Shown in pieces: positions 1-64,000 of a stretch of 64,000 bases of DNA. Position numbers and translations under genes: made by a program. This DNA comes from Kiritimatiellia bacterium (GTDB lineage: Bacteria; Verrucomicrobiota; Kiritimatiellia; RFP12; UBA1067), in the NCBI GenBank assembly GCA_017463935.1, contig JAFUEM010000028.1:751-64750 (forward strand), given 5' to 3'. The notes beneath the pieces were generated by a model. The model was not told where the DNA came from. It was given only the letters and a program-made list of their open reading frames with translations, and searched no databases. Within the stretch, counting starts at the first letter, position 1; the number at the start of each line of letters is the position of its first letter.

Positions 1-270
1 CAATAGGGAGTAAATGCATGTTCCGCGAAAAAGGTTCAGAAGAGGCGGGAACAGCGCGAACGACTCGTCGATCTCGCTCGCCGTGAGTTTCGACATGAGC
101 GCGCGGACCTCCGCCGGCGGATGGTACGCGCCGTTCAGTTCCGCCGTGATCTTGAGCGCCTCCTGGGAGAACGCATGGAACGCCTGATGGAGCACACTCC
201 CCGCGGGGATGCCATTCACGCCGGCCATCGTGCGCCTAAATTCCTCAATTGTCATATCAAGTTTCCTCAT
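1..270 (-). CDS. hypothetical protein, N-terminal part only (gene continues past window start)
   Basis: Hand translation of minus strand from ATG at 270: MRKLDMTIEEFRRTMAGVNGIPAGSVLHQAFHAFSQEALKITAELNGAYHPPAEVRALMSKLT... with no stop before position 1; co-directional and downstream of the merR-type promoter. Confidence 0.4.
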   Translation of the reverse strand, partial: MRKLDMTIEEFRRTMAGVNGIPAGSVLHQAFHAFSQEALKITAELNGAYHPPAEVRALMSKLTASEIDESFALFPPLLNLFRGTCIYSLL

Positions 271-337
271 TGCCGCGCGCAAAGTCCGTCCGGGCGGCTT
301 CGATCTGCCGCCCGCTGTTCGGTTCTTGCGGGCTTTC

Positions 338-802
338 TTAAAATTCCACCTTGCGGCCGGTCTCGCGGCGGTAGCGTTCAAGCGTGGCTTCTCTGGACTG
401 GACGGCTTTCAGCCCTTCGCGCTTCGCCGTCTCGTAGTACCAGACCTTGAACGCGATGCGTTCCGCGCAGACGCGAAGCTCGTCCATCTGCTTCCGGACC
501 TCCGCCTCATGGCGGCGCATGAGTGCCAGACGCTGCCCGACCGACCGCTCGCCGCGTTTCGTCAGCTCCATGTAGCGGCGGATCTCGGCGAGAGGCAGCC
601 CGGTCTTCTTGAGGCAGGTGATGATGCTGATGCTGTAGTAGTCCTCGTCGGTATAGACGCGACGACCGCGTTCGCGCCTCACGGCCGGCAGAAGCCCCGC
701 CTTTTCGTAGAAGCGGAGCGTGTCGGCGGTGTACCCGGTCCGCTGGCAGATCTGCGAAATGGAGTAGCCCGCACCATCATTCTTCTGTGTCTTTGATTTC
801 AT
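338..802 (-). CDS. MerR family transcriptional regulator
   Basis: 154 aa; N-terminal HTH motif YSISQICQRTGYTADTLRFYEKAGLL typical of MerR. Confidence 0.85.
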   Translation of the reverse strand: MKSKTQKNDGAGYSISQICQRTGYTADTLRFYEKAGLLPAVRRERGRRVYTDEDYYSISIITCLKKTGLPLAEIRRYMELTKRGERSVGQRLALMRRHEAEVRKQMDELRVCAERIAFKVWYYETAKREGLKAVQSREATLERYRRETGRKVEF

Positions 803-810
803 GGTGCAAT

Positions 811-841
811 ATTATATCATCTGGAGTCAACTCCAAGTCAA
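811..841 (-). promoter_or_regulatory. MerR-type promoter: TTGACT, 19 bp spacer containing palindrome TGGAGTtgACTCCA, TATAAT; reads toward merR
   Basis: Minus strand reads gcTTGACTtggagttgactccagatgaTATAATattgcaccATG; the 19 bp spacer and dyad are hallmarks of MerR-family regulated promoters. Confidence 0.55.
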
Positions 842-1375
842 GCGGCGAAGTTCGCCCTTCTCAAGCCCGTTTTGGGTGTTTCACGGTAAGATTAAGAGCG
901 GATGTCTGTTGTGTTTATCAGTTGCTCTTGTTGTTTCCCGCCCCGTCGACAGATGCGACGAACGGGACACCCTCCCCCCAATTGCAATGCGCGCCATCGC
1001 CGCGCTCCTCGCGCAGCTTACAGACTCGTTTCAAAGTTCAATGGGGCCGAGGAAAAATCATGGGCATTGCTGCCCGCTACCTCACCTTCACGCGCAGGAA
1101 GAACGCGGACGGCGCGCCGTCGCCCAGATCTATTCGGTGATTTCGCCCATTCTACTATATGCCGTGCGAGCGAATGTAGGGAGTGTAGGCTATCGACAGT
1201 TCTAGCGGCAGAAAACCGCCGAGCCCACAACGAGCGCGGCGGATTCAGGTTTGCGCGTGTTCCGCAACTACGTGCGATTCGCCGCTATTTCGCGTCAAAT
1301 ACTAGCGGGATGCCGAACCAGTCCTTCATCCCCGCCCAGCTCTTCGCGTTCGCCGAGACATGGATAGCGGCAAAA

Positions 1376-2992
1376 CTAATCGATATAGCGTATGGGGCGG
1401 GATTCGTCCTGGTTCGTCGGCCAACGCTCGGGCAGCTCCCTGGAACCCGGTGACCTCCACCCCTTCGTGCCTTTGCGCACTTCGACGACAAGATCGGCAG
1501 GAGCACCAGTAAACACGACTTGTTTCCCCCACGAAAACTGTGCCAAACCTATCTGCGGTGCATCGCCATTGAACACGATCTTCTTCAGTTTGCCGCTACC
1601 ACAGGCAGCACATTGGCCTAAATATTGGAGGCTTTTCGGAAACTCGATCAACTCCAAATCCGGACACTCGCAAAGATTCCAAGGTTCCACATCCAGTATG
1701 CCCTCGGGGAGCTTTGCCGTTTTCAGTCCGCAACCGCGGAACGCACACCCCCCTATCTTTCTTGTCTTTGGAGAAAGCTTGACACTTTCGCGCGTTTTGG
1801 GGTAAGCGAGCAGCTTGGAAAAGTCTTTTGTATAAAGTGCCCCGTCACGGGAAGCAAAATTTTTATTCGATCTTGATATCTCGATGCTTGACAGCGATTT
1901 ACAATTGAAAAATGCTTCAGATTGTTCCAAACCTGCGGGAAGCACGACCTTGGTCATTTGTTCACAGCCACTCCAGAACGGGCTGTCATCATTATAACCA
2001 CGGCCTCCGGATATATTCGTAACCTTGTGCCCGTCAATTTTGTCCGGAATGACAAGAGTGCCGACAGGCTTCGGATCGATACCTGTGATGATAGCATTAC
2101 CACCTTCAAGTTTGTAGGAGAACTTGTATTCGACATTGGAAACATCTTTGGGATCAGTTGTTTTCGCAGATGGTGTCGCAATCACATCCTCCCCTGCCAC
2201 CTTCGCCTCTTCTATCCGGCGCTCGACCTGGACCTTGTTGAGTCCCTTGATATCATCCGAGGCGATGGCCTCTTCGTAGAGTTTCGCCGCGTGGGCGTGA
2301 AAACATCTCTCGATCTCGTCTGACTTGTCCTTGGCGTGGTTCATTGGATAGTCCCACCAGAAATCTGCAACCTTCTTGGTCGCACCTTTGCCGTCGCGCT
2401 CGGCCTTGGCAATCTCCCCGACCTTGCCGTCCGTTGCCGCGAAGTTCTCAAGCGCCCGATCCCAATCGCCGAGAAAGGCGTAGTGCTCGGCAATCTTCAG
2501 TCGAAGCGAGCGGTCGGCAGGGGTCTTCTTTACGGAACTCTCCAGCGTCTTCAGTTCGTCCGTGTAGCGCGAGCGGGCCTTTATCTCGCCCAGCATCCGG
2601 TAGAGCTGTCCGCCGTTCTTGCGCGGAACGGCGCGGAGCGAGGACTCTATGATCTTGGCCATGTCGGCGGGGGGCATGTCTGGGATGGCAGTCTGCAAGC
2701 CCTGGAGCGTCTCGATTGCCTTGTCGAACTCGCCCGCGCGGACGTAGAGGTTGAACGCGCCCTTCATCAGCAGGAGCTTCGCCGCCTCCGATTCCGCCTG
2801 GTCGGCAAGTTCCATTGCCGATTCGGCCACCTCGGCGCGCGTCTTCTTGCCGCTCTTGAGGGCGGCCTGATCGTCGCGCATGAGGTCCATGACCAATGGT
2901 TCGACCCTCTTGGTCTCTTCCTGAGTCGGCATGGCGTTCGCCGTAGCGGCGAAGGCCATCAGCCCGCTCAATATGATTTTCGTGCATTTCAT
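1376..2992 (-). CDS. secreted protein with TPR-like N-terminal region and BspA-type leucine-rich repeat C-terminal region
   Basis: ORF 1376..3073; likely start MKCTKIILSGLMAFAATANA (signal peptide); C-terminal segments such as FFNCKSLSSIEI resemble LRR_5/BspA repeats. Confidence 0.65.
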   Translation of the reverse strand: MKCTKIILSGLMAFAATANAMPTQEETKRVEPLVMDLMRDDQAALKSGKKTRAEVAESAMELADQAESEAAKLLLMKGAFNLYVRAGEFDKAIETLQGLQTAIPDMPPADMAKIIESSLRAVPRKNGGQLYRMLGEIKARSRYTDELKTLESSVKKTPADRSLRLKIAEHYAFLGDWDRALENFAATDGKVGEIAKAERDGKGATKKVADFWWDYPMNHAKDKSDEIERCFHAHAAKLYEEAIASDDIKGLNKVQVERRIEEAKVAGEDVIATPSAKTTDPKDVSNVEYKFSYKLEGGNAIITGIDPKPVGTLVIPDKIDGHKVTNISGGRGYNDDSPFWSGCEQMTKVVLPAGLEQSEAFFNCKSLSSIEISRSNKNFASRDGALYTKDFSKLLAYPKTRESVKLSPKTRKIGGCAFRGCGLKTAKLPEGILDVEPWNLCECPDLELIEFPKSLQYLGQCAACGSGKLKKIVFNGDAPQIGLAQFSWGKQVVFTGAPADLVVEVRKGTKGWRSPGSRELPERWPTNQDESRPIRYID

Positions 2993-3082
2993 TGTCTTTT
3001 TCTCCTCGTTTTCTTCGGCGGAACTCCCGCCGTCACATGTAGAATCGCATCGGCGCCAAACCTTTGACATCAAAAATCGAAA

Positions 3083-3682
3083 TTATTTTTCATCGGCGAA
3101 TTCCTCTTCAATGATCTCGGCCATCTGCTCTATGCGGGACTTGATCTTGTAGACCGCGGCCTTGGTTATGCCAAACTTCGCGGCCACATCGTCCAGCGGC
3201 ATTTCATCTTCGACGTATGCCCGATAGACGGCGCGTGATTGCGCGGATATCGCCGTTTTCGTAAGCACATGCTCGATGGCGCTTTGATGCCGCACCATCC
3301 GCCACTTGATGTCTATCTGCTCGGCGACATCCGCCGGGATGGAAGGTTCGACATCGTCAATATCGACATGCAGCCCCGCCCCACGCGCCTGGTCTTTCCG
3401 ATAGAGCGACACGAGATGCCGCCGGATCATCGTGGAAAGAAACGCCCTAAAACTGCCCTTGGACGCATCGTATCCGCCGGACTGCACGACATTCACGAGC
3501 TTGAGGAAGATATCCTGCACCACATCGTCGGGGTCGTGGGCGCTGTCATGATGGGCGACAAACCGCTTGATCGCCGGTTCGTACAGTCCGAAGAACCTGA
3601 CCCACGCCGCCTCGCGTTCGCCGGTCACCCGCACGGCAATCTTCCTCAGCAGCGTCATCGAGGTTTCGGGGAACGCGCTCAC
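3083..3682 (-). CDS. RNA polymerase ECF-type sigma-70 family sigma factor
   Basis: 199 aa; sigma-70 region 2 (DVVQDIFLKL) and region 4 HTH (LDDVAAKFGITKAAVYKIKSR); 4 bp overlap with upstream kinase gene. Confidence 0.85.
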   Translation of the reverse strand: MSAFPETSMTLLRKIAVRVTGEREAAWVRFFGLYEPAIKRFVAHHDSAHDPDDVVQDIFLKLVNVVQSGGYDASKGSFRAFLSTMIRRHLVSLYRKDQARGAGLHVDIDDVEPSIPADVAEQIDIKWRMVRHQSAIEHVLTKTAISAQSRAVYRAYVEDEMPLDDVAAKFGITKAAVYKIKSRIEQMAEIIEEEFADEK

Positions 3683-4737
3683 TTGCCGCCCTCCCTATGC
3701 TGGAGCACATCATCCGCCGAGAACAGTTCTCTGAAATCGTCCTGTTCGGGCGGCGGCGGTTCATTGCTCTTGGAACGGGACGCGGCAATGGCGACTACAG
3801 CAGCGGCAATAACTGCAACAGCGGCGACCGCAATGAACCACCAACGCTTTATGAACGCAAAGCGAGTGGCTGGCGTTTTCATCTGCGTGGATACATCGTC
3901 CTCTGTCGATTCTACCGGCTGCAACTGGCGCGGCAGATCCGAGAGCGGCAACGGGCGTTCCTGTGGATCGACGGAGAGCATCCGAGACAAGACATCGCGC
4001 CACTGGTACTTGAATCCGTCAAGCAGCGCCAGCGCCTTTGTCCCAGGTTCATACCAAAGACCCGTAAGGAGGTGAAAGAACATCACTCCGAGCGAATAGA
4101 CATCTGCTGCCGGCGTCGCGTCATGGCCTGCCAGGACATCCGGGGCCATATAGCCATCTGTGCCCATGATGAGCTTGGATTCCGTCTTGCCATCCGAGAC
4201 AATAGTCCGCGTCACATTGACTTCACGCGAAAGCCCCTCTCCGAAGATGCGCGATACGCCGAAGTCGGAAAGCATCACATGCTTGTCCTCGCGCAGAAGG
4301 ACGTTGCCGAGCTTGATGTCGCGGTGGACGATGCCCTGCGCGTGGATGTAGTCAAGCGCCTTGCACAGATCGTCAAACCAGTCGAAGATGTAGTCCTCTT
4401 CGAGATCGTCCAATTCAATGTCATCCAGCGTATGCGGCGTGCCGTCCTCGTAGGTGATCATGTCCATGACGAAGTACGGAACGCCTGTCGCCTCGTCAAC
4501 GGCCAAGTCGAACACGCGGATGAGATGCGGATTGCGCAACCGCGCCAGCACCTTCCCCTCGGCCAGGAACTTCTTCTTAAGGACATCGACATACCCGCTC
4601 TGCGCCGTGAATGCCTTGAGCGCGTAGTGCACGCCGAGCTGCTCGTGCTCTACTTCGTAGACAGCCCCCATGCCACCCTCTCCAAGAAGGCGGATTACTC
4701 GGTATGCGCCGATTTTATGTCCAGAAGCAAATGTCAT
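3679..4737 (-). CDS. serine/threonine protein kinase with C-terminal transmembrane anchor
   Basis: 352 aa; GEGGMGAVY glycine loop, VAIK-like ALK, HRDIKLGNVLL catalytic loop, DFG motif, hydrophobic WWFIAVAAVAVIAAAVVAIAA segment. Confidence 0.85.
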   Translation of the reverse strand: MTFASGHKIGAYRVIRLLGEGGMGAVYEVEHEQLGVHYALKAFTAQSGYVDVLKKKFLAEGKVLARLRNPHLIRVFDLAVDEATGVPYFVMDMITYEDGTPHTLDDIELDDLEEDYIFDWFDDLCKALDYIHAQGIVHRDIKLGNVLLREDKHVMLSDFGVSRIFGEGLSREVNVTRTIVSDGKTESKLIMGTDGYMAPDVLAGHDATPAADVYSLGVMFFHLLTGLWYEPGTKALALLDGFKYQWRDVLSRMLSVDPQERPLPLSDLPRQLQPVESTEDDVSTQMKTPATRFAFIKRWWFIAVAAVAVIAAAVVAIAASRSKSNEPPPPEQDDFRELFSADDVLQHREGGK

Positions 4738-4771
4738 TCTTTCTATACGTGTCGCCGCTCGGCAATCGAAC

Positions 4772-5053
4772 GAAAAAAAGAAAACCTCCCTTCCTGTTCT
4801 ACTAGAGGCTGTGAGAATTGCCTTGATGGAAACACGAAGAGAGGCAAGCGCGTCTGCGCTTCCTCTGCAAGGTGCCGTCCATCTTGAAACTTCTCACATT
4901 CCTAGTAACGACCGCTTTGCAGCGCAAATTGTCTTGTCGCGCCATAGCCCGTAAGGGCGTAGGCGGATTATGCGGCGGGTCGTTGCCTGCCTATATTCCG
5001 TTTACTGTGGTGTTGCCATTCCTTTCATTTTCAGTTTCACGGCTTGAGATTGA
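4772..5053 (-). ncRNA. conserved ~300 nt leader-like element (copy A) ending in an intrinsic terminator just upstream of the kinase gene
   Basis: About 75-80% identical to 40424..40706 over ~280 nt (e.g. cgacCgctttgcagcgcaaatt, ttcctttcattTtcagtttcacgGcttgagattg); minus-strand hairpin CCUCUCUUC/GGAAGGGAGG followed by UUUUCUUUUUUU at 4773..4850. Confidence 0.4.
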
Positions 5054-5449
5054 TTACAGAAAATCCGCCATGTTCGAAGGCGGCTGCGTTGGCTCTGGCG
5101 GCAGTGTTGCGGCGACTGCCTTCACTTTTTCACATTCGACCGGAATGTCGTTTTGCAGAATATCCCAAATAGTGTCGTAATCTATGTCAGCGTAATCATG
5201 CACAATCTTATGCCTGACACCAGCGAGGCCCTTCCAATCCACTTCAGGATTCTGGGCTGCAAACTCACGGGTGATGTTGTTGGCGGCCTCGCCCAGTACC
5301 ATCAAATTAAAGAGGATCATCTCAGTTGTGTTTTCATGCCGCCGCAACTGGTCGCGCTCCAAGCCCCTGCTCAGCTCTGCTATCCGTTCCATCGCATCCA
5401 GCATGTGCCGAACACGCGAATCATCACGATAAAGCGAAGGATTCGTCAT
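5054..5449 (-). CDS. hepT: HepT-like nucleotidyltransferase substrate-binding toxin (DUF86)
   Basis: ORF 5054..5470; DUF86-like sequence RVRHMLDAMERIAEL...NLMVLGEAANNI...HKIVHDYADID; abuts upstream mntA-like gene. Confidence 0.7.
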   Translation of the reverse strand: MTNPSLYRDDSRVRHMLDAMERIAELSRGLERDQLRRHENTTEMILFNLMVLGEAANNITREFAAQNPEVDWKGLAGVRHKIVHDYADIDYDTIWDILQNDIPVECEKVKAVAATLPPEPTQPPSNMADFL

Positions 5450-5739
5450 ACCGGCACGGCCTCCTTGCAAACACGATGCGCAAAGCCAAGAGACTGCGGC
5501 AGAATCCGAGATGCCACAAGGTCAACTCTGCTGCCAAGCAGTTTTTCATATGCGGATGACATTGCACGTTCATTACGCCAACTATACTCGCCCGGCATCC
5601 ATTTGACAAGAAAATCCACGTCGCTGTCGGGGCGCTCCTCCCTGCGGGCGCACGAGCCGAAGACCCAAAGCTTCTCGGCCTTGTGCCTCCTCGCGATCGC
5701 GTAGATTTCATCCCGCTTCGCGCGTATCTCGTCTAACAT
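5446..5739 (-). CDS. mntA: MntA-like minimal nucleotidyltransferase antitoxin
   Basis: ORF 5446..5751; GSxARxxxxxxSDxD motif (VFGSCARREERPDSDVDFLV). Confidence 0.7.
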   Translation of the reverse strand: MLDEIRAKRDEIYAIARRHKAEKLWVFGSCARREERPDSDVDFLVKWMPGEYSWRNERAMSSAYEKLLGSRVDLVASRILPQSLGFAHRVCKEAVPV

Positions 5740-5764
5740 GCACATTTGCAAGCGCGGATATTAT

Positions 5765-5840
5765 GCCCCAAGAGAAAACAAAGGCATTTTAGCAAAAATC
5801 ATCCTTCCCGTCAATCTGGGGAACGGCGAAAATCGCAGTG
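5765..5840 (-). promoter_or_regulatory. sigma-70 promoter (TTGACG-17-TAAAAT) plus conserved 5'UTR block shared with 41528..41600
   Basis: Minus strand: agaTTGACGggaaggatgatttttgcTAAAATgcctttgttttctcttggggcataatatcc; roughly 80% identical to the region upstream of the GNAT/RHH TA module. Confidence 0.55.
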
Positions 5841-5903
5841 TCGAAGCTGAAAATGGTTGGTTGCGCAGTATGGCCGCGTCCTCAAACCTCAAGGCAGCTG
5901 GCG

Positions 5904-6776
5904 TCAGGTAAATGTCAGCTCGGCTTTCTCCCCGGCTCTGCGTCCTGCGTCGTAGACGCGCTGCATGACAGCCGGGTCGTGGCAGACGCGCGAGATCGGC
6001 AAGGGCTCGTCCGGGGCGATGAGAATGGCCTTGCCGGCCGCGACGCGCGCGTCGATGTAGTCGAGCGCCTTGTTGTACCAGATATGGCGCGTTTTCAGCG
6101 CTTCGTAGATGGCCGGATGATGGCGCAGCAGAGGCTTCAGGACGCACAGGCGCCGGCTCGGGAACTTTCGGTAGCCGCGCGGTCGGGTGGTCACGACGAC
6201 ATTCCGCTCATAACCGAGCGACTCGAAGTACCGGAGCGGAATGCCGTCGGACAGTCCGCCGTCAAGGTACAGTCCGCCGTCGATCGCCACCGGCCGCGCG
6301 ACGACCGGCATGGAGGCCGAGGCACGAATCCAGTCGAACGCGCGCGCGTCGGCCCTGTCGAGTTTCCTGTACACGCTCCGGCCGGTCGCACAGTCGGTGG
6401 CGACGATGTGAAACGCCATCGGATTCGCCTCGAACGCTGCGGAGTCGAACACGTCCAGCTCCATTGGGAGCGTCCGGTAGCAGAACTCCGCGCCGAAGAG
6501 GTCGCCTGTGGTCAGGAGCGACCGCCACGAGCAGTAGCGCGGATCGCGGGCGAACCGCTTGTTGTAGCGGATGACGCGGCCGATCTGCCCCGACTTGTAG
6601 TTGCAGCCGAAGCACGCGCCGGCTGACACGCCGACAAGTCCGTCGAACGTGACGCCGCGCTCCATGAGGACGTCGAGCACGCCGGCCGTGAACAGCCCGC
6701 GCATCCCACCGCCTTCCAGCACAAGTCCGGTCTTCATTCTGCCTGTATCTCCGTTTACGGCCTGTTCTTCCGTCAT
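5904..6776 (-). CDS. patatin-like phospholipase
   Basis: ORF 5904..6872; likely start MTEEQAVNG; GGGMRG oxyanion motif and GVSAG nucleophile elbow. Confidence 0.8.
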   Translation of the reverse strand: MTEEQAVNGDTGRMKTGLVLEGGGMRGLFTAGVLDVLMERGVTFDGLVGVSAGACFGCNYKSGQIGRVIRYNKRFARDPRYCSWRSLLTTGDLFGAEFCYRTLPMELDVFDSAAFEANPMAFHIVATDCATGRSVYRKLDRADARAFDWIRASASMPVVARPVAIDGGLYLDGGLSDGIPLRYFESLGYERNVVVTTRPRGYRKFPSRRLCVLKPLLRHHPAIYEALKTRHIWYNKALDYIDARVAAGKAILIAPDEPLPISRVCHDPAVMQRVYDAGRRAGEKAELTFT

Positions 6777-6789
6777 CTTTTCCTTTGCG

Positions 6790-6900
6790 TTGAACAAGAC
6801 AAGAGATATTATAGCAAATATGCAGCTTGAGAAGTTGAGGCGTGTAGAGACTCTCGGCCTGCCCGCACGCAAGCGCCGCCTTGGATTGCACAGGACGAAC
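6790..6900 (-). repeat. ~100 bp repeat carrying an outward extended -10 promoter (TGcTATAAT), copy 1 of 2
   Basis: About 80% identity to 35640..35745 (tattatagcaaatatgcagcttgagaagttgagg...gcccgcacgcaagc); sits immediately upstream of the patatin start. Confidence 0.5.
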
Positions 6901-7119
6901 CGGGAAAGTATATATAGACAATTCTAAATGTCTACCGCGCGTCCGCGCACGGGAACACTATAGGAGAACGCATTTCCACGCGCCGGCTGACAGCTGCGCC
7001 GCGATTCTCGCCTGCAAGCCCGCCACGTTGCCGCGTATCGGGCTTTTCGCGTCTGGTCGGGCAATCGTCCGTCTTCGCGCCGGGCGCGGCACGGGCCAAC
7101 GTCGCGGCGGTCGACGCGG

Positions 7120-7488
7120 CTACGAGGAGTCGCCTTGCCTGTCGCAGGGAGGTGTAACGCCGTGGCGGGCGTAATATCCGCGCCCCCATTTGTCCATCGC
7201 CCTGACGATTGCTGCGGCTGATTTGCCAAGTGCCGTCAGGGTGTATTCGGTTTTGGGCGGAATGACGGGATAGACCTTGCGTGAGATTATCTCATCCGCC
7301 TCAAGTTCGCGCAACTGCTGACTGAGCATCTTGGCGGTCGCCTGCGGAATCTTGCGCTTGATGTCGCTGTAGCGCATGATGCCGCTTTCCGTAAGCCACC
7401 AGACGATTATGGCCTTGTATTTGCCGCCGAGAATGGCAATCGCAGCCTCCACCGCGCAGTGGAAGCCTTCAAGTTTCTCCCTTGTCAT
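7120..7488 (-). CDS. HxlR family transcriptional regulator
   Basis: ORF 7120..7647; start MTREKLEGFHCAVEAAIAILGGKYKAIIVWWL; HxlR wHTH signature; paralog of 13833..14189. Confidence 0.8.
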   Translation of the reverse strand: MTREKLEGFHCAVEAAIAILGGKYKAIIVWWLTESGIMRYSDIKRKIPQATAKMLSQQLRELEADEIISRKVYPVIPPKTEYTLTALGKSAAAIVRAMDKWGRGYYARHGVTPPCDRQGDSS

Positions 7489-7509
7489 GATGTACGGTTT
7501 CCTTTTGGG

Positions 7510-7565
7510 AAGTAGGCTACAAAATAGTGCGTTCTTGTCATTTGGACGCATAGTATAGTATAATC
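7510..7565. promoter_or_regulatory. divergent hxlR/dsbA control region: imperfect dyad around ACAAAATAGTGC plus TAGTATAAT -10
   Basis: aagtaggctacaaaatagtgcgttcttg ... catagtatagtataat; same architecture at 14210..14268 next to the second HxlR paralog. Confidence 0.4.
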
Positions 7566-7604
7566 TGCGGCGTTTTGCAACAGCAAGACCGGAACGGAGA
7601 TGAA

Positions 7605-8318
7605 ATGATGGTTCAGATAGACTACTGGTCGGACTACGCCTGCCCATACTGCTACATCGGCGAAGCTCGGCTCAAAAAGGCGGCGGAAGAGACTCTGCCG
7701 AAAGGAGGATGGACGCTCAGGATGCACAGTTTCGAGCTTGATCCGTCCGCTCCGCGCAAGACGGAGACCGACACCGCGACGCGCTTCGCGCACAAATACG
7801 GTCTCTCGCTTGACGGCGCAAAGGCGCGGATCGAGGACATCTCGTCGCTTGGGCGGGCCGAGGGGCTGGACTTCCGCTATGCAACGACGCGATACACCAA
7901 CACGTTCGACGCCCATCGACTTACGCATTATGCGCAAAGCCTCGGCGACGATGCGAAAACCCATAGACTCGAGGAGCTGCTCTATGCGGCCTACTTCACG
8001 AAGAATCTTGAACTTGCGGACCACGCCGTTCTGCTCGACGCGGCTGAAGAAGCAGGACTCGACAGGAGCGAAACCTCCAAGGTCCTCACTTCCGGAAAGT
8101 TCGCAGACGAGGTGCGCAGGGACGAGGCTGCTGCGGCGAGCATGGGCGTCCACGGCGTTCCGTATTTCGTCGTAAACGGCAAGCTCGCCATCCCAGGCGC
8201 AATGTCGAAGAACGACTTTGCCGCCGCGCTGAACCAGTTTATTGGCGACGCAAAACCTGCCGGAGAAGCGAAACCGAAAACGCACGTGTGCGGGCCTGAC
8301 GGATGTCGGCTCGAATAA
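7605..8318 (+). CDS. DsbA/FrnE-family thiol:disulfide oxidoreductase
   Basis: ORF 7575..8318; thioredoxin-fold CPYC active site (DYACPYCYIG). Confidence 0.8.
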   Translation: MMVQIDYWSDYACPYCYIGEARLKKAAEETLPKGGWTLRMHSFELDPSAPRKTETDTATRFAHKYGLSLDGAKARIEDISSLGRAEGLDFRYATTRYTNTFDAHRLTHYAQSLGDDAKTHRLEELLYAAYFTKNLELADHAVLLDAAEEAGLDRSETSKVLTSGKFADEVRRDEAAAASMGVHGVPYFVVNGKLAIPGAMSKNDFAAALNQFIGDAKPAGEAKPKTHVCGPDGCRLE

Positions 8319-8330
8319 GGGAGGCGCGTT

Positions 8331-8948
8331 ATGGTCGCAAGAGTTGTCGTGCGCGACGTCTTCGAGACGAACGCATATTTCGCCATTGACGAGGCCACCG
8401 GGAGCGGTTTCCTGATTGATCCGGGTGCAGAGGCTGCTCGGCTCTACGGCATCGTGCGCGACAGAGGCTGGTGCATCGAGAGGATTCTTCTCACGCACGG
8501 GCATTTCGACCATACGGCGGCGGCGGAACCATTGAGCCGTGCATTGAACGCGCCTATATCCATGCACCGCCTTGGCGCGCCGTTTCTTGCGGACGCCGAG
8601 CTGAACCTCAGTGCGCGCTGCGGCCGGCATGTCACCATCGGCGCGAGTGTCGACTGGCTTGATGACGGTGATGAAGTGCGCCTCGCTGCCAATCCAGCAT
8701 TTTCAATCCGCGTCCTGTACACACCAGGACACACGCCGGACTCAGCCACATATTATCTGCCTTCCGAGAGCTGCGCCTTTGTGGGCGATTCAATCATCGG
8801 CGGGGGCATCGGCCTTACGAAATTTCCGGGCGGAGACCAGCCGACGCTCATTCGATCCCTTGAAACGCGCATCCTCACGCTTCCAGCGGATACAACGCTT
8901 CTTTCCGGTCACTCAGCTCCATTGACCCTCAGAGAATTTCTGACGTGA
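8331..8948 (+). CDS. MBL-fold metallo-hydrolase (glyoxalase II-like)
   Basis: HxHxDH motif LTHGHFDHTAAA; 205 aa. Confidence 0.8.
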   Translation: MVARVVVRDVFETNAYFAIDEATGSGFLIDPGAEAARLYGIVRDRGWCIERILLTHGHFDHTAAAEPLSRALNAPISMHRLGAPFLADAELNLSARCGRHVTIGASVDWLDDGDEVRLAANPAFSIRVLYTPGHTPDSATYYLPSESCAFVGDSIIGGGIGLTKFPGGDQPTLIRSLETRILTLPADTTLLSGHSAPLTLREFLT

Positions 8949-9015
8949 TCCTAATCCAAAATCGTAGGTGAGCAACGAACTTCTTGTTTCTGTTAGTCTC
9001 AAAGAACCCCCAAAG

Positions 9016-9705
9016 TCACAAAGAGGCGGCGAACTTGTAGCCCAGCGAGCGGACGGACACGAGGCGATGGCCTTCAGGACCCAGCTTCTTGCGCAATACG
9101 AGGATGTGCTGGTCGAGTGTCCGGGTCGTCCCATAGTAGGTGAGTCCCCAGCAGGAGTTGAGAAGTTCGTCTCTTGAAATCACTTCGTCGGGACGCGCCG
9201 CGAAAAGGAGCAGCAGACGCAGTTCACGGGCCGTCAGCGCGACGGATTTTCCGTCCGGGCGGACAAGCGACGCCTTGCGCGGGTCTATATGCACAGTTCC
9301 AAGCGGAATTGTCTCGGGAGTGCGCGAATCCACCCTGCGCAAAACAGCGGCAACGCGGGCGAGAAGCTCGCGGACGCCGAACGGCTTGACGATGTAGTCG
9401 TCGGCGCCGAGTCCGAGTCCCTTGACCTTGTCATCCTCGCTCGACCGCGCCGTGAGGAAGATAATCGGCACCCTCGCGTCGACGGCCCTGATTCGCGCAC
9501 AGACCTCAAAGCCGTCCGCCGCGGGCATCATCACGTCGAGGAGCATCAGGTCGGGCCGCTTCTCGCCGAACGCGCGGAGCGCCGACGCTCCATCAGGCGT
9601 CTCGCGCACGGAGTAACCCTCGCTCGCGAGCGCCGCCTTCACGGCACGGCGTATTACGGGGTCATCTTCGGCGACAAGGACTTCAAGACCGCGCGACATG
9701 ATCAA
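9016..9705 (-). CDS. OmpR-family response regulator
   Basis: Receiver domain (VLVAEDDPVIRR...LLDVMMP) plus winged-helix output; 229 aa. Confidence 0.85.
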   Translation of the reverse strand: MIMSRGLEVLVAEDDPVIRRAVKAALASEGYSVRETPDGASALRAFGEKRPDLMLLDVMMPAADGFEVCARIRAVDARVPIIFLTARSSEDDKVKGLGLGADDYIVKPFGVRELLARVAAVLRRVDSRTPETIPLGTVHIDPRKASLVRPDGKSVALTARELRLLLLFAARPDEVISRDELLNSCWGLTYYGTTRTLDQHILVLRKKLGPEGHRLVSVRSLGYKFAASL

Positions 9706-10183
9706 GAAGCTTCTCCACGAGGTCCGTCAACTGGGTGGCATTCTCCGCGATAGACGCAATGGCGTCGCGTCTGTCGGACTCCTCCGGCAGTCTGTTCTCC
9801 TTCAGGAGGTCGGCATTCAGGCAGAGTCCCGTGAGCGGCGTGCGCAGCTTGTGCGAGATGTCCGCCACAAACGCCCGGTGCGCCGCCGACTGCCGCCGCG
9901 TGCGGCAGGCATCGACGGCGAAGAGTCCCGCCATTCCGCCCAGAATGATGATGAGCAGCAACAGAATCGCCGCCCCCGCCTCGGTCGCCATGCGCTCGGC
10001 GCGCGCGGAGACCTCCGCATTCGCGCGGCCGTGCTTCTCCCGGCACCCACATGTGCATTCTGGCTGGTTGGCGACCGCCGAACAGATGCCGGAACGGTCG
10101 TACATGACGAGGCGAACGCCCGCCAGCGCGATGAGAAGCGCCGGCAGGCCAATCAGCGTGATGATTGCAATGGTTCGCTTCAT
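9683..10183 (-). pseudogene. truncated sensor histidine kinase: two TM segments, Cys-rich periplasmic loop, HisKA H-box; no HATPase_c domain
   Basis: 166 aa; SHKLRTPLTGL H-box present; ORF stops directly after HisKA (…LLDHVARS*) and overlaps the response regulator start by 17-23 nt. Confidence 0.55.
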
Positions 10184-10192
10184 TGGGCGATT

Positions 10193-10438
10193 TTATTTCT
10201 TGCAGTTGCAGCCGGTCTTGCCGCAGGCACACTTCGCGTGGTCCGTGCAGCAGGTGCAGGGCTTGCCCTTGTCGCACGCGCAGGCCTTCTCCTTCGCGCA
10301 ATTGCAGGCATTGCCACAGACGCACGGCTTGCCGTCCGTGCAGGCGCACGCGCTCTTTCCATTGCACGTGCAGCATCCCGTGAAGGCCATCGCCACCAAC
10401 GCCACGACGCCCGCCATTGTCATCAATTTGCTTTTCAT
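10193..10438 (-). CDS. cysteine-rich (metallothionein-like) putative lipoprotein
   Basis: 81 aa; signal peptide MKSKLMTMAGVVALVAMAFTGC then roughly 22 Cys in CxC/CxxC arrays (CACTDGKPCVCGNACNCAKEKACACDKGKPCTCC). Confidence 0.6.
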   Translation of the reverse strand: MKSKLMTMAGVVALVAMAFTGCCTCNGKSACACTDGKPCVCGNACNCAKEKACACDKGKPCTCCTDHAKCACGKTGCNCKK

Positions 10439-10568
10439 CTCTTTGTTCCTTTCGTATTGTTGCGCCTCAAAACACCATGTCTTAAAGCGGCACGTATTAT
10501 ATCAGTTCCTCGAAGCGGAAATGTCATACGAATGTCAAACTTCCGGTGAAATCTCCACGCGCTTTCAA

Positions 10569-10916
10569 TTACCATTCAACAGGCTCGTAGTCAATCTTCG
10601 ATTCCTCGTCGGTCGCTTCGAGCTTCATGATGACGGGGCGGAGTCCATCGTTGCAGCTCACGATTGCGACGCCCGGCTTTTTGATCCAGTCGCCGTAGTA
10701 GAAGAGCGACTTGTCGGCGCCGTGCGCCAGCGCAAACACATACTGGTAGATTGCTTTCCACGCCTCGTCGCAGAATCCCCGCGGCTTCGCGTAGTCGGCG
10801 TAGAAAACGTCCCCCGCTTTCATCATCGGACAGGCGGTCAACCCGTCGATGCCGTATTCGGCGGCAAGCTCCTTGTCGAGCGTCGTCTTGAGTATCGTTA
10901 TTTTTACCTTCTTCAT
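10569..10916 (-). CDS. small conserved Cys-containing protein (TIGR04076-like), copy 1
   Basis: About 92% nt identity to 47039..47386; second paralog at 47398..47731. Confidence 0.55.
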   Translation of the reverse strand: MKKVKITILKTTLDKELAAEYGIDGLTACPMMKAGDVFYADYAKPRGFCDEAWKAIYQYVFALAHGADKSLFYYGDWIKKPGVAIVSCNDGLRPVIMKLEATDEESKIDYEPVEW

Positions 10917-11014
10917 GTTTATCACCTTCAGTTCCTGCCGAGTAACGGAGCAGCCTCTTCATTGGTAGCCGTAATCCGTTGTGTCGGTCTGAACATATCG
11001 TTTCTCTTTCAATT

Positions 11015-11332
11015 TTATTTCGCGACGAGCTTCAGGCCGACGATCCCTGCGACGATGAGCGCGGCGGACGCGATTCGCAACGCCGAGGCGGACTCGCCGA
11101 ACAGGGCGATGCCCGCGACGAAACCCCCGACTGCGCCCACGCCCGTCCATACGGCGTATGCCGTTCCCATCGGGATCAATTTCATGGCCACGGCAAGCAG
11201 CCAGACGCTGGCGGCCATCCCGCCCACAAACACCGCGTCTGCCGTGATGTTCTTGAATCCGTTTGACATCTTGAGCGCAACCGCCCAGACGACCTCAAAC
11301 AAGCCCGCGACGATCAGTATAAGCCAGTTCAT
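11015..11332 (-). CDS. sugE: SMR-family small multidrug / quaternary ammonium efflux protein (SugE/EmrE-like)
   Basis: 105 aa, four TM segments; conserved Glu in TM1 (FEVVWA); paralog at 34579..34896. Confidence 0.85.
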   Translation of the reverse strand: MNWLILIVAGLFEVVWAVALKMSNGFKNITADAVFVGGMAASVWLLAVAMKLIPMGTAYAVWTGVGAVGGFVAGIALFGESASALRIASAALIVAGIVGLKLVAK

Positions 11333-11456
11333 TCAACATTCCCTTTTAGTTTCCAGCAGAGCCAGGCGGCGAGCGTCTTTGAGTCGAGAAGATCGACGCT
11401 GATGATCTTCCCCGTGTACTTGCGCTCGGCCGCGAGCGTCTTTTTAGTCAAATCTG

Positions 11457-11915
11457 TCATTTGCTCGCTCCTATTCCGCGAAGTATTCCTCTGGTGCCAA
11501 CCGCATTTTTATCCTTCTGGTTTAACACATCCTGGAAATTTCGCTCCGCCGCCGCCTGGACGGCGTTGCGGACGCAGTTCTCGCAGCTGCACAGAACCTT
11601 TCCTGTGTCGATGCCTTTGAGGTCGCGGCAGATGGTCGCACCGCCGCACAGTTCCCTGAAGCGCGGCATGATCGCGCGGGATGCGGCCATCGCCGCACCT
11701 TTCTCAGACAGAAGCGACGAAACCATGATCGCGCCCACGAGCGCGCCGCACGTTCCCTCCATCGTTCCCATGCCCGAACCGAAGCCGGAGCCGAGCCGTA
11801 GCAGTTCATCCTCGCTTCTGCCGAGTTGGTCTGCAAAAGCGACAAGCACCGCCTGACAGCAGTTCATTTCTTTCTTGCGCAGCGCGGCGTAGTCCATGCG
11901 TTCATTGAGGGGCAT
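11457..11915 (-). CDS. C_GCAxxG_C_C family protein
   Basis: CCQAVLVAF...CGALVGA...CSCENC cysteine pattern; 152 aa. Confidence 0.7.
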   Translation of the reverse strand: MPLNERMDYAALRKKEMNCCQAVLVAFADQLGRSEDELLRLGSGFGSGMGTMEGTCGALVGAIMVSSLLSEKGAAMAASRAIMPRFRELCGGATICRDLKGIDTGKVLCSCENCVRNAVQAAAERNFQDVLNQKDKNAVGTRGILRGIGASK

Positions 11916-11941
11916 GGCGAAATCTCCTCTCCATCGTCCAA

Positions 11942-12253
11942 TCAGTCGTTGGGGTCGTCTACGTAGTCTACCTCGGAATATCCGGCGAGGAGGGTAATCT
12001 GGTGCGGGACGTTCGCAGGCAGCCGGTATGTATCGCCCTTACGGTATGTTTTCGTCTCTCCGTTCATCGTGACGCGGCATTCCCCGCTCACGACGACCGT
12101 CCACTGCTCCGCATGTGCGTGTTCCGGAAACGGCACTTCTTTTTCGGCGGAGACGAAATATACTGTTCCGGTCGAAGTGTGATCGACATGGACGCTCAGC
12201 CCGTCTATGCCGTAGTCGCGAACCGGCACTTTTTCTATGATGTCTGGAAACAT
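11942..12253 (-). CDS. cupin domain protein
   Basis: MFPDIIEKV... 103 aa with HAHAEQW cupin motif; alternative start at 12304 has a GAGGA SD but overlaps the upstream gene by 25 nt. Confidence 0.65.
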   Translation of the reverse strand: MFPDIIEKVPVRDYGIDGLSVHVDHTSTGTVYFVSAEKEVPFPEHAHAEQWTVVVSGECRVTMNGETKTYRKGDTYRLPANVPHQITLLAGYSEVDYVDDPND

Positions 12254-12279
12254 TGCAGATTGCGTTTCTTTGGTTTCGA

Positions 12280-12657
12280 TCAACCGTGGTGGTGGCTTCC
12301 GCATGTGTGTCTTTCCTCGTGGTGATGGTGGTTGCACTTGAAGTCGGCGCGGGGCGCGAGAGTTCCGGCGAGATAGGACTCGACCGCCGCTTTCGCGTCG
12401 CCTGAAACGCCGCCGACTACTTCGACGCCGGCCTCGGCAAGTGCCGCCATCGCGCCGCCGCCGATCCCTCCGCAAATGAGAAGGTCAATCTTGTTCTCAT
12501 CGAGCAGCCCGGCAAGCGCGCCATGCCCGATGCCGCCCGAAGAGACAATCTCGGACGCGACGACCTTGCCGTCCGCAACTTCGCACACCAGGAACTCCGG
12601 CGTGTGGCCGAAGTGCTGGAACACCTCTCCGTTTTCAGAACATACTGCTATTCTCAT
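12280..12657 (-). CDS. NifB/NifX-type dinitrogenase FeMo-cofactor-binding domain protein with His-rich tail
   Basis: MRIAVCSENGEVFQHFGHTPEF... ; C-terminal CNHHHHEERHTCGSHHHG. Confidence 0.7.
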   Translation of the reverse strand: MRIAVCSENGEVFQHFGHTPEFLVCEVADGKVVASEIVSSGGIGHGALAGLLDENKIDLLICGGIGGGAMAALAEAGVEVVGGVSGDAKAAVESYLAGTLAPRADFKCNHHHHEERHTCGSHHHG

Positions 12658-12675
12658 TTGATTTCCTTTCTTTTG

Positions 12676-13032
12676 TCAGTGCCTTGCAATCCAGTACCCA
12701 AGCGCTACGGCCGCGATGCCGATCGCGACGCTCCCGATGGCGTATGCCGCAAAGGCGCACCAACGTCCCGCCTCCGCAAGGGCGAGGGATTCCTTCGAGA
12801 ATGTGGAGAACGTCGTGAAACCGCCGCACAATCCGACAATCAGAGAGAGCCGCAATGCTTCGCCCCAGCCCAAACGCGACGCCCAGCCGCCCAAAAGCCC
12901 GATTGCAAAACTGCCGACGGCGTTCACGGTGAACGTTGCCCATGGGAATGCCGCCGAGCCGATCCACAGCCCCACGAGATATCGCAGGACGCTACCGACC
13001 CCACCGCCGAGAAAGACAAACAGCGCATTCAT
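12676..13032 (-). CDS. crcB: fluoride ion channel CrcB/Fluc
   Basis: ORF 12676..13047; likely start MNALFVF; CrcB signature GGFTTFSTF. Confidence 0.85.
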   Translation of the reverse strand: MNALFVFLGGGVGSVLRYLVGLWIGSAAFPWATFTVNAVGSFAIGLLGGWASRLGWGEALRLSLIVGLCGGFTTFSTFSKESLALAEAGRWCAFAAYAIGSVAIGIAAVALGYWIARH

Positions 13033-13733
13033 CCCTCCAGCCTCCATCCGAAGTCGTTGTGGTAGATCATGTTGCGGGTCATGCCCCCGTCGATGCAGAT
13101 GTTCTCGCCGGTGATGAACCCCGCTTTGTCAGAGGCGAGGTAGAGAACCATGTTCGCGATGTCCATAGGGTTTCCGACTCGCCCCGCGAAATGCTGCGAG
13201 GCGTCAGGTCCGTCGTAAGTCGCGCCAGTCGTGTCTATCCAGCCGGGCGAAATCGAATTGACGCGGACGCGACCGGCGAGGCTGGCGGCGAGCGCGTGCG
13301 TGAGCGCGGCGATTCCGCCCTTTGCGGCGGTGTAGCTCTCGCTCTGCGGCTGGCTCATCCTGTCGCGCGAGGATGAGATGTTGACGATGGACGCACCATC
13401 GGAGAAGTTGTCCTTGAAGAGTTTAGCAAGGTAGAACGGCGCGACCACGCCGACGGCCTGCGCGTAGGCGAACTCCTCGTAGGTGCATTCGTCGACGCCC
13501 TTGAAGAGAGGCATGGCATTGTTGACGAGAACATCAACCGTGCCGCTTTTCGAAATGACGTCCGAGGCAAATCGCTCAAGCGTCGCCTTGTTCGCCAGAT
13601 CGCCCACGAACCAAGACCCCTGCTGCTTGTCGATGATGTGGACGGACGCGCCCTCTCGCTCGAAGCACTCGGCGATGCACTTACCGATGCCCTGCGCCCC
13701 GCCCGTCACGACAACAACTTTGTCTTTGAACAT
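13029..13733 (-). CDS. SDR-family short-chain oxidoreductase
   Basis: TGGAQGIG cofactor motif, NNAM, YTAAK catalytic motif. Confidence 0.85.
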   Translation of the reverse strand: MFKDKVVVVTGGAQGIGKCIAECFEREGASVHIIDKQQGSWFVGDLANKATLERFASDVISKSGTVDVLVNNAMPLFKGVDECTYEEFAYAQAVGVVAPFYLAKLFKDNFSDGASIVNISSSRDRMSQPQSESYTAAKGGIAALTHALAASLAGRVRVNSISPGWIDTTGATYDGPDASQHFAGRVGNPMDIANMVLYLASDKAGFITGENICIDGGMTRNMIYHNDFGWRLEG

Positions 13734-13734
13734 C

Positions 13735-13806
13735 ATTCTGGATCCTCCACGCATTCAAAGCGCCTCATCGTCTTACCATCCTGTTCAATGATCTCGAAGA
13801 GCATTC
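13735..13806 (-). pseudogene. DUF1653 C-terminal remnant
   Basis: …MLFEIIEQDGKTMRRFECVEDPE* matches the C-terminus of the intact DUF1653 genes at 52771..52992 and 54036..54269. Confidence 0.4.
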
Positions 13807-13832
13807 TTGCCGCCGCCCGCCTTGCCGAAAGT

Positions 13833-14189
13833 CTATTCTTCGTCGCAGGGCACGGGGAGCCCCATGCGCCTGAACCAAGACTCGCCCCACCTGTCCATCG
13901 CCTTGACGATCGGCACGAGGGATTTCCCGAGGTCGGTGAGCGAATACTCCGTCTTGGGCGGCACCACGGGATAGACCTTGCGCGCGACAAGCTCGTCGTC
14001 CTCCATCTCGCGGAGCTGCTGGACGAGCATCTTCGCCGTCGCTTGCGGAATCGCCCGCTGCAGTTCGCTGAAGCGCATCGTCGTGCGGTGGTCGAGCCAC
14101 CACACGATGATCGCCTTGTACTTGCCGCCGACGAGCGCCAGCGCCGCCTCCACGGTGCAATGCAGTTTTCGTGCCTGTTCCTTTGTCAT
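13833..14189 (-). CDS. HxlR family transcriptional regulator (paralog)
   Basis: ORF 13833..14282; MTKEQARKLHCTVEAALALVGGKYKAIIVWWL; divergent from the flavin reductase gene. Confidence 0.8.
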   Translation of the reverse strand: MTKEQARKLHCTVEAALALVGGKYKAIIVWWLDHRTTMRFSELQRAIPQATAKMLVQQLREMEDDELVARKVYPVVPPKTEYSLTDLGKSLVPIVKAMDRWGESWFRRMGLPVPCDEE

Positions 14190-14348
14190 ATCATCACCCT
14201 TCCCGAAAAGTAAGTAGTGCACAAAATAGTGCCTACTTCCCTTGCGGGCATATATTATAGTATAATTCACTTCATTCCGCAAGGGCAGGGAGCAGGGAGA
14301 GTCTTCCTGTGCGAGACGGATGGTTAAAACACGAAAGGATATCGAAAA

Positions 14349-14927
14349 ATGGCAAAGAAAAATCTAGGTGTCGTCCCAGCAGTCTATCCCATGCCGGTAC
14401 TCATCGTCGCCGCGTACGACAAGGACGGCAAGGTAAACGCGATGAACGCCGCATGGGGCATGATCTGCGACATGGACAAGATCGCGCTCTTCATCAGCGA
14501 GGGTCACAAGACGACGAAGAACATCCTCAAATCAAAGGCGTTCACCGTCGCCCTCGCGGACAAGGCGCACATGGATGTCGCGGACTACTTCGGTATCGCG
14601 TCGGGCAACAACACGCCCGACAAGTTCGCGCGCACAGGCTACACGGCCACGAAGTCGCAGCACGTCAACGCGCCGGTGATCGACGAGTTCCCCGTCACGA
14701 TGGAATGCGAACTTGCGGAGGTCGTATCGACCGAGACGATGTACTGCGTCGTCGGGAAGATCGCCAATGTCGTCGCGGACGAAGCCGTGCTGTCCGACAA
14801 CGGAAAGGTCGATCCGGCGAAGCTCAACGCACTCATCTTCGACCAGTTCCAGAGCGGCTACTATGTCACCGGCGAAAAGGTCGGCCAGGCCTGGAACGCC
14901 GGCAAGCCGCTCATACAGAAGAAGTAA
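14349..14927 (+). CDS. flavin reductase-like FMN-binding domain protein
   Basis: 192 aa; paralogs at 48544..49125 and 49595..50155. Confidence 0.8.
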   Translation: MAKKNLGVVPAVYPMPVLIVAAYDKDGKVNAMNAAWGMICDMDKIALFISEGHKTTKNILKSKAFTVALADKAHMDVADYFGIASGNNTPDKFARTGYTATKSQHVNAPVIDEFPVTMECELAEVVSTETMYCVVGKIANVVADEAVLSDNGKVDPAKLNALIFDQFQSGYYVTGEKVGQAWNAGKPLIQKK

Positions 14928-15060
14928 AACCCGATTTCGAGCAAAGCGCACTTCGCGCACAAAGCCCGCCACGCCGCCGCGTGCCGGGCTTTTCTTTCCA
15001 TCAGGCATTCAGACCGGCTTCCTGCACCTTGCACCTACCATTGAACACGATGTCTTGAAC

Positions 15061-15200
15061 GCGTTCATCGTAGTTCGCCAGTTGGCTAGACACGTCTCGA
15101 AGTTTCTGTTCGCGAAAGAAACTTTGCAACGCCAGCTACGGCTAGAGTTTGCCCATTTTTTAGCACGGCTCGATTGGCGGGCGAAAAAATGGGCAAACTC
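15061..15200. promoter_or_regulatory. palindrome-dense region upstream of the sigma-54 activator gene
   Basis: 17 bp perfect inverted repeat GAGTTTGCCCATTTTTT / AAAAAATGGGCAAACTC (15145..15161 and 15184..15200, 22 nt spacer); AAGTTTCT...AGAAACTT dyad; direct repeat GCCAGTTGGCTAG / GCCAGCTACGGCTAG. Confidence 0.4.
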
Positions 15201-15236
15201 CAGAATGGCTATTATCTGCCCATAGGTGGCTAATTT

Positions 15237-16796
15237 ATGATATACTATTGGGCGTATGAAAAAGAAGACAAGCACATGGACAATCTCATCCTAACCGGCT
15301 GGGGCTGGAAGGAGTATGCCGTCTCGGCTGCCGTGACGCTGCGGGCGTTGAACGGGCAGGCGGATGTGATGGGCATGAGCAAGCGGAGGCTCCCGGAGTT
15401 CCTTGAGCTCGAAGGACGCGGCTGGAAGCACATCTACCTCATCGGCCTGTCGCTCGGCGGAGACGAGGAGCGACTTGCGGTGGCGTTGAAGTCCCTGCGC
15501 GGAACCAAGGTGACGTGGGTGAGCGCGCTCCCGATGAGCGATGAACAGGAACGTCTGATCGCGCCGCTCCTCGATGTCCGCAAGGTGGACGGCGAACTGT
15601 TCAACGGTTCTCTCGTGAAGGCGGTCGGCCATGTGTTTGATGTCGATGTTGCCGATGTCCTACCGTATGCAGTTGAGGGCGGCAAGGTTCCGAAGTCGGT
15701 GCCGCAGTACCATGAGCTGATCTGCGCCGCCATGTACGCCTATCGAAACTACCGCGACGAGGAGCCGTATGCGCAGGCGATTCGGTATCTTGCGAACGGC
15801 GTCCGAGAGGAAGCGTGGAGCGACAAGGCGCGAAAGCTTGTCGCACATTACCGGCGGTATGGCAATCGCGAGCTAATCGGGAACAGCCAGCAGATGAAGA
15901 ATCTGCGCGAACGCATCAACTTCGTGGCGGCGAATCCGGATGCCCGCGTCCTCATCCTTGGAGAAAGCGGAACGGGCAAGGAGACGGTCGCCTTGCAGAT
16001 TCACAACCGTTCTTCCCGCCGGACAGATCCGTTCTACGCATTTAATTGCGCGAGCGTCGCGCCGCAACTCCTGGAGAGCTGCTTCTTCGGACACGAGAAA
16101 GGATCGTTCACGGGCGCGGACAGGCAGAAGATCGGGCTTTTCGAGCTGGCGAACGGCGGTACGCTCTTTCTCGATGAGATCGGCGAACTGCCGCTGGAGG
16201 CGCAGGGTGTCCTCCTTCGCGTCCTGGAAGAGGGGCGTTTCATGCGTGTTGGCGGTACGGAGGAGATCGAGACGGACGTGCGGCTCATCACGGCGACGAA
16301 CAGAAACCTTCCCTCGCTCGTCCGCGAAGGAAAGTTCCGCGAAGACCTCTTCATGCGGCTCAACGTCGTGCCGCTCCGCATCCCGCCGCTCCGCGAGCGC
16401 CCGGAGGACATCGGCGCAATCGCCGATAACTGGTGGTTCAATCACTTCCGCAAGCACCTTTCAGGCGAGCAGAAGACGGCTCTTGCAGCATACTCCTATC
16501 CCGGCAATGTGCGCGAACTCCTGAATATCCTTGAACGCGCCATCGTGTTCAAGGAGGATGACTTCGCAAAGCTCATCGCCGAGCATCAGGAGTTGAGCGG
16601 CGATCTTTCTGTTGGAGGGGCGGACTTCGTGTCGGACAAGGGAAAAGAGGCGCAAGATGCTGCCGACGTACCCGATGACCTCGATGACGCTATCCGGCGG
16701 CACGTCCATCGCGTATTCGAGAAGTACGCCCGCAACGTCTCGAAAGCGGCCACCGCGCTCAACATCACCCGCACGACTCTCCGTAAGTGGCTGTGA
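15237..16796 (+). CDS. sigma-54-dependent transcriptional activator with ~230 aa non-receiver N-terminal domain
   Basis: AAA+ sigma-54 interaction domain (GESGTGKE Walker A, GAFTGA variant GSFTGA, FLDEIGEL Walker B), C-terminal Fis-type HTH; AGGTGG SD 9 nt before ATG 15237. Confidence 0.85.
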   Translation: MIYYWAYEKEDKHMDNLILTGWGWKEYAVSAAVTLRALNGQADVMGMSKRRLPEFLELEGRGWKHIYLIGLSLGGDEERLAVALKSLRGTKVTWVSALPMSDEQERLIAPLLDVRKVDGELFNGSLVKAVGHVFDVDVADVLPYAVEGGKVPKSVPQYHELICAAMYAYRNYRDEEPYAQAIRYLANGVREEAWSDKARKLVAHYRRYGNRELIGNSQQMKNLRERINFVAANPDARVLILGESGTGKETVALQIHNRSSRRTDPFYAFNCASVAPQLLESCFFGHEKGSFTGADRQKIGLFELANGGTLFLDEIGELPLEAQGVLLRVLEEGRFMRVGGTEEIETDVRLITATNRNLPSLVREGKFREDLFMRLNVVPLRIPPLRERPEDIGAIADNWWFNHFRKHLSGEQKTALAAYSYPGNVRELLNILERAIVFKEDDFAKLIAEHQELSGDLSVGGADFVSDKGKEAQDAADVPDDLDDAIRRHVHRVFEKYARNVSKAATALNITRTTLRKWL

Positions 16797-16843
16797 AAAA
16801 ATAGCCGCAACTGATTAGAAAATAGTCACATTATGGCTACGGA

Positions 16844-16871
16844 ACCCCGCTACGGCGGGGGTTTCTGCTTT
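16844..16871 (+). terminator. intrinsic terminator after the sigma-54 activator gene
   Basis: CCCCGC-tacg-GCGGGG hairpin followed by GTTTCTGCTTT. Confidence 0.55.
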
Positions 16872-16886
16872 GGCATGGATATTGCT
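16871..16886 (+). promoter_or_regulatory. sigma-54 (-24/-12) promoter TGGCATGGATATTGCT
   Basis: Matches TGGCAC-N5-TTGCW with GG and GC 10 nt apart; ~35 nt upstream of ATG 16921. Confidence 0.65.
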
Positions 16887-16920
16887 ATATGGTGGGCAAC
16901 CACATGAAAGGCAATATTCC

Positions 16921-17628
16921 ATGAATGAAAAGAAGATCGAAATCAAGGGACCGAATCTGCCTCTTGACCCAATTGTCGGAGAGACAGACCCAGTGTTTTC
17001 TGAAATCAAGGCGGTGCATGACGCCCTGCTTGCAGAGTTCAAGCGCCTTGACGAGATACGGTCGTCGCAAGTTGAGGGCGCGTCATGGAGTTTGGACAAG
17101 GACAAACGCATCTACTCTGTCGAAGAATACAACGAAATGCTTGCCGCCTACAGAGCCGCCCGCAAAGCGTATGTCGAACGGTACAGGGAGAAGCTTGAGA
17201 CCATTGACATGGTGCGTGAGAAAATCCGCAAACTGCAAGATGAAGAGGAACGCTTCGCCGCCGAGAACGGGTGCAATGAGATTGATGAACCGCCAGATCT
17301 GCCGGACTTCGAGGAGATACCAAACGAGCCCTGGGAGGACTGGTGCAAGCGGCAGAAAGAATATTGGGATCAATTGAGTGCCGCAATGGAGAAGACGCAT
17401 CAACAGATGCAAAAGCAATGCGAGCAGAACAAGTTTTTCGTTCGCCGTCTTGAGGAGATAGGCAAGTTCGGTGAACTTGAATACGAAATGGAATTCCGTC
17501 TTCGTCACACATACATCAACCCCAAGACTGGCGAACAGGAGTATCGTCCTGACGATGACGTTGGCGAGGGCTTGATCTGCGTCGGCTCACGCGACTACAA
17601 CCCAAAGCGAGAGGACTTTGATGATTGA
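16921..17628 (+). CDS. coiled-coil protein, first gene of sigma-54-driven operon
   Basis: 235 aa, highly charged, heptad-rich (EEYNEMLAAYRAARKAYVERYREKLETIDMVREKIRKLQDEEERF); GAAAGG SD. Confidence 0.6.
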   Translation: MNEKKIEIKGPNLPLDPIVGETDPVFSEIKAVHDALLAEFKRLDEIRSSQVEGASWSLDKDKRIYSVEEYNEMLAAYRAARKAYVERYREKLETIDMVREKIRKLQDEEERFAAENGCNEIDEPPDLPDFEEIPNEPWEDWCKRQKEYWDQLSAAMEKTHQQMQKQCEQNKFFVRRLEEIGKFGELEYEMEFRLRHTYINPKTGEQEYRPDDDVGEGLICVGSRDYNPKREDFDD

Positions 17629-19240
17629 TGCGGAGCGATTCTGCCGTCTTGCGGACGCGGCGGCTGACGGTCTCAAGGAGCGAGGCGAGATTGTTGCTGG
17701 TGCGCTCCTCGCCGTGCTGTCCGGCCAGTCCGTGTTCTTCTACGGGCCTCCGGGAACGGCGAAGAGCCTCATCGCACGTCGGCTTTCGGGCTGCTTCAAG
17801 TCATCGGTGTTCTTTGAGTGCCTGATGAACCGCTTTACAACGCCGGAGGAGATATTCGGACCAGTCAGCATCAGGGAACTGAAGACGGAAGATCGCTATG
17901 TCCGCAAGACGGACGGCTTTCTGCCTTCGGCCGACTTCGGCTTTCTCGACGAGATATGGAAGTCTTCGCCAGCCATTTTGAACACGCTTCTGACGATTCT
18001 CAACGAACGAAAGTTTCGCAACGGCGACAAGGTGGAGGATGTTCCGCTAAAGGCCATCGTCGCGGCATCGAACGAGATCCCCCAGCCGGGTCAGGGGCTT
18101 GAGGCGCTTTACGACCGCTTCATCATGCGTTTTGCCGTCCCGCCAGTCAGGACAAGACGCGCCTTTGAATCACTGCTCGGAAGCGGCAGCGTTGGGACAT
18201 CCGTGGACATCGCGGAGGAAGACAAGATTTCAAACGAGGAGTGGGCGGCGCTTGTTGCGGACATTGCCGGGGTCGGCGTGTCGAAGGAGGCGTTGAACGT
18301 CATCCACGCCGTTCGCGTAAAGATTCAGAAGCGGAATGCAGAGAAGCCGGAAAGCCAAATATACGTGTCCGACCGCCGCTGGATGAAAGCCGTCGGCGTT
18401 GCGAAAACTGCGGCGGCGATTTGCGGACGGAAAGCCGTCATGCCTGTTGACACATTGATTATCCCGGATTGTATCTGGTCGAAGGACGATGAACGAGACG
18501 AGGTGCAGAAGATGGTCGATGAGGCGGTTCGGGAGTTTGGAACGCCATCGGCAGAGCGGCTCGATGCGTGGGAAAAGGCATTCTCCGACTTCGAGTCAGC
18601 ATCGGTCAACCGTGCTTTCTGGGACAGGGATGTGTTCAACACGGTCATGGCAGGCAACGTGGAATGCGTCCGCATGACCTCTTCCACGGCATCGGGGCAT
18701 CGGGATGAGTTCTACATACCCGTTTCGCGGATAGGAGCGGGAGGCAGATTTCACCCGTTGTCGAAAGACGGATTGGAAAGAATGGACCTTGAATGTAGTT
18801 GTCATGGCGGAAACGACTTCGGAATCCGTACCGATCCATCCCGCACCCCTCGTTCTTTTTCTGCGCTCGGCATGATGTCCGCGCTGTCTGCATCGGCGAA
18901 ATGGAATCTTGAGAACAACATTGAAAACAACTCCCATCCGTTGATGTCAAGGTTCACACTTTCTCCAATTGCACACGCCGGAGACTGCAAAGACGTCCCG
19001 ACAGACGCACTTGGCGAGGACAGGAAAACTGCGGGGCTGTTCCTCTCCGACATCGTGGCAATCGCGTCTGACTTTGACGCAGATGCATCGTCCGAGGCGG
19101 AGAACTATCCGTTTGTGCCGAAGAAGCGTCTGGCGGCAATCGGCGACGCATATCGGTCGTGTCGACAGCGGGCGGCGAATGACAAGGTGAAATGCGAATA
19201 CCTGATACACCGCCTTGGAACGCACAAGGCGTGGACGTAG
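17621..19240 (+). CDS. MoxR-like AAA+ ATPase with ~220 aa C-terminal extension
   Basis: GPPGTAKS Walker A, FLDEIWKSS Walker B, sensor region consistent with AAA_5/MoxR; overlaps upstream stop (ATGATTGATG). Confidence 0.8.
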   Translation: MIDAERFCRLADAAADGLKERGEIVAGALLAVLSGQSVFFYGPPGTAKSLIARRLSGCFKSSVFFECLMNRFTTPEEIFGPVSIRELKTEDRYVRKTDGFLPSADFGFLDEIWKSSPAILNTLLTILNERKFRNGDKVEDVPLKAIVAASNEIPQPGQGLEALYDRFIMRFAVPPVRTRRAFESLLGSGSVGTSVDIAEEDKISNEEWAALVADIAGVGVSKEALNVIHAVRVKIQKRNAEKPESQIYVSDRRWMKAVGVAKTAAAICGRKAVMPVDTLIIPDCIWSKDDERDEVQKMVDEAVREFGTPSAERLDAWEKAFSDFESASVNRAFWDRDVFNTVMAGNVECVRMTSSTASGHRDEFYIPVSRIGAGGRFHPLSKDGLERMDLECSCHGGNDFGIRTDPSRTPRSFSALGMMSALSASAKWNLENNIENNSHPLMSRFTLSPIAHAGDCKDVPTDALGEDRKTAGLFLSDIVAIASDFDADASSEAENYPFVPKKRLAAIGDAYRSCRQRAANDKVKCEYLIHRLGTHKAWT

Positions 19241-19243
19241 CAC

Positions 19244-20653
19244 GTGGATGCTGGCGAATATATCATCGAACTTCGCGAGACGTTTCCCGACGTTTGGGAA
19301 CCGTCTATAGAGCAACAGTTTTCCGCCGATGTCAAAGCGGCGGTTTCGGCGTGCGCAAAATCCGATCCGTTTGCGGCGGCATTCGCCGTGTTGGAAGCGG
19401 CGGAGCGCGAGTTCGCGGAGAAAGGCGCGGACGATGGACGGTGCTGCCGCGACCGGGAATCGTTTGCAAAGGCGTGTCCTGGCGAGGACGCCGACTTCTG
19501 GCTAGAAGAGCTTTCGGAAAGCGATGACGATGAACGTATCGCTGCCATACACGGCGGGATGCTGCGCCATTGGCGGGCATCGCTTGAGCGCGCCCATGCG
19601 CTGTGGCGAGAGCAGATGGCCTCGGAGCGGATTGCCCGGCTCTATGCCGAATACGTGGAGCGGCTCAAATGCATCAGGAAGCTGCTGTCGGGACTTGCGA
19701 TATTTGGCAAATCGGGCTTAGGCTGGGGGCTTGAGGCTGGCGAACTCGTCAAGCACGATGCGGCAACTCTCCTCTCGTGGCTGCGCAAGATCGAGGGCAA
19801 CCAGGAGCTGAAGCGCCTTTGCGATCTACTCGGACGCCTCATGGCGGCGGAGAAGCGCAAGGAGCGCGAGGAGATTGTCACGACCGTCGAGTATGAAGTG
19901 CCGAAGATCGACACTTCCGTCAAGGAGGAGATTGCCGGGATAACCCTTGGACGCAGCATCGAGGATGTCGTGCCGTCGGAACTGGCCGCCTGCGGCGATC
20001 CAGACCTTGAGACGCTCTTTGACCTGAAGTTCATCGAGGGGCGTCTTATGTGTTTCGATAAATCTGGCGTCCTGTTCGAGAAGCGCACAAAGGACGAGGC
20101 GCAGACGGTTGAACGCGAGACGGCGGATGGGCGCGGCCCGATGATCCTCTGCATTGACACGAGCGGGTCAATGTCCGGCGACCCGGAAGTTGTCGCCAAG
20201 GCCGTGTCGCTCGCCCTCGTCATGCGGGCGCGGCAGGAGAAGCGGAAATGCTATCTCATCAAGTTCAGCACCGGAATCGACGCGCAGAACGTCGGCGATG
20301 GCGCATCGCTCGATGCCATTATCGGCTTTTTGTCGAGTTCCTTTAACAGCGGCACGGACGCAGACCGGGCGCTGAAGGCCGGAATCAAGATGATGGAACA
20401 GAACGACTACCGCAAGGCCGATCTGCTGGTGGTGTCGGATTTCTGCTTTGGCTGGCAACGCAAGAAAATCAGCAAGCGCATTAGAGAGCAAAAGAAATCT
20501 GGCAGCCGCTTCTACGCGGTTATCGTTGATAATGTGGGGTGCGGATGCCATGACAAGCCGCCGTCTGGTTTTGACGGCGTGTGGCGTTTCCGTCCCGGCA
20601 ACTGCTCGCTGACCGCCTTGAAGGAACCAGCGAGGGTGGTAGGCAATGGTTAG
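19244..20653 (+). CDS. von Willebrand factor A domain protein (vWA partner of MoxR ATPase)
   Basis: C-terminal vWA with MIDAS DTSGSMSG; ~280 aa N-terminal unknown region; GTG start 4 nt after MoxR stop. Confidence 0.8.
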   Translation: MDAGEYIIELRETFPDVWEPSIEQQFSADVKAAVSACAKSDPFAAAFAVLEAAEREFAEKGADDGRCCRDRESFAKACPGEDADFWLEELSESDDDERIAAIHGGMLRHWRASLERAHALWREQMASERIARLYAEYVERLKCIRKLLSGLAIFGKSGLGWGLEAGELVKHDAATLLSWLRKIEGNQELKRLCDLLGRLMAAEKRKEREEIVTTVEYEVPKIDTSVKEEIAGITLGRSIEDVVPSELAACGDPDLETLFDLKFIEGRLMCFDKSGVLFEKRTKDEAQTVERETADGRGPMILCIDTSGSMSGDPEVVAKAVSLALVMRARQEKRKCYLIKFSTGIDAQNVGDGASLDAIIGFLSSSFNSGTDADRALKAGIKMMEQNDYRKADLLVVSDFCFGWQRKKISKRIREQKKSGSRFYAVIVDNVGCGCHDKPPSGFDGVWRFRPGNCSLTALKEPARVVGNG

Positions 20654-20738
20654 GGAATATCCATCGTCGTGGCTAAAAAGAATCCACAACCTCCACTTGG
20701 TGGCCAGTTCGTGGGCGATTAAGCACCGATTCCCGTCT

Positions 20739-20754
20739 TGGCATGGATGTTGCT
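20739..20754 (+). promoter_or_regulatory. second sigma-54 promoter TGGCATGGATGTTGCT
   Basis: Near-identical to 16871..16886; ~35 nt upstream of ATG 20789 with the same GAAAGG SD spacing. Confidence 0.65.
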
Positions 20755-20788
20755 ACACCACTGATGAATCATCTGAAAGGTATCAAAC

Positions 20789-21283
20789 ATGAGTACGAAC
20801 ATCAACGCAAAAGAACTGAACTCACGTCTGTGGACGGAGTGGAAGAACGGCATGAAGATCATGGCGGAATCGCTGTTGAAGGATTCCGTCGATATATCCG
20901 GCTCGGGATGCACGATTGTTCTGGGAAACGAAAACTTCATACAACGGGCGGTGATGTATCTTCAGCGCAAGTCCTACATTGGCAAGTTCAAGGATTACAA
21001 GTCGAGAATTTCCGCCTACGAGAAGTCCGTCATAGAACTTGTAGATGAGGTCAACAAGATGATCGCAAGTCCGGCGTCGCAGCCGTGGTACAAGTTCGGC
21101 ACGCCCGCACCGGCAAAAATCGAATACCGCAGTACACTTGACGAGATCATCATCGACGGGGACGACCGTCTGGAGAATACTGAATGGGGCGACCATGCCA
21201 TCGCCGCGTTCGAGAAACTGGGAGACTACTTGAACAACATCATGAACGTCCTCGAATCGGCGCAGAAGGAGATCGGCAAATGA
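20789..21283 (+). CDS. hypothetical protein (164 aa)
   Basis: First ORF after second sigma-54 promoter; no recognisable motif. Confidence 0.55.
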   Translation: MSTNINAKELNSRLWTEWKNGMKIMAESLLKDSVDISGSGCTIVLGNENFIQRAVMYLQRKSYIGKFKDYKSRISAYEKSVIELVDEVNKMIASPASQPWYKFGTPAPAKIEYRSTLDEIIIDGDDRLENTEWGDHAIAAFEKLGDYLNNIMNVLESAQKEIGK

Positions 21284-21366
21284 AAGTCGCTACACGTTTA
21301 GACTAACTCGTGGAATCCGAAAAATGGTATAATATACGGCAAGAAACAAAGCACTCAAAGGCGTTT

Positions 21367-22878
21367 ATGAGATTCAAAGTCTTCATATCCAGTGTACAGC
21401 GTGAATTTGCCGCAGAGCGGCAGATGCTGGCAGAGTATGTCCGCAAGGATGCGCTTTTGGGTAAGTTCTTTGATGTGTTTCTGTTCGAGGAAGAACCCGC
21501 TTGCGATGTTGAGGCGCGTGATTTGTATCTGCCTGAGGTTGAGAAGTCCGACATTTATCTCGGTATTCTCGGAGCGCAATTCGGCAATGCAGATGCGGAA
21601 GGTGTCTCGCCAACAGAACGCGAGTACGATTTGGCGACAATCAAGGGCAAGGAACGCCTTGTCTTTGTGAAGAAATGCGAGCGTGATCCACGCGAGAAAC
21701 GATTCTTGCAGAAGGTGCAATCCGATGTCGTCCGCAAGTCGTTTGAGACGGCCGAAGAACTGCAGCTGGCCGTGTACGCGGCGCTTGTTCGCGTGTTGGA
21801 GAACAAGGGCTATATTCGTGTCGCGCCGTTTGATCTGGCTGTCGATACGGATCTTACGTTAGCCGATGTGGATGACGCGAAAGTTCGTGACTACCTCGCA
21901 CGGGCGAGGGAGGCGAAGAAGATTTCTGTTCCGAAAGATGCAGATGCGGCATGGCTGTTGACGAAGCTTGGCATGATAGTTCCTGACGGACGGCTTACCA
22001 ATGCGGGAGTCCTTTTCTTTGCAAAGCATCCTCAGCAGGCGATTGATATCTCGGTTGTCAAATGTCTTCAGTATTGGGGAACGCATGTTGAGCGTCCAAT
22101 TCCGTCCTATCAGACATACGAGGATGGAATCATCGGCATGATTGAGTCGGCCTTGGCCTTTGTCATGGGGCGCATTGACCGAACCATCGGCATCCCAGAT
22201 GAGCGCGGACTTGCCGCAGCGCAGGACGAACTGCCGCGCATGGCCGTGCGCGAGGCGATTGTCAACGCGGTCTGCCACCGCGATTATGAATCTAACGGGG
22301 CTGTTCAGGTGATGCTCTTCCGTGATCGCCTTGAGATTATGAATCCGGGCACGCTTCCGCGAGGATGGACGGCTGGGACATTGCTGACAACGCATGAGTC
22401 GGTTGCCCGCAACAAGGTGATTGCCAAGGCTCTTGATTGGGCCGGATATGTCGAGCGTTCCGGACATGGCACCGAGTTTATCATCGAAAGATGCGAAGCC
22501 CAAGGACTTGCAACGCCGCAATACAAGCCAGATTCTGCCATTTTCCACACAATCATCTGGCGGAAAACGACGGAATCGGCTGTGTCCCAAGAAGCCTCTT
22601 GTCAAGTGGCCCAGTCAAATGGCCCAGTCGCGGCCCAGTCGTGGCCCAGTCGCGTATTTGATGCAATTTCCGCAGTGGGCGAGGCGTCTACGTCAGATCT
22701 GGCAGCGGCATTGTCCTTGGATAATTCAAGTGGAAGCCTGAAACGTGCTCTGCGGATCTTGCTCGCTGACGGCATTATCGAATACACCATTCCCGAAAAA
22801 CCACGCAGCCGCTTGCAGAAATACCGCCTAACCGAAAAAGGCCGTCAAATGCTAGTGCAGAAAGGAAAGCACAAATGA
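21367..22878 (+). CDS. DUF4062 / AlbA_2 (Schlafen-like) / HATPase_c_4 / wHTH multidomain protein
   Basis: N-terminus FKVFISSVQREFAAERQMLAEYV...DIYLGILGAQFG (DUF4062-like); middle LTNAGVLFFAKHP (AlbA_2-like); REAIVNAVCHRDY...FRDRLEIMNPG (HATPase_c_4 signature); AAAGG SD before ATG 21367. Confidence 0.65.
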   Translation: MRFKVFISSVQREFAAERQMLAEYVRKDALLGKFFDVFLFEEEPACDVEARDLYLPEVEKSDIYLGILGAQFGNADAEGVSPTEREYDLATIKGKERLVFVKKCERDPREKRFLQKVQSDVVRKSFETAEELQLAVYAALVRVLENKGYIRVAPFDLAVDTDLTLADVDDAKVRDYLARAREAKKISVPKDADAAWLLTKLGMIVPDGRLTNAGVLFFAKHPQQAIDISVVKCLQYWGTHVERPIPSYQTYEDGIIGMIESALAFVMGRIDRTIGIPDERGLAAAQDELPRMAVREAIVNAVCHRDYESNGAVQVMLFRDRLEIMNPGTLPRGWTAGTLLTTHESVARNKVIAKALDWAGYVERSGHGTEFIIERCEAQGLATPQYKPDSAIFHTIIWRKTTESAVSQEASCQVAQSNGPVAAQSWPSRVFDAISAVGEASTSDLAAALSLDNSSGSLKRALRILLADGIIEYTIPEKPRSRLQKYRLTEKGRQMLVQKGKHK

Positions 22879-23423
22879 CCGAGAAAGGCAAACTGGCGTT
22901 GCGCAAGCCGCTCGTGCCGGCAAAGCAAAAGCAGAGAAGCGTCAAGAAAAACAATCGCAAGGATTGCAAAAGCAAGCTGTCTCGGACTGTCATATACGGC
23001 ATAACCGATCCCGGCAAGGATGGGCCGGCTATCATGCGGACTATAGCCGACGAGTTGCCGCGCATCCATGATGCCACCGGCGGCAGGATAGACAAGGTCG
23101 TAATTGATTGCCATTATTCCACTCAGGCATCTCTCTCCTCGCCGTTTGAAGTGGATTACGAAAAGACAACAAGTCTGCAAACTGATTTGAAGATAGGCGA
23201 ATTCACAATCCGCACCAACTATCGTAACAGTAAATATGCCGATGAAAATTCTCGCGACATCAAGGCGATATTTGAGGAGTTGAGGCGGCTCCACCATCAA
23301 CTTGGCGACCAGATAAGCGAGATAGATGATGACCCTGAAGACGCCAGCAGCGCATTGGAGGACATCCACGCCGAAATGGAAACGCAATTGGATGCTCTTG
23401 AAGAGGCGCTTGAAGAAGAGTAA
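22875..23423 (+). CDS. hypothetical protein with basic N-terminus and acidic C-terminus
   Basis: Translationally coupled (ATGA overlap) to the preceding gene; 182 aa. Confidence 0.5.
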   Translation: MTEKGKLALRKPLVPAKQKQRSVKKNNRKDCKSKLSRTVIYGITDPGKDGPAIMRTIADELPRIHDATGGRIDKVVIDCHYSTQASLSSPFEVDYEKTTSLQTDLKIGEFTIRTNYRNSKYADENSRDIKAIFEELRRLHHQLGDQISEIDDDPEDASSALEDIHAEMETQLDALEEALEEE

Positions 23424-23538
23424 GCGATGAAACGAAGTTCTCCAAGGCAGGCTCGAAAAAGCGTACCGCAACGGACATATTCCATTGTTGGTGTCTTTAC
23501 TATTAGATTACTCAAGGACATTTATTGGGAATAGTTTC

Positions 23539-24618
23539 ATGGCCTTGACAATTGGTTCATTCAATCTTTGCAATTTCAGTTCAAACGAGGACCGCAAGTT
23601 CCCCAAGGACTATAGTGCGATTGCGAATGCAATTTTAATGTCAGGCGCAGATGTAATTGCGCTTCAAGAGGTTATAGATCAGCAAGCGATAAATAGTTTA
23701 CTGAATCAACTTCGCGGACTTGGAGGCGCGAATCGAGACTGGCGGGGCTTCTTTGATAAGAAGGCGACGTGGCGCAACAATCGTGAGGGATATGCATTTG
23801 TGTGGGACGAAAAATGCGTGACTTTTGCAAAGGACGATGATGGTAATGAGGTGTTGCCCGAATTAGTAACAAAGTTTACCTCAATAAAGCGTCCACCGAT
23901 GGTTGCAAGGTTTGTTACTACGGGATCGGGTGAATTGCACTATGAACTCTGTGTAATAAACACACATATCGTTTTCAAACCAGATGGTTATCAGGCGCGA
24001 CACCCGGAGTGGTATGGAGGTGCTGCGATAAGAGCATTCGAATATTCGAAGATCGTTAACAGTGTTTATCCGCGTTTCAGCAATAAGCACTGTACATACA
24101 CGATTATTGCTGGCGACTATAACTTGAAAAGTTCTATGCTTGCTGTAGTTAATGCTCGTCCTAAGCTATCTAAAGGGCAGCCTACTATGATGTCCGTGCA
24201 AAGCGATAAGACAACAATCAAAACAACAGATTCAATGATTGATGATACATGTGAATCTCAGGGAAGTAAGCCAGATGACATAGGTCTCTTCGCTGCAATT
24301 TATAATGGCGTTATGCGGCTATTCAAGAATGGCGAGTCGATAGGTCGGCCTCCGTCTCAGTTGGCGGATAAACAAGCGCAAACAGAGAATGCAGAAACGC
24401 AGCAACCAACTGCGGATGGCACATATGTTAGTGATTATGATCACTTCAGTTTTGAAGTTGGTCGGGTTGGCGACTATGTGAGAAATGCACATCGCGTTAA
24501 CGCCCCTGAGCTTCTTTATCCAACGCCGAGTCGTATGTTTCATTCCTATAAAGAAGGAGTATCGGATCATGTGCCGATAGCGGCAACACTTGATTTGTCT
24601 GCATCACAGTCATTGTAA
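23539..24618 (+). CDS. endonuclease/exonuclease/phosphatase (EEP, DNase I-like) family protein
   Basis: IALQEV, IIAGDYN and SDHVPI motifs characteristic of the EEP fold; low-GC gene. Confidence 0.7.
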   Translation: MALTIGSFNLCNFSSNEDRKFPKDYSAIANAILMSGADVIALQEVIDQQAINSLLNQLRGLGGANRDWRGFFDKKATWRNNREGYAFVWDEKCVTFAKDDDGNEVLPELVTKFTSIKRPPMVARFVTTGSGELHYELCVINTHIVFKPDGYQARHPEWYGGAAIRAFEYSKIVNSVYPRFSNKHCTYTIIAGDYNLKSSMLAVVNARPKLSKGQPTMMSVQSDKTTIKTTDSMIDDTCESQGSKPDDIGLFAAIYNGVMRLFKNGESIGRPPSQLADKQAQTENAETQQPTADGTYVSDYDHFSFEVGRVGDYVRNAHRVNAPELLYPTPSRMFHSYKEGVSDHVPIAATLDLSASQSL

Positions 24619-24628
24619 GGAGAATAAC

Positions 24629-27469
24629 ATGAACAACATCATTTCCCAGCTATTTTCAAGGAGCGACAGGTCTCGTTCCATAACCAAAATCGACGCATCG
24701 CTCAAGCGAAGCGATGCTAACAAACTCCGAGCGGCAACTGCGCTTAACATGTGCATGGCGTCCGTGTCCGAGATTATCGCCAAGAACAACCTTGTTGCGA
24801 TGGAACATGAATATAATACGATTCTCAATAATCTCAATATGGAGTCTATCATCAAGGATGAGGCTTTGCTTAAGGTTATGAGGAAGTTACTTGACACGAT
24901 TTCGTTCTTCCGCTTGAATGACATGGAGCGCAAGCGCCTTGAAGAGCGTCATGAGCGGAAGATGAGCGGATCCGTTCTGGATAAACTTCTCTCCGGGGGC
25001 ACATCACTCATCGTATGTGTCGGCAATCCAATCGCTCTAGCAACGACTGCTGCTGTAGTTGGAGCAAGTATGTATGCAAACAAGAGGAAGGAGGATGCGA
25101 AAGAGCGGGAGAAGTTTGAGGATAAAATGTGGGAGTTGGAACGTTCGGCAATAGAGCAGCTTCATGCGCTACGTGTCGAGCTATTTGAATGTGCCTGGCG
25201 ACTTTCGGATGCCTACGAATTCAAAGATGAATGGCGGCTTACGGAAAAACAGATTGATTGGTACAATGAGGCAAAGAGCGAATACGATCCATTTCTTCGC
25301 TTTGCAAAACTCAATCAGCGTCGCGAGGATTTTTCGATTTACCCGCAGTATTGGTACGAGCTAGGTTCTGCCGCGCTTGAAATCACACAGTTGCCTGTAA
25401 AGGATGTCGATTGTGAAGATGAAATCAAGAAGGCAAGACATGAAGAGATAATCAAATCCTATCTTGATGAAGCGAAATCATGTTTTGGCAAGTATATCGA
25501 CTGTGACCCGCATCTTCTTCGTCAGGACTTTTTCTCTGCGGATGCGCGTATAAAGTATATTAGCATTGTTAAAGAAGAAACCGGTGGGTGGGCTTCCGCA
25601 CTGTTGGCGGAGGGTGATAAGTTGATGAGCGTTCGCCGTCTTGCATTGGATAATTCCGAATTGTTGCTTAAAGTGGCGATGATCTATGCTGCAGCGTTTA
25701 TTGAGTTAAAAGCAAAGGCCGAGAAAGCTCCTGTCGATGGAAGTGCAGCACTCTCCGATACCGAGAGCGACGTTGTCGCCGACTGGTATAAACAGGCGGT
25801 GGCATGTCTTGAAGTTCTTGTAATGCGCGAGTCAATGCTGCCAGTTAGTTCTGTACTCCTGAGCGCTTTACAGAAGATTAATGATGATAAGGTTGCGTAT
25901 GAGCATATCTGTCGCATAAAAGACAGTGCTCGCAATAATAAGATTATTCTCGTTGACTATGATTCTGAACATAATATCGCAGAGACAGTAAAGAAGACGA
26001 TTGAGGAATATGGTAAGAAATCAGTTGCGTCTATTAAGACGCTTTTCGCTCGGTCTTACGGAATGATTCTTCAGCTTGCAGAACCTGCATTTAATGTGTC
26101 GGAGGATGAGCAACGCAAGGTGCTTCAGAAGTGGGCTTCGGACACCAAGGATTTTCATGTGGGAATGTTGCAGTTGTGGGAGTTGCTTAAAGGCGAATTT
26201 AATACCTTCTTCATCTTTGTCGGAAGAGAGTACGAGAAATGTCCGGCTGCTGACAAACAACTTGAGGAGATAGCTAAAAAGCTTAATGATACTTTCACTA
26301 AGGAAATGGATGTCGATAAGCCTGGGAGACCTGATGAAAAGGCGTCTGCCGTTGTGCGTGTTACGGATCATATCCGCAGAGAGTTTATATCCAAAATGAA
26401 TGATTTTGTCGAGACTTTTAACGGTGATGGTGATGATAAAGTTCCAGCCGAGGAGTTTCGAGGATCGTTGTCGTTCTACATTGATTCTGTGTGTTCTCGT
26501 AAAAGTATCATTAACATAAATAAGGATAGTCGGTCTTATGACGCTTGTCGTCTTGACTATTTTAGAGGAATCGAACCGCAGAGTCTCGAAGAAGACGAAA
26601 CAGACCAGTGGGAGCCATCGCTCTTTGGTGCGGATAGGGAATATACACAAGACGGTTTGGTTTTTGAGTTTACAAAGATTGATCACGCAGAATACATCGA
26701 ACGTCTCATTGATAAGAGATTGTCATATAGAGTTACGTTTAAAGAAGCTTCGTCTCCGTCTGAGTTGCGCAGACTCGTTGAGGAGTGTATGAATCTTCTT
26801 ATATTCAAATATCAAGGCTACAATGCCAGCGTTCGAGATTTGCGGTCTAAAAGGGATTGCGGCGGATTTTGGAAGAAAACAGGCAATTTCTTCGCGAAGT
26901 GTGGCAAAAAGATATACAATATTACAAATAACCGGGATTATATCATTGAGATTTATGATGATCGGATTGATGTGGCATATCAGCGAGTGAACGATAATGA
27001 GTCTGTTATGCCGATTGCGCTTCTTTCGCATCAAGCGCTCGAGCGCGAAGTGAAACGACTGCTTAATTCTTCGATAGGGAAAGGGTCTCCTGAGTATAAT
27101 CGCCTTTGTGAGGCATTCGTTCGAACGATTGACGAAGAATTCACGGAGATGGTCTCTGAATTTGAGACCATTAAGGCCAAGCTTAACGATAAGCAAGTCG
27201 CGAAGCAAAGAGCAAAGATTATGAAGCGTTTTGTGAAAGCCATTGGTGCGTTCTGTAAGAAGGCTAATGGCAGACACCTTTGGGCCGCTAAAGAGCTGAT
27301 GTGTAATCTCCTCGGTGATGTTCATTCGGGGCAACTCAAGCTTGATATCGTGTCTCGGAACGTTATCGATGATAGTAGTCTTACCGCAGCGCAATTAGAA
27401 TTTAAGGACAGATCCGAGATTGGAGAATCTTGTACGAATCCAGTGCCTAAAGATACAGAGACCCTGTGA
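24629..27469 (+). CDS. large (946 aa) hypothetical protein, one predicted hydrophobic segment near residue 130, low-GC composition
   Basis: AAGGAG SD 7 nt before ATG 24629; uninterrupted 2.8 kb ORF in the AT-rich island; no recognisable domain. Confidence 0.7.
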   Translation: MNNIISQLFSRSDRSRSITKIDASLKRSDANKLRAATALNMCMASVSEIIAKNNLVAMEHEYNTILNNLNMESIIKDEALLKVMRKLLDTISFFRLNDMERKRLEERHERKMSGSVLDKLLSGGTSLIVCVGNPIALATTAAVVGASMYANKRKEDAKEREKFEDKMWELERSAIEQLHALRVELFECAWRLSDAYEFKDEWRLTEKQIDWYNEAKSEYDPFLRFAKLNQRREDFSIYPQYWYELGSAALEITQLPVKDVDCEDEIKKARHEEIIKSYLDEAKSCFGKYIDCDPHLLRQDFFSADARIKYISIVKEETGGWASALLAEGDKLMSVRRLALDNSELLLKVAMIYAAAFIELKAKAEKAPVDGSAALSDTESDVVADWYKQAVACLEVLVMRESMLPVSSVLLSALQKINDDKVAYEHICRIKDSARNNKIILVDYDSEHNIAETVKKTIEEYGKKSVASIKTLFARSYGMILQLAEPAFNVSEDEQRKVLQKWASDTKDFHVGMLQLWELLKGEFNTFFIFVGREYEKCPAADKQLEEIAKKLNDTFTKEMDVDKPGRPDEKASAVVRVTDHIRREFISKMNDFVETFNGDGDDKVPAEEFRGSLSFYIDSVCSRKSIININKDSRSYDACRLDYFRGIEPQSLEEDETDQWEPSLFGADREYTQDGLVFEFTKIDHAEYIERLIDKRLSYRVTFKEASSPSELRRLVEECMNLLIFKYQGYNASVRDLRSKRDCGGFWKKTGNFFAKCGKKIYNITNNRDYIIEIYDDRIDVAYQRVNDNESVMPIALLSHQALEREVKRLLNSSIGKGSPEYNRLCEAFVRTIDEEFTEMVSEFETIKAKLNDKQVAKQRAKIMKRFVKAIGAFCKKANGRHLWAAKELMCNLLGDVHSGQLKLDIVSRNVIDDSSLTAAQLEFKDRSEIGESCTNPVPKDTETL

Positions 27470-27593
27470 TGAACTGTGTTGATGAGTTTTCCGACTTTAT
27501 GAGAAGAGACATCTATTTCATAATGCCGTACCGCTCTTCGTAATCGCAGTTGGGCTGTTTGTCATCGGCCTTAATGTTTAATTAACTATTGAA

Positions 27594-28200
27594 ATGAGAA
27601 CTTCCACCGATGACATCAAGAAGCGGCTCGGGCAGCGCGAGGATATGTTCTTGCGGCGGCTGTTCGGGATGCTTGCGAAGATGGCAAAGGCGGACGGCAA
27701 GGTCGATGCGTGGGGAACCCATGCCGCCGAGGGCGCGTTTGCTCGCTTCCCGCGAGCGGCGGCGCGGCGCAAGTTCTGTGTCCGTGTGTTCAACGAGTCG
27801 AAGAAGAGCCGCATTTCGCTTTACAGACAGGCGTGGGAGTTCTCCAACAAGTATGCGTCGGCGGCGGATTGCCTCGCCGTGTATGAACTTCTCTGAGATA
27901 TTGATTGCGCCACGGGGCTTCTGAAAACTGTTCACAAGGATAACCTGAAAGGCATCTGCAAGTACCTGAATCTTCCGGAAGCCTACTTCAACATCTACTT
28001 CCGCAAGCGTTCCGGGACATTCCGCGAATGGACGTACAGCAACCAGAAGGCGCAAGAAGAAACACATCGCTCAAAACGCAAAGAGACGCATGAGCGGACA
28101 AGGCGCGAGCCGCCGCCCCGTCCAAAGACGGCATTGCAGAAAGCCTACGAGCTGATCGGATGCGCCAGCACCGCCGACGATGATGCAGTCCGCCGTGCGG
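27594..28200 (+). pseudogene. DjlA-like (TerB domain + J-domain) co-chaperone remnant with in-frame TGA and truncated J domain
   Basis: 27594..27896 TerB-like; in-frame TGA at 27897; same frame continues ...PPPRPKTALQKAYELIGCASTADDDAVRRA then loses the J-domain HPD region. Confidence 0.45.
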
Positions 28201-28254
28201 TTGGCCTTGAGGAGGAGGTGCGACCGACCATGTTTTTGGCCATCCAGATTCGAT

Positions 28255-28276
28255 TTAACACGATTCTAACACAATC
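28255..28276 (+). promoter_or_regulatory. candidate Pho-box-like direct repeat (TTAACACGATT / CTAACACAATC)
   Basis: Two 11 bp direct repeats ~75 nt upstream of the Na/Pi cotransporter start; same locus encodes PhoB/PhoR-like regulators. Confidence 0.3.
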
Positions 28277-28350
28277 CTCACGGGCGAGTAACATGGATTT
28301 GGGAGAATCTCCGGCGACAGGAAAAAAAGACAACAATGACAGGAGGAACT

Positions 28351-30042
28351 ATGACAGGAAGCTTGCAGATTGCAGTAACAGCGGTCGGAGGGCTCGCGCT
28401 CTTCATCTACGGGATGGGGCTGATGAGCGACGGCCTCAAGGAGACGGCCGGGAGCAAGCTGAAGGCCGTGCTCGGGTACATGACGAAAAACAGGTTCTTC
28501 GCGATAGCGGCGGGAGCCGGGGTGACCGCGCTCATCCAGAGTTCCTCCGCGACAAGCGTCATGACCGTGGGATTCGTCAACGCCGGCCTGCTGTCGCTGG
28601 AACAGGCGATCGGCGTGATATTCGGCGCCAACATAGGAACGACCATCACGGGGCAGATCGTTTCGCTGAAACTGGACGACCTCGCGCTTCCGGCCATCAC
28701 GATAGGCGTGGCCGGGCTGCTGGCCGCCCGCGGCAAGTCGACGCGCGGGATTCTGCGCACGGTGCTGGGATTCGGCTTCCTCTTCTACGGCATGCAGGTC
28801 ATGAGCCACGAACTGAAGTCGCTGACGGAAATGCCGGCGTTCATCCGGTTCTTCTCGACGTTCGACTGCACGCCATCGGCGACAGGACACCTTCCGCTGG
28901 GGTGCGTGCTCGGCGCGATAGCCGTCGGCACCCTGTGCACGATGCTCGTCCAGAGTTCGTCGGCGACAATAGGCATCACCATCGCGCTCGCGGAGGCAGG
29001 GGCCATCAACATATGGACTGCAATCCCGATTGTCCTCGGCGACAACATCGGCACGACGGTCACGGCCGGACTGGCGGCGATCGGCACAAATGCAAACGCA
29101 CGGCGCACGGCGCTGGCCCACGCGCTTTTCAACCTGCTCGGGACGATGATACTGACGGCGTCGTTCGCCTTTGTGTTCACCGCGCCGGACGGAGCCGGGG
29201 CGCCCGCGTTCTTCCATCTGGTCGATCTCTGCGTTCCGGGCGACAGCTTCGCGGGCGCAAACCCGGGGCGCCACGTGGCCATGGCCCACACGCTCTTCAA
29301 CATCGGGAACGTCATCCTGCTCTCCGCCTTCATCCCCGCGCTTGCCCGGATCTGCGAGACGATCATACGTTCCAAGGGGGAATCGCGCACGCTCACACTC
29401 GAACCCAATCTGCTCGTCGCCCCCGCCCTGGCATTGCAGGCGGCCGCCTCAGCAGTCGCCGAGATGACGCGCCGCGCATGGACGGTCGCCTCGGTTGCGC
29501 TCAACAACAGCCTCGGCAAGACATCCGTCAATCCTGAGTTGATCGAGGCGGCCGAACGCGAGATCGATAAAATGCGCGAGCAGATAAAGGCGTACCTCGT
29601 GGAGATTTCCCAGCGCAAGCTGTCCCAGCGCGAGGCGCTGATGATCCCGGAGCTCATCCACTGCGCAAACGACGCGGAGCGAATCAGCGACCTGGCGCTC
29701 AAGGTCTGCCGGAAGGGTGACGTCGTCAAAGGCGGCAGAGCGGACCCAGGTTCCGTTTCCCTCGTAGCAGGCGTGGCGGCACAGGTCAGGCAGTTCGCCC
29801 ACGACACAATCGACGCGATGAGAAACGGCAAGCCGCCCGCCTTCGACCCGAAGAGCATCGACGGCGGAATCAGGTCCGCCGCGCGCATGGCGACTCTCGC
29901 GCTGTGGAACGACCAGCCGTCCCGCGGCGCGCACACGCGCGAGTACCTTGCGCTGGTGTCGGTATTCAAGTGCCTCGGCGACATTTCCCGCCACATCGGA
30001 AACATCGCCGTGCGGGCCAGGGGGTTTTCGAGCGCCGTCTAA
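28351..30042 (+). CDS. Na/Pi-cotransporter II-related protein with C-terminal PhoU-like domain
   Basis: Duplicated QSSSAT motifs, multiple TM segments, soluble C-terminal half; AGGAGG SD before ATG 28351. Confidence 0.85.
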   Translation: MTGSLQIAVTAVGGLALFIYGMGLMSDGLKETAGSKLKAVLGYMTKNRFFAIAAGAGVTALIQSSSATSVMTVGFVNAGLLSLEQAIGVIFGANIGTTITGQIVSLKLDDLALPAITIGVAGLLAARGKSTRGILRTVLGFGFLFYGMQVMSHELKSLTEMPAFIRFFSTFDCTPSATGHLPLGCVLGAIAVGTLCTMLVQSSSATIGITIALAEAGAINIWTAIPIVLGDNIGTTVTAGLAAIGTNANARRTALAHALFNLLGTMILTASFAFVFTAPDGAGAPAFFHLVDLCVPGDSFAGANPGRHVAMAHTLFNIGNVILLSAFIPALARICETIIRSKGESRTLTLEPNLLVAPALALQAAASAVAEMTRRAWTVASVALNNSLGKTSVNPELIEAAEREIDKMREQIKAYLVEISQRKLSQREALMIPELIHCANDAERISDLALKVCRKGDVVKGGRADPGSVSLVAGVAAQVRQFAHDTIDAMRNGKPPAFDPKSIDGGIRSAARMATLALWNDQPSRGAHTREYLALVSVFKCLGDISRHIGNIAVRARGFSSAV

Positions 30043-30082
30043 TCCACCACAGACCACCGTGCGTTTTGGTATAATACAAATC

Positions 30083-30766
30083 ATGAATCAGCCAAAGATA
30101 CTCGTCGTCGAGGACGATCCGTCCATCCGCCGCGTAATCGTGCTGGCACTCAAAAGCGCGGACTACGCGAAGATAGCGGAGGTTGCATCGGGCGATGCGG
30201 CGCTTGAAGCCGCGTTCAGGATGCGTCCCGACCTTGTCCTGCTCGATATCATGCTTCCCGGAATGGACGGGCTGTCGGTGTGCCGGGCTCTTCGGTCGAA
30301 TCCCGAGACGGCCGCTGCGGCGGTCGTCATGCTGACCGCCAAGGGCGCAGACCGGGACGTCGTATCCGGACTGGACGCAGGAGCCAACGACTACATCGCC
30401 AAGCCCTTCTCCAAGGACGTGCTGCTGGCCCGCATCAGGGCCGCGCTGCGGACGAGCGGCGCCGCAGACGCGACGCATTTGTCGCTCGACGGTCTCGTCC
30501 TCGACAACACCACCCACCGCGTCACGCTGGACGGAGCGAACCTGAAGCTCACGCTCACCGAGTTCAGGATACTGGAGCTGCTGCTGCTCAACGTCGGACG
30601 CGTGTTCGAGCGCGCGCGGATAATCGACCGCATATCGGGCGGGGAGAAGATTGTCACGGAGCGGACCATAGACGTGCAGATGGTGGGTTTGCGCCGCAAG
30701 CTGGGTGCATGGGCCAGACACATAGAGACGATCAGGGGAGTCGGATACCGGTTGGACGGAAAATGA
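30083..30766 (+). CDS. OmpR/PhoB-family response regulator
   Basis: MNQPKILVVEDD...; TATAAT at 30071; stop overlaps HK start (ATGA). Confidence 0.85.
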   Translation: MNQPKILVVEDDPSIRRVIVLALKSADYAKIAEVASGDAALEAAFRMRPDLVLLDIMLPGMDGLSVCRALRSNPETAAAAVVMLTAKGADRDVVSGLDAGANDYIAKPFSKDVLLARIRAALRTSGAADATHLSLDGLVLDNTTHRVTLDGANLKLTLTEFRILELLLLNVGRVFERARIIDRISGGEKIVTERTIDVQMVGLRRKLGAWARHIETIRGVGYRLDGK

Positions 30767-31977
30767 AAAGGCGTTTTGACAGAAGTCTGGCGGCCGCTGC
30801 CGCCGCCGGCGCGTGCATCGTGGTGTTCTCGCTGATCCTCTTCGCCGTCGCTCGCAGCTTCCGCTCGTCAATAGCGGAAATGGCGGAGTCCGGCACCCGC
30901 GTGACAATCGTCAACGCCGACGGATCGGTTTTCTACGACACCGACGACGCTACGGACAACCACGCAACGCGCGAGGAGGTGCGCCAGGCATTCGCGCGCG
31001 GGCACAGCACCGTGCTGCGCCACTCCGACACCCTGAACCGCGACTTCCTCTACTGTGCGCGCACGGTCGACGGCCGTGTGGTCAGGCTTGCCGTACCGTA
31101 CACAGGCGTGATAAGGTCTCAGCGTCTCGCCTGGGCCGGGCTTTGCGCCGCCGTGGCGATGGGCGCATGCGTGATCGCGCTGGTCTTCGTGGTGACACGA
31201 AGGCTGACAAGGCGACTCGACGAGCAATCCAAGAGGCTGGAGATTGCCGCCGCAAACGAGAGGTTCCGCCGCGAATTCACGACAAACGTCACGCACGAGC
31301 TGAAAAGCCCCCTGACGGCGATACAAGGCGCCGTTGACGTCCTTGGGGACGGATCGTGCCTTTCGGAAGAGGAACGCAAGGATCTGTTCGGGATCATACA
31401 CGGCGAAAGCGCAAGACTTGGGTCTCTTGTCGGCGACGTGCTTTCGCTCGCCCAGATAGAGCAGGAGGAGATAGAACATTCCCACGACTTTGCGGACGTG
31501 CCCCTGGCGGAACTGGTCGATGCAGTGGCGGCCCGCGAGCAAGCCAAGGCGAACGCCGCGCATGTGAAGATCGCGGTCGTGCGCAACGATGACGTCCACG
31601 TCAAGGGTGACGTCGGCAGGCTGGAGGAAATCCTCGAGAACCTGATAGACAACGCCCTGCGCTACTCCGGGTCGGACCGCATAGACGTTTCTTCTGCGGC
31701 CACGCCGACGGAGGTGACCGTATCCGTCACCGACTTCGGAATCGGGATACCTGCGGAGCACATTCCGCACATCTTCGAGCGATTCTACCGCGTCAACAAG
31801 TCGAGAAGCAGGTCGCTGGGCGGCACCGGGCTCGGGCTGGCGATTGTGAAGCACCTCGTCCAGCTGCACGGCGGATCGGTTTCGGTGGTCTCGTCTCCCG
31901 GACAAGGCACAACATTCTCATTCACTCTTTCGCGCCTGCCGCATCCAGCCGCTCCCCACGTCGCCACCTTGCTATGA
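30763..31977 (+). CDS. sensor histidine kinase (PhoR-like)
   Basis: Two TM segments, HisKA (THELKSPL) and HATPase_c (G1/G2 boxes DFGIGI, GGTGLGL). Confidence 0.85.
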   Translation: MKRRFDRSLAAAAAAGACIVVFSLILFAVARSFRSSIAEMAESGTRVTIVNADGSVFYDTDDATDNHATREEVRQAFARGHSTVLRHSDTLNRDFLYCARTVDGRVVRLAVPYTGVIRSQRLAWAGLCAAVAMGACVIALVFVVTRRLTRRLDEQSKRLEIAAANERFRREFTTNVTHELKSPLTAIQGAVDVLGDGSCLSEEERKDLFGIIHGESARLGSLVGDVLSLAQIEQEEIEHSHDFADVPLAELVDAVAAREQAKANAAHVKIAVVRNDDVHVKGDVGRLEEILENLIDNALRYSGSDRIDVSSAATPTEVTVSVTDFGIGIPAEHIPHIFERFYRVNKSRSRSLGGTGLGLAIVKHLVQLHGGSVSVVSSPGQGTTFSFTLSRLPHPAAPHVATLL

Positions 31978-33311
31978 ACGGCAAACGACCAACGCAAACC
32001 GCACGCGCATGCATCGCAGCGGCAGGCACCATCATCTTGTCGGCGACTTCATTCGGATCCTCGACCAACCTCAACGTGTCAGCCGGGGCGGATGTCCGCC
32101 TGCGCTACGACGGAACGGACAACCTCCCGACGACATCAAGGAGGGAATCCGTCCCAAGTGACTACGCACGCATCCGCATACGCCCGTGGCTCAAGGCCGA
32201 ATACCAGGACATCGGGATGTTCGTCCGACTGGCCGACGAATTCCGCGCCTACCGCGCGCCGGACGCGCTGTCGCGCAAGCAGCGCTGGCCTGACGTTCTG
32301 TTCATCGACAACCTTTACGTCGCATGGAACGGTGCATTCGACGCCCTCGACTTCAAGCTCGGACGGCAGGACATGTCGTTCGGCGCCCAGCGCATCATAT
32401 CGGACGGCACGGGTGGCGACGGATCGAGAAGCGCGTACTTCGACGGACTGCGCGTCACCTGGCATGCCGACGAGAAGCGCACCCTCGACATGTTCGGAAT
32501 CTACCAGACGTTCGACGACTGGCTTCCGACCCTCGGCAAGGAGCACGCCAACGGCGAGAAGCCGCACGACTACGACATGACGGGGTACGGGCAGGACGAA
32601 TACGGACTTGGACTCTACTGGCAGGACAGAGCAAATGAAGACTTCGGATACGACGCGTACTACGTGGCCAAGGGCGAACGCCGTCCAGCCCATGCGAAGT
32701 ACAGGAAGGAAGGCAGCCACGCCGACTCGCACACATTCGGCGTAAGGCTCCTCCCCCGGTTTGCCGAGACGCTCTACGGAGAACTCGAACTCGCCGGGCA
32801 GGTGGGCTCCGAGATAAAGCTCGCAGGGCAGTGCTACGCGGGCCTGACATGGAAACCGGAGACGGCATGCAAGCCAAGCCTCACTGGTGCACTGTGGTGT
32901 CTCTCGGGCGATTCTGACGGTGAACGCGGCAACACCTCCTGGCACGCCGTATTCAATCGCGAAACTGGGCTCGGCGAGTCCATCGCGCCAATGTACTCGA
33001 AGTACAACTACACCAACCTCGTCTACCCGCACCTCGCAGGCGAGTGCAAGCTCGGTGACTTCTCGAAGCTCGCGTGCCAGACGGGTCCGCTCTTCACCGC
33101 AGTGCGCGAGGACGATGCCGACGGATCCTACCGAGGGTTCTACGCGCAGGTCCAGTACACAATCCACCCCGACAAGCTGTTGGGCGCCGACATCCTGAAG
33201 GGAGGCAAGCTGTCGTTCCTGGCCGAGTGCTTCGACAAGGGGAACTACTTCAGGGGCAACAACGACCACACGGCGATATTCGGGCGCATCGAGCTCGTCT
33301 GGAAATTTTAA
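31974..33311 (+). CDS. outer-membrane beta-barrel porin (alginate-export/phosphate-porin-like)
   Basis: Signal peptide, alternating amphipathic strands, C-terminal ...ELVWKF aromatic terminus; ATGA-overlapped with the kinase gene. Confidence 0.6.
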   Translation: MNGKRPTQTARACIAAAGTIILSATSFGSSTNLNVSAGADVRLRYDGTDNLPTTSRRESVPSDYARIRIRPWLKAEYQDIGMFVRLADEFRAYRAPDALSRKQRWPDVLFIDNLYVAWNGAFDALDFKLGRQDMSFGAQRIISDGTGGDGSRSAYFDGLRVTWHADEKRTLDMFGIYQTFDDWLPTLGKEHANGEKPHDYDMTGYGQDEYGLGLYWQDRANEDFGYDAYYVAKGERRPAHAKYRKEGSHADSHTFGVRLLPRFAETLYGELELAGQVGSEIKLAGQCYAGLTWKPETACKPSLTGALWCLSGDSDGERGNTSWHAVFNRETGLGESIAPMYSKYNYTNLVYPHLAGECKLGDFSKLACQTGPLFTAVREDDADGSYRGFYAQVQYTIHPDKLLGADILKGGKLSFLAECFDKGNYFRGNNDHTAIFGRIELVWKF

Positions 33312-33377
33312 CGCGATCCTCACACGACGTTAAGCCGAAGTCCGCCTTGCGGTTGTCCTCGGCGCGCGCCCCGGATG

Positions 33378-33905
33378 TCAATGGCTGACAGTAAAGAGGC
33401 ATGCATGAGCAGAAGTGCGGTAGCATGCGTTGCACGAGACGCAGGTTGATGGACGGATGTCGCCGGATTGCCACCGGTTGATCAAGTTCGGTTCGCGGAT
33501 GAGCGGGCGGGACAGCGCGATGTACTGTATGCCGGTCTTGGCGAGAACGATATGCCGGTAGCCGCGCCGTTCGGCCTCGTCGAGATAGGCGGCGATATCT
33601 TCATCCGTATCGGTAAAGCGTTCATTCCACGAGCCGATCACTTCCTCCTTCTTTGTTAGGACGTTTCGCGTCTTGATGACACCGAACGCATTGCGCGTCT
33701 GGGCGTAGGCGAAGTCGACACCGGCGGCGTTCAGCGCGTCTCCCATATCATATCAGCGCGTCTCCCATATCATAGTAGAACGGATTGGAATAGAAATTCC
33801 CGTGTATGCCCGTGATGGCGATCACGAGAGTATCCGCCTTTCCGGGCGAGAGGAACAGCGCGCCGTTCAGCACCGTCCCCCGCCGGGTGGCGACGTTCAG
33901 ATTAT
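33378..33905 (-). pseudogene. alpha/beta-hydrolase-like gene disrupted by 17 bp tandem duplication (frameshift) and lacking GxSxG
   Basis: gatatgggagacgcgct duplicated at 33737..33770; deleting one copy joins ...NPFYYDMGDAL to NAAGVDFAYAQT... Confidence 0.5.
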
Positions 33906-33914
33906 CCATTGCTC

Positions 33915-34344
33915 TTATTCCATGCCCTGTGTCATGTCGGCGACGATGCGCGCGGCGGACTTCATTTGAGAGTGTTTCCAGCCCCATTTCATGAGGGCGT
34001 AGAAGACGGGATAGAGGTCTTTGCCTTTTTCGGTCAACGTGTACTCGGATCGCTTCACCTTGCCGTCCATCAATGCGCGGCGGCGGATGACGCCCTCGCA
34101 CTCGAGTTCCTTGAGGGTAGAGGAGAGCATGGCGCGGGTTATTCCAGGCAGTTGCCGCTGGAGTTCGCCGAAACCCGCGACGCCTGTGCAGAGGCGGTAG
34201 AGAACGTCGGCTTTTCAACGTCCGCGAAAAACGTCGAGCGCGATTCCGACGGGGTATCCGCCGTCAGGCGTCACCACGCCCCGACCAGACGTCATCCGTT
34301 TCACGAACTGACGGTATGTAAAAATGGTTTCTGTCTTTGACATG
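33915..34344 (-). pseudogene. HxlR family regulator with in-frame TGA at the conserved Trp of the GGKWK motif
   Basis: MSKTETIFTYRQFVKRMTSGRGVVTPDGGYPVGIALDVFRGR*KADVLYRLCTGVAGFGELQRQLPGITRAMLSSTLKELECEGVIRRRA... Confidence 0.5.
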
Positions 34345-34578
34345 CCGCATATTATACGACATCAGCCGTCAGACACGCAATTAGTATGAAAAAACATACT
34401 ACCCGCGCACCGCCAGGTGCGTTATTGCTCTTTCGAGTCGCGTCAATCAATGCGGAATAATCTGGAGGTCGTCGGGAACGATGATGTTGCCTGTGAACGC
34501 CTCGTGCGCTTCATTCGCATACCGTTCGCCGCGTGTTTCCAGTGCCGAACATGGTTATCCTGTTGCCGTCCATACGAG

Positions 34579-34896
34579 TCATTTTGCTGCGAGTTTGAGC
34601 CCGACGATTCCCGCGACGATGAGCGCGGCGGAGGCGATGCGCAAGGCGGAGGCGGATTCGCCGAATGCGATGATGCCGACCGCCACGCCGCCGATTGCGC
34701 CGATGCCCGTCCAGACGGCGTAGGCCGTTCCCATCGGAATTGTTTTCATGGCGATGGCCAGGAGCCACACGCTCAACGCCATGCCCACGGCGCACACGAC
34801 ATCCGCGAGCGGATTTCTGAAGCCGTTCGACATTTTGAGCGCCGTCGCCCACACGACCTCGAATAGCCCCGCGACGATCAGTATAAGCCAGTTCAT
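34579..34896 (-). CDS. sugE: SMR-family efflux protein (SugE paralog)
   Basis: [21 protein letters not shown]...; about 85% aa identity to 11015..11332. Confidence 0.85.
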
Positions 34897-34897
34897 A

Positions 34898-35539
34898 TCA
34901 AAATACATACTCCTCTCCATCGTCCGGCATCAGGACGCGCCCGGCAAGGCCGCGCCGTTCGAGCGCGGCACGAAGCGTCTTGCGCGTGAGCGAGGCGTGG
35001 GCAACCGTGTCCATGTGGCTCGCGATGACCGTGGCGTTTGGCGCGGCGCGGCAGACGCTTTCGACATCCGCATCGTCCATGATGAGGCGTCCGTATGTCT
35101 TAAGCTGCGCGGCGCAGGCGTTCAGGACGACGACCTCGGGCTTGAGCGCGGACATTGCCTCCGCCGTCTCGTCGCACCAGATCGTGTCGCCGAGGATCCA
35201 GAGCGACTTCTTTTCAGCGGGCGAGGTGAAGAACACGCCGGACGCCGGGCCGCACGGCGTTTTCGTCCCGTGCTTGGCGAATGTGCGCGTGAGCGTCACG
35301 CCGCGAAAGGCAACGCCATTGACCGTGAACATCTGCACATCCTTGAACCCGGAACGTTTCATGATGGCGGCCTCGTCTTCGTTCTGTACAAAGAGCGGAA
35401 CCGCCTTGTCGAGCTTCGCGCCGGCCGTGCCGTCCGCCGCCATGTCGAAGTGGTCGGGGTGAAGGTGCGTAAGAACGTATGCATCGACGCCGCCGAAGTT
35501 GATGCGAAGCGTCGCATTACGAATTTGTTTTATTTTCAT
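34898..35539 (-). CDS. MBL-fold metallo-hydrolase
   Basis: THLHPDHF motif; 213 aa. Confidence 0.75.
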
Positions 35540-35542
35540 TCT

Positions 35543-35640
35543 GGATCCTCCACGGGTTCAAAGCGTTTCATCGTCTTTCCGGCACGTTCAACTGTCTCGA
35601 AGAACATCTTGGCGGGACGCACCCACAGGCCGCACTCACC
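35543..35640 (-). pseudogene. DUF1653 C-terminal remnant
   Basis: [34 protein letters not shown]; upstream portion replaced by the 100 bp promoter repeat. Confidence 0.4.
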
Positions 35641-35745
35641 ATTATAGCAAATATGTAGCTTGAAAAGTTGAGGAAAGTAGATATGCTTGGTATGCCCGCA
35701 CGCAAGCACCGCTTTAGATTACGCAGGACGGCCCAACCCGACTTG
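35640..35745 (-). repeat. ~100 bp promoter-bearing repeat, copy 2
   Basis: See 6790..6900; its TGcTATAAT box is immediately followed by the truncated DUF1653 coding sequence. Confidence 0.5.
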
Positions 35746-36166
35746 TCTGGCAACAAGCACTTCTCGCTCTTCTCATGGTGAGAGGAGCGGAACGTCACAC
35801 CAACCACAACAGGAGAAATCCACAATGAACGGAAAGATCAACACACCTCGCACCGTGTGCAAGGCCATCGTCGCCGTGGCAATCGCGACAATTAATCACA
35901 GTCGCGGCCATCATCGACTGCTCGTCTCTCGACGGAGGCTCGCGCAAGGCGAACATCGCCACGATCATCCAGACCGCCTACGACATGGTATCCCCGAGCG
36001 AGATTCGCCTGTCGCCGTAGGCGATCAGGTGGGCCGAATGAGCGTAGCGAATGAGCCGCAAAGCGGTCGCAAGGCCCCGCGCGAGGTGCTTTCGCATAGC
36101 GAAAGTCACAAGAGCCCGCGGAAGTGCGCCGATTGCAAGGCCCGCGAGTAGAAGCGTTCCCGCAAA

Positions 36167-36212
36167 GGCGGTCACGTCGTTCTTCGGAGCGGCGTGACCG
36201 CTTTTTTCGTTT
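36167..36212 (+). terminator. strong rho-independent terminator (GGCGGTCACG...CGTGACCGC TTTTTTCGTTTTC)
   Basis: 9-10 bp GC-rich stem with T-run; only on plus strand; no convincing protein gene upstream. Confidence 0.55.
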
Positions 36213-36286
36213 TCGGGACGTTGCGGGGGCGCGAATCAAGCCCCTATCTCACCGTCCGATAATATGCCGTAATACGGCAACCGAAG

Positions 36287-37210
36287 TCAATTTGACTTGG
36301 GTGACATGGAATCGGAGAATTCAAAATGTCTAGTCTTTATCCCCTTTGAATCAGTATATTCATGTAAGCCAAGGTAGAGTTCGCCAATAATGTCGCCTGT
36401 GTGTATGGATGTAATCACAATGCAATTGTGATTGGGTTCAAAGTGGTAGCGCAACCCATTGAACGCGTCGCAACCATGCCTAAAATGGCAACAACATTCA
36501 ATCGTTCCTCCTCGGAAGCGGAGGAACCAGTTCTCCATCAATGCGTCGCTAGCCCCACATCCATCATTTCCAGCGACATCTGAACTTGCGAACAGGAAGA
36601 CACACCCCTCATGTACCCAAATCTGGCTCTTGCGGAGTTTCAGTTCCATCTGACATGCATATTCGCTATTTGTAAAGAAAGCTATGCCGTTCGTAAAACA
36701 TATTTCCTGCTTTTCAAAGTGCCCTATGCCAGACGAGACCGACTTCCAGGCATACATTACTTGCTTCAATTCGTCGCGGGAGTATTTCAGATCCGTCACG
36801 CAGACATCATAATCCTTCATCAATTTTCGCTCGTAATCGTTCTGCGCCGTCGAATAGAACCAATTCGTCACGATGGATTTCCATCGGCTCTGAAAGTCTC
36901 TCTCGGCGTTACAAAGCATAGCGTATGAGATGCGACCTCCGCCCATCATCTTGTGCGAGGAGTCAAAATCCGCTTTCTCAACTTGATATGCCGCATACAG
37001 AGCATTCCGCTCAATCTCAATCGTATAATCAGTCTTCGCTGTCCTTGCAAACTCATTCGTCACCGAATTTACGGCACATAATTTCTCGTCAATCATGTGT
37101 ACCGCATTTTCCATGCGTGAAAGCATGACAGCAAGTCGTCTATTGTGAATTAGGCTTATTCCCAAGGCACACGCAATCGTAGCGAATATGATGCTGTTTG
37201 CCTTTTTCAT
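36287..37210 (-). CDS. hypothetical signal-anchored protein (307 aa), low-GC island
   Basis: N-terminal hydrophobic segment MKKANSIIFATIACALGISLI; Cys-rich C-terminal region. Confidence 0.5.
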   Translation of the reverse strand: MKKANSIIFATIACALGISLIHNRRLAVMLSRMENAVHMIDEKLCAVNSVTNEFARTAKTDYTIEIERNALYAAYQVEKADFDSSHKMMGGGRISYAMLCNAERDFQSRWKSIVTNWFYSTAQNDYERKLMKDYDVCVTDLKYSRDELKQVMYAWKSVSSGIGHFEKQEICFTNGIAFFTNSEYACQMELKLRKSQIWVHEGCVFLFASSDVAGNDGCGASDALMENWFLRFRGGTIECCCHFRHGCDAFNGLRYHFEPNHNCIVITSIHTGDIIGELYLGLHEYTDSKGIKTRHFEFSDSMSPKSN

Positions 37211-37285
37211 GTTTGTTTCAATCTTCTATAACTCATTTGGTGTCTCAGTCAGAAGTCCCAATGCCCTTTGCGAATCATGACCATG

Positions 37286-37975
37286 TCATGCCATAATAAT
37301 GGCCATGCACATCATCGCAGATATACCTATTAGCAATGGAATTAGACAACCTGTACTTGTTGGCGAGCCGACTTGCCGCTTGTTGCCGCTTTGCGGCGTT
37401 TCGCGTATCACAGCAGCAGTTGACGAGTAACCGAATCTTTCCGCAAACTCTTCAGCGGTCATGCCAGCAGATTTAGCACGCTTATCCGCACCCGATTCAA
37501 TCAACTCCCGCGCAACATCATCATGCCCTTTGAATGCGGCGTTGGCTAGAGCAGTCGAACCGTCCCCAGCACGCTTTTCCGTGTCTGCGCCTGCCTTCAA
37601 TAGTGCCTTTAGGATGCGTAGATATCCACGTTGTGCTGCCATACAGAGAGCAGTAAGTCCCGGTTCAATGGCTAACTTGTCGTTCGGGTTCGCACCGTGC
37701 GAAAGTAAATATTCGACAACTTCGTCTCGTCGTTGCTCAATAGCGACAAGCAATGCCGTGCCGCCCTCGAAACTCTTTGCACCGACATCGGCTCCTCGTT
37801 CAACAAGGAGTTTAACAGTATCGATATTACCGCCTCCAGCTGCTGTCATAAGGGCGGTTTCGCGGCTGCCCTCATTACGGACATTGACATCAATGCCTGA
37901 ATCAAGCATCACGCGCACTTCAGCGGCAGTACCATATGCGGCGGCATTAAGAAAATCAAAAGTTGAACAAGCCAT
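37286..37975 (-). CDS. ankyrin-repeat protein with C-terminal transmembrane anchor
   Basis: Repeated TALMTAAGGGNIDTVKLLVERGADV... ANK units; C-terminal LIPLLIGISAMMCMAIIMA. Confidence 0.8.
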   Translation of the reverse strand: MACSTFDFLNAAAYGTAAEVRVMLDSGIDVNVRNEGSRETALMTAAGGGNIDTVKLLVERGADVGAKSFEGGTALLVAIEQRRDEVVEYLLSHGANPNDKLAIEPGLTALCMAAQRGYLRILKALLKAGADTEKRAGDGSTALANAAFKGHDDVARELIESGADKRAKSAGMTAEEFAERFGYSSTAAVIRETPQSGNKRQVGSPTSTGCLIPLLIGISAMMCMAIIMA

Positions 37976-37994
37976 CTAGAAATCTCCTTTGGAG

Positions 37995-38369
37995 TTATTT
38001 GCAGTCGGGGTATGACAGTAAAATGTGCAACTTCATTTGCTGGTCTATGATACTTGTCGGCGATGGCATCGGCGCAATCGCGATCAAAGCCGCCCCTATA
38101 ATGACGAACGGAAGTGCCAGCAAAAATGCCACAGGACGCAATAGCCAATACGAACGCGCAACGGCTCCGCATCCCATTATTACACCAAGGCACACCAACC
38201 AAGACAGCGAAAACAGAAGTAGCACGAGCATTAGCGGCACTATTAGAATCTGACATGGAATATAGATTATGCGCAGCAACATACCAACAGGAGACAGTAT
38301 GAATTTGATTGCCGCCGTAATCAGTCCAAATACAACCGTATCATATCCTTTGTGCATGGTGAATTTCAA
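37995..38369 (-). CDS. hypothetical polytopic membrane protein
   Basis: 124 aa, three or four hydrophobic helices. Confidence 0.45.
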   Translation of the reverse strand: MKFTMHKGYDTVVFGLITAAIKFILSPVGMLLRIIYIPCQILIVPLMLVLLLFSLSWLVCLGVIMGCGAVARSYWLLRPVAFLLALPFVIIGAALIAIAPMPSPTSIIDQQMKLHILLSYPDCK

Positions 38370-38372
38370 ACT

Positions 38373-38600
38373 TCAAGAGATGTCACAATAACGTTCTGTA
38401 TGGATCATTGCCCAGATTGCGCCAGGCACCCATCCTATGCAAGTCAAGATAAGGCAGATTACAAACTGTATCGCCGCCACCCCCTTTGCATCTGACTCGG
38501 AAGCAAAAGGATTTGTGAGTAGAATTCCCTTGTATGCCACATATGCAGCCATCACCGGTGGCATGAGGCAAACCAGCAAGTCCATAAATATTCTACGCAT
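38373..38600 (-). CDS. Pmp3/YqaE (UPF0057) family small membrane protein
   Basis: 75 aa, two TM; ...ILTCIGWVPGAIWAMI resembles the Pmp3 signature. Confidence 0.55.
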   Translation of the reverse strand: MRRIFMDLLVCLMPPVMAAYVAYKGILLTNPFASESDAKGVAAIQFVICLILTCIGWVPGAIWAMIHTERYCDIS

Positions 38601-38608
38601 CTGCCCCC

Positions 38609-38806
38609 CTATTCTTTGACAATCATCTTATAAATCTTTACAGCACCAACTATTACCGCAATAGTCCATATGCCAAATGCCCATTGTTGCCCAACACTTG
38701 AATAGGTTGCATCGCCGCCAAAAATCAAACCGCGACCAACAGCAACCCAAACCACAAATGCGATAATCCCAATCAGCCACTTTATTGCCGCATGTTCGCG
38801 TGACAT
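38609..38806 (-). CDS. small membrane protein (65 aa)
   Basis: Two hydrophobic helices; tightly packed with neighbours. Confidence 0.4.
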   Translation of the reverse strand: MSREHAAIKWLIGIIAFVVWVAVGRGLIFGGDATYSSVGQQWAFGIWTIAVIVGAVKIYKMIVKE

Positions 38807-38807
38807 G

Positions 38808-39557
38808 TCAGTTCTCCTTCCTTACCTCGTTATTCTTGTACGATTTAATCTTGTCAAGCAATCCTGTCGCTTGGGCAGAATAGCCAAGATTGCGAATCTT
38901 GTCTACATAAATATACGCATCGGTCTTTCGACCCTGACGCAAACAAAGGTCTGCGGCTAATTGATAATACCTACAAGCATTCGTCTTCCGTTCGTCCTCC
39001 GTGCCGCCATCAGGAATCAACCAGATGCGAGCACATTCGTTATACCCACGCTCAATGCCAAGTTCTCCTGCTTTTGCATGCCATCTTAGAGCTCTGTTAT
39101 ACGGATCATTCAAAGTGATTTTCTGCGGCTTTGACATATAGAGATCTCCAAGCTCAACACATGCGGACGCAGAGAGGCTACAATTACATTCCACAACATA
39201 TTCTAGCAAAGAAGCCGTTGAATTGAAGTTTCGCAGCGATTTCTCTATTATAGCATCATACTTTTTATAAGATTTTGTTTCATAATTGTAAATGTCGCTA
39301 TCCACTTTTACTCCATTAATATATATATAGATGAACCTCGAATATGGCGACGACTCAATATATTCTACTTTGTCACTATCATGCTTTCGATATGAACTCT
39401 TAAATTCTTGCGCCATCTTATACACCTCTTCGGGCGACTTGCCCGTAATGTCGTATGGTACATGAGGTGTCCATTCCGTCCAAGCAATACTTTCTCCGCA
39501 AGCAAGCATGGTCAAGACAGACGCAATAATACGTCTCCAAGCAATTGCATTCTTCAT
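38808..39557 (-). CDS. secreted Sel1/TPR-like repeat protein
   Basis: Signal peptide; YNRALRWHAKAGELGIERGYNECARIW Sel1-like repeat. Confidence 0.5.
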   Translation of the reverse strand: MKNAIAWRRIIASVLTMLACGESIAWTEWTPHVPYDITGKSPEEVYKMAQEFKSSYRKHDSDKVEYIESSPYSRFIYIYINGVKVDSDIYNYETKSYKKYDAIIEKSLRNFNSTASLLEYVVECNCSLSASACVELGDLYMSKPQKITLNDPYNRALRWHAKAGELGIERGYNECARIWLIPDGGTEDERKTNACRYYQLAADLCLRQGRKTDAYIYVDKIRNLGYSAQATGLLDKIKSYKNNEVRKEN

Positions 39558-39601
39558 GTCGGGATCTCCATTATGGTTACTTGATAGAGTTGTTCACTTA
39601 G

Positions 39602-39799
39602 TTACCAATGTTTTTCATAACGAACTTTACCATCAGGCATTTCAACGGGCGTGTATCTCCCCCGACGTACATCTTCATCAAATTGTTTAGCCTGGTCATA
39701 CAGATTGCGCCGTTGGCTGTGCATTAAGAATTTGAACAGCGCAACCAATACTACTATAACTATTATGCCTATGGCTATCAGTTTTTGCGTTCGATTCAT
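39602..39799 (-). CDS. small single-pass membrane protein
   Basis: MNRTQKLIAIGIIVIVVLVALFKF... Confidence 0.4.
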   Translation of the reverse strand: MNRTQKLIAIGIIVIVVLVALFKFLMHSQRRNLYDQAKQFDEDVRRGRYTPVEMPDGKVRYEKHW

Positions 39800-40314
39800 T
39801 TTGTCGCCTCATCCTGCTTGTTGTTAATGTATATCTCTCTGTATGCAAATTCATCCGAGCTGGTGTTCCAGTTCAGCTCTCCTATAGCCGATGTGTTTTC
39901 TTTCTCGTAAACGCGGAATGATTCTTTTGTTCTAAACAAATCGCCCTCAACATGCACCAATTCATTCCTGACATTAAATGTAGGGCACCCACCGTCTCCA
40001 AAATCAAACCATTCGAATATCCAAGCCTTATATTCGTAGCCTGACGTTACTGAGAATATGACACCTCTGCGTAGGTGACGCCCACCTTGTTCCTTGTAAA
40101 TCTGATATAGAACCATGCCAGGCCCAGTGAGTCTAAATGTTCGTGCTGGTGACGGGATCTTACACCCACCCCAATTATCGTATACTGAACAAAGCCGCAG
40201 ACACTCTTCACGACCAATAGGGTCTTTCATGTTTGAGGTTGTATTTGTAAGTCCGACACGCTTAGCGGTCGGCTTATCACAATCTGAACCAAACAACCAG
40301 GTTAACAATCCCAT
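39796..40314 (-). CDS. hypothetical protein, first gene after leader copy B
   Basis: ORF 39796..40350; preferred start MGLLTWLFG with GGAGGA SD (alternative GTG at 40350). Confidence 0.5.
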   Translation of the reverse strand: MGLLTWLFGSDCDKPTAKRVGLTNTTSNMKDPIGREECLRLCSVYDNWGGCKIPSPARTFRLTGPGMVLYQIYKEQGGRHLRRGVIFSVTSGYEYKAWIFEWFDFGDGGCPTFNVRNELVHVEGDLFRTKESFRVYEKENTSAIGELNWNTSSDEFAYREIYINNKQDEATK

Positions 40315-40423
40315 ACTGCAATCCTCCAACATGCCCTTGTTGAGTTTCACTTCGCAAGGATCGGGCTTGTCCTCGTTCCGCGTCGCTTTGCTGTTCGGCG
40401 GTCAGATACGAATCGAGGGCATG

Positions 40424-40706
40424 AAAAAGCCTCGCTTCGTGTCTCGAGCGAGGTCGTAGAGATTACCCTGAATGAAACACGAAGCGAGGCGAACGCATTA
40501 TGCGTCCCTCTGCCAAGTGTCGTCATTCGTGAAATTCTCTACGTTTCGCTCGACGACTGCTTTGCAGCGCAAATTACTGTCATATCCACTGGTCGCAAAC
40601 CGCCGTGAAGCGGTCGCTAGAGTGGGGTGCGGATTTCTCCCGCCTTATCGTTTTAACTGTCTATGGGCATGTTCCTTTCATTGTCAGTTTCCACGATTTG
40701 AGATTG
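40424..40706 (-). ncRNA. conserved ~300 nt leader-like element (copy B) with intrinsic terminator
   Basis: Homologous to 4772..5053; minus-strand hairpin CCUCGCUCGagacaCGAAGCGAGG + CUUUUU at 40424..40453, with alternative longer pairing to upstream GCCUCGCUUCGUGU. Confidence 0.4.
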
Positions 40707-41303
40707 TTACGCAACAAGGGCGTTGCTCAATACGCAGAGCATTTGATCGTAATCAACGCCGTCTTTGCCATCGTGCCTTTCGTTCCACGATTGAAAATTC
40801 CATCGGGTGTAGAAGTTCACCAATTCGGGTGACTTCATGTCGCGTTCCACAAGAACAAGTTTGCCGCCGACAATTTCCCTCGCTGCATATAGTTTCTCGA
40901 ACGCGAGCCTTAGAAGCTCGTCGCCGCTGATGCGTTCGCCGTCCTCGATGGCAAAGTTCTTTCCGATCTGCGCAATCAGATAAACGGCTGCCGTATAGCG
41001 TTCCCCGTCCACGTCGGCAAAACGTTCGATCAAACGGCATTTGGTCTTTGACAACTTCTCCTTCCCTATGGAAAACGGTTTCAAGACCAATGTGAAATAA
41101 CCCAACAAGAGAGATGTGGTGTTGTCGTAAACCAGATACGTCATCGACGCGCCAAGATGTAGCGAATGGACAGCCTTCTTTTGCAGGAAATCTTGAACCT
41201 CCGCGTTCAAGGGACACGAGAAATCTTCAAACGAATATCCCTCAGCCAAACCGCCGGCAGATTCAAACTGCCGCAGAGATATTACTGCCACATCACGCTT
41301 CAT
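40707..41303 (-). CDS. GNAT-family acetyltransferase toxin (TacT/AtaT-like)
   Basis: 198 aa GNAT fold; 4 nt overlap with upstream small RHH-type gene; classic antitoxin-toxin order. Confidence 0.6.
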   Translation of the reverse strand: MKRDVAVISLRQFESAGGLAEGYSFEDFSCPLNAEVQDFLQKKAVHSLHLGASMTYLVYDNTTSLLLGYFTLVLKPFSIGKEKLSKTKCRLIERFADVDGERYTAAVYLIAQIGKNFAIEDGERISGDELLRLAFEKLYAAREIVGGKLVLVERDMKSPELVNFYTRWNFQSWNERHDGKDGVDYDQMLCVLSNALVA

Positions 41304-41509
41304 GCGCCAACCCTGCTACGACGGGCGCGAACAACACGCTTGACGAAATTCGCAACCTCTCGTTTGTTGCGAAACTCGTGAGCCGTTCCCGTAGGCACAG
41401 GAGCCACCCATTTCGCGGGCGGTTTTTCCGACAACAGCAAATCCACAAAGGTGTTTGCCGCCTTTGCGTTATCGCAGTAGAAGTTCGCCGTTATGCTTGA
41501 TGTTGCCAT
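41300..41509 (-). CDS. small antitoxin (RHH/DUF1778-like) partner of GNAT toxin
   Basis: ORF 41300..41602; start MATSSITANF... with GAGGTGA SD; 69 aa. Confidence 0.5.
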   Translation of the reverse strand: MATSSITANFYCDNAKAANTFVDLLLSEKPPAKWVAPVPTGTAHEFRNKREVANFVKRVVRARRSRVGA

Positions 41510-41527
41510 GTTGTCACCTCGCTTTCC

Positions 41528-41600
41528 GTTCAAGGGCATAATACCCCCAAAGAAAAACAAGTGTAGTTTAGCAAAAATCGCGGCAAGAGTCAATTGGGGC
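41528..41600 (-). promoter_or_regulatory. sigma-70 promoter (TTGACT-17-TAAACT) plus conserved 5'UTR, homologous to 5765..5840
   Basis: Minus strand: aaTTGACTcttgccgcgatttttgcTAAACTacacttgtttttctttgggggtattatgccc. Confidence 0.55.
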
Positions 41601-41716
41601 ACGGCGGCAAATCACACTTTTGAGGCCGTTTTTTACACAGTTTCATCACTCTTCGCCATCGACCGCCTTGCGGACATCGGCGAGTTGCAGCTCACAATGG
41701 CAACGCCCGGCTTCAC

Positions 41717-42766
41717 TCAATGGCAGCGTCCGTTGGCGCGGCGCGGGCAGTTCGACTTGGCCGCTCCGCCCGTACCGAGGCAGCGATAGCAGATTTCATT
41801 GGCAAGTGGCGCGCCCGCAAAATAATCATCAAGGTTCTTGAGCGTCGTTTCGGCGATGTTGGCAAGCGCCTCGTGCGTCAGGAACGCCTGATGCGAGGTG
41901 ACGATCACGTTGGGGAGCGACACGAGAAGCGACAGCGTCTTGTTCTGCCGCGTAACGTCCGAACGATCCTCGTAGAACCATTCGCTTTCTTCCTCATAGA
42001 CGTCCAGCCCCGCGCCGCCGACCGTTCCGTCGCGCAACGCCGCAAGAAGCGCCTCGGAATCGACAAGCCCGCCACGCGACGTGTTGATGAGCGTGAAGCC
42101 GCGCTTCGCCTTGGCGAGCGTGTCGGCGTTGATGAGGTGCTTCGTTTCGGGGAGAAGCGGGCAATGCAGCGAGACGACATCCGACTCCGCGAGGAGCTTG
42201 TCGAGCGTCACATATTCGAGTCCGCTCGCCGGATTTGGAAACGCATCGTAGGCGAGTACCCTCATCCCGAAACCCTTGCAAATGTCGGCGAAGATGCGCC
42301 CAATTTTGCCCGTGCCGACGATGCCGGCTGTCTTGCCGTGAAGGTCGAAGCCGGTCAAGCCCGCCAGCGAGAAGTTGAAGTCGCGCGTCCGCGCCGCCGC
42401 CTTGTGGATGTAGCGGTTGAGCGAAAGGAGCAGCGCGGCGGCATGTTCCGCGACGGCATACGGCGAATAGGCGGGAACGCGCACGACCGTGAGTCCCACC
42501 TCATACGCCGCCTTGAAGTCGACGTTGTTGTAGCCCGCGCAGCGCATGGCGAGAACCTTGATACCGCGCGCTACAAGACCTTCCACGACGGCGCGGTCGA
42601 TCTCGGCGTTCACGAACGCGCACGCCGCATCGCATCCTTCGGCGAGTGGCAACGCCGCAGCCGTCAGCCGCGTCTCGAAATACTTGATCTCGTACCGCCC
42701 GTTGTTCAACCTGTCGAACGACTCCTTGTCATACGGCTTCGCATCGAAAAACGCAATCTTCTTCAT
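41717..42766 (-). CDS. ldhA: D-isomer-specific 2-hydroxyacid dehydrogenase (D-lactate dehydrogenase-like)
   Basis: Start MKKIAFFD with AGGAGG SD; GxGxxG NAD motif GIVGTGKIG; catalytic R/E/H pattern. Confidence 0.8.
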   Translation of the reverse strand: MKKIAFFDAKPYDKESFDRLNNGRYEIKYFETRLTAAALPLAEGCDAACAFVNAEIDRAVVEGLVARGIKVLAMRCAGYNNVDFKAAYEVGLTVVRVPAYSPYAVAEHAAALLLSLNRYIHKAAARTRDFNFSLAGLTGFDLHGKTAGIVGTGKIGRIFADICKGFGMRVLAYDAFPNPASGLEYVTLDKLLAESDVVSLHCPLLPETKHLINADTLAKAKRGFTLINTSRGGLVDSEALLAALRDGTVGGAGLDVYEEESEWFYEDRSDVTRQNKTLSLLVSLPNVIVTSHQAFLTHEALANIAETTLKNLDDYFAGAPLANEICYRCLGTGGAAKSNCPRRANGRCH

Positions 42767-43965
42767 GATTGCCCTCCTTGTGCGAGCAGCGATGTGACGA
42801 GCGCGGGGATTGCCGCAAGGTCGACATCGGTTGCCTTCCACATCGGGCGGATGGATTCTGGAACAACCATGAAGCCCGCCTTGCCGAGCATTTCCTGTAG
42901 AAGCTTCACCGATTCGCCGCTCCAGCCGTAGCATCCGAAAGCCGCCGCCTTCTTGTTCTTGAACTTGAGCTGCTTCAGAAACTCCATCCATCCGGCGACG
43001 CTGGACAGGATGGAGTTCGATACCGTCGGCGAACCAACCGCAATGGCCTTGGACTTGAACACCTCGGTCATCACTTCGTTTTTGTCTGCTTTGGCGACGT
43101 TGAACACCTTTACCACGGTATCGGGGGACTGGCGGTGAATTTCGGCGGCGATTTCGTGCGCCACCTTCGCAGTCCCCTCCCACATCGTGTCGTAGGCGAC
43201 CGTCACCTGGTCTTCTTGATACGCCTTCGCCCACTCTGCGTAGAGATTCACTATCTGCAATGGATCGTCGCGCCAGATGGCACCATGCGACGGGGCGATT
43301 ATGTCGAAAGGCAGATTGAAACCAACAACCTCATCCAGTTTCTTTGTGAGAATTGGGGCAAACGGATTGAGGATGTTCGCAAAATACTTCATCGCCTCGT
43401 GTTTGAGGACACTCTGCTCCGCGTTGTCGTTGAAAAGCTCCTCCACGGCGTAGTGCTGGCCGAACGCATCGTTCGAGAAGAGGATGTTATCCCCAGTCAT
43501 GTAAGTTGCCATCGAGTCCGGCCAATGGAGCATGCGCATCTCGACAAAAACGAGCTTCTTGCCGTTTCCGATATCTACGGAATCGCCCGTCTTCACCACC
43601 TTGAAGTTCCAGCCGCGCTTGCCATACTGTCCTTCAAGAGACTTAACGCAGTTCGCTGTGCAATAGACTGGCGTGTCGGGGATCTCCGCGAGAATCGTCT
43701 CAAGCGCCCCCGAATGGTCGCACTCGCCGTGGTTGGCGACAATGAAGTCGATCTTCTTGAGGTCGATCTCCTTCTTCAGGTTCTCGACAAAATCGAAGCG
43801 GTGCGGTGTCCACACGGTGTCGATGAGGACGGTTTTCTCCTCCTCAATTAGGTAGGCGTTCTGGCTTGAACCATTCTTTATGGAGTAGTCGTCACCGTGG
43901 AACGTCTCAAGTTCCCAGTCGAGATAGCCTATCCAGCTGACATTATTCTTCACGAGCTTGCGCAT
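42763..43965 (-). CDS. FprA-type A flavoprotein (MBL + flavodoxin domains; O2/NO reductase)
   Basis: HxExDH-like NHGECDHSGA motif; C-terminal flavodoxin; start MRKLVKNN. Confidence 0.8.
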   Translation of the reverse strand: MRKLVKNNVSWIGYLDWELETFHGDDYSIKNGSSQNAYLIEEEKTVLIDTVWTPHRFDFVENLKKEIDLKKIDFIVANHGECDHSGALETILAEIPDTPVYCTANCVKSLEGQYGKRGWNFKVVKTGDSVDIGNGKKLVFVEMRMLHWPDSMATYMTGDNILFSNDAFGQHYAVEELFNDNAEQSVLKHEAMKYFANILNPFAPILTKKLDEVVGFNLPFDIIAPSHGAIWRDDPLQIVNLYAEWAKAYQEDQVTVAYDTMWEGTAKVAHEIAAEIHRQSPDTVVKVFNVAKADKNEVMTEVFKSKAIAVGSPTVSNSILSSVAGWMEFLKQLKFKNKKAAAFGCYGWSGESVKLLQEMLGKAGFMVVPESIRPMWKATDVDLAAIPALVTSLLAQGGQS

Positions 43966-44153
43966 TATTCCGCCTCCCTTATTGCGGCCACGGGGCATCC
44001 CTCGATAGCCTGTTTTACCGACTCACCGTTTGCGTCGGTCGTGTCCGAGACGGCCTCCGCCTTGCCGTCCGCGTTCATTGCGAACACGTCAGGCGCGATG
44101 CTGGTGCAAAGGCCGCAGCCGATGCACAGTTCCTGATCAACATACGCTCTCAT
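43965..44153 (-). CDS. 4Fe-4S ferredoxin
   Basis: 62 aa; CIGCGLC...CP cysteine pattern. Confidence 0.7.
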   Translation of the reverse strand: MRAYVDQELCIGCGLCTSIAPDVFAMNADGKAEAVSDTTDANGESVKQAIEGCPVAAIREAE

Positions 44154-44174
44154 CTTGATTCTCCTTATCTTATG

Positions 44175-44885
44175 TCAATCCAATGTCAGCAGCAACGCCA
44201 TCTTGAACGGCTTTTCGGCGCGGACCCAATGTGCGCCGTTCTTGGCGAACGCGAAGTTCTCCCCCGGCTTGATGACGTGTTCCTTGCCCTCGTAGCCGAT
44301 CACGCCCTCGCCGTCGAGCGCGAAGATCAGCGCCTCGCCCGGTGCGGCGTGTTCGCTCAAACCCGTACCGGCGGCGAAACTCATCAATACGAACTTCAAT
44401 TTCGGCTCGTTGATGATGTCCTTGTTGACGATGCGCCCCTCCGCGCAGGGAAGAACGTCCTTGAGCGCGAATACTTCGCCTGGATTCAGTTTCATTTTAT
44501 GTTCCTTTCCTGTTTCGATTTCGGTGTAAACTCCGCCGCGCTCCGACCTGACGCCGACCGGAACGCCGATGGGCGTGACAAACAGATCGCCTTTTCTGAG
44601 GACAGGATTAACAAGATTGACATGATTTTCCTGCTCTCTTAATTCTGTTAATCCTGTAAATCCTGTCGCGTCCGATACGCTCGGCACCACTTCAAGTTCG
44701 CCGTCCACGACAATCCACAGTTTGTGGTAGCCGTATGTCTCGGGGCTGATGTCTGTTCCGGCCGAAAGGGCGAAATGGGAGATGCGCCGTCCGTCGACGT
44801 CCGCCACGACCTTCGAGACCGTGCAGCCCTCGACTGGCGCATTCTCCGCCGCTATCGAGAAAACCTCTCCTTTGCGTTCGTTCAT
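44175..44885 (-). CDS. bicupin domain protein
   Basis: 236 aa, two cupin-like halves. Confidence 0.65.
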   Translation of the reverse strand: MNERKGEVFSIAAENAPVEGCTVSKVVADVDGRRISHFALSAGTDISPETYGYHKLWIVVDGELEVVPSVSDATGFTGLTELREQENHVNLVNPVLRKGDLFVTPIGVPVGVRSERGGVYTEIETGKEHKMKLNPGEVFALKDVLPCAEGRIVNKDIINEPKLKFVLMSFAAGTGLSEHAAPGEALIFALDGEGVIGYEGKEHVIKPGENFAFAKNGAHWVRAEKPFKMALLLTLD

Positions 44886-44895
44886 GGCGTCTCCT

Positions 44896-45636
44896 TCACG
44901 AATCGATTATCTTCCCGTCGAGCGAGAGTGTGACGACCTGCCAGGGGATGAACTTGCCACTTGCTTGCAACGCCTTCTTCGCGGCCATCTCAAGCCCACC
45001 GCAGCAAGGGACCTCCATGCGCACGATGGTGACGGACTTGATGTCGTTCTCGCGCAAGATCTCCGTCAGCTTCTCCGAGTAGTCCACGGGATCGAGCTTC
45101 GGACAGCCGACGATCGTCACCTTACCGCGCATGAACTCTTGATGGAAGTTCGCGTAGGCGTAAGCCGTACAGTCGGCGGCGATGAGCAGTTTCGCGCCTT
45201 GGAAGAACGGCGCATTGACCGGCACAAGCCGAATCTGGCACGGCCACTGAGAAAGTTGAGAGTTGTCTTGCCGGGGCGGAAGTGGCGCAGTGTCACGGTT
45301 GAACGTGCGCATTGCCTTGCCAGGGCAGCCGCCGGGTGGCGGAGTATGTCCTTCTGGATGCAGAGCCATTCCACCAGTCTTCATCTTTTCCTGCATCTTC
45401 GCCATCTTCCGCTCTTGCACGGCCTTTTCGTCGTATGCGGCGGCCTCGCGCTCGACGATCTTGATCGCTCCGGCGGGGCATTCGGGCAGGCAGTCGCCCA
45501 TACCGTCGCAGTAGTCGTCCTTGACGAGCTTCGCCTTGCCGTCCACCATCGCGATTGCGCCCTCGTGGCAGGCGTTCGCGCACAGCCCGCAGCCCGTGCA
45601 TTTCGTTTCGTCTATCTCGACTATCTTCCTTTTCAT
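44896..45636 (-). CDS. 4Fe-4S dicluster domain protein with C-terminal CCG-type domain
   Basis: Start MKRKIVEIDETKCTGCGLCANAC (AAGGAG SD); second cluster motif CDGMGDCLPECP; C-terminal MEVPCCGG. Confidence 0.65.
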   Translation of the reverse strand: MKRKIVEIDETKCTGCGLCANACHEGAIAMVDGKAKLVKDDYCDGMGDCLPECPAGAIKIVEREAAAYDEKAVQERKMAKMQEKMKTGGMALHPEGHTPPPGGCPGKAMRTFNRDTAPLPPRQDNSQLSQWPCQIRLVPVNAPFFQGAKLLIAADCTAYAYANFHQEFMRGKVTIVGCPKLDPVDYSEKLTEILRENDIKSVTIVRMEVPCCGGLEMAAKKALQASGKFIPWQVVTLSLDGKIIDS

Positions 45637-45831
45637 GTCGTCTTGACTCCTTTCTCGTGATGACGGCGCATAGTATAGCATTTCCGCCGAACAGAATATG
45701 TTGGCACGACAACATATTGATCATCGTCCGCAAGGGATGCACGCCGTTGGTGTTTTTATCTCACGCAGAGAAGCAGAGAAGCGGAAAACGCAGCGTCTGC
45801 CATCCAAGGGAAAATGATATAATATTTCTCG

Positions 45832-46512
45832 ATGCAACAGGAAGACACCTATTTGCTGGCGCGGGCCAAGCGATCCGCGCTGTTTGACGGAATCGGCACC
45901 GAAAAGCTCGCGGCGCTGCTGTCCTGCCTTGGTGCGCGTCGCCGCCGCCTTGCAAAAGGCGAGGCGCTGATGCACACGGGCGAGAAAGCCGATCGTATCG
46001 GCGTCGTGCTGTCGGGCTCGCTGGCCGTCTCGACCTACGACCTCTCCGGACGCCACACGCTCATCAAACACATCGGCGTAGCGGAAATCGTCGCCGCCGC
46101 GCAGTCGCTCGCGGGCGCCGCCACGCTCGGCGTCGATGTCGAGGCCGTTGAGGCGTCCGATGTGCTGATCCTGAAAGCCGACCGCATTCTCGCGCCGTGC
46201 GAAAATGCCTGTACGTTCCACACGCGCCTCGTGCGGAATCTGATGCAGTCGCTGGCGGTCAAGACGCTGGAGCTCAATCGCAAGATCGACATCCTTTCGC
46301 ATCGCTCCACGCAGGACCGTCTGATGGCCTACCTGCACACCGTTGCGCAGCAGAAAGGTTCAAACGAATTCGACATTCCTTTCGACCGTCAGCAACTCGC
46401 GGACTTCCTCTGCGTCGAGAGGAGTGCCCTTTCTGCTGAAATCAGCCGGCTGTCTAAACTCGGCCTCATCACATCGCGGAAAAGCCACTTCGCCCTGCAC
46501 CGCAACATTTAA
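45832..46512 (+). CDS. Crp/Fnr family transcriptional regulator
   Basis: cNMP-binding-like N-terminal domain and C-terminal HTH (RQQLADFLCVERSALSAEISRL). Confidence 0.85.
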   Translation: MQQEDTYLLARAKRSALFDGIGTEKLAALLSCLGARRRRLAKGEALMHTGEKADRIGVVLSGSLAVSTYDLSGRHTLIKHIGVAEIVAAAQSLAGAATLGVDVEAVEASDVLILKADRILAPCENACTFHTRLVRNLMQSLAVKTLELNRKIDILSHRSTQDRLMAYLHTVAQQKGSNEFDIPFDRQQLADFLCVERSALSAEISRLSKLGLITSRKSHFALHRNI

Positions 46513-46542
46513 TGACCAGCCCGCGCGCGCCGCACAGCGGAG

Positions 46543-47028
46543 TCAGGCGAGCTCTTTGTAGTACGGGCAGATATTGGCGAAGGAGCCGTCCTTCATGCGA
46601 AAGCCGTGCGGAATGGTACCGAGCTGTGTGAAGCCAAGTCGCTCGTAAAGATGCCGCGCGTGTGCATTGCTTTCAACGACAGCGTTGAATTGAAGAACCC
46701 GGAACCCGTGTTCCTTCGCCTGTGCGAGGCAGTCAAGGACAAGTTTCTCGCCGATGTGCCGCCCCCGGCATCTCGAGCTGACGGCGTAGCTAGCGTTGCA
46801 GATGTGTCCGCAGCGTCCGACATTGTTCGGATGGAGAATGTAGAGGCCCACAACTTCCCCGCCTTCGTCCAACGCGACGCCCGTGTATGTCTGTGCTGCG
46901 AAGAATTCCTTTCCAGTGTCGTGCGTCAGCTGTTCTTCCTGCGGGAACGCGTCTCCCGCCTCCACGATCTCGTTCCAGATGGCAATCATGCCGTCGATGT
47001 CATTCTCTTCGTGATTTCGGATTGTCAT
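46543..47028 (-). CDS. GNAT family N-acetyltransferase
   Basis: ORF 46543..47049; acetyl-CoA binding motif RCRGRHIGEKL. Confidence 0.8.
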   Translation of the reverse strand: MTIRNHEENDIDGMIAIWNEIVEAGDAFPQEEQLTHDTGKEFFAAQTYTGVALDEGGEVVGLYILHPNNVGRCGHICNASYAVSSRCRGRHIGEKLVLDCLAQAKEHGFRVLQFNAVVESNAHARHLYERLGFTQLGTIPHGFRMKDGSFANICPYYKELA

Positions 47029-47038
47029 TTGCGTTTGG

Positions 47039-47386
47039 TTACCTTTCAATTGGATGGTAGTCGATCTTCGATTCCTCGTCGGCCGCTTCGAGCTTCATGA
47101 TGACGGAGCGGAGTCCGTCGTTGCAGCTCACGATGGCGACGCCCGGCTTCTTGATCCAGTCGCCGTAGTAGAAGAGCGACTTGTCCGCGCCGTGCGCGAG
47201 CGCAAACACATACTGGTAGATCGCCTTCCACGCCTCGTCGCAGAATCCCAGAGGCTTCGCATAGTCGGCATAGAACACGTCTCCCGCCTTCATCATCGGA
47301 CAGGCGGTCAACCCGTCGATGCCGTATTCCGCCGCAAGCTCCTTGTCGAGCGTCGTCTTCAGAATCGTGACTTTTACCTTCTTCAT
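47039..47386 (-). CDS. TIGR04076-like small protein, copy 2
   Basis: About 92% nt identity to 10569..10916. Confidence 0.55.
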   Translation of the reverse strand: MKKVKVTILKTTLDKELAAEYGIDGLTACPMMKAGDVFYADYAKPLGFCDEAWKAIYQYVFALAHGADKSLFYYGDWIKKPGVAIVSCNDGLRSVIMKLEAADEESKIDYHPIER

Positions 47387-47397
47387 GTTATTCTCCT

Positions 47398-47731
47398 TCA
47401 CTCCCTGCCGAGAAACGGCCCGGCTTCCCTATCGGTGGCTTCGAGTTTGAAGTACACAGGGCGAAGGCCGTCGTTGCAGCATGTGATGACCTTGCCCGGT
47501 TCCTTCATCCATCCGCCGCCGTAGAACTCGCGCACCCCGCAGGCGAGGGCGAACACGTACTGGTTGATCGTGCGCCACGCGGCGTCGCACATTCCCTTCG
47601 GGCATGTATTTGTCGCGTAGAAAACCTGCCCGGCTTTCAAGACGGGACACGGCTCGAGATTCGGCACGGCGTATTCATCCGCAAGGTCTTTCTTGAGCGA
47701 TGTCTCAAGCACTGTTATTTTTACGACTGTC
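47398..47731 (-). CDS. TIGR04076-like paralog
   Basis: MTVVKITVLETSLKKDLADEYAV...; GGAGGG SD; roughly 45% aa identity to the other copies. Confidence 0.5.
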
Positions 47732-47783
47732 ATAGATCCCTCCATTTTGAATTTTACGACGAATCGTTTTGACGTTGTCATGA

Positions 47784-47872
47784 GGGAGGGCCGACCTCCG
47801 TGTCGGCCTTTCCCGACGCGGCCGGGACGGCGCCCGGCCCTCCCAGCGTGGGGACAGCGCCCGGCCCTCCCA
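47784..47872. repeat. REP array (GGGAGGGCCGACCTCCGTGTCGGCC and GGCCGGGACRGYGCCCGGCCCTCCC hairpin units)
   Basis: Palindromic GC-rich units repeated; same units at 48361..48497 on the other side of the RAYT gene. Confidence 0.6.
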
Positions 47873-47885
47873 CATTTGCCTTGTG

Positions 47886-48360
47886 TTATCGATCATGCCA
47901 TTCCAGAATATTCATTTCACCTTGATACGGCCAGTCATCCGCATTATCGACAAGGCCACGACGCACTGGGTTATTCCGCACATATTCCCACTTTGCCGCA
48001 TAACTGTCTCCACTGCGGAGTTGCGTATCCCAGCAGTTCCGCTGCCACAGCGGAATGCTGTGCTCGACGGGAAAGGTCCGCGACGAAAGCGACTTCCAAT
48101 AGTTGAGCCAACGATGGAAATCAGGCGGTGGATATGTTGATGGTGCGCAGAAGAAATGTATGTGATCGGGCATGATGACAAAACGCCCGACAAGCCAGTT
48201 GTCGGCTTTTCGCCACGCGTTGATTATACAATCAAAGGCGATCTTGTTGTCCAGCACCTTTTGTCGAAGATTCGCAACTATGGTAACGAAAAGAACAATC
48301 GTCCTGTTGTCATGCGTCAACAGAACTGAGTTCTTCGATGGCCGCTTGCGCCCACGCATG
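47886..48360 (-). mobile_element. REP-associated tyrosine transposase (RAYT, IS200-like HUH)
   Basis: HUH motif MPDHIHFF, catalytic Tyr region AAKWEYVRNNP; flanked by REP arrays; the ORF track's 5' extension to 48581 is REP-encoded. Confidence 0.7.
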
Positions 48361-48497
48361 GGAGGGCCGACCTCCGTGTCGGCCATTTCCCCCGCGGCCG
48401 GGACAGAGCCCGGCCCTCCCGCAACCATGCACATGGGAGGGCCGACCTCCGTGTCGGCCTTCTTCGCCGCGGCCGGGACGGTGCCCGGCCCTCCCGG
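48361..48497. repeat. REP array flanking the RAYT gene
   Basis: Three or more copies of the same palindromic units as 47784..47872. Confidence 0.6.
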
Positions 48498-48543
48498 CGT
48501 GCCGCCGTCACCAAAAGAAATCGTCGCTCGGCTTTGCATCCCA

Positions 48544-49125
48544 TCACACCTTTTTAAACACGAGCCCCGCCTTGAATGCATCGGCGGCCTTTTCGCCGAC
48601 CGCGAGATAGCGCCAATTCTCCTCGTCGTAGATGATCGGCTTGAGCTTCTCGAGCGAATACTTCCCGCGCTCGTCGAGGATGCTTTCGTCGGCCTGTATG
48701 TTCACGACCTCGCCCGTAATCTGCACGTGACTGCCGATTGTGACCGTATTCACGACCTTGCACTCGACAACCAGCTTCAGCTCGTTGATGACAGGCGCAT
48801 TGACCTTCTCGGCTTTCGTCACCGTCCAGCCGACTTCGGCAATCTTGTCGTGCTCGTAGCCGGACGCGATGCCGATATAGTCCGCCTCCGCCACCTGCTC
48901 AATGCTCGGATAACCGATCGTGAACGCGCCGGAGTGCAGGATGCTTTTCAGCGTCTTGCGCTTCGCCGTCGCGTTGATTGCGATGGTCAGGCACGGCGGC
49001 TTGTGGCTTGACGGCGTGTAGAACGCAAGCGTGCAGGCATCCGCCTTGCCCTTCTCGTCATACGCCGCCGCGATGATCGCGGGCGTCGGCGAAACAACCG
49101 CCCGCAGCTTGAGAGATTTCTTCAT
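48544..49125 (-). CDS. flavin reductase-like FMN-binding protein (paralog 2)
   Basis: Start MKKSLKL with AAGGAGG SD. Confidence 0.75.
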   Translation of the reverse strand: MKKSLKLRAVVSPTPAIIAAAYDEKGKADACTLAFYTPSSHKPPCLTIAINATAKRKTLKSILHSGAFTIGYPSIEQVAEADYIGIASGYEHDKIAEVGWTVTKAEKVNAPVINELKLVVECKVVNTVTIGSHVQITGEVVNIQADESILDERGKYSLEKLKPIIYDEENWRYLAVGEKAADAFKAGLVFKKV

Positions 49126-49598
49126 ATTGCATCCTCCTTGCATCGCCAGTATTTGTCGGTGTGTTTGATGGCGTGATGAAAAGCGAGGAAAACTACAGCT
49201 GCCGGCAAGAGCGCAAGCACGACAACTGCTCGTCCAGCTATAATTGCTGCAATCACAACCATCGCGGCGAACAGGAAGGCCAACGCAGCTATCAACCAGC
49301 CAAGAACCGGCGAGTCTGACTGCTTGCGCAATTTTTGTCTTATGGCGTCCATCTTGGCGGAGCCTAGCGTCGGCATGCTGTCCGCAGCCTTGAGGACTTC
49401 AACAGTCCTGCTCCATGTCCATACACCACATGGAGAACGTTTGTAACCAAGTTTCTCCATGTGAAACAATATCCTTAGCGTGCGAAGGCCCCTAATCGCG
49501 ATGTAGCACCATGCCACGAGAAAGCACAAACAAACTGCCGCCGCCGTGCCCAAGAACGCGACGAGCGCAGGGTGGTCTAATAGTTCGTTCGGAGTCAT
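49122..49598 (-). CDS. hypothetical membrane protein
   Basis: 158 aa with two or three hydrophobic segments. Confidence 0.45.
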   Translation of the reverse strand: MTPNELLDHPALVAFLGTAAAVCLCFLVAWCYIAIRGLRTLRILFHMEKLGYKRSPCGVWTWSRTVEVLKAADSMPTLGSAKMDAIRQKLRKQSDSPVLGWLIAALAFLFAAMVVIAAIIAGRAVVVLALLPAAVVFLAFHHAIKHTDKYWRCKEDAI

Positions 49599-50155
49599 GA
49601 ATGCAGTAACTTCCCGACGGAGAATGCGGGGGCAACGACATCACCCATGATGCGATAGACGTGCTGGCAGGGGTCGAAGCAGATCGGCTTCATCTTCGCG
49701 GCGTCGGGCTTGCCGTCGGTAAGCGCCGCTTCCTCGACCGCGCAGTTGATGATCTTCCCGACGACGTTGCAGCTCTCCTCGTTCATCGAGACAAGTTCGC
49801 ATTCAAGGACGAGCGGCAGCTCGTTGACGACCGGTGCGTTGACGAACTCGCTCTTCGTGAGCGTGAAGCCGCTCTTGGCGACCTTGTCGGACGTCTTGTT
49901 GCCGCTGGCGAGTCCCAGGTAGTCGCAGGCCGCGACCTTGTCGGCGGTGCCGAAGGCGACGGTGAACGCCTTTCGTGCCGCGATGTTGCCCCAGGTCTTG
50001 TGCGAGGTGTCGATGCAGATCGTTATCTCGTCCTCGAGCGTGATCCCACCCCATGCGGCGTTCATCACATCGGGCGTTCCGTCTTCCCCGTAAGTGCCGA
50101 TCATCAACACCGGCATCGGAAACATCCAGTTCTTCTTGTCAAAGTTCTTTTTCAT
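49595..50155 (-). CDS. flavin reductase-like FMN-binding protein (paralog 3)
   Basis: Start MKKNFDKKNW with AAGGAG SD. Confidence 0.75.
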   Translation of the reverse strand: MKKNFDKKNWMFPMPVLMIGTYGEDGTPDVMNAAWGGITLEDEITICIDTSHKTWGNIAARKAFTVAFGTADKVAACDYLGLASGNKTSDKVAKSGFTLTKSEFVNAPVVNELPLVLECELVSMNEESCNVVGKIINCAVEEAALTDGKPDAAKMKPICFDPCQHVYRIMGDVVAPAFSVGKLLHS

Positions 50156-50196
50156 GGTGCGGTCTCCTTTTCCTCTATAGACTTGCATGATTCTCT

Positions 50197-51570
50197 TTAG
50201 CGCTGCCAACCCTCTATCTTGCAGATGCGCTCTGCCAGCTTGCGTTCGGGCTTACCGGAGTCTGGCTTGAACCACACTTCTATTCGCGCCACATACGGCT
50301 TGCCCCAGTCACCTTCGTAGATCGTGAACTCGTTTTCGTAGAGGAACTTCTCGTCCGGATCCTGCGACCAGCCAATACGCTCGTTTGAGCTGCCGTAAAG
50401 ACGTCCCTCCGACAGGCGCGTCCCTTTCGTTACCTCGTATGCCTTCAGATAAGCCACGCCAGGTTCACCCGGATTGAGTCGCAATGTCAGATTGTAGATG
50501 CCTGGCTGCATGCCGTCGCGAAGCACGAATTCCTCAGGTCCGCGCTTGACCGCATCCGCCGGCAATTTAAGCTCGGCAAACTCCGCCTTCAGGAATGACA
50601 AAGCCGCATTGGTGATGCGCCTTTCGCGCGCCGGTGTCTGCTCGAACACCTCTACGCAGAAGTCTTTGTCGCCGAAACACTCGCAGCTTGTGAAATCGCC
50701 AGGATTAGCCGTGGAACCTCCCCATTCGCGCAACCCAGCCACGACCGTTGCCGTTGCCGGATGCTCCGCGCCTTTCTTCCGCCCGAATGGCGAATACGGA
50801 AACCCGAGAGTCGTCCGTGTCTGAAAGCGCGTGGTTCTCTGGTGGGCCTCGAAATTCTCGCCGGGACGCATCGTGCGCGAATTGCCCGAATAGTATCCGT
50901 GAAGAGGATGATTCCAGATTTCTCGCACACGCAAGCGGCGTGTCGCACTTAGGTGTCCATGGTCTTCGTGCAGCCACCAGCCAGGATGGCGGGCGAGATA
51001 TGCCATCAGTTCGTCACGCCGATTGTGGACTAAATCCGCTAGCCCGGAAAGATCGCAGGTCACCGTGGCATCTTCGCCGCCGTCTTTTGCAAGGCTTTTG
51101 AAAACGCTCAGGGCGAAGTCGTCGTCATAGACATCGGCAGTGCTGAACTGGCAGCCTTCGAAACCGCTTTCGGGCGTTACGATTGTCGCCTCGACTTCCG
51201 GAGGAATCGTCAGCGCGTCGGCAAAGTGGTCCTCGCTTGGGCCAAACATCACCCTGAAAAACAGCATCGCAACCGCGCAAAGGAAGCCGACCATCCATGC
51301 CACGCCAAGAACTGTCTGCAACAATGCTCGCTTCCAGCGTCGCTTGAAAAGCGAAACAACCCATGCGACAAAATACACGATTCCCGCAATCAGCAGCAAC
51401 GCCAGCAGCGCAAACCCGACATAGCGCACAATCGGTTTCTGCACCGTTCGCGCAAGAAAAAGATCGAGAATCGTCACAGCGACAAGCAGAGCCGTTGCGC
51501 CGCACAATACGACGAACGCGCCGTACCATGTGTCGAACAGGAATTGAACAAGGCCTTTCTCAGTTTTCAT
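50197..51570 (-). CDS. hypothetical membrane-anchored protein (457 aa)
   Basis: Four N-terminal TM helices then a large soluble domain; no recognisable motif. Confidence 0.5.
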   Translation of the reverse strand: MKTEKGLVQFLFDTWYGAFVVLCGATALLVAVTILDLFLARTVQKPIVRYVGFALLALLLIAGIVYFVAWVVSLFKRRWKRALLQTVLGVAWMVGFLCAVAMLFFRVMFGPSEDHFADALTIPPEVEATIVTPESGFEGCQFSTADVYDDDFALSVFKSLAKDGGEDATVTCDLSGLADLVHNRRDELMAYLARHPGWWLHEDHGHLSATRRLRVREIWNHPLHGYYSGNSRTMRPGENFEAHQRTTRFQTRTTLGFPYSPFGRKKGAEHPATATVVAGLREWGGSTANPGDFTSCECFGDKDFCVEVFEQTPARERRITNAALSFLKAEFAELKLPADAVKRGPEEFVLRDGMQPGIYNLTLRLNPGEPGVAYLKAYEVTKGTRLSEGRLYGSSNERIGWSQDPDEKFLYENEFTIYEGDWGKPYVARIEVWFKPDSGKPERKLAERICKIEGWQR

Positions 51571-51622
51571 CGTGATTAATTCCTTACTGGAATCTTGGTG
51601 TCAGCCATTGGATTGAAAGCGG

Positions 51623-52000
51623 TTATGCACGGAAAGCCCTCGCATCGAGCAGCGGGACTTCCTTGAAGTGCTTTGCGTTTCCGCTAAGAAGCGTGTCGCC
51701 GCTTTCAAGTGCCGTGGCGAAAATCAGCGCGTCGCATACGCCGAGGTCGCTTTTCAGCGCCGTGGACTCCATTATGGAAATCGCGCGGGTTGAGATTTCC
51801 GCAGTCACGGGCAATGTAGCGAAGCCGAGTATCGAAAGGAAGCGCTTCATTGAAAGCATTTCCGCCTTGTTCCTGACGCCTTGCAGAAGCTCCATGTAGG
51901 TGACGGAGGAAATAGAGCGCGTTGTCGCCTCGTCTATCGCATCAAGTGCCTTTCCGTTGCCGCGAAAAGCCCATATCATCACGTCGGTGTCGAAGATCAT
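51623..52000 (-). CDS. vapC: PIN-domain toxin VapC
   Basis: MIFDTDVMIW... with conserved acidic residues (D4, E, D). Confidence 0.7.
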   Translation of the reverse strand: MIFDTDVMIWAFRGNGKALDAIDEATTRSISSVTYMELLQGVRNKAEMLSMKRFLSILGFATLPVTAEISTRAISIMESTALKSDLGVCDALIFATALESGDTLLSGNAKHFKEVPLLDARAFRA

Positions 52001-52266
52001 GCGAACCTCCGCCGCGCACGGAGATTGCGGACATACTCGGTCGGCGACGTAAGGTCGTCGCGGTCCGCCCACATTCCGGCAGCTGCGCAATCCCTTGCGG
52101 ACGGCGTATTCGGCTTCGCGTCTTCCCATGCGACCATTATTGCCCAGGGGCGTCCGTGTGAAGAGACGGTGACGCGCTCGCGCCGAGAGATCGCGCCTTG
52201 GATTTCGGGCATACGCCTCCTGAAGTCAAGCATTGTGGCATTCATCTTTTGCTCCAATATGCTCAT
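51997..52266 (-). CDS. vapB: Phd/YefM-like antitoxin VapB
   Basis: 89 aa; 4 nt overlap with vapC. Confidence 0.55.
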   Translation of the reverse strand: MSILEQKMNATMLDFRRRMPEIQGAISRRERVTVSSHGRPWAIMVAWEDAKPNTPSARDCAAAGMWADRDDLTSPTEYVRNLRARRRFA

Positions 52267-52285
52267 TTAAACTGTGCATATTGTA

Positions 52286-52774
52286 TCATATGCAGTTGCT
52301 TTGTGCAAGGGGGCAATGGGTTAGTTGCCTGTAGCACTCGTACGCGGCGATGGAGACGGCGTTTGCAAGGTTGATGCTTCGCGCATGTTCGCCGGGCATG
52401 GGGATCTTGAAAAGCGATTCTTTGTAGCGGTCGTAGAAGTCCTTTGGCAGTCCTGACGACTCATTCCCGAACACAAGCGCGTCGCCTTCGGAAAAACGGC
52501 ATTCGTATAGTGACTTCTCTCCGTGCGTCGAGAGAAAGAAGAGTCGCTTGGGCTTTGCCGCCGCAAGATACTCATCCCAAGTGTCGTGAAGCACGACGTC
52601 GAGATGCGGCCAGTAGTCGAGACCTGCGCGGGCGACGTAGCGGTCGTCGAGGGCGAAGCCGAGGGGTCTTACGAGATGAAGCGGCACGCCCAGCCCCACG
52701 CAGAGTCGGCCTATCGCCCCTGTATTGTGCGGGATTTCAGGACGCAGGAGGACGATTGAAAAGCAATGCTTCAT
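52286..52774 (-). CDS. trmL: tRNA (cytidine/uridine-2'-O)-methyltransferase TrmL (SpoU family)
   Basis: SPOUT motifs LVFGNESSGLP and IPM-x-SLN. Confidence 0.8.
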   Translation of the reverse strand: MKHCFSIVLLRPEIPHNTGAIGRLCVGLGVPLHLVRPLGFALDDRYVARAGLDYWPHLDVVLHDTWDEYLAAAKPKRLFFLSTHGEKSLYECRFSEGDALVFGNESSGLPKDFYDRYKESLFKIPMPGEHARSINLANAVSIAAYECYRQLTHCPLAQSNCI

Positions 52775-52992
52775 AGTGGCTCGGACCGCTTCATCAGCTT
52801 CCCATCGCGCTCAATGGTCTCGAAGAACATCTTTGCGGGACGTACCCACAAGCCACCATCGCCGTAAAGGGCGCGATACACGACCATCTCCTCCAGCGGC
52901 TCTGAGTCCTTGGCGAACCCTTCAAGGCGGTAGCGGTTACCCTTGAAGTGCCGGAGCTCGCGCCTGACCAGACCTGTCTTATCTTCATCCAT
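52771..52992 (-). CDS. DUF1653 family protein
   Basis: HFKGNRYRLEGFAKDSEPLEEMVVYRALYGDGGLWVRPAKMFFE; paralog at 54036..54269. Confidence 0.65.
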   Translation of the reverse strand: MDEDKTGLVRRELRHFKGNRYRLEGFAKDSEPLEEMVVYRALYGDGGLWVRPAKMFFETIERDGKLMKRSEPL

Positions 52993-53047
52993 GTCCTACC
53001 CTCATATCCTACTGCCCTGATCGAAGACCAATCTGCCATGTTGTTTT

Positions 53048-53419
53048 CTACCTTGCATGGGTAAAGGGTCCGCCTTCAGCCTGTGTGCCGCACCACGAAC
53101 ACTGCGCTTGACCAGAAAGGATCGTGCGACCGCACTGGCGACATGTCAGAGGGTCAGTCTGAGTCGAGTCCTGGCCGTCAAGCCGACCATCGCGCATGTC
53201 TATCTCCTGTACCTTGGTATCAAGATCGGCATCCGTGAGGCCTGCTTTATCTTTTAGCAACTCCCACATTGCCTGGACGACCAGATACAGCCGTTCCGTG
53301 TTCTTTCGCGTCTTGTCGGATGACATGGCGCTTTCACGCGCGACATCGCGGGCGTGTTGAGCATCAACTTGCGCGATGAAGTTCTGCGCATACTCAATAT
53401 GCTGTCCCAGACCACTCAT
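53048..53419 (-). CDS. hypothetical protein with C-terminal zinc ribbon
   Basis: CRQCGRTILSGQAQCSWCG. Confidence 0.45.
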   Translation of the reverse strand: MSGLGQHIEYAQNFIAQVDAQHARDVARESAMSSDKTRKNTERLYLVVQAMWELLKDKAGLTDADLDTKVQEIDMRDGRLDGQDSTQTDPLTCRQCGRTILSGQAQCSWCGTQAEGGPFTHAR

Positions 53420-54039
53420 CAATCACTCACCTTTCTATTTTCATTGTCGGCACTACCTTCTTTGCGAGATTCTGCAACCCAGGCGTCGAGCATGGTCCGC
53501 GCTATCGATCCGTGGCGGGGGATTTCCGGCAGGTGCGCGCGGTCGAACCACCCGGACTCCACGACCTCCTCGCCGTCGGGCTTGAGTTCGCCGGAAGCGT
53601 ACTCCGCCCTGAAGCCGATCATGATGTTCGACGGGAACGGCCACGTCTGCGATCCGAAGTAGCGGATGTCCTTCACCTCGATGGACGCCTCTTCGCGGAC
53701 TTCGCGTCTGATGGCGTCCTCCAGACTTTCGCCCGGATCGACGAATCCGGCGACAAGCGACCACACGACGCCACGGTAGTGTGTATTCCTCTGCAGGAGC
53801 ACCTTGTCGCCTTTCGTGACGAGGACTATCACGGCGGGCGAAATCCTGGGATAGACCGTGTAGCCGCATTTCGCGCACACGAGCGCCCGTTCGTCGGGAT
53901 TGGCGTGCGGCTTCATCTCCGCGCCGCAACGTCCGCAGAAGCGGTTGCTCTCGCGCCATTCGGAGATCTCCGCCTCACGCGACGCCTCGCGCATCTCGTC
54001 GGGAGTCATGTCGCGGAAAGTGTCTCGGAGGTTCTTCAT
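53419..54039 (-). CDS. nudC: NAD+ diphosphatase (NudC-type NUDIX hydrolase with zinc ribbon)
   Basis: CGRCG...CAKCG zinc ribbon then Nudix box GFVDPGESLEDAIRREVREEASI. Confidence 0.8.
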   Translation of the reverse strand: MKNLRDTFRDMTPDEMREASREAEISEWRESNRFCGRCGAEMKPHANPDERALVCAKCGYTVYPRISPAVIVLVTKGDKVLLQRNTHYRGVVWSLVAGFVDPGESLEDAIRREVREEASIEVKDIRYFGSQTWPFPSNIMIGFRAEYASGELKPDGEEVVESGWFDRAHLPEIPRHGSIARTMLDAWVAESRKEGSADNENRKVSD

Positions 54040-54269
54040 TCTGAATCCTCCAGAAGTTCAAAGCGCTTCATGGTATTCCCGTCCCGCTCGACGGTCTCGA
54101 AGAACATCTTTGCGGGACGTACCCACAAGCCACCATCGCCGTAAAGGGCGCGATACACGACCATCTCCTCCAGCGTTTCGGAGTCCTTTGCGAATCCTTC
54201 AAGCCGGTAGAGCTTCCCTTTGAAATGCCGGAACGTCCGCCCGATCAGTTGTTTCTGTTCTTCTGTCAT
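54036..54269 (-). CDS. DUF1653 family protein
   Basis: 77 aa, about 85% identical to 52771..52992. Confidence 0.65.
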   Translation of the reverse strand: MTEEQKQLIGRTFRHFKGKLYRLEGFAKDSETLEEMVVYRALYGDGGLWVRPAKMFFETVERDGNTMKRFELLEDSE

Positions 54270-54290
54270 CTGCTGTTCTTCTTCGCATTA

Positions 54291-54425
54291 TTTCGCGGCG
54301 AGCTTGAGTCCAACAATCCCCGCGACGATGAGCGCGGCGGACGCGACGCGCAGCGCAGACGCCGACGCGCCGAACAGGATGATTCCCGCAACGAATCCGC
54401 CGACCGCGCCGACGCCTGCTCCGGC
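54291..54425 (-). pseudogene. sugE C-terminal remnant (44 codons) directly in frame after the gpx stop codon
   Basis: Read after gpx TAG: [45 protein letters not shown]. Confidence 0.5.
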
Positions 54426-55073
54426 CTACTTTTCCGACAGGAGCGCCTCAAGGCTGGCGGCGAGCGCGGCGGGCGTCGTCTTGGGGCCGCTGCGCTTGAC
54501 GACGTTTCCATTGCGGTCCACGAGGAACTTGGTGAAGTTCCACTCGATGTCGCCGGGCGCCTCCGCGCCGGTCATGCCGTGCTTCTTCAGAAGCGCGCGC
54601 AGCGCGGCGGTCTCTTCCGCGGGATCGTCGTCCGCCGGCTTCTGCTCCTTGAGGAATTTGAAGAGCGGCTCGGCGTTCGCGCCGTTCACCTCGATCTTCG
54701 CCAGCTGATCGAACGTCGTATTGTACTTGAGCGTGCAGAACCGGTGAATCTCGTCATCGCTGCCGGGCGCCTGGTGCCCGAACTGATCGCACGGGAAGTC
54801 GAGAATCTCCAGCCCCTTGTCGTGGTACGCGGCGTAGAGCCTCTCAAGCCCCTCGTACTGCGGCGTGAAACCGCAGCCGGTCGCCGTGTTGACGATCAAG
54901 AGCACCTTGCCCCTGAGCGATGAGAGGTCAAGGCTCGCTCCATTGCGGCCTTTTGCCGTGAACTGATAGATGGTGTCCATTTTTGTGTTCTCCTTTAGAT
55001 TGGCGCATCCGCCGCCCAGCAACGTTGCCAGGCCGAGCGACGTAAGCGCGATGAGCTTTGATGCGGTTTTCAT
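54426..55073 (-). CDS. glutathione peroxidase (putative lipoprotein)
   Basis: Signal peptide with ...LLGGGC; active-site region NTATGCGFT; 215 aa. Confidence 0.85.
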   Translation of the reverse strand: MKTASKLIALTSLGLATLLGGGCANLKENTKMDTIYQFTAKGRNGASLDLSSLRGKVLLIVNTATGCGFTPQYEGLERLYAAYHDKGLEILDFPCDQFGHQAPGSDDEIHRFCTLKYNTTFDQLAKIEVNGANAEPLFKFLKEQKPADDDPAEETAALRALLKKHGMTGAEAPGDIEWNFTKFLVDRNGNVVKRSGPKTTPAALAASLEALLSEK

Positions 55074-55082
55074 TGTCGGTTC

Positions 55083-56021
55083 CTAAGCGCGGTTGAACTT
55101 GTCCTTGGGCTGCTTGCAGCGCGGACAGCGCCAGTCGGCGGGAAGGTCCTCGAACGCGACGCCGTCGTGCTCGGCGGGATCGTACACGTAGCCGCAGACG
55201 GAACAAACGTATTTGCCTGTCGGAGTCTTGAACACGATTTCGCCCGGCGGGATGACGGCAGGCGGATTTGCGAGATCGACGACGCGCTTCGCCTCAAGGC
55301 TTTCCAGCGCCTCCGGCGTGTGCGTGCCGAGCCAGACGGTCGGACGCGCGGCGCAGAACGCGCGGCAGCGGTCGAGCGTCTCGCGGGCGGCGGCCTTGTC
55401 TTCGTAGACGACGGACAGCTTGTTCTCGTAGAAAGCCACGTCAGTGTAGGTGACGTCGCCGTGGATGAGGTAGAAAAGTCCGTCGGACTCAACGGCGACG
55501 ATGCAGTTGCCGTTCGTGTGCCCGGGCGCAGAAATGTACGTCACGCCGTCCGCTATGCGCTGCGACGCCGGGAACTCGTAGTAGGGGCCATCCTGAAACG
55601 TCGCCACGGTCGGGTTGAACGGCTTGATCTCGTCCGATTCAGCCTCGGCAGCCGAGCAGATGATCTGCGCGTTCGGGAAGAAGCGCAGTGCGCCCGTGTG
55701 GTCGGCATGCTTGTGGGTGATGAGAATCTTCGAGACCTGCTCTGGCTTGTAGCCAAGGTCGGCAAGCGCCTCGATGTACGGCTTGATTTTCTTGCCGACA
55801 TAGATTGTCGCATCCTCTGTCGGTTCACCAAAGGGGAAGTCCTCGGGGACGCCCGTATCGACGAGGATGACTTCGCTCCCAGTGTCGATCACCCAGTTCT
55901 GGAGGCACGAGCGGTACTTGACCGCAGGGTCGAGTCCTTCCGCACCTTCGCCACCAAGGGCAAATGGACGCGTCATGAAACCGTTTTCGGCAAAACGGAC
56001 GGGCTTTATCGCTATGCTCAT
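55083..56021 (-). CDS. MBL-fold hydrolase fused to C-terminal rubredoxin domain
   Basis: [14 protein letters not shown] motif; C-terminal CSVCGYVY...CPRC rubredoxin knuckles. Confidence 0.75.
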
Positions 56022-56057
56022 TTTTATAGTTCCTTTCTCTGATTGTGGCAGGATAAA

Positions 56058-56573
56058 TCAAAGCCGACTGACGAGTTGGAGGATCTTGTCGCGGGTGGCG
56101 TCCGTCTTCTGCTCGTCGATCTTGGCGGTGACGACGCCGGCGTCCTCCACGCCCCAATAGCTTTGGATGCCATGGTACTCGCCGAGCGCGCCGTCATAGA
56201 CGCCGGGCGAGTAGGAGGAGAGCAGAAGCGCCATCTTCTTCAGCTTGCCGGGCTTCTGCATGTTGTAGATGCGCTGGATCGGGGCCTGGATCTGCGCGGA
56301 CATCGTGAAGTAGTAGATCGGCGCAGCGAGCACGAGCGCCTCCGCCTCGGCGAGAAGCGGATAGAGTTCCTGCATGTCGTCCTTCTGGACGCACGTTCCG
56401 TTGCCTTTGCCGTGGCAGTACTCGCAGGCCATGCAGCCAGCGATCTTCTTGTGCGCCACATCGACGAGCGTCACTTTGTGGCCGGCCGTTTCAGCGGCCT
56501 TGCGGAACTCCCCGGCCATCCAAGCCGTGTTCCCGTTCGCCCTCGGCGAACCCTGCAATATAAGGATGTTCAT
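56058..56573 (-). CDS. flavodoxin-like NAD(P)H-dependent FMN reductase / iron-sulfur flavoprotein-like
   Basis: MNILILQGSPRANGNT...; CMACEYC cysteine cluster. Confidence 0.7.
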   Translation of the reverse strand: MNILILQGSPRANGNTAWMAGEFRKAAETAGHKVTLVDVAHKKIAGCMACEYCHGKGNGTCVQKDDMQELYPLLAEAEALVLAAPIYYFTMSAQIQAPIQRIYNMQKPGKLKKMALLLSSYSPGVYDGALGEYHGIQSYWGVEDAGVVTAKIDEQKTDATRDKILQLVSRL

Positions 56574-56599
56574 TTTGTCAATTCCTTTCGTAGGAAGTT

Positions 56600-56974
56600 T
56601 TAGGATTGTACTTCGGTCGGCCTTGCGGCGTAGTCGATTGTCACGCCGATGCCGAAGTGGACATAGTAGTCAGGATTCCCGGCGACCGGAATCCAGAAAG
56701 TGGTCATCCGCGGGGTGGTCTCCGTCTTCTCCGTGTAAAGCCACGTAGTCGTGCCGACCTTGCGCATCTGCGCCTGGCGGCAAAGGCCGGCCTTCAGCCT
56801 GGGGCACCCCTGCGCACAGACGACGCCAGGCTTGCGTCCGTAGCGATCGCACGCCGGATTGACCGCGACCACGCGGTACGTCTTGTGGCATAGTTGCACG
56901 GGTTCGGGGAGTCCGTCGTACATGAGGTGGAACGCCTCGCTCAGCTTCGCCTCAATCTGTTCTTGTTCTGTCAT
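56600..56974 (-). CDS. hypothetical protein
   Basis: ORF 56600..56998; start MTEQEQIEAK; no recognisable motif. Confidence 0.4.
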   Translation of the reverse strand: MTEQEQIEAKLSEAFHLMYDGLPEPVQLCHKTYRVVAVNPACDRYGRKPGVVCAQGCPRLKAGLCRQAQMRKVGTTTWLYTEKTETTPRMTTFWIPVAGNPDYYVHFGIGVTIDYAARPTEVQS

Positions 56975-57022
56975 CGTGCCTTCCTTTCTTGTGGGCAATA
57001 GTATACCACAATTTACGTCTGA

Positions 57023-58099
57023 CTACTTAGTCGCTTCGGCGTAGGCGGCGTCGTCCACGGGCTCGCACCATTCGTTCGACTGTTCCGTACCGGGCACTTC
57101 GAGCGCGATGTGTTGGAACCACGAATCGGGCGCGGCACCGTGCCAGTGTTTGACGTTCGCGGGGATGTTCACCGTGTCGCCTCGCTTGATGCGGCGAGCC
57201 GGTTTTCCCCATTCCTGGTAGTAGCCCTCGCCGGCCGTGACGATGAGCATCTGACCTCCGCCGGCCTTCGCGTGGTGGATGTGCCAGTTGTTGCGGCAGC
57301 CCGGCTCGAACGTCACACCGAACGCCGGCACCTGGTCGAGCGTCAGCTTGTGAAGGTAGCTGTTGCCGATGAAGTACTTGGCGTACGCCGTGTTCGGCTC
57401 GCCCACGGGAATCGGCGACCAGTCGCGCGGAAGATCTGCGGGGTTGCGCGGCAGCTGCACGCGCCGCACGATTTCCGCCGCCTGCGCGTCGGTGCTGCCG
57501 TTCAACTTCCCGATGGCGATGTGCGCCTTCATCTGCGGCGCCGTCTCGGGGCGTGCCGCGAGCGCGGCGATGGTGACGATCTCGCGCGTGCGCCAGTCGA
57601 CGTTGTTGCGCGCGAAGATGTCGCCGAAGAGATGAGTCTTCAGGTATTCGTCGAGCTGCGGATGGAAGTCGAAGAGCGCGCCCTTGACCGGTCCGCCGCA
57701 GAGCCTCGTCTGATTGGCCGTGCCGATCTCCAGCGCCTTGTCTCCCAAAACAAACGACCCGCCGTTACGGATCTTCCCACCATTCTCATTCTCTGCACTC
57801 TCCGCCTCTCCGCGCCTCCGCGTGAGACCATATCCTTCAATCTTCATAAGCGTCGCGGCGGCGTTGAGCGCACGCGGGAAGCCACAGTAGGCGTAGAGCT
57901 GCCCGACAAGTTCCTTCGCCTCGTTGAGCGTGAGTCCCGCGTCGAATCCCGCCTTGAACGCCGCGCCGAGCTTGTCCTGCTCGCCGCGCGCCGTTCCCGC
58001 GCCGATAGCGACGATCGCCGTTTCCTTGGCGGTGAGTTCCGCCGCGTTTGCCATCATTGCACTGGCCATTGCCATTCCTCCAATTATAAGTTTTTTCAT
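57023..58099 (-). CDS. secreted carboxymuconolactone decarboxylase (AhpD-like) - cupin fusion protein
   Basis: Signal peptide; CMD-like N-terminal half and C-terminal cupin; inter-domain linker GLTRRRGEAESAENENGG is encoded by the GCGGAGA repeat. Confidence 0.65.
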   Translation of the reverse strand: MKKLIIGGMAMASAMMANAAELTAKETAIVAIGAGTARGEQDKLGAAFKAGFDAGLTLNEAKELVGQLYAYCGFPRALNAAATLMKIEGYGLTRRRGEAESAENENGGKIRNGGSFVLGDKALEIGTANQTRLCGGPVKGALFDFHPQLDEYLKTHLFGDIFARNNVDWRTREIVTIAALAARPETAPQMKAHIAIGKLNGSTDAQAAEIVRRVQLPRNPADLPRDWSPIPVGEPNTAYAKYFIGNSYLHKLTLDQVPAFGVTFEPGCRNNWHIHHAKAGGGQMLIVTAGEGYYQEWGKPARRIKRGDTVNIPANVKHWHGAAPDSWFQHIALEVPGTEQSNEWCEPVDDAAYAEATK

Positions 58100-58107
58100 T
58101 TCGTGTT

Positions 58108-58166
58108 TTCCTTTCTTTTTATCTCACGCGGAGAGGCGGAGAAGCGGAGATTTTTTCGGACGGGCG
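58108..58166. repeat. direct repeat DR1 of GCGGAGA-repeat family (TTTTATCTCACGCGGAGAGGCGGAGAAGCGGAGATTTTTTCGGACG)
   Basis: 47 bp identical to 58686..58732; encodes (reverse strand) the last 10 codons and stop of the GxxExxY gene. Confidence 0.6.
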
Positions 58167-58550
58167 AGGCCCTGAATAGTCTTTCACAATCCTCGCATAG
58201 CCATCTTTCAGTTTCTCCATGCCAAAGTTGACTAGAACTCCAACATGGAGTCCTGTCACGGTCAAATATGTCTTAACTTGTTTAGCAAAGACAGGATGCA
58301 TCTGTTCGGTAGACTTAAGTTCCACAATGACCATCCCGTCAACGAGCATATCCAATCTGAAGGCAGTATCCAGCACCGCCCCCTCGTATTCAAGAGATAT
58401 GGGCTTTTGCCGTTCCACCGTATGTCCTCTCCGCTTCAGTTCCTCCGCGAGCAAGATCTCATAGACAGACTCCAGCATGCCAGGACCGAATTGCCTGTGA
58501 ATCTTGATTGACGAATCAAGGATATCCTTTGTTATCTCGTTTTCAGTCAT
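58119..58550 (-). CDS. GxxExxY family protein
   Basis: ORF 58119..58568; start MTENEITK...; GxxExxY-like LESVYEIL; bracketed by the repeats. Confidence 0.7.
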   Translation of the reverse strand: MTENEITKDILDSSIKIHRQFGPGMLESVYEILLAEELKRRGHTVERQKPISLEYEGAVLDTAFRLDMLVDGMVIVELKSTEQMHPVFAKQVKTYLTVTGLHVGVLVNFGMEKLKDGYARIVKDYSGPRPSEKISASPPLRVR

Positions 58551-58675
58551 AACACAAACCTCCGCCACTCCGCACCTCCGCGTGAGAAAAGATTCACCGC
58601 CCTGCCGAGGCCGATGCGCGAGACATCTATATCTGTGTCGCCGAGTTTCACGTACTGCATGTTTCTGTCCTTATT

Positions 58676-58733
58676 CTTTCATTCTTTTTATCTCACGCGG
58701 AGAGGCGGAGAAGCGGAGATTTTTTCGGACGAA
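58676..58733. repeat. direct repeat DR2 of GCGGAGA-repeat family
   Basis: Identical 47 bp core; additional inverted partial copy at ~58560..58600 immediately upstream of the GxxExxY start. Confidence 0.6.
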
Positions 58734-58750
58734 CGAGGGCCATGTGGCTC

Positions 58751-59263
58751 TCAGAGGGTCTCCACGAGCTCGGCGACGCTCTTGCGCTTCGCGTGCTGCG
58801 GCGCGGGCTTGGCCGAGGGATCGGCGTAGCCGACGGGGAAGATGGCGACGAGGTCGTAGCCGGCGAGTCCGGGAATCAGCGCCTGGAGTTTCGGCGCGTC
58901 GAAATGTCCGACCCACGTCGAGGCAAGCCCCTGGTCTTCGATGGCGAGCATCAGGTGCGTCGCGACGATTGTCGCGTCGACATCGGCGAAGTTCGCCTTG
59001 TCCGCCGGGCGCACCCACGCATCCTCGCGTTTCGCCCCGACGACGAGAAACACGCCCGCGCCGAAGGTGAACGGCGTCGCGTCGTGTATCGCCTTCACGG
59101 CGTCGGGCGACTTGGCGACCCAGATCTTGAACGGCTGCTTGTTCACCGCCGTCGGAGCGAGAATGCCCGCCTCGATGATCGCGTCGAGCTTCTCCTGCTC
59201 CACGGGTTTCGCCGCCAGTTTGCGGCACGAGTAGCGGCGTCTCGCCAGTTCGTTGAATGTCAT
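58751..59263 (-). CDS. nitroreductase family protein
   Basis: 170 aa; typical NAD(P)H nitroreductase N-terminus RRSCRKLAAKPV. Confidence 0.8.
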   Translation of the reverse strand: MTFNELARRRYSCRKLAAKPVEQEKLDAIIEAGILAPTAVNKQPFKIWVAKSPDAVKAIHDATPFTFGAGVFLVVGAKREDAWVRPADKANFADVDATIVATHLMLAIEDQGLASTWVGHFDAPKLQALIPGLAGYDLVAIFPVGYADPSAKPAPQHAKRKSVAELVETL

Positions 59264-59300
59264 TGTCGTTCTCCTTTCCTGATGTCCGTCTTCCGGACCT

Positions 59301-59929
59301 TCACCTGTAAACCGCGAAATCCTTGACCGCGCGCCGCTCGAAATGCATCTTGTTCGGCGCGGTACCCTTCAGCGGATAGCCGACGTCGAGAAGGAAGGAG
59401 GGCGTGAGATTGTCCGGGATGTCAAACGCCGCGGCGACTTCCTGAGGATTGAAGAACTTCACCCAGCACGAGCCCAGCCCCTGCGCCGTCGCCTCCAGCA
59501 TCATGTGCGTGCCGACGATCGAGGTGTCCATGACGCCGGAACTGTCAGTGGCGTCGAACGGACTCACCCACGCCTTCGACCTGTTGTAGCACACGAGGAA
59601 AACGACAGGCGCCTCGTACGCGCACCGCGAGAGCTTGTTGATCTTCGCGATCGCCTCTTCGCTCTTCAGCACGTAGATCTGGAACGGCTGCAGGTTCTTG
59701 GCCGTCGGCGCAACGCGCGCGGCTTCGAGAATGGCGTCGATCTTCTCCTGCTCGACAGGCGTCTTCGCGTAGTAGCGGACGGAAAACCTGTCCTTCGCCA
59801 GCTGAAGAAAGGTCGGATTCCCTTTTCCGCCGCCTCTCCCTTGCCGGCCTCCTCGCAGCCGGCGGCGAGCGCGAACGCCGGCGCACAGGCCGCCGCTCCC
59901 AGTCCCCTGATGAATTCTTTTCTGTTCAT
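59301..59929 (-). pseudogene. nitroreductase lipoprotein with frameshift between signal peptide and mature domain
   Basis: Signal/lipobox ORF (MNRKEFIRGLGAAACAPAFALAAGC...) is one frame off from mature nitroreductase ...GNPTFLQLAKDRFSVRYYAKTPVEQEKIDAILEAARVAPTAKNLQPFQIYVLKSEE...; shift maps to ggcggaaaagggaat tract. Confidence 0.5.
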
Positions 59930-60064
59930 TTTGCTTTTCCTTTCCGGGTCTCGTTTTCCTTCTTGAAAATCTGCTTCATGCCGCTGTCGTCGAGCGGCGC
60001 ATCGGCACGAGTGCGAGCGACTTGATCATGTGCGGCGTGCCTTCCTTGTACGTGCGCCGCGCCG

Positions 60065-61189
60065 TCAGCCGACGATAAACCGCCCGACGAAGGGTACGCG
60101 GCGGAGCAAAACGCCCGCGGCGGAGGCGAGGGCATAGGTCGCCGCAGCCGTCGCGAAGATCGTCACGGGCGTGCCGCAGCCGGCGTGCAGCGCGGCGAAC
60201 ATCGGCAGCAGCACGAACATGTGCAGAAGATAGGTGCCGTAGCTCGCCTCGGCGAGCGGGCGCACAACGCGCCGGTAGAACGCGCCATCCGCCTTGATCT
60301 TCCGAATCAGCAGGAACGCCGCGATCACCGTGATCGCCACGCCGAAGGAGCAGTATTCGATGCTCATCTCCAGATCGACCGCGAACGCATACGGCCGGGA
60401 GCACGGAAATTCGGGGATCCGGAAATAGAATCCGCCGCCGATGATCGCCGCCCCGGCCAGCCACAGCGGAACCGCCACGGCGAGCGTGCGCCGCCAGGAA
60501 AGTTCCGGCGCGAACCGCCTGAACCAGAAGCCGAGCAGCAGGTAGCCGACGAAGCCGCTCACAGGATGGAACATGCCGAACATGTTCCAGGGGCATTCCC
60601 CGTAGAGATACGGCACGGCGCCGAACGAAGGCGCGCCGTAAAGCGCCGACCAGACGCGGCGCAGGTACGGGAACAGCGTCGTGAACAGCCAGAGGATCAG
60701 CCAGCCGCGCAGTTCGCGTTCCCGCACCCTTTCGGCCCAGGGCGAAAGAAGCGGCATCAGCAGATAGAGGCCGAGCAGCATCGGCACGAACCAGAGGTGG
60801 CCGCCGGCGTCCGGAAAGTTGAAGCACGCCTTGCCCCAGCTGTCGCCGAACCATCCGATGTACGCGCACGACCAGACAAGGAACGGCACGACGATGCGCC
60901 CGAGACGCCGCCGGAAGAACTCGCCGGCCGGCCGCTTCAGCGGGAACAGGAGGTAGCTGGACGCCATCACGAACAGCGGCACGCACACGCGGCAGACGCT
61001 TTCGACGAGCGACACCCAGAAGGCATCCCACCTGTTCGCGATGAATGTCACGTTCGGCGCCGCGCCGCCAAGATAGAAAGGTTCGCAGGAATGGATGACC
61101 ATGACCATGAAACAGGCGATGATCCGCAGCCAGTCCAGGAACACGACTCTTTCGCCGACCGTCTTCGTCTTTTCCGCAAGGTCTGTCAT
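60065..61189 (-). CDS. acyltransferase family 3 (OafA-like) membrane protein
   Basis: ORF 60065..61240; start MTDLAEKTKT; about 10 TM segments; VFLDWLRIIACFMVMVIH motif. Confidence 0.75.
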   Translation of the reverse strand: MTDLAEKTKTVGERVVFLDWLRIIACFMVMVIHSCEPFYLGGAAPNVTFIANRWDAFWVSLVESVCRVCVPLFVMASSYLLFPLKRPAGEFFRRRLGRIVVPFLVWSCAYIGWFGDSWGKACFNFPDAGGHLWFVPMLLGLYLLMPLLSPWAERVRERELRGWLILWLFTTLFPYLRRVWSALYGAPSFGAVPYLYGECPWNMFGMFHPVSGFVGYLLLGFWFRRFAPELSWRRTLAVAVPLWLAGAAIIGGGFYFRIPEFPCSRPYAFAVDLEMSIEYCSFGVAITVIAAFLLIRKIKADGAFYRRVVRPLAEASYGTYLLHMFVLLPMFAALHAGCGTPVTIFATAAATYALASAAGVLLRRVPFVGRFIVG

Positions 61190-61239
61190 TTCTCCCGTCT
61201 CCCCCTCAACTCGTCGTGGGCGATCATCTGCCGACCGCA

Positions 61240-62268
<1,029 letters not shown>

Positions 62269-62356
62269 AGCGTGCGTAGTATATCAAAAAAAGGAGCGCG
62301 GCAGTTTCGCCGCGCCCCCTTTTCCCTTGCGCGGACGAGCCGCCGCGCCGGTTCCG

Positions 62357-63667
62357 TCAGTCGTTCAGCGCCGCGACGCCGGGGAGGACCTTGCCTTCGA
62401 GGAACTCGAGGCTCGCGCCGCCGCCCGTCGAGACGTGGCTCATCTCCGCCGCCCTGCCGGACTTCTTGACCGCGCTCACCGAGTCGCCGCCGCCGATGAT
62501 CGACACGCCGCCGTTCGCCTTGACGGTCGCGACCGCCTCGCACACGCCGTACGTGCCCTTCGCGAGCGGCGCGAACTCGAAGCAGCCCATCGGGCCGTTC
62601 CAGACGACCGTCTTCGCGCCCTTGACCGCCTCGCTGAACGCGGCAATCGACTTCGGGCCGATGTCGAGGCCCATCCAGCCGTCCGGGATGTCGCCTTCGT
62701 TGATCTTCATCGTGATGTCGCTCGCGTCCTTCGTCTCCGGGAACTTGTCGGCGATCACGTTGTCGCTCGGCAGCAGGATCTTGATGCCCTTCGCGGCCGC
62801 CGCGTCGAGCATCTCCTTGCAGTACGCGACCTGGTCGTCCTCGCAGAGCGACGCGCCGACCTTGTAGCCCTGCGCCTTCTTGAAGGTGTAGGCCATGCCG
62901 CCGCCGATGATGAGCGTGTCGACCTTGTTCAGGAGGCTCTTGACGACCGCGAGCTTGTCGGAGACCTTCGCGCCGCCGAGGATCGCCACGAACGGGCGGA
63001 CGGGATTCTCGACCGCGTCGCCGAGGAACTTGATCTCCTTCTCCAGCAGGAAGCCCGAGACGGCCGGCTGCAGGTAGTCCGCGACGACGGCGGTCGAGGC
63101 GTGCGCGCGGTGCGCGGTGCCGAACGCGTCGTTGCAGTAGATATCGCCGTAGCTCGCGAGCTTCTTCGCCATCTCGGCGCGCTGCGCCTTGAGCTCGGCC
63201 TTCTTCGCCGCGAACTCCTCGTCGGTGAGGTGGATGCCCTTCTTCTCGTCATCCTTCTTGACCTTGCCGTCCTCGGCCTTGTAGAAGCGGGTGTTCTCCA
63301 AGAGCGCGACCTCGCCCGGCTTCAGCGCCTGGACGACCGCGTCGGCCGCCATGCAGTCGGGCACGAACGTGACCGGCCGGCCGAGCTTCTCGGCGAGCGC
63401 CTCGGCGACGGGCTTGAGCGTGAACGCCGCGTTGTCGGGATTCGGCGCCGCGCCGAGCTTGACGCCCTTCGGACGGCCGAGGTGCGACATGAGCACGAGC
63501 GAACCGCCCTGTTCGAGAACATACTTGATCGACGGCAGCGCCGCGACGATACGCGTATCGTCGGTGATCTTGCCCGAGCCGTCCTTCGCCATCGGGACGT
63601 TGAAGTCGACGCGCATCAGCACGCGCTTGCCCTTGATCTCAACGTCACGGAGTGTCTTCTTTGCCAT
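62357..63667 (-). CDS. pgk: phosphoglycerate kinase
   Basis: RVDFNVP and GGGASLE motifs; 436 aa (about 40 aa longer than typical). Confidence 0.9.
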
Positions 63668-63775
63668 TTTTCTTTTCCTTTCTTTCCGATTGTTCGAGTT
63701 GAAATTTGCAAGGGCACCCAAGGTGATGTCCCCGGATGCCCTTCGCCGTCACATTCCCGTTCAGCCTTTTGTGGT

Positions 63776-64000
63776 TTACTTCGCGTCCGCTGCGGCGGCT
63801 GCGTTCATTTTGTTCAGCTTGAGCTGGGCACGGGACTTCTTGCGGTCGGCCGTGTTCTTGGAGATGATGCCCTTCTTCGCGGCCTTGTCGAGGCCCGAAA
63901 CAAATTCCTTGAACTTCTTCTCGGCCTCCTCCTTGCTGCCGGCGTCGGCGGCCTTGAAGAGCTTCTTGTGCGCGTCGTGAAGCTTCGCCTTGGCGACGGA
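63776..64000 (-). CDS. rpsT: 30S ribosomal protein S20, C-terminal part (gene continues past window end)
   Basis: ...AKLHDAHKKLFKAADAGSKEEAEKKFKEFVSGLDKAAKKGIISKNTADRKKSRAQLKLNKMNAAAAADAK*. Confidence 0.75.
   Translation of the reverse strand, partial: SVAKAKLHDAHKKLFKAADAGSKEEAEKKFKEFVSGLDKAAKKGIISKNTADRKKSRAQLKLNKMNAAAAADAK

Follow-up and report, generated by a model that had tools for sequence, protein, structure and literature searches.

A multi-copy structured RNA from Kiritimatiellia of the gut and rumen as a candidate attenuating leader with toxin–antitoxin cargo

Leaders that switch between a terminator and an antiterminator, such as the pbuE adenine ON switch and the T-box, lie 5′ of a gene on the same strand. 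The 3′ strand of their structured domain doubles as the 5′ arm of a helix that runs into a U-tract, and both helices covary. Second-messenger riboswitch leaders (e.g., c-di-GMP-I/GEMM) are present in multiple copies before heterogeneous signalling, surface and accessory genes. Two classes of DNA element also bear comparison. The toxin–antitoxin (TA) cassette arrays of integrons, including the attC-bearing Vibrio chromosomal integrons, contain co-oriented tandem modules with a repeat right after each stop codon, TA cassettes with promoters of their own, and occupied and empty versions of one site. REP/BIME, ERIC, BOX and Correia elements are dispersed, structured, multi-copy intergenic sequences that can be co-transcribed with their neighbours and can mediate recombination.

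We analyzed a 64-kb stretch of a Kiritimatiellia bacterium genome (contig JAFUEM010000028.1), referred to below as the window, in which two TA-like modules that belong to different families are embedded in similar non-coding sequence. The element behind this similarity shares the above features of terminator/antiterminator leaders but consists of a long, near-continuous rod rather than a junction-type aptamer, lacks an Rfam match, has a rod much more stable than its terminator and precedes genes without a common function. Like c-di-GMP-I/GEMM leaders, it is present as several to many diverged copies per genome before heterogeneous genes, but Rfam scans revealed no sequence or structure similarity to them, and its 5′ part carries TA cargo. 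It shares the listed properties of integron TA arrays, but no integrase or attI was seen at the arrays examined and no attC R''/R' cores are visible. In addition, the repeat belongs to a structured RNA gene, of which it forms the 5′ part, its truncation varies, and the array always ends in a full RNA followed by a downstream gene. Unlike the short dispersed repeats, the Kiritimatiellia RNA is of much greater length, comes with a predicted promoter and terminator of its own, and is fixed in orientation relative to the downstream gene; its covarying helices and invariant loops indicate selection on one RNA fold and not on a palindromic DNA repeat. From these comparisons and the analyses below, we consider it reasonably probable that the element is a paralogous attenuating leader RNA with TA modules as exchangeable cargo.

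Two homologous blocks around unrelated modules

The two copies in the window, A and B, have the same arrangement: a promoter block, a two-gene module, an RNA and a downstream gene cluster (Table 1). The downstream blocks (4772–5053 and 40424–40706, minus strand) align with a mean column identity of 77% (window positions 4740–5060 against 40390–40715), and blastn recovers 116 nt at 76% identity (E 7e-14) and 40 nt at 87.5% (E 1e-5). Each block begins 2–3 nt past a stop codon, that of HepT (5054–5056) in copy A and that of the 198-aa gene (40707–40709) in copy B. Mean column identity is 75% for the upstream blocks (5735–5900 against 41505–41670), within which blastn identifies a 43-nt core at 79% identity (E 0.005). 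On the minus strand, a promoter scan identified TTGACG-17-TAAAAT (5814..5786) in copy A and TTGACT-17-TAAACT (41593..41565) in copy B, each with a TG extension. A prior sequence-only reading had proposed this framework – a shared promoter and 5′UTR upstream, and a homologous block downstream that starts at the toxin stop codon – and each of these elements was borne out. The same promoter/5′UTR block precedes TA-like modules in five further loci. No third or partial copy of the RNA element was found in the 64-kb window by blastn, nhmmer or the nhmmer sub-models.

Table 1. Coordinates of features at the two loci, in window positions.
Feature	Position	Strand	Evidence or remarks
Copy A upstream block	5758..5840	-	Sigma-70-type promoter and conserved 5′UTR stretch (CTTTGTTTTCTCTTGGGGCATAAT); alignment, blastn, promoter scan
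MntA-type nucleotidyltransferase antitoxin, copy A cargo	5446..5739	-	Pfam Polbeta 1.8e-10, NTP_transf_2
HepT (HEPN) RNase toxin, copy A cargo	5054..5449	-	Pfam HepT-like 1.2e-21
Copy A 5′ module E5 (AAUCUCAAGCCGUGAAACUGAAAAUGAAAGGAAU...)	4994..5050	-	nhmmer sub-model E5; follows every inserted gene
Copy A invariant motif CAAUUUGCGCUGCAAAGCGGUCGU	4908..4931	-	Includes hairpin GCUGC-AAA-GCGGU (4911–4923)
Copy A rod, helices P2–P5, ~40 bp, conserved internal loops	4799..4908	-	RNAalifold; MFE fold
Copy A P6 5′ arm CCUCUCUUCGUGU	4832..4844	-	Bases also used by the rod, in the 3′ strands of P5-outer and P4-inner
Copy A predicted terminator	4773..4797	-	P6 3′ arm (4785–4797) and U-tract UUUUCUUUUUUU (4773–4784)
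Ser/Thr protein kinase gene	3679..4737	-	Pfam Pkinase 1.4e-39; first gene of kinase / ECF-sigma / LRR_5 cluster
Copy B upstream block	41528..41600	-	Promoter (-35 TTGACT / -10 TAAACT, 41565–41593) and conserved 5′UTR
69-aa first gene of copy B module, putative antitoxin (N-terminus MATSS...)	41300..41509	-	No family assigned
198-aa putative acetyltransferase toxin, copy B cargo	40707..41303	-	PHROG 1758 'acetyltransferase' 2.2e-32
Copy B RNA	40422..40705	-	nhmmer E 1.7e-85; sub-models; alignments
Copy B E5	40646–40704	-	
Copy B P1 and motif	40552–40645	-	Motif 40553–40573
Copy B rod, P6 and U-tract	40422–40548	-	
Copy B second domain D2 (CCCUCGAUUCGUAUC ... GACGCGGAACGAGG ... GCCC...GGGC)	40331..40419	-	nhmmer D2 sub-model, 76 bits
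First gene of AT-rich downstream operon, no family	39796..40314	-	ORF list, GC profile; no Pfam match

The cargo of the two copies had been read as a type II HepT/MntA module and a GNAT/RHH module. For copy A the identification stands, though not the type: Pfam matches exceed the Pfam cut-offs, NCBIfam matches to HepT_toxin (7.6e-9) and MntA_antitoxin (2e-9) fall under the equivalog cut-offs, and the genes are adjacent with an overlap at 5446–5449, as expected of a HepT/MntA pair, which NCBIfam labels type VII. For copy B, acetyltransferase identity of the 198-aa protein is suggested by PHROG 1758 and by its five best PDB matches, all of which are GNAT/N-acetyltransferase chains with weak scores (E 0.2–1.2); the protein has no Pfam or NCBIfam match at E<=1 / 0.1. 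The RHH antitoxin label found no supporting match. For the 69-aa protein, neither Pfam nor NCBIfam gave a match, including to RHH (DUF1778-type) families, and the only PHROG match is to a group of unknown function (E 0.086). Homologous N-termini are encoded behind the same promoter block in three other loci (L052, L018 and L035).

An RNA family with a covarying fold

Searching genomes with the exact motif gave 46 matches, 43 of which are homologs. Nearly all of these 43 come from MAGs whose label reads Kiritimatiellia, Verrucomicrobia or Lentisphaerae or from rumen MAGs without a label; one MAG can have up to four element-bearing contigs, and there are several diverged paralogues per genome. 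A metagenome search using a pattern placed elsewhere in the element returned 120 matches, all of them homologs, which brings the total recovered to >160 copies (43 genomic and 120 metagenomic). In the metagenome set, where the motif did not define the search, per-position identity across the motif is 92–100%, and 49 of the 111 alignment rows contain the exact motif.

The RNA comprises a variable 5′ module (E5 and hairpin P1), an invariant hairpin GCUGC-AAA-GCRGU, the P2–P5 rod of ~40 bp, and a helix, P6, that ends in a U-tract. It extends ~250 nt up to the predicted terminator, or ~340 nt with the optional domain D2, which is carried by 48 copies, about half. E5 is conserved in 82 of 142 unique copies.

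RNAalifold recovered the rod from the aligned copies, and its covariation is very strong. Of the 1697 cells in the genome set, 97.5% are paired, and double-sided changes are present in 20 pairs; 0 of 500 shuffles reached the observed value and slid controls were 38–51% paired. The independent metagenome set yielded a similar result, with 98.2% of 3053 cells paired and double-sided changes in 19 pairs. These counts include pairs of the invariant hairpin, in which most of the motif is base-paired. G·U cells outnumber A·C cells by 220 to 19, and pairing is 97.5% on the minus strand as compared to 85.7% if the opposite strand is read, an excess which assigns the RNA to the minus strand of the window. 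Single-sequence folding failed to discriminate between strands (z -3.4 for minus, -5.0 for plus).

Several additional pairings were considered and set aside. A closing helix proposed by RNAalifold between E5 GAAAG and the U-tract was rejected because it displays only one-sided changes, and a 4-bp pairing of the motif UUGC with GCRR past the terminator was too weak. Two alternative foldings of D2 (3:4 and 4:5) were indistinguishable, as the D2 arms resemble those of P6.

The simplest account of such blocks is that they have no function of their own, being either a duplicated fragment of a protein gene – which the sequence-only reading had itself named as grounds for abandoning the RNA interpretation – or a passive MITE/REP-type repeat. 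Their repeated, intergenic nature and the equally good folding of single sequences on both strands would fit this account. The fragment version is contradicted by the covariation and by the short inner ORFs of the two copies, which differ in frame, length and sequence and are separated by indels that are not multiples of three and break the frame. Against a passive repeat, 19–20 base pairs are compensatory with a strand-specific G·U bias, orientation relative to the downstream gene is fixed, and neither terminal inverted repeats nor target duplications were seen. We find the account hardly credible.

The alignments instead identify both blocks as paralogous copies of an undescribed, multi-copy structured RNA from gut and rumen Kiritimatiellia. 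An Rfam 15 scan of the whole window gave no matches at the gathering threshold, and permissive scans of copies A and B gave chance-level matches only (E 4–9), in agreement with the initial impression that the element does not belong to a recognized RNA family. The literature, searched for non-coding RNAs and TA systems of Kiritimatiellia, yielded nothing relevant. The element thus adds a large and well-supported structured RNA family (>160 copies, ~20 covarying pairs) without an Rfam counterpart, from a poorly studied and mostly uncultured gut and rumen lineage.

Terminator helix, rod and downstream genes

P6 is a long-range helix: its 13 bp enclose a loop of ~35 nt, and a conserved U-rich tract comes next. 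Its positions are paired in 93.7% (genome set) and 98.6% (metagenome set) of cases as compared to 45–72% in slid controls. The P6 5′ arm is also the 3′ strand of the rod apex (the two overlap at columns 214–226 of alignment A6), so that the rod and P6 folds are mutually exclusive. One column that pairs with both partners displays triple covariation, C-G-C in 22 copies and U-A-U in 8. The alignments thus show both of these mutually exclusive helices to be maintained by compensatory substitutions.

We propose that P6 and the U-tract constitute an intrinsic terminator and that the rod serves as the antiterminator. Since the rod is thermodynamically dominant and transcribed first, the default state is probably read-through. 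Two observations count against termination at P6: efficient intrinsic terminators do not usually have a loop of ~35 nt, and the predicted MFE fold is the rod rather than P6 in every copy tested, which would argue against P6 ever forming readily. A simple terminator scan did not list P6 in either copy. The prior claim that each block ends in an intrinsic terminator holds for a conserved helix followed by a U-tract; this is not a short local hairpin, and in copy B conservation runs on for another ~90 nt. The choice between the folds could be made by an effector – a candidate protein, small RNA or ligand – whose target would be the conserved loops or the strand GACGRCAC..GCAGAGG. An anti-antiterminator formed by the motif with the 5′ strand of P4/P5 was also considered and rejected: the two are complementary, but they do not covary and 13 A·C cells stand against the pairing.

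The genomic context of the RNA is consistent with a leader. In 123 of 136 copies the longest downstream ORF is co-oriented with the RNA, while upstream ORFs are split 58 to 43, and the distance from U-tract to next start codon is 35–60 nt without a promoter. In copy A, the kinase ATG is 35 nt past the U-tract and the promoter scan identified no promoter-like site between them. In copy B, D2 continues ~90 nt beyond the U-tract and reaches the ribosome-binding site of the next gene, GGAGGA, located 8 nt ahead of the ATG at 40314. By position, then, the RNA lies 5′ of a co-oriented gene with no intervening promoter; together with the 35-nt promoterless gap of copy A, the co-oriented next gene makes a transcription-attenuating leader most likely. 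We propose that the element is the 5′ leader of the accessory gene or operon that follows and that it gates read-through into it. The suggestion of a cis-regulatory RNA in the sequence-only reading is thereby supported as far as a structured RNA on the TA-gene strand, with a U-tract helix and upstream of same-strand genes, is concerned, while its regulatory activity is inferred. The architecture – a rod opposed to a terminator ahead of promoterless accessory operons – represents a concrete, testable switch, and the family offers a promising route to a new RNA-binding regulator or ligand.

Downstream genes encode a wide variety of proteins, with 36 different Pfam families among 38 proteins and none present more than twice. 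This lack of a common function argues against a classical metabolite riboswitch. A related possibility is that the rod is an aptamer for a global signal such as a second messenger, with the ligand stabilizing the rod and blocking P6 (an ON switch). Invariant loop nucleotides (GAAA, UUUC, GCAGAGG, AAGGCAAU and GCCUC) between freely covarying helices are aptamer-like, the terminator shares sequence with the 3′ side of the structured domain, and multi-copy leaders before heterogeneous genes are known for second-messenger riboswitches. We nevertheless regard ligand binding of this sort as very improbable: a near-continuous 40-bp rod is far more stable than P6 without any ligand, the architecture contains no multi-helix junction or pocket, and the downstream genes offer no functional theme that would indicate a ligand.

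TA-less copies carry a predicted extended -10 promoter of their own, TGnTATAAT, ~57 nt ahead of the motif. When these copies are used to build a promoter model, the model misses the upstream blocks of the window, which implies two distinct promoter types. Copies that combine their own promoter with a long U-tract could just as well be independent small RNAs. If this applied to the family as a whole, the RNA would act in trans, with its motif or 3′ tail pairing to distant targets, the next genes would be mere neighbours, and the strong promoter would serve the TA modules. Besides the promoter ~57 nt before the motif and the U-tract end found in many copies, this interpretation would accommodate the several diverged paralogues per genome, an invariant 24-nt motif that could act as a seed, and near-identical cores in unrelated flanks, as expected of a self-contained gene. 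It is unlikely in light of the 90% co-orientation with the next gene (roughly random upstream), the promoterless 35–60 nt to the next start codon, conservation that extends through D2 to the ribosome-binding site in about half of the copies, and the fact that the motif is mostly base-paired within its hairpin.

Tiny ORFs in E5 (AUGAAAGGA...) and past the U-tract in D2 (AUGCCCUCG...) were examined as leader peptides and rejected, the AUG being lost in several copies.

TA modules in the 5′ part of the RNA gene

ORFs that abut E5 include HepT (10), PIN (7) and Rpn/PDDEXK_2 (3) proteins, among others, and the gap between stop codon and E5 is most often 2–5 nt. Comparing loci reveals how the modules are arranged. 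L011 (empty) and L037 (occupied) have identical flanks, and L037 contains a duplicated E5–P1–motif segment that brackets a promoter and a two-gene, TA-like (PIN-type) insert. The same pattern distinguishes L123 from L088. L117 contains five tandem modules with E5 after each, then a full RNA, then an 836-aa gene. The point at which the left-hand copy is truncated varies, being either after P1 or after the motif and P2 5′ strand.

The TA modules would lie outside the RNA proper, as cargo between promoter and RNA body that is co-transcribed with the RNA. Every insertion would leave a copy of the 5′ module (E5, in some cases together with P1 and the motif) behind the inserted genes; repeated insertion with duplication of this module would account for tandem TA arrays. 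Dispersed RNA copies probably supply the homology or recombination site for TA moves between loci. Within the window, no origin of leader transcripts is visible other than the presumably autoregulated TA promoters, and by the same token this holds for the operons that follow, kinase/ECF-sigma in copy A and the AT-rich island in copy B. Unrelated TA modules repeatedly inserted at one place inside an RNA gene, with its 5′ module duplicated, represent an unusual genome organization.

The sequence-only reading had offered a cassette-exchange site and a cis-regulatory RNA as alternatives. Unrelated TA families in the same slot, empty and occupied versions of orthologous loci, and the five-module array uphold the former in part, and the alignments suggest that, to this extent, both descriptions apply at once.

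The cassettes might instead move by an integron-like, site-specific system in which E5–P1–motif is an attC-like site, the recombinase is encoded elsewhere and RNA-like conservation is secondary. Same-orientation tandem TA cassettes with a conserved repeat abutting each stop codon, the empty/occupied pair with its duplicated module, the palindrome TTTGC-GCT-GCAAA in the motif, and Rpn-family recombination-promoting nucleases among the cargo would all be expected of such a system, and between loci that are otherwise unrelated, homology ends at the motif and U-tract. No integrase was seen beside the examined arrays, however; the genes flanking the L117 array, the copy A module and the copy B module are an ABC permease, a patatin and a dehydrogenase-like ORF, respectively. 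The paired cores of attC (RYYYAAC / GTTRRRY within a 55–140 bp inverted repeat) are absent from the E5–P1 consensus and the L117 spacers, as read from alignments and sequences. A variable truncation point fits homologous recombination better than a fixed crossover, and most of the conservation is at the RNA level, with G·U-tolerant covariation. An integron-like system is accordingly improbable. Integron-like TA arrays without a visible integrase bear on how TA modules spread and cluster beside variable islands.

Returning to the leader with TA cargo, a broader version would have horizontally acquired accessory operons form a lineage-specific regulon with this RNA as their shared leader, one effector flipping its rod/terminator switch. 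The conserved 5′ module would at the same time be an integrase-independent docking site through which TA modules move among the dispersed copies and accumulate in arrays, and TA autoregulation and the RNA switch would jointly gate the downstream islands. We offer this version tentatively, as possible though doubtful; if true, it would represent a new kind of RNA-gene-based cassette platform.

Cores that are 97–100% identical were found in unrelated flanks, which implies that the RNA block itself also recombines or moves, a behaviour that the proposed model explains incompletely. At the copy B locus, the promoter scan also found a weak promoter-like match within the RNA (40526..40497, 9 of 12 positions), at which transcription may start.

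Homologous blocks around two gene pairs

Every gene around both sites lies on the minus strand. On this strand, the stretch that follows the HepT stop codon (copy A) and the one that follows the stop codon of a gene for a 198-aa protein (copy B) align with 77% mean column identity, with blastn matches of 116 nt (76% identity, E 7e-14) and 40 nt (87.5%, E 1e-5) and no third match within the 64-kb window. The blocks upstream of both gene pairs align with 75% mean column identity (blastn core E 0.005), and a promoter scan located a promoter in each. The sequence-only reading had thus placed both sets of homologous blocks and both promoters correctly. It also had the right start for the downstream blocks; the end it gave for copy B fell short, as conservation continues beyond the U-tract to 40331. 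The two copies lie 35 kb apart and are ~25% divergent.

Positions of features in the window
Feature	Position	Strand	Remarks
Copy A, RNA element	4772-5053	-	after HepT/MntA pair
Copy A, aligned stretch	4740-5060	-	
Copy A, core	4777-4903		
Copy A, upstream promoter	5814..5786	-	TTGACG-17-TAAAAT; TG extension
Ser/Thr protein kinase gene	3679..4737	-	first gene downstream of copy A
Copy B, RNA element	40424-40706	-	after 69-aa + 198-aa pair
Copy B, aligned stretch	40390-40715	-	
Copy B, second domain (D2)	40331-40419		
Copy B, internal promoter-like match	40497-40526	-	ATGACG-18-CATAAT, 9/12
Copy B, upstream promoter	41593..41565	-	TTGACT-17-TAAACT; TG extension
69-aa + 198-aa gene pair	40707-41509		
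First low-GC island	23000-27000		
Second low-GC island	36000-40400		

Matches to Pfam HepT-like (1.2e-21) and, for the partner gene, Polbeta/NTP_transf_2 bear out the HepT/MntA assignment at copy A, a toxin-antitoxin (TA) pair that NCBIfam classes as type VII. The identity of the pair at copy B, previously called GNAT/RHH, is less certain. Its 198-aa protein has no match in Pfam or NCBIfam; the GNAT half of the name is putative, with a match to PHROG 1758 'acetyltransferase' (2e-32) and five best PDB matches that are all weak and all GNAT/N-acetyltransferase chains. The RHH half is unsupported, the 69-aa partner having no family match. This TA-like pair is absent from Pfam and NCBIfam, and PHROG 1758 is a phage-protein family; homologous pairs lie behind the same promoter block in two other loci (L052 and L024).

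A family of RNAs with two overlapping helices

We searched genomes, one per species, for exact matches to the most conserved 21-mer of the element. Of 46 matches, 43 were full homologs and the remaining three equal the number expected by chance. Almost every homolog came from a gut or rumen MAG with the label Kiritimatiellia, Verrucomicrobia or Lentisphaerae, or from a rumen MAG that had no label; a single MAG contained up to four element-bearing contigs. Typical copies with Kiritimatiellia-like neighbours also occurred in MAGs labelled Clostridia (L039) and Actinomycetaceae (L052), contigs that are probably mis-binned. Two contigs (L126 and L166) carry two copies ~8 kb apart, and another (L040) has a weak second match ~3.4 kb downstream of a full copy. 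Circularity was avoided in a metagenome search by anchoring the pattern in another part of the element, and all 120 returned stretches were homologs. Per-position conservation in this set is 92-100% over the hairpin GCUGC-AAA-GC and the GUCG after it, and 76-92% over the AAUUUGC before the hairpin. The exact 21-mer occurs in only 44% of the metagenome copies, which means that the genome search undercounted the family. Consistent with the earlier view that this is not a known RNA family, Rfam 15 gave no match at gathering or permissive thresholds, leaving the element outside the curated families; a literature search for such an element found nothing.

From 5' to 3', the element consists of E5 (~57 nt, AAUCUCAAAUCGUGAAACUGAAAUGAAAGGAAC...), a GC hairpin of two types (P1), the invariant motif CAAUUUGCGCUGCAAAGCRGUCGUC, a long irregular hairpin or rod (P2, P3, a UUUC/GGcAA element, P4 and P5), and a tail (ACACGAAGAGAGG) leading into a U-rich tract. 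Around half of the copies add D2, a second domain of ~90 nt reaching as far as the next gene's ribosome-binding site. Among 142 unique copies, 82 have E5. Copies without E5 and P1 have other 5' parts, which come right after an extended -10 promoter (TGGTATAAT or TGATATAAT). This promoter lies ~57 nt ahead of the motif and often has a terminator-like hairpin in front of it. Because such copies have a promoter of their own, the element appears to be an independent transcription unit, with the TA-linked form of the window as one variant. Seven TA-less copies (L019, L023, L032, L042, L043, L045 and L053) have a GC hairpin and T-run ~20-40 nt upstream of the -10 box that merge into the extended -10 (e.g. 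CCGCCCGCTCTGGCGGATTTTTGGTATAAT) and look like an upstream terminator or insulator fused to the promoter. The RNA of copy B, and not that of copy A, contains a weak promoter-like match built from the conserved GACGRCAC and the P5 loop CAUAAU, a loop common to a subset of copies.

RNAalifold predicted the rod from the 43 genome copies. In these sequences 97.5% of 1697 cells are paired and 20 pairs have changed on both sides (286 cells); across 73 metagenome sequences the corresponding figures are 98.2% of 3053 cells and 19 pairs (500 cells). None of 500 shuffles of either set reached the observed pairing percentage or covariation score, and slid controls paired at 38-51% and 35-53%, respectively. 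Single-sequence folding did not distinguish the strands. We assign the RNA to the minus strand because G·U cells far outnumber A·C cells (220 versus 19) and pairing is higher there (97.5% versus 85.7% if read on the plus strand).

Immediately 5' of the U-tract, ACACGAAGAGAGG pairs with CCUCUCUUCGUGU to form a second helix, P6 (93.7% paired in the genome set and 98.6% in the metagenome set, versus 45-72% when slid). The intrinsic terminator proposed earlier would correspond to this long-range helix and its U-tract, not to a small hairpin. The bases in the 5' arm of P6 also make up the 3' strands of P5-outer and P4-inner. As a single nucleotide separates the 3' end of the rod from the 3' arm of P6, helices of this length are not plausible as a pseudoknot, and we read them as alternative folds. 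One column shows this directly by pairing with a rod partner as well as with a P6 partner (triplet C-G-C in 22 copies, U-A-U in 8). The rod is thermodynamically favoured over P6 in every copy folded. The D2 hairpin arms (CCCUCGAUUCGUGU / ACACGGAACGAGG; copy B and 47 other copies) closely resemble those of P6, and together these arms make a four-segment chain able to pair in several registers, resembling the alternative pairings of a classical attenuator.

Exchange of TA modules at the element

ORFs that end at E5 encode HepT (10), PIN (7), Rpn-family PDDEXK_2 nucleases (3), ORF6N, DUF2442 and many small unassigned proteins, in most cases with 2-5 nt between stop codon and E5. The Rpn-family genes in this slot (L011, L037 and one further locus) are annotated 'recombination-promoting nuclease / putative transposase' (PDDEXK_2, TIGR01784). 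The upstream block of the window (-35, -10 and 5'UTR, CTTTGTTTTCT-TTGGGGYATWAT) also fronts modules in L017, L018, L024, L035 and L052, and two loci (L021 and L013) present an empty frame, with the promoter directly ahead of E5.

An empty and an occupied locus (L011 and L037) have the upstream Rpn gene, a 100% identical RNA core and the downstream gene in common. L037 additionally contains a promoter and a two-gene TA-like (PIN-type) insert between two copies of E5-P1-motif, the left one ending after the P2 5' strand, precisely at the start of the insert's -10 box. Similarly, L123 and L088 share 99.8% identity from a point slightly 5' of P1 onward, and their sequences ahead of that point are unrelated; in L088, E5 comes after a TA pair, and an incomplete P1-motif copy lies 1 kb upstream. 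Several other locus pairs share the RNA and downstream gene and differ upstream. Five modules stand in tandem in L117 (reverse complement, 697-4342): a PIN gene, another pair of PIN type, two modules that include a 'KKVYVET' protein, and MntA/HepT. The 57-nt E5 stands after every module, in some cases together with P1, the motif and a promoter, and the array closes with the last module, a complete RNA and an 836-aa gene. The empty/occupied pair, sharp homology breaks and tandem array show that TA modules are cargo, inserted and exchanged at the element, in line with the suggested cassette exchange.

RNA cores, from motif to U-tract, are 97-100% identical within unrelated upstream and downstream flanks. 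The cores of copy A and L038 share 99.4% identity, although copies A and B within the window are ~25% divergent; L040/L044, L022/L048 and L031/L050 are further near-identical cores in different contexts. Such identity suggests gene conversion or a core that is itself mobile, and recombination among dispersed copies is evidently frequent. A dedicated site-specific system is a less likely alternative for moving TA cassettes, and the arrays resemble those of integrons; they differ in that we saw no attC-type core sites in the element and no integrase adjoining any array examined. On these grounds, and because truncation points of the duplicated 5' module vary between insertions, we favour homologous recombination via that module. 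The copies would represent both a new family of structured leader RNA and a previously unreported habit of gathering TA modules inside an RNA gene.

Downstream genes and a possible leader role

In 123 of 136 unique copies, the longest downstream ORF shares the strand of the element; ORFs on the upstream side are split 58 to 43. At copy A the kinase ATG lies 35 nt past the U-tract, and the only promoter-like site between the TA promoter and the kinase is within mntA. At copy B, D2 extends to the GGAGGA-N8-ATG of the first gene in a low-GC operon. As far as can be read from the sequence, the downstream genes thus depend on transcription through the RNA.

Downstream proteins represent 36 Pfam families among 38 proteins, including kinase, BspA-type LRR, Sel1, PrsW, zinc-ribbon, GH16 and lectins. 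This is not the coherent regulon of a metabolite riboswitch. The overlapping helices and the co-oriented, close downstream genes have the structure of a terminator/antiterminator leader, in keeping with the cis-regulatory role proposed earlier. The most economical reading is that the element is a leader with such a switch, likely working in the same way, for many accessory operons. The rod would form first and is the stabler helix, so the regulated step would probably be some factor preventing or opening the rod apex. Provided that promoter and terminator work as such, the switch would regulate read-through, and TA autoregulation could feed into the downstream operons through it.

Two islands in the window have a GC content of 0.41-0.50, versus ~0.58 elsewhere. 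The second begins right downstream of copy B with a run of small minus-strand proteins without family matches, which suggests a leader placed ahead of horizontally acquired DNA.

Follow-up and report, generated by a model that had tools for sequence, protein, structure and literature searches.

The locus described here lies in a 64-kb window (the whole stretch of DNA that was analysed) from a gut Kiritimatiellae bacterium, and it raises the question of what kind of system is formed by an atypical sigma-54 activator, a MoxR/vWA gene pair, and a nuclease-containing gene set. The organisms concerned are uncultured MAGs, and the presence of sigma-54 is an assumption, because rpoN gave no match in the sequences examined. 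The ORFs sit where the initial annotation had placed them, in agreement with gene calls made independently on metagenome contigs. The two promoters and most of the domains described there were also recovered, while the start of the activator gene, an AlbA_2 domain, and the orphan status of the largest protein were not. A low-GC gene set had been noted as well, and the GC content is indeed 42–47% across 23–27.5 kb versus ~58% elsewhere in the window. Among the window proteins, PADLOC gave meaningful E-values for the AAA+ part of the activator and for g5 alone. The features of the locus are as follows:

15206..15232, + strand, two TGGCTA hexamers (15206-15211 and 15227-15232), 21 nt apart, read from the sequence just upstream of the activator gene
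15276..16796, + strand, sigma-54 enhancer-binding protein (ORF open from 15237, likely start ATG 15276)
16802..16839, + strand, candidate UAS of P1: TAGCCGC (16802), TAGTCAC (16823), TGGCTA (16834)
16845..16870, + strand, intrinsic-terminator-like hairpin CCCCGC-tacg-GCGGGG with a T-run, between UAS and P1
16871..16886, + strand, sigma-54 promoter P1 (TGGCATGGATATTGCT), motif match
16921..17628, + strand, g1, 235-aa charged protein (coiled-coil according to the initial annotation only)
17621..19240, + strand, g2, RavA-like MoxR AAA+ ATPase (profile matches)
19244..20653, + strand, g3, ViaA-like protein with C-terminal vWA domain and intact MIDAS (DTSGS) (profile matches)
20647..20706, + strand, UAS-like hexamers upstream of P2: TGGTTA (20647), GTGGCTA (20669), GTGGCCA (20700)
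20739..20754, + strand, sigma-54 promoter P2 (TGGCATGGATGTTGCT), motif match
20789..21283, + strand, g4, helical-bundle protein of 164 aa in which GNENF, IIDGDD, and WGDHA are invariant
21325..21333, + strand, TGgTATAAT extended -10-like element in the g4-g5 spacer, read from the sequence
21367..22878, + strand, g5, DUF4062 (TIR-like NADase domain), middle region, HATPase_c_4, and wHTH
22875..23423, + strand, g6, 182-aa protein, conserved "bookend" with 87% identity in L010 and L091-L093
23539..24618, + strand, g7, EEP (DNase I-like) nuclease-family protein (Exo_endo_phos)
24629..27469, + strand, g8, protein of 946 aa from a large uncharacterised family whose N-domain (~aa 25-320) is conserved

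P1 and P2 are near-identical -24/-12 promoters, with the 18-nt repeat TTGGCATGGATNTTGCTA designated repeat family D18. Their equal spacing to the SD and start codon was also borne out, as the ATG lies 50 nt 3' of the promoter in both cases (16921 for P1 and 20789 for P2), while TGAAAGG is located 34 and 35 nt downstream of TGGCA, respectively. The strict pattern TGGCA[CT]N5TTGC[ATC] occurs twice in the window versus 0.18 expected, and none of 200 Markov simulations reached two, while a looser pattern with one mismatch (2 versus 2.3 expected in the window) is not significant alone. Across the activator-family loci, 89 strict motifs were found versus 3.85 expected, 78 of them on the activator strand and 11 on the opposite strand.

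The regulatory regions share further elements. The sequence TAG[CT]CAC/GTGRCTA is present only five times in the 64-kb window, and three of these occurrences are in the three regulatory regions of the locus. The TGGCTA pair upstream of the activator gene could be considered as candidate autoregulatory binding sites and as the left edge of the conserved unit; DNA homology to L009, L010, and L014 begins at 15202-15214. The hairpin, which had been annotated as a terminator after the activator gene, is the top-ranked terminator-like site of the region, and many activator-family loci have a hairpin of other sequence at the equivalent position. The module consisting of UAS, hairpin, and promoter is kept in L008, L009, L010, L014, L016, and L018, while P2 has no GC hairpin and a less regular set of upstream hexamers than P1. 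Upstream of activator-family promoters TGGTCA/TGACCA-type 7-mers are 13–15 fold enriched, and hexamer type and HTH recognition helix vary together among family members (ITRTTLRKWL with TAGCCA, ISRNTLRKYVQ with TGACCA, and VARNTVRKYL with TGAACA). The proposal that the activator is dedicated to the promoters of both operons agrees with the position of these promoters next to the activator gene, with their shared sequence, and with their shared upstream repeat hexamers. The g4-g5 spacer (21296-21363) is also kept in L010 (81%) and L094, and its TGgTATAAT could serve as an internal sigma-70 promoter; through this perfect extended -10, g5 to g8 could be expressed from sigma-70 independently of the activator.

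The most likely start codon of the activator is ATG 15276 (M14), at which almost all homologues begin (MD(N/T)LILTGWGW), and not the position 15237 annotated initially. The protein consists of a ~200-aa N-domain, an AAA+ sigma-54 interaction domain with a GSFTGA loop and the Walker A sequence GESGTGKE, in which Sigma54_activat was matched by profile search, and a C-terminal HTH (..ITRTTLRKWL). Its AAA+/HTH part is closest to RtcR/PspF-type models (PADLOC RtcR_PspF2, 3.3e-99; NCBIfam RtcR, 7.8e-85). The unusual N-domain, previously left unassigned, is DHH-like (RecJ, Cdc45, PAP phosphatase), with moderate support from Foldseek (E 9e-5, TMq 0.54), and CheY-like receiver domains also match its alpha/beta half. 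Unlike members of the DHH family (RecJ, NrnA/PAP phosphatase, Cdc45), it has neither the DxD, D, DHH, D metal motifs, which are absent among the invariant columns of the family alignment, nor DHHA1, and it is fused to a sigma-54 AAA+ domain, a fusion for which no example was found in the literature searched. The conserved residues LTGWGW, GMSKRRLPE, GxSLGGD, and WxS are located on loops at the C-terminal ends of beta-strands, which are normally occupied by the DHH active-site motifs. The N-domain appears, from sequence and predicted fold, to be a catalytically dead DHH-like fold, which would be a previously undescribed type of sensor domain; ligand binding by this lone DHH domain is putative. 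At least 106 relatives of the activator, with paralogy within the family, were found, essentially all in gut Kiritimatiellia and Lentisphaeria.

In the first operon, g1 had no Pfam, NCBIfam, PHROG, or significant PADLOC match, but it is 89–95% identical in L008, L009, and L094. The best Pfam match of g2 is bpMoxR (PF20030, 6.7e-49), followed by AAA_lid_8 (4.7e-20) and AAA_5, and the C-terminal ~240 aa had no family match in profile searches, which agrees with the annotated MoxR AAA+ protein with a C-terminal extension. The gene pair resembles E. coli RavA-ViaA in the adjacency of MoxR AAA+ and vWA genes and in the match of g2 residues 4–301 to the AAA+/lid part of RavA in PDB (2.7e-76). On the other hand, the NCBIfam RavA model (4e-93) was matched at positions 8–302 only, with 313 bits versus a cutoff of 681, and the ViaA model (2.5e-63) at positions 124–476 of 487, with 215 bits versus 500; the triple-helix/LARA C-terminus was not matched. 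The locus pair also differs from RavA-ViaA in being sigma-54-driven, preceded by g1, and placed inside a variable island. The vWA protein g3, with the annotated MIDAS motif intact (DxSxS), also matches VWA_CoxE and VWA_2.

In the second operon, g4 is the least variable of the sigma-54 targets within this activator clade, with identity (74–96%) far above that typical of defence specificity factors. The organization of an activator gene followed by a sigma-54 promoter and a small first gene without an enzymatic domain (g1 or g4) is like that of PspF-PspA, and a PspA-like feedback of g1 or g4 on the activator might be imagined as pure speculation. This comparison is limited by the lack of PspA/IM30 homology in profile searches, and by the fact that PspF is without a sensor domain, in contrast to the activator of this locus. 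For g5, DUF4062 (2.4e-18), HATPase_c_4, and wHTH agreed with the initial annotation, while AlbA_2 was not detectable by profile search. Since the alignment of g5 with the AlbA_2/HATPase_c_4 protein of L091 does not begin before residue 153, DUF4062 takes the position of AlbA_2. DUF4062 has been described as an anti-phage NADase domain (10.64898/2026.05.01.722283; 10.64898/2026.06.25.731849). Similarly to the DUF4062 NADase proteins Swarozyc and Evangelion, g5 has this domain at its N terminus, where it aligns to the solved KpSwz domain (5.7e-7) including the conserved S/T-E motif; unlike them, it has an auxiliary part of HATPase_c_4 and wHTH, inherited from AlbA_2/HATPase_c_4 proteins, and it is located within a sigma-54 operon rather than in a stand-alone gene.

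The nuclease assignment of g7 held, with Exo_endo_phos above the cutoff (3.1e-7; 30.8 versus 24.5 bits) and a MnuA-family match (2.5e-13). The g8 protein had no Pfam, PDB, or PADLOC match, but it is not the orphan that it had seemed, as its family comprises 918 cluster representatives at E≤1e-3 and 313 at ≤1e-30. An EEP-like gene is immediately 5' of the g8 homologue in every context examined, including L087, where this gene is 31% identical to g7 (E 5e-48). In other phyla the pair adjoins WYL regulators and other defence-type genes, and it is best described, from these gene arrangements, as a putatively self-contained two-gene module.

The surroundings of the activator family are hypervariable and rich in defence-type families, which agrees with the defence-like setting proposed before. 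They include GmrSD_N pair/HEC-06/SspE (GmrSD-like), IetA-like (5e-40), DrmC-like PLD, PDC-S23 (1e-124), cas-associated DEDDh, SIR2, and dynamin-like/LeoA proteins, and a Macro domain, assigned to neighbour cluster C18 by eye from motifs with no HMM match. DNA comparison showed a mosaic with sharp breakpoints. Conserved "bookends", namely activator, promoter module, g1, g4, and g6, enclose effector genes that differ from strain to strain through swapping; g1 would be the cassette-leading bookend. Most relatives lack the MoxR-vWA block and have the promoter joined directly to g4. In another genome, at another chromosomal site, the left block of activator, g1, MoxR, vWA, and g4 recurs at 91–95% identity and is followed by a different EEP and large-protein pair.

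These data give somewhat better than even chances to the explanation that the locus represents a conflict island on the chromosome, gated at the level of transcription and most likely anti-phage, with mosaic cargo under a DHH-like activator. The E. coli homologues RavA and ViaA are not known to be defence proteins, which counts against an anti-phage role. A nucleic-acid damage or stress-repair regulon like RtcR-RtcBA, without immunity, in which the DHH-like domain would sense damaged RNA/DNA ends or nanoRNAs and induce clean-up or repair functions (nucleases, exonucleases, and remodelling ATPases), is unlikely. It is consistent with the RtcR/PspF-type similarity of the activator, with the strong conservation of g4 and the activator, as would be seen for housekeeping partners, and with a Lentisphaeria clade, in which the activator and an RNase_T DEDDh exonuclease share a transcription unit that follows a sigma-54 promoter. 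Short oligonucleotides are handled by DHH enzymes (NrnA, RecJ) and by DEDDh enzymes (Orn), which also speaks for repair. However, the cargo is replaced between strains with 91–97% identical activators, which is unusual for a repair pathway, it belongs mostly to families known from defence islands, including an NADase domain, and profile searches of the window detected neither a ligase or cyclase nor any other enzyme of repair.

The two operons could instead be functionally independent, with g1-RavA-ViaA being a chaperone module (e.g., for membrane or metallo-enzyme maturation, a role suggested for RavA-ViaA of E. coli and for CoxD-CoxE), which came to lie by a defence cassette unrelated to it and acquired a copy of the promoter of this cassette. 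This is quite unlikely, even though g2 and g3 share homology with RavA and ViaA, have no PADLOC match, and are missing from most relatives, and the two near-identical promoter copies flanking the block would fit its insertion or deletion through recombination. At the second site, the block is again accompanied by the activator and g4, it stands behind a sigma-54 promoter with the UAS module of the activator, and the RavA and ViaA scores are below equivalog cutoffs, with the LARA region unmatched. Moreover, in L007 a divergent (41–43%) MoxR-vWA pair adjoins another activator-family member and is preceded by a gene read as Macro from motifs, with no HMM match. Very improbable is the explanation favored initially, a MoxR-vWA-centred NTP-dependent ternary conflict system (Kaur, Burroughs, Iyer, and Aravind 2020; PMC7159879) with g1 as third component and the nuclease set as effectors. 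Its likeness to the locus consists in a MoxR and vWA pair by putative effectors, the intact MIDAS, and bpMoxR, a model built from ternary systems. On the other hand, no VMAP, iSTAND, FtsH-type double AAA+, beta-propeller, vWA-fused effector, or EAD adaptor was found in the locus, and the RavA and ViaA models outscore and cover more of g2 and g3. Furthermore, g1 persists in L009, where it is followed by a DUF932 gene in place of MoxR-vWA, and the "effector" operon is without MoxR-vWA in most relatives. The pair is better regarded, by homology, as RavA/ViaA-like and optional to the locus.

In the conflict island as proposed, the N-domain pocket would bind a nucleotide- or nucleic-acid-derived signal made during infection or nucleic-acid damage, which would lift the repression of the AAA+ ring. 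The activator would then bind the TAGCCAC/TGGCTA repeats 35–70 nt upstream of both -24/-12 promoters and open them directly. The hairpin between UAS and P1 would stop read-through, so P1 expression should depend on sigma-54. P1 would drive g1 and the AAA+/vWA pair, and P2 would drive g4, the DUF4062 protein, g6, the EEP nuclease, and g8, while the effector genes between the bookends would be exchanged among strains.

The closest precedent is provided by RtcR-like CARF activators, which are predicted to head Type II CoCoNuT defence superoperons (Bell et al. 2024; PMC11090510). RtcR-type proteins have a CARF-AAA+-HTH organization and activate rtcBA; as in these systems, the activator studied here has an N-terminal Rossmann-like sensor in place of a receiver, has RtcR_PspF2 as the best PADLOC match of its AAA+/HTH part, and is located 5' of same-strand defence-type genes. 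The exact combination of genes had not been recognised initially as a named system, but the concept of an activator-headed defence superoperon already exists, and the locus is less unprecedented than initially thought. By analogy, it may be a variant of a sigma-54-activator-headed defence superoperon.

The locus, which belongs to a ruminant-gut Kiritimatiellae bacterium, is best supported as a sigma-54-gated, activator-controlled conflict island. The gene of a sigma-54 enhancer-binding protein (the activator) is followed by eight cargo genes, g1 to g3 behind promoter P1 and g4 to g8 behind promoter P2, and the identical string of genes was found on three metagenome contigs. The genes of the pairs g1/g2, g2/g3, g5/g6 and g7/g8 overlap or are separated by at most 10 nt, while the gaps upstream of g1 and g4, which hold P1 and P2, are the only two sizeable intergenic gaps there.

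Features of the locus, in window coordinates
15206 and 15227: candidate upstream activating (UAS) hexamers just upstream of the activator gene, read in the sequence
15237-16796, plus strand: activator open reading frame, likely start ATG 15276
16802, 16823 and 16834: candidate UAS hexamers of P1, read in the sequence
16871, plus strand: P1, -24/-12 element TGGCATGGATATTGCT, in the sizeable gap upstream of g1
g1, plus strand: 235 aa, no family match
g2, plus strand: 539 aa, MoxR AAA+ ATPase
g3, plus strand: 469 aa, vWA protein
20647, 20669 and 20700: candidate UAS hexamers of P2, read in the sequence
20739, plus strand: P2, -24/-12 element TGGCATGGATGTTGCT, in the sizeable gap upstream of g4
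g4, plus strand: 164 aa, no family match
g5, plus strand: 503 aa, DUF4062 + HATPase_c_4 + wHTH
g6, plus strand: 182 aa, no family match
g7, plus strand: 359 aa, EEP-family protein (predicted)
g8, plus strand: 946 aa, no family match

P1 and P2 are real features. An ATG lies 50 nt from each of them, with TGAAAGG at +34 and +35, and the strict sigma-54 motif was observed twice in the window against 0.18 expected occurrences, a count that none of 200 simulations reached; the number of sites with one mismatch was not significant by itself. The two near-identical, equally spaced promoters proposed in the initial annotation were thus borne out, as was the terminator placed before P1, because the hairpin at 16845-16860 with its T-run, which abuts P1, is the best terminator-like site of the region. 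A hairpin of this type is missing at P2, and no further sigma-54 promoters were seen in the g4-g5 and g6-g7 gaps. Heptamers of the form TAG[CT]CAC occur five times in the 64-kb window, three of them inside the three regulatory regions of the locus. No rpoN gene was found in the window and locus sequences searched. The g4-g5 spacer (21296-21363) is conserved at the DNA level in the related loci L010 (81%) and L094, though the downstream gene differs, and within it lies a perfect extended -10 element, TGgTATAAT (21325-21333), which may give expression of g5-g8 independent of the activator. A 26-nt inverted repeat at 15142-15203 (88% complementary, 10-nt loop; CTAGAGTTTGCCCATTTTTTAGCACG / CGGGCGAAAAAATGGGCAAACTCCAG) ends exactly at the start of the DNA homology to other activator loci (15202-15214); it could act as a terminator or insulator, or mark a boundary of recombination.

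Relatives of the activator N-domain, the sensor part of about 200 aa, are encoded by at least 106 loci in the genome collection, nearly all from gut Kiritimatiellia, Lentisphaeria or Victivallales MAGs and a few with other bin labels; a single MAG often has two or three of them. Over 1.17 Mb of sequence from these loci, 89 strict motifs were observed against 3.85 expected, of which 78 share the strand of the activator and 11 do not. At many family promoters, two to three hexamer repeats at about -75 to -35 from TGGCA are followed by a hairpin and then by the -24/-12 element, and the regions upstream of family promoters show a 13-15 fold enrichment of 7-mers of the TGGTCA/TGACCA type. The type of hexamer co-varies with the recognition helix of the HTH, as ITRTTLRKWL occurs with TAGCCA/TGGCTA, ISRNTLRKYVQ with TGACCA, and VARNTVRKYL with TGAACA. 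On this in-silico evidence the hexamer repeats are predicted to be activator binding sites.

The family promoters have further features in some of the loci. In the Lentisphaeria/Victivallales clade (L061 5097, L065 9885, L067 272; L071 4883, L074 6592, L078 9049, L079 9355), either the activator gene itself or an operon of an RNase_T exonuclease and the activator is preceded by a sigma-54 promoter, which implies positive autoregulation there. In L010 (7555-7590) and L011 (12515-12550) the g4 ATG is only 27 nt from TGGCA, about at the predicted transcription start, so that the g4 mRNA would be essentially leaderless. Runs of degenerate short repeats (GGTCTCAG / GTCTTAG / GTCCTAG and so on) are located just upstream of the UAS-promoter module in L011 (about 12300-12420), L012 (about 11330-11420) and L035 (about 3300-3390), downstream of a gene for a 23S_rRNA_IVP-type four-helix bundle.

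The activator has the AAA+ domain of an enhancer-binding protein, which PF00158 matches at 3.2e-66 (residues 213-380), and its translation shows a GAFTGA-type loop (GSFTGA), Walker A (GESGTGKE) and Walker B (LFLDEIGE). The match to HTH_8 was weak (E 0.0088), and the alignment to the PADLOC RtcR_PspF2 model reached position 475 of 481; the C-terminal HTH is accompanied by predicted cognate -24/-12 promoters with upstream sites. The homologues begin with MD(N/T)LILTGWGW, and therefore the true start is probably ATG 15276.

The N-terminus had initially been described as unassigned and free of a receiver. The N-terminal 200 residues indeed matched no Pfam, NCBIfam or PADLOC model, and a receiver was rejected, because receivers match the alpha/beta half only and the acidic pocket is absent; the domain is, however, not unassignable. 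The AlphaFold model (pLDDT 91), for which 13 homologues were used, matches DHH domains (top Foldseek match E 9e-5), so the predicted fold is that of the DHH superfamily. A CARF identity was also rejected, as an RtcR-type N-terminal CARF was not found and the PADLOC CARF_AAA_HTH (RtcR/PspF) models cover the AAA+/HTH part only. The DHH catalytic motifs I-IV (DxD, D, DHH, D) and a DHHA1 domain with GGGH are absent from the activator, in which the AAA+ domain directly follows the N-domain after about residue 205. The invariant columns of the N-domain include L4, T7, G8, G10, Y14, A19, G33, S35, L39, P40, G57, L60, W81 and S83, with no conserved His/Asp set, and invariant residues are placed on the loops after strands 1-4 (T7, G8, G10, Y14; G33, S35 with R37, R38; G57, L60, G62, D63; W81, S83). 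In DHH enzymes the active site is located on the loops following those strands. From the model we infer that the N-domain could be a ligand-binding pocket in a dead enzyme. A literature search found no paper on sigma-54 activators with DHH domains or with anti-phage function.

The comparison with related loci at the DNA level revealed a mosaic. Orthologous genes co-occur elsewhere, as the initial proposal of a distinct locus demanded: L094, from another genome and with different flanks, is collinear with the window from 15229 to 21363 at 90.5% identity. This homology ends 4 nt before the g5 ATG, and the right part of L094 has a different EEP gene (445 aa) and then a g8-like gene (863 aa). The homology to L010 and L091-L093 covers 15214-16898, 20805-21283, 21296-21363, 22598-22652 and 22846-23475. 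These loci lack g1-MoxR-vWA-P2 and have P1 joined directly to g4. An AlbA_2/HATPase_c_4 protein takes the place of g5, g6 is retained at 87% identity, and identity to the window is only 28-31% for the EEP and g8-like genes. In L009, g1 is kept and a DUF932 gene ahead of g4 replaces MoxR-vWA-P2, while L007 has a divergent MoxR-vWA pair (41-43% identical) upstream of the activator, preceded by a gene read as a Macro domain from sequence motifs. The activators of L007-L011 have N-domains 96-99% identical to that of the window. Based on these comparisons, the conserved bookends are the activator and its promoter module together with g1, g4, g6 and the g4-g5 spacer, and effectors are exchanged between them. 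Within this activator clade the activator and g4 are the constant core. The g4 family is tight (126 clusters, 53-96% identity, invariant GNENF, IIDGDD and WGDHA motifs), and its predicted model is a three-helix bundle without an informative structural neighbor. Small g1-like proteins also precede dynamin-like GTPase pairs (Dynamin_N, weak LeoA match) behind family sigma-54 promoters in L008 (about 15000-20206) and L018 (12541-16957), so g1-type genes seem to lead several different cassettes.

The products of g2 and g3 are homologous to RavA and ViaA, with scores below the equivalog cutoffs. The NCBIfam RavA score of g2 was 313 bits against a cutoff of 681, over model positions 8-302 of 498 only, and g2 matched RavA in the PDB at 2.7e-76 over RavA residues 8-300 (AAA+ and lid); the C-terminal triple-helix/LARA region, part of the equivalog score, was left unmatched. 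The g3 gene begins 4 nt after the g2 stop codon, and its product matched the ViaA model at 2.5e-63 (215 bits, cutoff 500; positions 124-476 of 487). A MoxR and vWA core is present (bpMoxR 6.7e-49; VWA_CoxE and VWA_2), which the initial annotation had combined with a third partner into a ternary conflict system. Such systems need a VMAP, iSTAND, FtsH-type double AAA+ or beta-propeller third component, and their vWA or third component carries effector or EAD domains (PMC7159879). Neither a third component nor an effector/EAD fusion was found at the locus, where nothing follows the C-terminal vWA domain of g3, and g1 has no family match and persists elsewhere without MoxR-vWA. The pair thus falls outside the ternary systems as defined by Kaur (2020).

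The g5 protein contains DUF4062, HATPase_c_4 and wHTH domains as initially annotated, but not AlbA_2. PF13271 matched it at 2.4e-18 (66.6 bits, cutoff 24.7), and its sequence from residue 153 onward shows homology to AlbA_2/HATPase_c_4 proteins encoded at sister loci, which indicates that DUF4062 has replaced AlbA_2. The DUF4062 domain aligns to the solved KpSwz domain (5.7e-7), with 'sptEreyDlA' of g5 against 'sfTEkafDyA' of KpSwz; the available part of the source names 'a conserved Glu' without a KpSwz residue number. As described in two recent reports, DUF4062 domains are TIR-like NADases in the Swarozyc and Evangelion defense systems (10.64898/2026.05.01.722283, 10.64898/2026.06.25.731849).

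The assignment of g7 to the EEP (DNase I-like) family was upheld at the level of prediction by an Exo_endo_phos score of 30.8 bits (Pfam cutoff 24.5), and the translation shows the motifs GSFNL, LQE, GDYN and SDHVP. The 946-aa g8 protein is not the orphan it was taken for, since its family, in which an N-domain of about 290 aa is conserved, counts 918 cluster representatives across phyla. Pfam searches on 10 homologues gave an occasional C-terminal DUF697 only, the family profile matched nothing in the PDB or PADLOC, and the g8 N-domain matched nothing in plasmid and phage collections. The g8 gene directly follows a 305-445-aa gene in all contexts examined (the window, L010/L091, L094, L087, L088, L096 and L097), and this preceding gene has an EEP Pfam match or aligns to g7 in all but L097 (no Pfam match there).

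Coordinates of EEP-g8 modules
window 23539-27469
L087 2974-6845
L088 6968-10550
L094 9677-13617
L096 5024-8373
L097 4962-9360

The g8-family genes of these modules encode 740-1120 aa, and WYL regulators and other defense-type genes are found near the pair in L088, L096 and L097. The two genes make up a conserved module present in several phyla, which may be an unnamed defense system in its own right. No paper on EEP-based defense systems was found in the literature.

Among roughly 1,300 ORFs of 82 loci and the window region (83 sequences), clustering yielded almost no large group besides the activator. The neighborhoods of the family are hypervariable and defense-like.

Recurrent neighbors in the family loci
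RNase_T DEDDh exonuclease (PADLOC cas-associated DEDDh and PDC-S48 models)
GmrSD_N protein pair (HEC-06/SspE/Orf5)
double-AAA protein (IetA, 5e-40)
PLD nuclease (DrmC-like)
RhuM+Fic protein (PDC-S23, 1e-124)
SIR2
cluster C18, read as a Macro domain from sequence motifs alone
DUF1232
DUF932
dynamin-like pairs (LeoA-like)

PADLOC returned nothing for g1-g4 or g6-g8 and domain-level matches only for g5, so no named defense system fits, in agreement with the initial view of the combination. The flanking genes are those of ordinary metabolism, with a flavin reductase gene on the upstream side and genes for a Na/Pi cotransporter and a histidine kinase on the downstream side, and GC is down to 42-47% over g6-g8. 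There is no tRNA within the 64-kb window and no integrase among the flanking genes scanned, and the activator N-domain and g4 have no relatives in IMG/VR; with no match of the g8 N-domain in the plasmid and phage collections either, a phage or plasmid origin of the window copy was rejected. A second low-GC stretch lies on the minus strand at 36000-41000 (41-50% versus about 58%), with an ankyrin-repeat protein (37286-37975) and several ORFs without a Pfam match, and may be another acquired island. At about 5237-6872 (L001 1-1540) a HepT-like/nucleotidyltransferase (MNT) toxin-antitoxin pair adjoins a patatin-like phospholipase with DUF6363.

In the proposed mechanism of the conflict island, the dead DHH domain would bind a nucleotide- or nucleic-acid-derived signal, and the window activator would fire both P1 and P2. 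The cargo would counter phage, with g5 depleting NAD+ and g7, together with g8, degrading DNA, while the RavA/ViaA-like pair would be an accessory remodeler. Without its activator a sigma-54 promoter is essentially silent, and such gating therefore suits toxic effectors. In the main rival reading, the activator would control an Rtc-like damage-response regulon instead of immunity. Its RtcR-like AAA+ module favors this rival, as do the Lentisphaeria operons of exonuclease and activator, whereas the turnover of cassettes at the strain level argues against it.

Sigma-54 activators heading defense superoperons were predicted by Bell et al. for RtcR-like CARF proteins (PMC11090510), and the conflict island is hence a variant of this idea. 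The window activator resembles RtcR/PspF in its AAA+/HTH part and differs from RtcR in its N-domain, which is DHH-like and not CARF. What is new here is the sensor domain, the conserved partner g4, the portable promoter module and the cargo set, with the widespread, unnamed EEP-g8 module as a by-product. A more far-reaching reading, which we consider rather improbable when all its parts are taken jointly, is an integron-like platform for exchange and expression of immune genes. One nucleic-acid-sensing activator would command portable UAS-terminator-sigma-54 promoter modules and the bookends g1, g4 and g6, among which RavA/ViaA-like pairs, DUF932, dynamin-like pairs, NADase or Schlafen-type proteins and the EEP-g8 pair would be recombined as cassettes; the activator would have g4 as its obligate co-factor or feedback partner, and EEP-g8 would be a widespread unnamed two-gene defense system.

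If the conflict-island reading is true, the locus would be the second independent case, after the predicted RtcR/CARF-CoCoNuT, of sigma-54 gating bacterial immunity at transcription, and its dead-DHH domain would be a new sensor, through whose ligand a signal of infection or damage would be identified. A large uncharacterized module of an EEP nuclease and a g8-family protein, with its 918 representatives across phyla, would be exposed, and more than 100 variable islands in abundant uncultured gut PVC bacteria would become places to mine for defense genes.

What the first reader, a model, noticed from the sequence alone, without database searches (positions are those of the whole stretch)
23400..27590. 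Low-GC island carrying the EEP nuclease and a 946 aa orphan protein
From roughly 23.4 to 27.6 kb the sequence becomes visibly AT-rich, with codons such as AAA, AAT, GAT and TTT abundant, against a roughly 60-65% GC background. The two genes here are the EEP nuclease and the giant ORF. This points to recent horizontal acquisition of the effector part of the sigma-54-driven locus. The 946 aa protein has a single hydrophobic segment (GGTSLIVCVGNPIALATTAAVVGASMYA) and no recognisable motif.
Basis: seen in the sequence. Interest (0 to 1): 0.55.

Follow-up and report, generated by a model that had tools for sequence, protein, structure and literature searches.

The report
Mobile DNase-plus-partner gene pair, σ54-controlled
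The AT-rich block is real and holds a widespread but uncharacterised two-gene cassette, an intracellular DNase I-like nuclease coupled to a large membrane-hairpin/helical-repeat protein, that moves between gut and rumen bacteria and is here plugged into a σ54-switched, probably anti-phage, variable island.

Summary
Window 23476-27470 has GC 0.442 against 0.591±0.023 (z = -6.4). GC3 is 0.40/0.47 against about 0.77 in host genes.

The 946 aa protein is not an orphan: its family has at least 1,238 clusters (50% identity) across Bacillota, Spirochaetota, Bacteroidota, Lentisphaerota, Actinomycetota and Kiritimatiellae. In 76 of 79 reference genomes it lies next to the same EEP subfamily, and the link is reciprocal.

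The EEP keeps the full DNase I catalytic set, has a DNase I fold and has no signal peptide. The partner has a conserved N-terminal domain with a G-N-P-centred hydrophobic hairpin, a TPR-like middle and a β-rich C-terminal domain. It has no model in Pfam, NCBIfam or PADLOC and no fold match.

A WYL regulator precedes the pair in 24 of 83 loci. Here the host is a Kiritimatiellae MAG, and the pair is the last cargo of an operon behind one of two near-consensus σ54 promoters. Relatives carry other cargo behind the same activator, including a swapped pair variant, BnzB-like genes and AbiH.

Low GC is a persistent property of the cassette, not proof of recent arrival: a 93%-identical copy occupies the same site in a relative.

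The most likely function is a transcriptionally gated DNase defence or abortive-infection module. This is inferred, not shown.

The parts
15237..16796 (+). σ54-dependent activator (bEBP, 519 aa). It has a lineage-specific N-terminal sensor domain (about aa 1-205), an AAA+ σ54-interaction domain and a C-terminal HTH.
   Evidence: Pfam Sigma54_activat 3e-66. PADLOC RtcR_PspF2 3e-99 over the AAA+/HTH part only. The sensor domain has 43 homologs, all from this lineage, and shows no CARF signal by profile against the PDB.
16845..16860 (+). Terminator-like GC hairpin that closes the activator gene, just upstream of P1.
   Evidence: conserved in L001 and L013.
16871..16886 (+). σ54 promoter P1 (TGGCATGGATATTGCT), 32 nt upstream of the p236 start codon.
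   Evidence: One of only two 1-mismatch matches to TGGCAC-N5-TTGCW in 64 kb. It is orthologous to the single promoter and leader of L001.
16918..17628 (+). p236, unknown protein and first gene of the P1 module.
   Evidence: No hit in Pfam, PADLOC, NCBIfam or PHROGs. Absent from the other fetched loci.
17618..19240 (+). MoxR/RavA-like AAA+ ATPase.
   Evidence: Pfam bpMoxR 7e-49 and AAA_lid_8. NCBIfam RavA 3e-93, below its cutoff.
19244..20653 (+). VWA/ViaA-like partner of the MoxR ATPase.
   Evidence: Pfam VWA_CoxE and VWA_2. NCBIfam ViaA 2.5e-63, below its cutoff.
20739..20754 (+). σ54 promoter P2 (TGGCATGGATGTTGCT), 35 nt upstream of p164. It is the likely promoter of the operon that ends with the EEP and large genes.
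   Evidence: The identical 16-mer recurs in front of cargo modules in L001, L013, L092, L093 and L095-L097, against 0.5 hits per Mb in unrelated loci.
20789..21283 (+). p164, a small unknown protein conserved as the first gene behind the promoter in relatives.
   Evidence: 94% identical in L001 and 74% in L013. No family hit.
21310..22878 (+). DUF4062 + HATPase_c_4 (Schlafen/AlbA-associated) + winged-helix protein, 522 aa.
   Evidence: Pfam DUF4062 2e-18, HATPase_c_4 1e-18 and Fic-like_C 1e-10. PADLOC similarity to the pAgo-associated Schlafen region. L001 retains only a deletion remnant.
22875..23423 (+). p182, an unknown coiled-coil-like protein. It is the last conserved gene before the variable cargo.
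   Evidence: 87% aa and 92% nt identity to L013, running up to window position about 23475, where similarity stops.
23476..27470 (+). Low-GC cassette (GC 0.442) holding the two-gene module.
   Evidence: The left junction comes from the L013 comparison and the right junction from L001 and L012. There are no flanking repeats or tRNAs.
23539..24618 (+). Intracellular DNase I-like EEP nuclease (359 aa) with no signal peptide.
   Evidence: Pfam PF03372 at 30.8 bits against a cutoff of 24.5. Invariant N, E, H, D-x-N, D-H and S-D-H residues across 108 homologs. The family profile hits DNase γ at 7e-12 and DNase I at 1e-10. The AF2 model has pLDDT 86, and its top Foldseek hits are DNase I and DNase1L3 at TM about 0.73.
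24629..27469 (+). 946 aa partner protein (MBQ8124714.1). It has a conserved N-terminal helical domain with a hydrophobic hairpin, a TPR-like middle, a β-rich domain and a clade-specific helical tail. The RBS overlaps the EEP stop codon, leaving a 10-nt gap.
   Evidence: There is no Pfam, NCBIfam, PADLOC or PHROGs model and no significant fold match in the PDB or BFVD.
24710..25588 (+). Family-wide conserved N-terminal domain of the large protein (aa 28-320).
   Evidence: BLAST coverage 110-119 of 119 homologs. Invariant E176, F186, W190, R203, Q208 and R298, among others.
25001..25087 (+). Hydrophobic G/A/S-rich hairpin (aa about 125-153) with a central G-N-P, followed by a basic cluster (NKRK). 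Probably a membrane-inserted or membrane-associating hairpin.
   Evidence: Conserved in position and character in 104 of 104 members. Median best KD-19 hydropathy is 1.43, and 1.88 in the window protein. pLDDT is low in the model.
27552..27571 (+). Weak terminator-like hairpin after the large gene.

Best explanation
The island is a self-contained, horizontally mobile two-gene cassette. Gene 1 encodes a cytoplasmic, catalytically intact DNase I-type EEP nuclease. Gene 2 is translationally coupled to it and encodes a large protein with four parts: a conserved N-terminal domain carrying a membrane-type hydrophobic hairpin, a TPR-like helical-repeat region, a β-rich domain, and a rapidly diverging remainder.

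I propose that the pair is a conflict (anti-phage or anti-mobile-element, possibly abortive-infection) module. In this model the nuclease is the DNA-degrading effector, and the large protein tethers, restrains and/or activates it in response to an infection cue. Because an intracellular DNase I is dangerous, the cassette is kept under tight transcriptional gating. In about 29% of family loci the gate is a WYL repressor-type regulator. In this Kiritimatiellae genome it is a σ54 promoter that fires only when a dedicated enhancer-binding protein with a lineage-specific sensor domain is activated.

The σ54 locus itself is a modular cargo platform. The same activator and the same promoter 16-mer front different cargo in different strains: MoxR-VWA, a Schlafen/AlbA-type protein, a BnzB-like + S1 pair, AbiH, LRAT, and several variants of the EEP pair.

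Shown: composition, family size, obligate synteny, catalytic-residue conservation, the DNase I fold, promoter motifs and cargo variability. Inferred: DNase activity in vivo, physical interaction of the two proteins, membrane association, the defence role, and transcription of the pair from P2.
For: Composition and codon bias.

Family size: 119 hits and 1,238 cluster representatives, 562 of them at E<1e-30.

Taxonomic spread: six or more phyla of gut and rumen anaerobes.

Synteny: the EEP gene is immediately upstream on the same strand in 72 of 79 reference loci and overlapping or adjacent in 4 more, with typical gaps of -4 to +35 nt. The link is reciprocal in 10 of 11 informative EEP-seeded metagenome loci.

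Nuclease identity: invariant catalytic residues, a DNase I/γ profile match at 7e-12, a Foldseek DNase I match at TM 0.73 and E 1.6e-12, and a consensus N-terminus that starts directly with β1, so there is no signal peptide.

Partner protein: conserved N-terminal domain and hairpin, a confident AF2 model at pLDDT 82, and a TPR-like middle.

Regulation: a WYL regulator upstream on the same strand in 24 of 83 loci, and two σ54 promoters in the window with modular recurrence in relatives.

Conflict-type company: an ICE-like element with ArdA, relaxase and resolvase; Cas3 next door; a MotA/ExbB cluster plus an nSTAND protein; BnzB-like at 1.3e-27 in the same σ54 operon in L013; AbiH and LRAT behind the same activator.

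Cargo swapping: the same activator, p164 and p182 precede a pair only about 31% identical in L013.

Precedent: RtcR/PspF-like σ54 activators were previously noted next to R-M systems (PMC4012209).
Against: There is no experimental evidence of any kind for this family. PADLOC has no model for either protein, and no paper in the searchable library describes the pair.

A random sample of 149 neighbouring genes from 66 loci is dominated by housekeeping and miscellaneous genes, with only a few defence-like or mobile-element hits. A classic 'defence-island' enrichment is therefore not demonstrated.

The family is essentially absent from sequenced plasmids and phages.

The large protein has many invariant polar residues (E61, N67, N68, N70, K76, D77, E78, E176, R203, Q208, R298), so it may itself be an enzyme or ligand binder rather than a passive sensor or tether.

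The hydrophobic segment is only moderately hydrophobic in most members (27 of 104 reach KD ≥ 1.6), so membrane insertion is not certain.

Transcription of the EEP and large genes from P2 is inferred from same-strand tight spacing only. There is a 115-nt gap before the EEP gene, and in other hosts the pair works without σ54.
Confidence: 0.55

Rival explanations
1. Toxin-antitoxin or addiction-type module. The DNase is a toxin and the large protein is its cognate neutraliser. The pair would persist because losing it kills the cell, stabilising ICEs and genomic islands rather than defending against phage.
For: The two genes are tightly, translationally coupled and obligately co-inherited. The nuclease is intracellular and potentially lethal. 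The pair occurs on an ICE-like element, and its distribution is patchy and mobile.
Against: A 750-950 aa multi-domain protein with a hydrophobic hairpin and a TPR-like region is atypical for an antitoxin. The gene order, with toxin first and a very large second gene, is unusual, as is the dedicated signal-responsive regulation (WYL, σ54 bEBP). The family is absent from 72,556 plasmids, where addiction modules abound. TA and abortive-infection defence are not mutually exclusive.
Confidence: 0.15
2. Nucleic-acid-damage response or DNA-processing module rather than immunity. WYL regulators of the PafBC/DriD type and RtcR-type activators respond to damaged DNA or RNA. The EEP enzyme could act as a TDP2- or AP-endonuclease-like repair phosphodiesterase, or as a programmed DNA-degradation enzyme, that the large protein recruits to a site.
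For: TDP2 structures are the second-best fold matches, at E about 1e-11. One homolog sits directly after recA. WYL association is seen. The activator's AAA+/HTH part is closest to the RtcR/PspF group.
Against: Sequence profiles favour DNase I/γ over repair EEPs: 7e-12, against no AP-endonuclease hit and a TDP2 sequence hit at E 0.77. The family keeps the second catalytic His (H144) that aligns with H134 of DNase I (its role as a DNase I/CdtB/SMase hallmark that TDP2 and ExoIII lack is from my own knowledge). Repair genes are normally vertically inherited with host-like composition, whereas this pair is patchy, AT-shifted in 63 of 66 hosts, and swapped between strains. Its σ54 island-mates are BnzB-like, AbiH and Schlafen-type genes.
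Confidence: 0.15
3. The EEP enzyme is a lipid or other phosphodiesterase (sphingomyelinase- or phospholipase C-like, or an inositol phosphatase) that acts on the membrane together with the hairpin-bearing partner.
For: The EEP superfamily includes SMases with the same two-His catalytic layout. The partner carries a conserved hydrophobic hairpin, and a DUF697 membrane protein follows the pair in 12 loci.
Against: No SMase or inositol phosphatase appears among the PDB profile hits or the top 50 Foldseek hits. The only NCBIfam hits are nucleases, MnuA and ExeM/NucH.
Confidence: 0.05
4. One reading: a recently imported orphan effector block that is specific to this genome.
For: Strong compositional contrast. 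Cargo behind the activator differs between strains.
Against: It is not an orphan. The same block is present at the same site, at 93% identity, in L001, whose flanks are 87-99% identical. Diverged copies in other hosts and contexts remain AT-rich, so low GC does not date the event.
Confidence: 0.1

Closest known systems
DNase I / DNase1L3 (eukaryotic) and bacterial DNase I-like nucleases (MnuA, ExeM/NucH, CdtB)
   Same: The EEP fold and the complete catalytic constellation are shared. The family profile matches DNase γ and DNase I at 7e-12 to 1e-10, and Foldseek gives TM about 0.73. There are weak NCBIfam hits to MnuA and ExeM/NucH.
   Different: Those enzymes are secreted or surface-bound, whereas this one has no signal peptide and is obligately paired with a large cytoplasmic or membrane partner. 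It has family-specific insertions (aa about 150-185 and a disordered 236-290 loop). It scores far below the MnuA cutoff, 50.7 against 185 bits.
WYL-regulated defence operons (BrxR-BREX, CapW-CBASS; concept in Makarova et al. 2014, PMC4012209)
   Same: A WYL/wHTH regulator sits directly upstream on the same strand in 24 of 83 family loci. This fits the logic of a dangerous effector kept off until a signal arrives.
   Different: There is no WYL gene in this window, where a σ54 activator takes the gating role. The regulated genes are unrelated to BREX or CBASS.
RtcR-rtcBA and PspF-pspA σ54 circuits, and the RtcR/PspF-like activators found next to R-M systems (PMC4012209)
   Same: An NtrC-type AAA+ plus HTH activator is encoded immediately upstream of its σ54 promoter(s). 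PADLOC model RtcR_PspF2 matches at 3e-99 over the AAA+/HTH part.
   Different: The N-terminal sensor is not detectably CARF. There are no rtcA/rtcB or psp genes. The score is below the NCBIfam RtcR and PspF cutoffs. The circuit controls interchangeable cargo modules, each with its own copy of the promoter.
Two-gene membrane-sensor + effector defence systems (Kiwa KwaAB, Bunzi BnzAB, Zorya)
   Same: A membrane-associated component is paired with a soluble effector, and the system moves as a compact operon. A BnzB-like gene shares the same σ54 operon with a pair variant in L013.
   Different: There is no sequence or profile similarity of either protein to any PADLOC model. The membrane element here is a short hairpin inside a large soluble-looking protein, not a multi-pass TM protein. 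The effector is a DNase I-type EEP, which none of the PADLOC v2.0.0 models matched.
MoxR-VWA (RavA-ViaA; MoxR-vWA ternary conflict systems, Pfam PF20030)
   Same: The neighbouring P1 module encodes a bpMoxR-type AAA+ ATPase and a VWA protein.
   Different: This module is not part of the low-GC cassette, is absent from the other fetched loci that share this activator, and has near-host codon usage. No β-propeller third component was detected.

Membership tests
EEP superfamily (Pfam PF03372 Exo_endo_phos) | Score above the Pfam gathering threshold | tested here: met
   30.8 bits against a cutoff of 24.5, E 3e-7.
DNase I-like branch of the EEP superfamily | Catalytic and metal-binding residues equivalent to DNase I E39, H134, D168/N170, D212 and D251-H252 | tested here: met
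   E45, H144, D194/N196, D302-H303 and S343-D344-H345 are invariant in 108 sequences. H144 aligns with the DNase I H134 position in the HMM alignment.
DNase I-like branch of the EEP superfamily | Closest sequence and fold relatives are DNase I-type enzymes | tested here: met
   Profile against the PDB: DNase γ 7e-12 and DNase I 1.7e-10. Foldseek: DNase I 1.6e-12, TM 0.73.
DNase I-like branch of the EEP superfamily | DNA endonuclease activity | not testable with these tools
   Needs a biochemical assay.
Secreted or membrane nucleases MnuA / ExeM-NucH (NCBIfam) | Score above the curated cutoff, plus a signal peptide or lipobox | tested here: not met
   MnuA scores 50.7 against 185 bits and ExeM/NucH 25.6 against 300. 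The consensus N-terminus starts directly with the β1 'IGSFN' motif.
Any catalogued anti-phage system (PADLOC-DB v2.0.0) | HMM match of the component proteins | tested here: not met
   There is no hit for the EEP or the large protein from the window, L005 or L013. Across 52 family members there are only scattered single hits.
Defence-island residency (guilt by association) | Neighbourhood enriched in known defence genes | tested here: inconclusive
   There are individual supportive loci. However, a random sample of 149 neighbours is mostly unrelated genes, and no background control was possible.
WYL-regulated operon | WYL-domain regulator adjacent to the operon | tested here: not met
   It is absent in the window. 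It is present in 24 of 83 family loci elsewhere.
σ54-dependent operon | -24 GG / -12 GC promoter (TGGCAC-N5-TTGCW) upstream, with a cognate bEBP nearby | tested here: met
   TGGCATGGATATTGCT at 16871 and TGGCATGGATGTTGCT at 20739 are the only 1-mismatch hits. The bEBP is at 15237-16796. Whether P2 transcription reaches the EEP and large genes was not tested.
RtcR family | Divergent CARF N-terminal domain, a score above the NCBIfam cutoff, and linked rtcBA genes | tested here: not met
   The PADLOC and NCBIfam alignments start at aa about 202-207. The score is 285.7 against 650 bits. The sensor profile gives only HEAT/alphaRep-like weak hits. There are no rtc genes in the locus.
TPR-repeat proteins | Recognisable TPR motifs or fold in the large protein | tested here: inconclusive
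   TPR_19 is weak (best E 1e-3) in 11 of 52 members and absent in the window protein. Foldseek TPR/IFIT hits have E of 0.06-1. IFIT3 scores 0.019 by profile.
   The window protein reaches KD-19 = 1.88, but the family median is 1.43. The segment is broken by a conserved G-N-P and flanked by charged residues on both sides, which fits a hairpin better. No dedicated TM predictor was available.
Bunzi (BnzA/BnzB) | BnzB plus a TerB-TM BnzA | tested here: not met
   No window protein matches. BnzB-like occurs only in relatives, such as L013 at 1.3e-27. One family member hit BnzA at 1.5e-9, possibly through a fused TerB domain (not checked).

The most novel reading that the evidence does not exclude
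The EEP + large-protein pair is a new, widespread anti-phage system of gut and rumen bacteria. Its membrane-hairpin/TPR protein would sense infection at the envelope and unleash an intracellular DNase I-type nuclease. The Kiritimatiellae locus would then represent a previously undescribed form of immune regulation: a σ54 'master switch', in which one sensor-bearing enhancer-binding protein drives a set of interchangeable defence cassettes, each carrying its own copy of the same σ54 promoter.
Probability: 0.3. Interest if true: 0.75.

Novelty: new variant of a known kind. Interest (0 to 1): 0.55.

Why it matters
If the inference holds, this adds a defence or abortive-infection system that current catalogues miss. 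It has at least 1,238 sequence clusters, concentrated in human-gut and rumen anaerobes, where defence systems are poorly sampled experimentally. Its effector would be an intracellular DNase I-type enzyme, a fold best known from secreted nucleases.

The large partner is a family with no Pfam, NCBIfam or PADLOC model and no structural relative, yet it has a confident predicted structure. That makes it a ready target for structural and biochemical work.

The Kiritimatiellae locus is also a natural experiment in regulation. The same σ54 activator and the same promoter cassette are placed in front of different cargo in different strains. This makes the old prediction that RtcR/PspF-like activators control immunity directly testable.

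Tried and rejected
1. 'Orphan protein' was rejected: there are 119 word-indexed homologs and 1,238 cluster representatives.

2. Desulfovibrio-like host was my first guess, from σ54, hybrid-cluster protein and GC. It was rejected: exact protein matches identify a Kiritimatiellae MAG.

3. A relationship of the large protein to Bunzi BnzA was not supported. Only 1 of 52 members hit BnzA. BnzA is a TerB+TM protein, and the L013 S1-domain neighbour does not match the family HMM.

4. Alternative effectors replacing the EEP in the three EEP-less loci: one locus has an integrase (probably a disruption) and one has an unrelated unknown protein. This gives no support for effector swapping within the pair.

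5. A CARF sensor in the activator was not detected.

6. A discrete mobile-element insertion (att repeats, tRNA, IS) around the island was not found.

7. Plasmid or phage carriage: none in 72,556 plasmids or 50,697 phages, and 1 hit in 2.9 M viral contigs.

9. Literature searches on EEP, DNase I-like, WYL and σ54 in phage defence found nothing specific.

10. A colicin/Bcl-2-like 'buried hydrophobic hairpin' pore-former idea for the N-terminal domain was considered. No fold hits support it, but it is not excluded.

Full report
OBSERVATION

The compositional anomaly is real. GC in 1-kb windows falls from about 0.58 to 0.42-0.47 between 23 and 27.5 kb, with a sharp right edge near 27.5 kb. For 23476-27470, GC is 0.442 against 0.591 ± 0.023 for all other 4-kb windows outside the two low-GC islands. 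That is z = -6.4, and it is the lowest 4-kb stretch in the window. GC3 is 0.40 for the EEP gene and 0.47 for the large gene, against 0.767 ± 0.075 for 17 host genes. A codon-usage log-score gives z = -4.7 and -3.9. AAA, AAT, GAT and TTT are 2.7-4.1 times enriched. The upstream genes of the same locus are host-like or intermediate (GC3 0.57-0.76).

The block holds exactly two genes. The first is an EEP gene at 23539-24618, 359 aa from the ATG that homologs use. The second is a 946 aa gene at 24629-27469, whose AAGGAG ribosome-binding site overlaps the EEP stop codon.

HOST AND LOCUS

Exact-sequence look-ups identify the contig as a Kiritimatiellae bacterium MAG. The 946 aa protein is MBQ8124714.1.

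The + strand from 15.2 to 27.5 kb reads as follows:
- σ54 activator (15237-16796), then a terminator-like hairpin
- σ54 promoter P1 (TGGCATGGATATTGCT, 16871)
- p236, a MoxR/RavA-like ATPase and a VWA/ViaA-like protein
- σ54 promoter P2 (TGGCATGGATGTTGCT, 20739)
- p164, a DUF4062-HATPase_c_4-wHTH protein, p182, the EEP gene and the 946 aa gene

P1 and P2 are the only 1-mismatch matches to TGGCAC-N5-TTGCW in the 64 kb.

THE LARGE PROTEIN IS NOT AN ORPHAN

A word-indexed search found 119 relatives. An exhaustive profile search found 1,238 cluster representatives at E ≤ 1e-3, of which 562 are at E ≤ 1e-30. None carries an annotation.

Conservation is strongest over aa 28-320, but profile alignment shows one architecture shared along the whole length:
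- an N-terminal helical domain with many invariant polar residues
- a TPR-like middle
- a β-rich domain with a conserved D…Y motif
- a clade-specific helical tail in the Kiritimatiellae proteins

It is a stretch of about 28 residues, rich in G, A and S, with a central G-N-P and a basic cluster after it. Median KD-19 hydropathy is 1.43. This fits a membrane-inserted or membrane-associating helical hairpin better than a classic single-pass TM helix.

AlphaFold2 gives a confident model (pLDDT 82) with no significant match in the PDB or BFVD. There is no model for the protein in Pfam, NCBIfam, PADLOC or PHROGs.

THE PAIR IS AN OBLIGATE TWO-GENE MODULE

In 79 loci from named reference genomes, the same EEP subfamily is scored immediately upstream on the same strand in 72, and is overlapping or adjacent in 4 more. 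These genomes include Lachnospiraceae, Oscillospiraceae, Treponema, Prevotella/Bacteroidales, Victivallales/Lentisphaerae, Eggerthellaceae and Veillonellales. Intergenic gaps are typically -4 to +35 nt.

Of the three exceptions, one has an integrase in that position.

When the search is seeded from the EEP side, 10 of 11 informative metagenome contigs also carry the large gene.

Apart from the pair, only two neighbours recur. A WYL/wHTH regulator lies upstream in 24 of 83 loci, and a DUF697 membrane protein lies mostly downstream in 12. Everything else varies.

THE EEP PROTEIN IS A DNase I-TYPE ENZYME

Across 108 homologs the catalytic set is invariant: N10, E45, H144, D194, N196, D302-H303 and S343-D344-H345. 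The family profile hits DNase γ at 7e-12 and DNase I at about 1e-10 among PDB sequences. The AF2 model (pLDDT 86) matches DNase I and DNase1L3 best, at TM about 0.73, followed by TDP2. NCBIfam gives only sub-threshold nuclease hits. There is no signal peptide, so the enzyme is intracellular.

MOBILITY AND 'RECENT ACQUISITION'

The pair has lower GC than its flanks in 63 of 66 loci across all host taxa, with a median difference of -0.06.

The closest relative locus (L001) has the same block, at the same site and with the same low GC. The block is 93.3% identical there, and its flanks are 87-99% identical. L001 lacks the MoxR-VWA module and carries a deletion that fuses the DUF4062 N-terminus to the p182 C-terminus.

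In L013 the activator (87%), p164 (74%) and p182 (92% nt, up to window position 23475) are conserved. What follows there is a BnzB-like gene (PADLOC 1.3e-27), an S1-domain gene and a pair variant only 31-34% identical.

Other members of the activator's 90% cluster carry further combinations, including AbiH, LRAT and another pair variant. That cluster has 377 members, against 5 for the large protein.

Homologs of the window's pair at 75% and 59% identity sit in contexts without σ54 and remain AT-rich. No repeats or tRNAs flank the island.

The cassette is therefore horizontally mobile and is exchanged at this locus. Its low GC is a persistent trait, however, and this particular copy predates the split from L001.

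REGULATION

σ54 motifs occur twice per Kiritimatiellae locus. They are always on the cargo strand and directly in front of modules, and the same 16-mer recurs. Unrelated loci show 0.5 hits per Mb.

The activator's AAA+/HTH part is closest to PADLOC's RtcR_PspF2 group (3e-99). Its N-terminal 205 aa are lineage-specific and not detectably CARF. Makarova et al. 2014 noted RtcR/PspF-like activators next to R-M systems (PMC4012209).

INTERPRETATION

The best-supported reading is a transcriptionally gated conflict module. In it, an intracellular DNase effector is coupled to a large hairpin/TPR partner that tethers, restrains or activates it.

Evidence for a defence role is circumstantial. It consists of mobility, AT bias, WYL or σ54 gating, and company with BnzB-like, AbiH, Schlafen-type, Cas3, ICE and nSTAND genes.

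A random sample of 149 neighbours does not show an obvious defence-island signature. PADLOC has no model, and no paper in the library describes the pair. The rivals (TA/addiction module, nucleic-acid-damage response, lipid phosphodiesterase) cannot be excluded without experiments.

VERDICT

The feature is a new variant of a known kind, a nuclease-effector two-gene module under signal-gated transcription. It is of moderate interest (0.55), and of higher interest if the σ54 'master-switch' cargo platform and the DNase I-type defence function are confirmed.

Noticed in passing
window 36287-41602 (minus strand): There is a second low-GC island (GC 0.41-0.50) with about seven ORFs, including an ankyrin-repeat protein at 37286-37975 (Pfam Ank_2 1e-30) and a weak Sel1-like protein. 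The others have no Pfam hit. The whole 28.2-41.7 kb block is missing between the DnaJ-like gene and 2-Hacid_dh in relative L001.
   Followed up: partly
window 27594-28198: The flanking TerB-DnaJ-like gene has an in-frame stop at 27894-27896, where the 84%-identical L012 homolog has Trp. It is either a pseudogene or a MAG consensus error.
   Followed up: partly
L013 3861-6978; L095 17361-20529; L092 5606-8763: A BnzB-like gene (PADLOC BnzB 1.3e-27) is followed by a gene of about 600 aa with a C-terminal S1 RNA-binding domain in L013. A similarly placed 414 aa + S1-domain pair occurs in L095, and a 480 aa + 572 aa low-GC pair in L092 (these were not scanned against PADLOC). This may be a Bunzi variant with an S1 partner instead of the TerB/TM BnzA.
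   Followed up: partly
window 16871-16886 and 20739-20754; L001 7847 and 13707; L013 862 and 10687; L092 4720; L095 15188: Essentially the same σ54 promoter 16-mer (TGGCATGGATGTTGCT) is reused in front of different cargo modules in different strains, as if each cassette travels with its own promoter copy. In the window, P1 plus its leader is the ancestral copy, and the MoxR-VWA block was inserted right at the start codon.
   Followed up: yes
homologs of window 15276-15875 (P0383-P0425): Almost all database homologs of the activator's sensor domain are fragments cut off at contig ends. This suggests that metagenome assemblies routinely break at this hypervariable locus.
   Followed up: no
L005 12236-12868, L065 6622-7296 and 10 other loci: A DUF697-domain protein of about 210-225 aa lies mostly directly after the large gene in 12 family loci. 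It may be an optional third component and is absent from the window.
   Followed up: partly
L007 / L068 (Bengtsoniella intestinalis CP133584) 4844-7718: Two IS elements (DDE_Tnp_1 and IS110-type) are inserted between the EEP gene and the large gene, next to a Cas3 gene. The pair is probably inactivated there.
   Followed up: no
window 21310-22878 vs L001 8468-8791: L001's 107 aa 'DUF4062' ORF is a deletion fusion of the DUF4062 N-terminus and the p182 C-terminus. The window therefore preserves the fuller, probably ancestral, arrangement of this part of the operon.
   Followed up: yes
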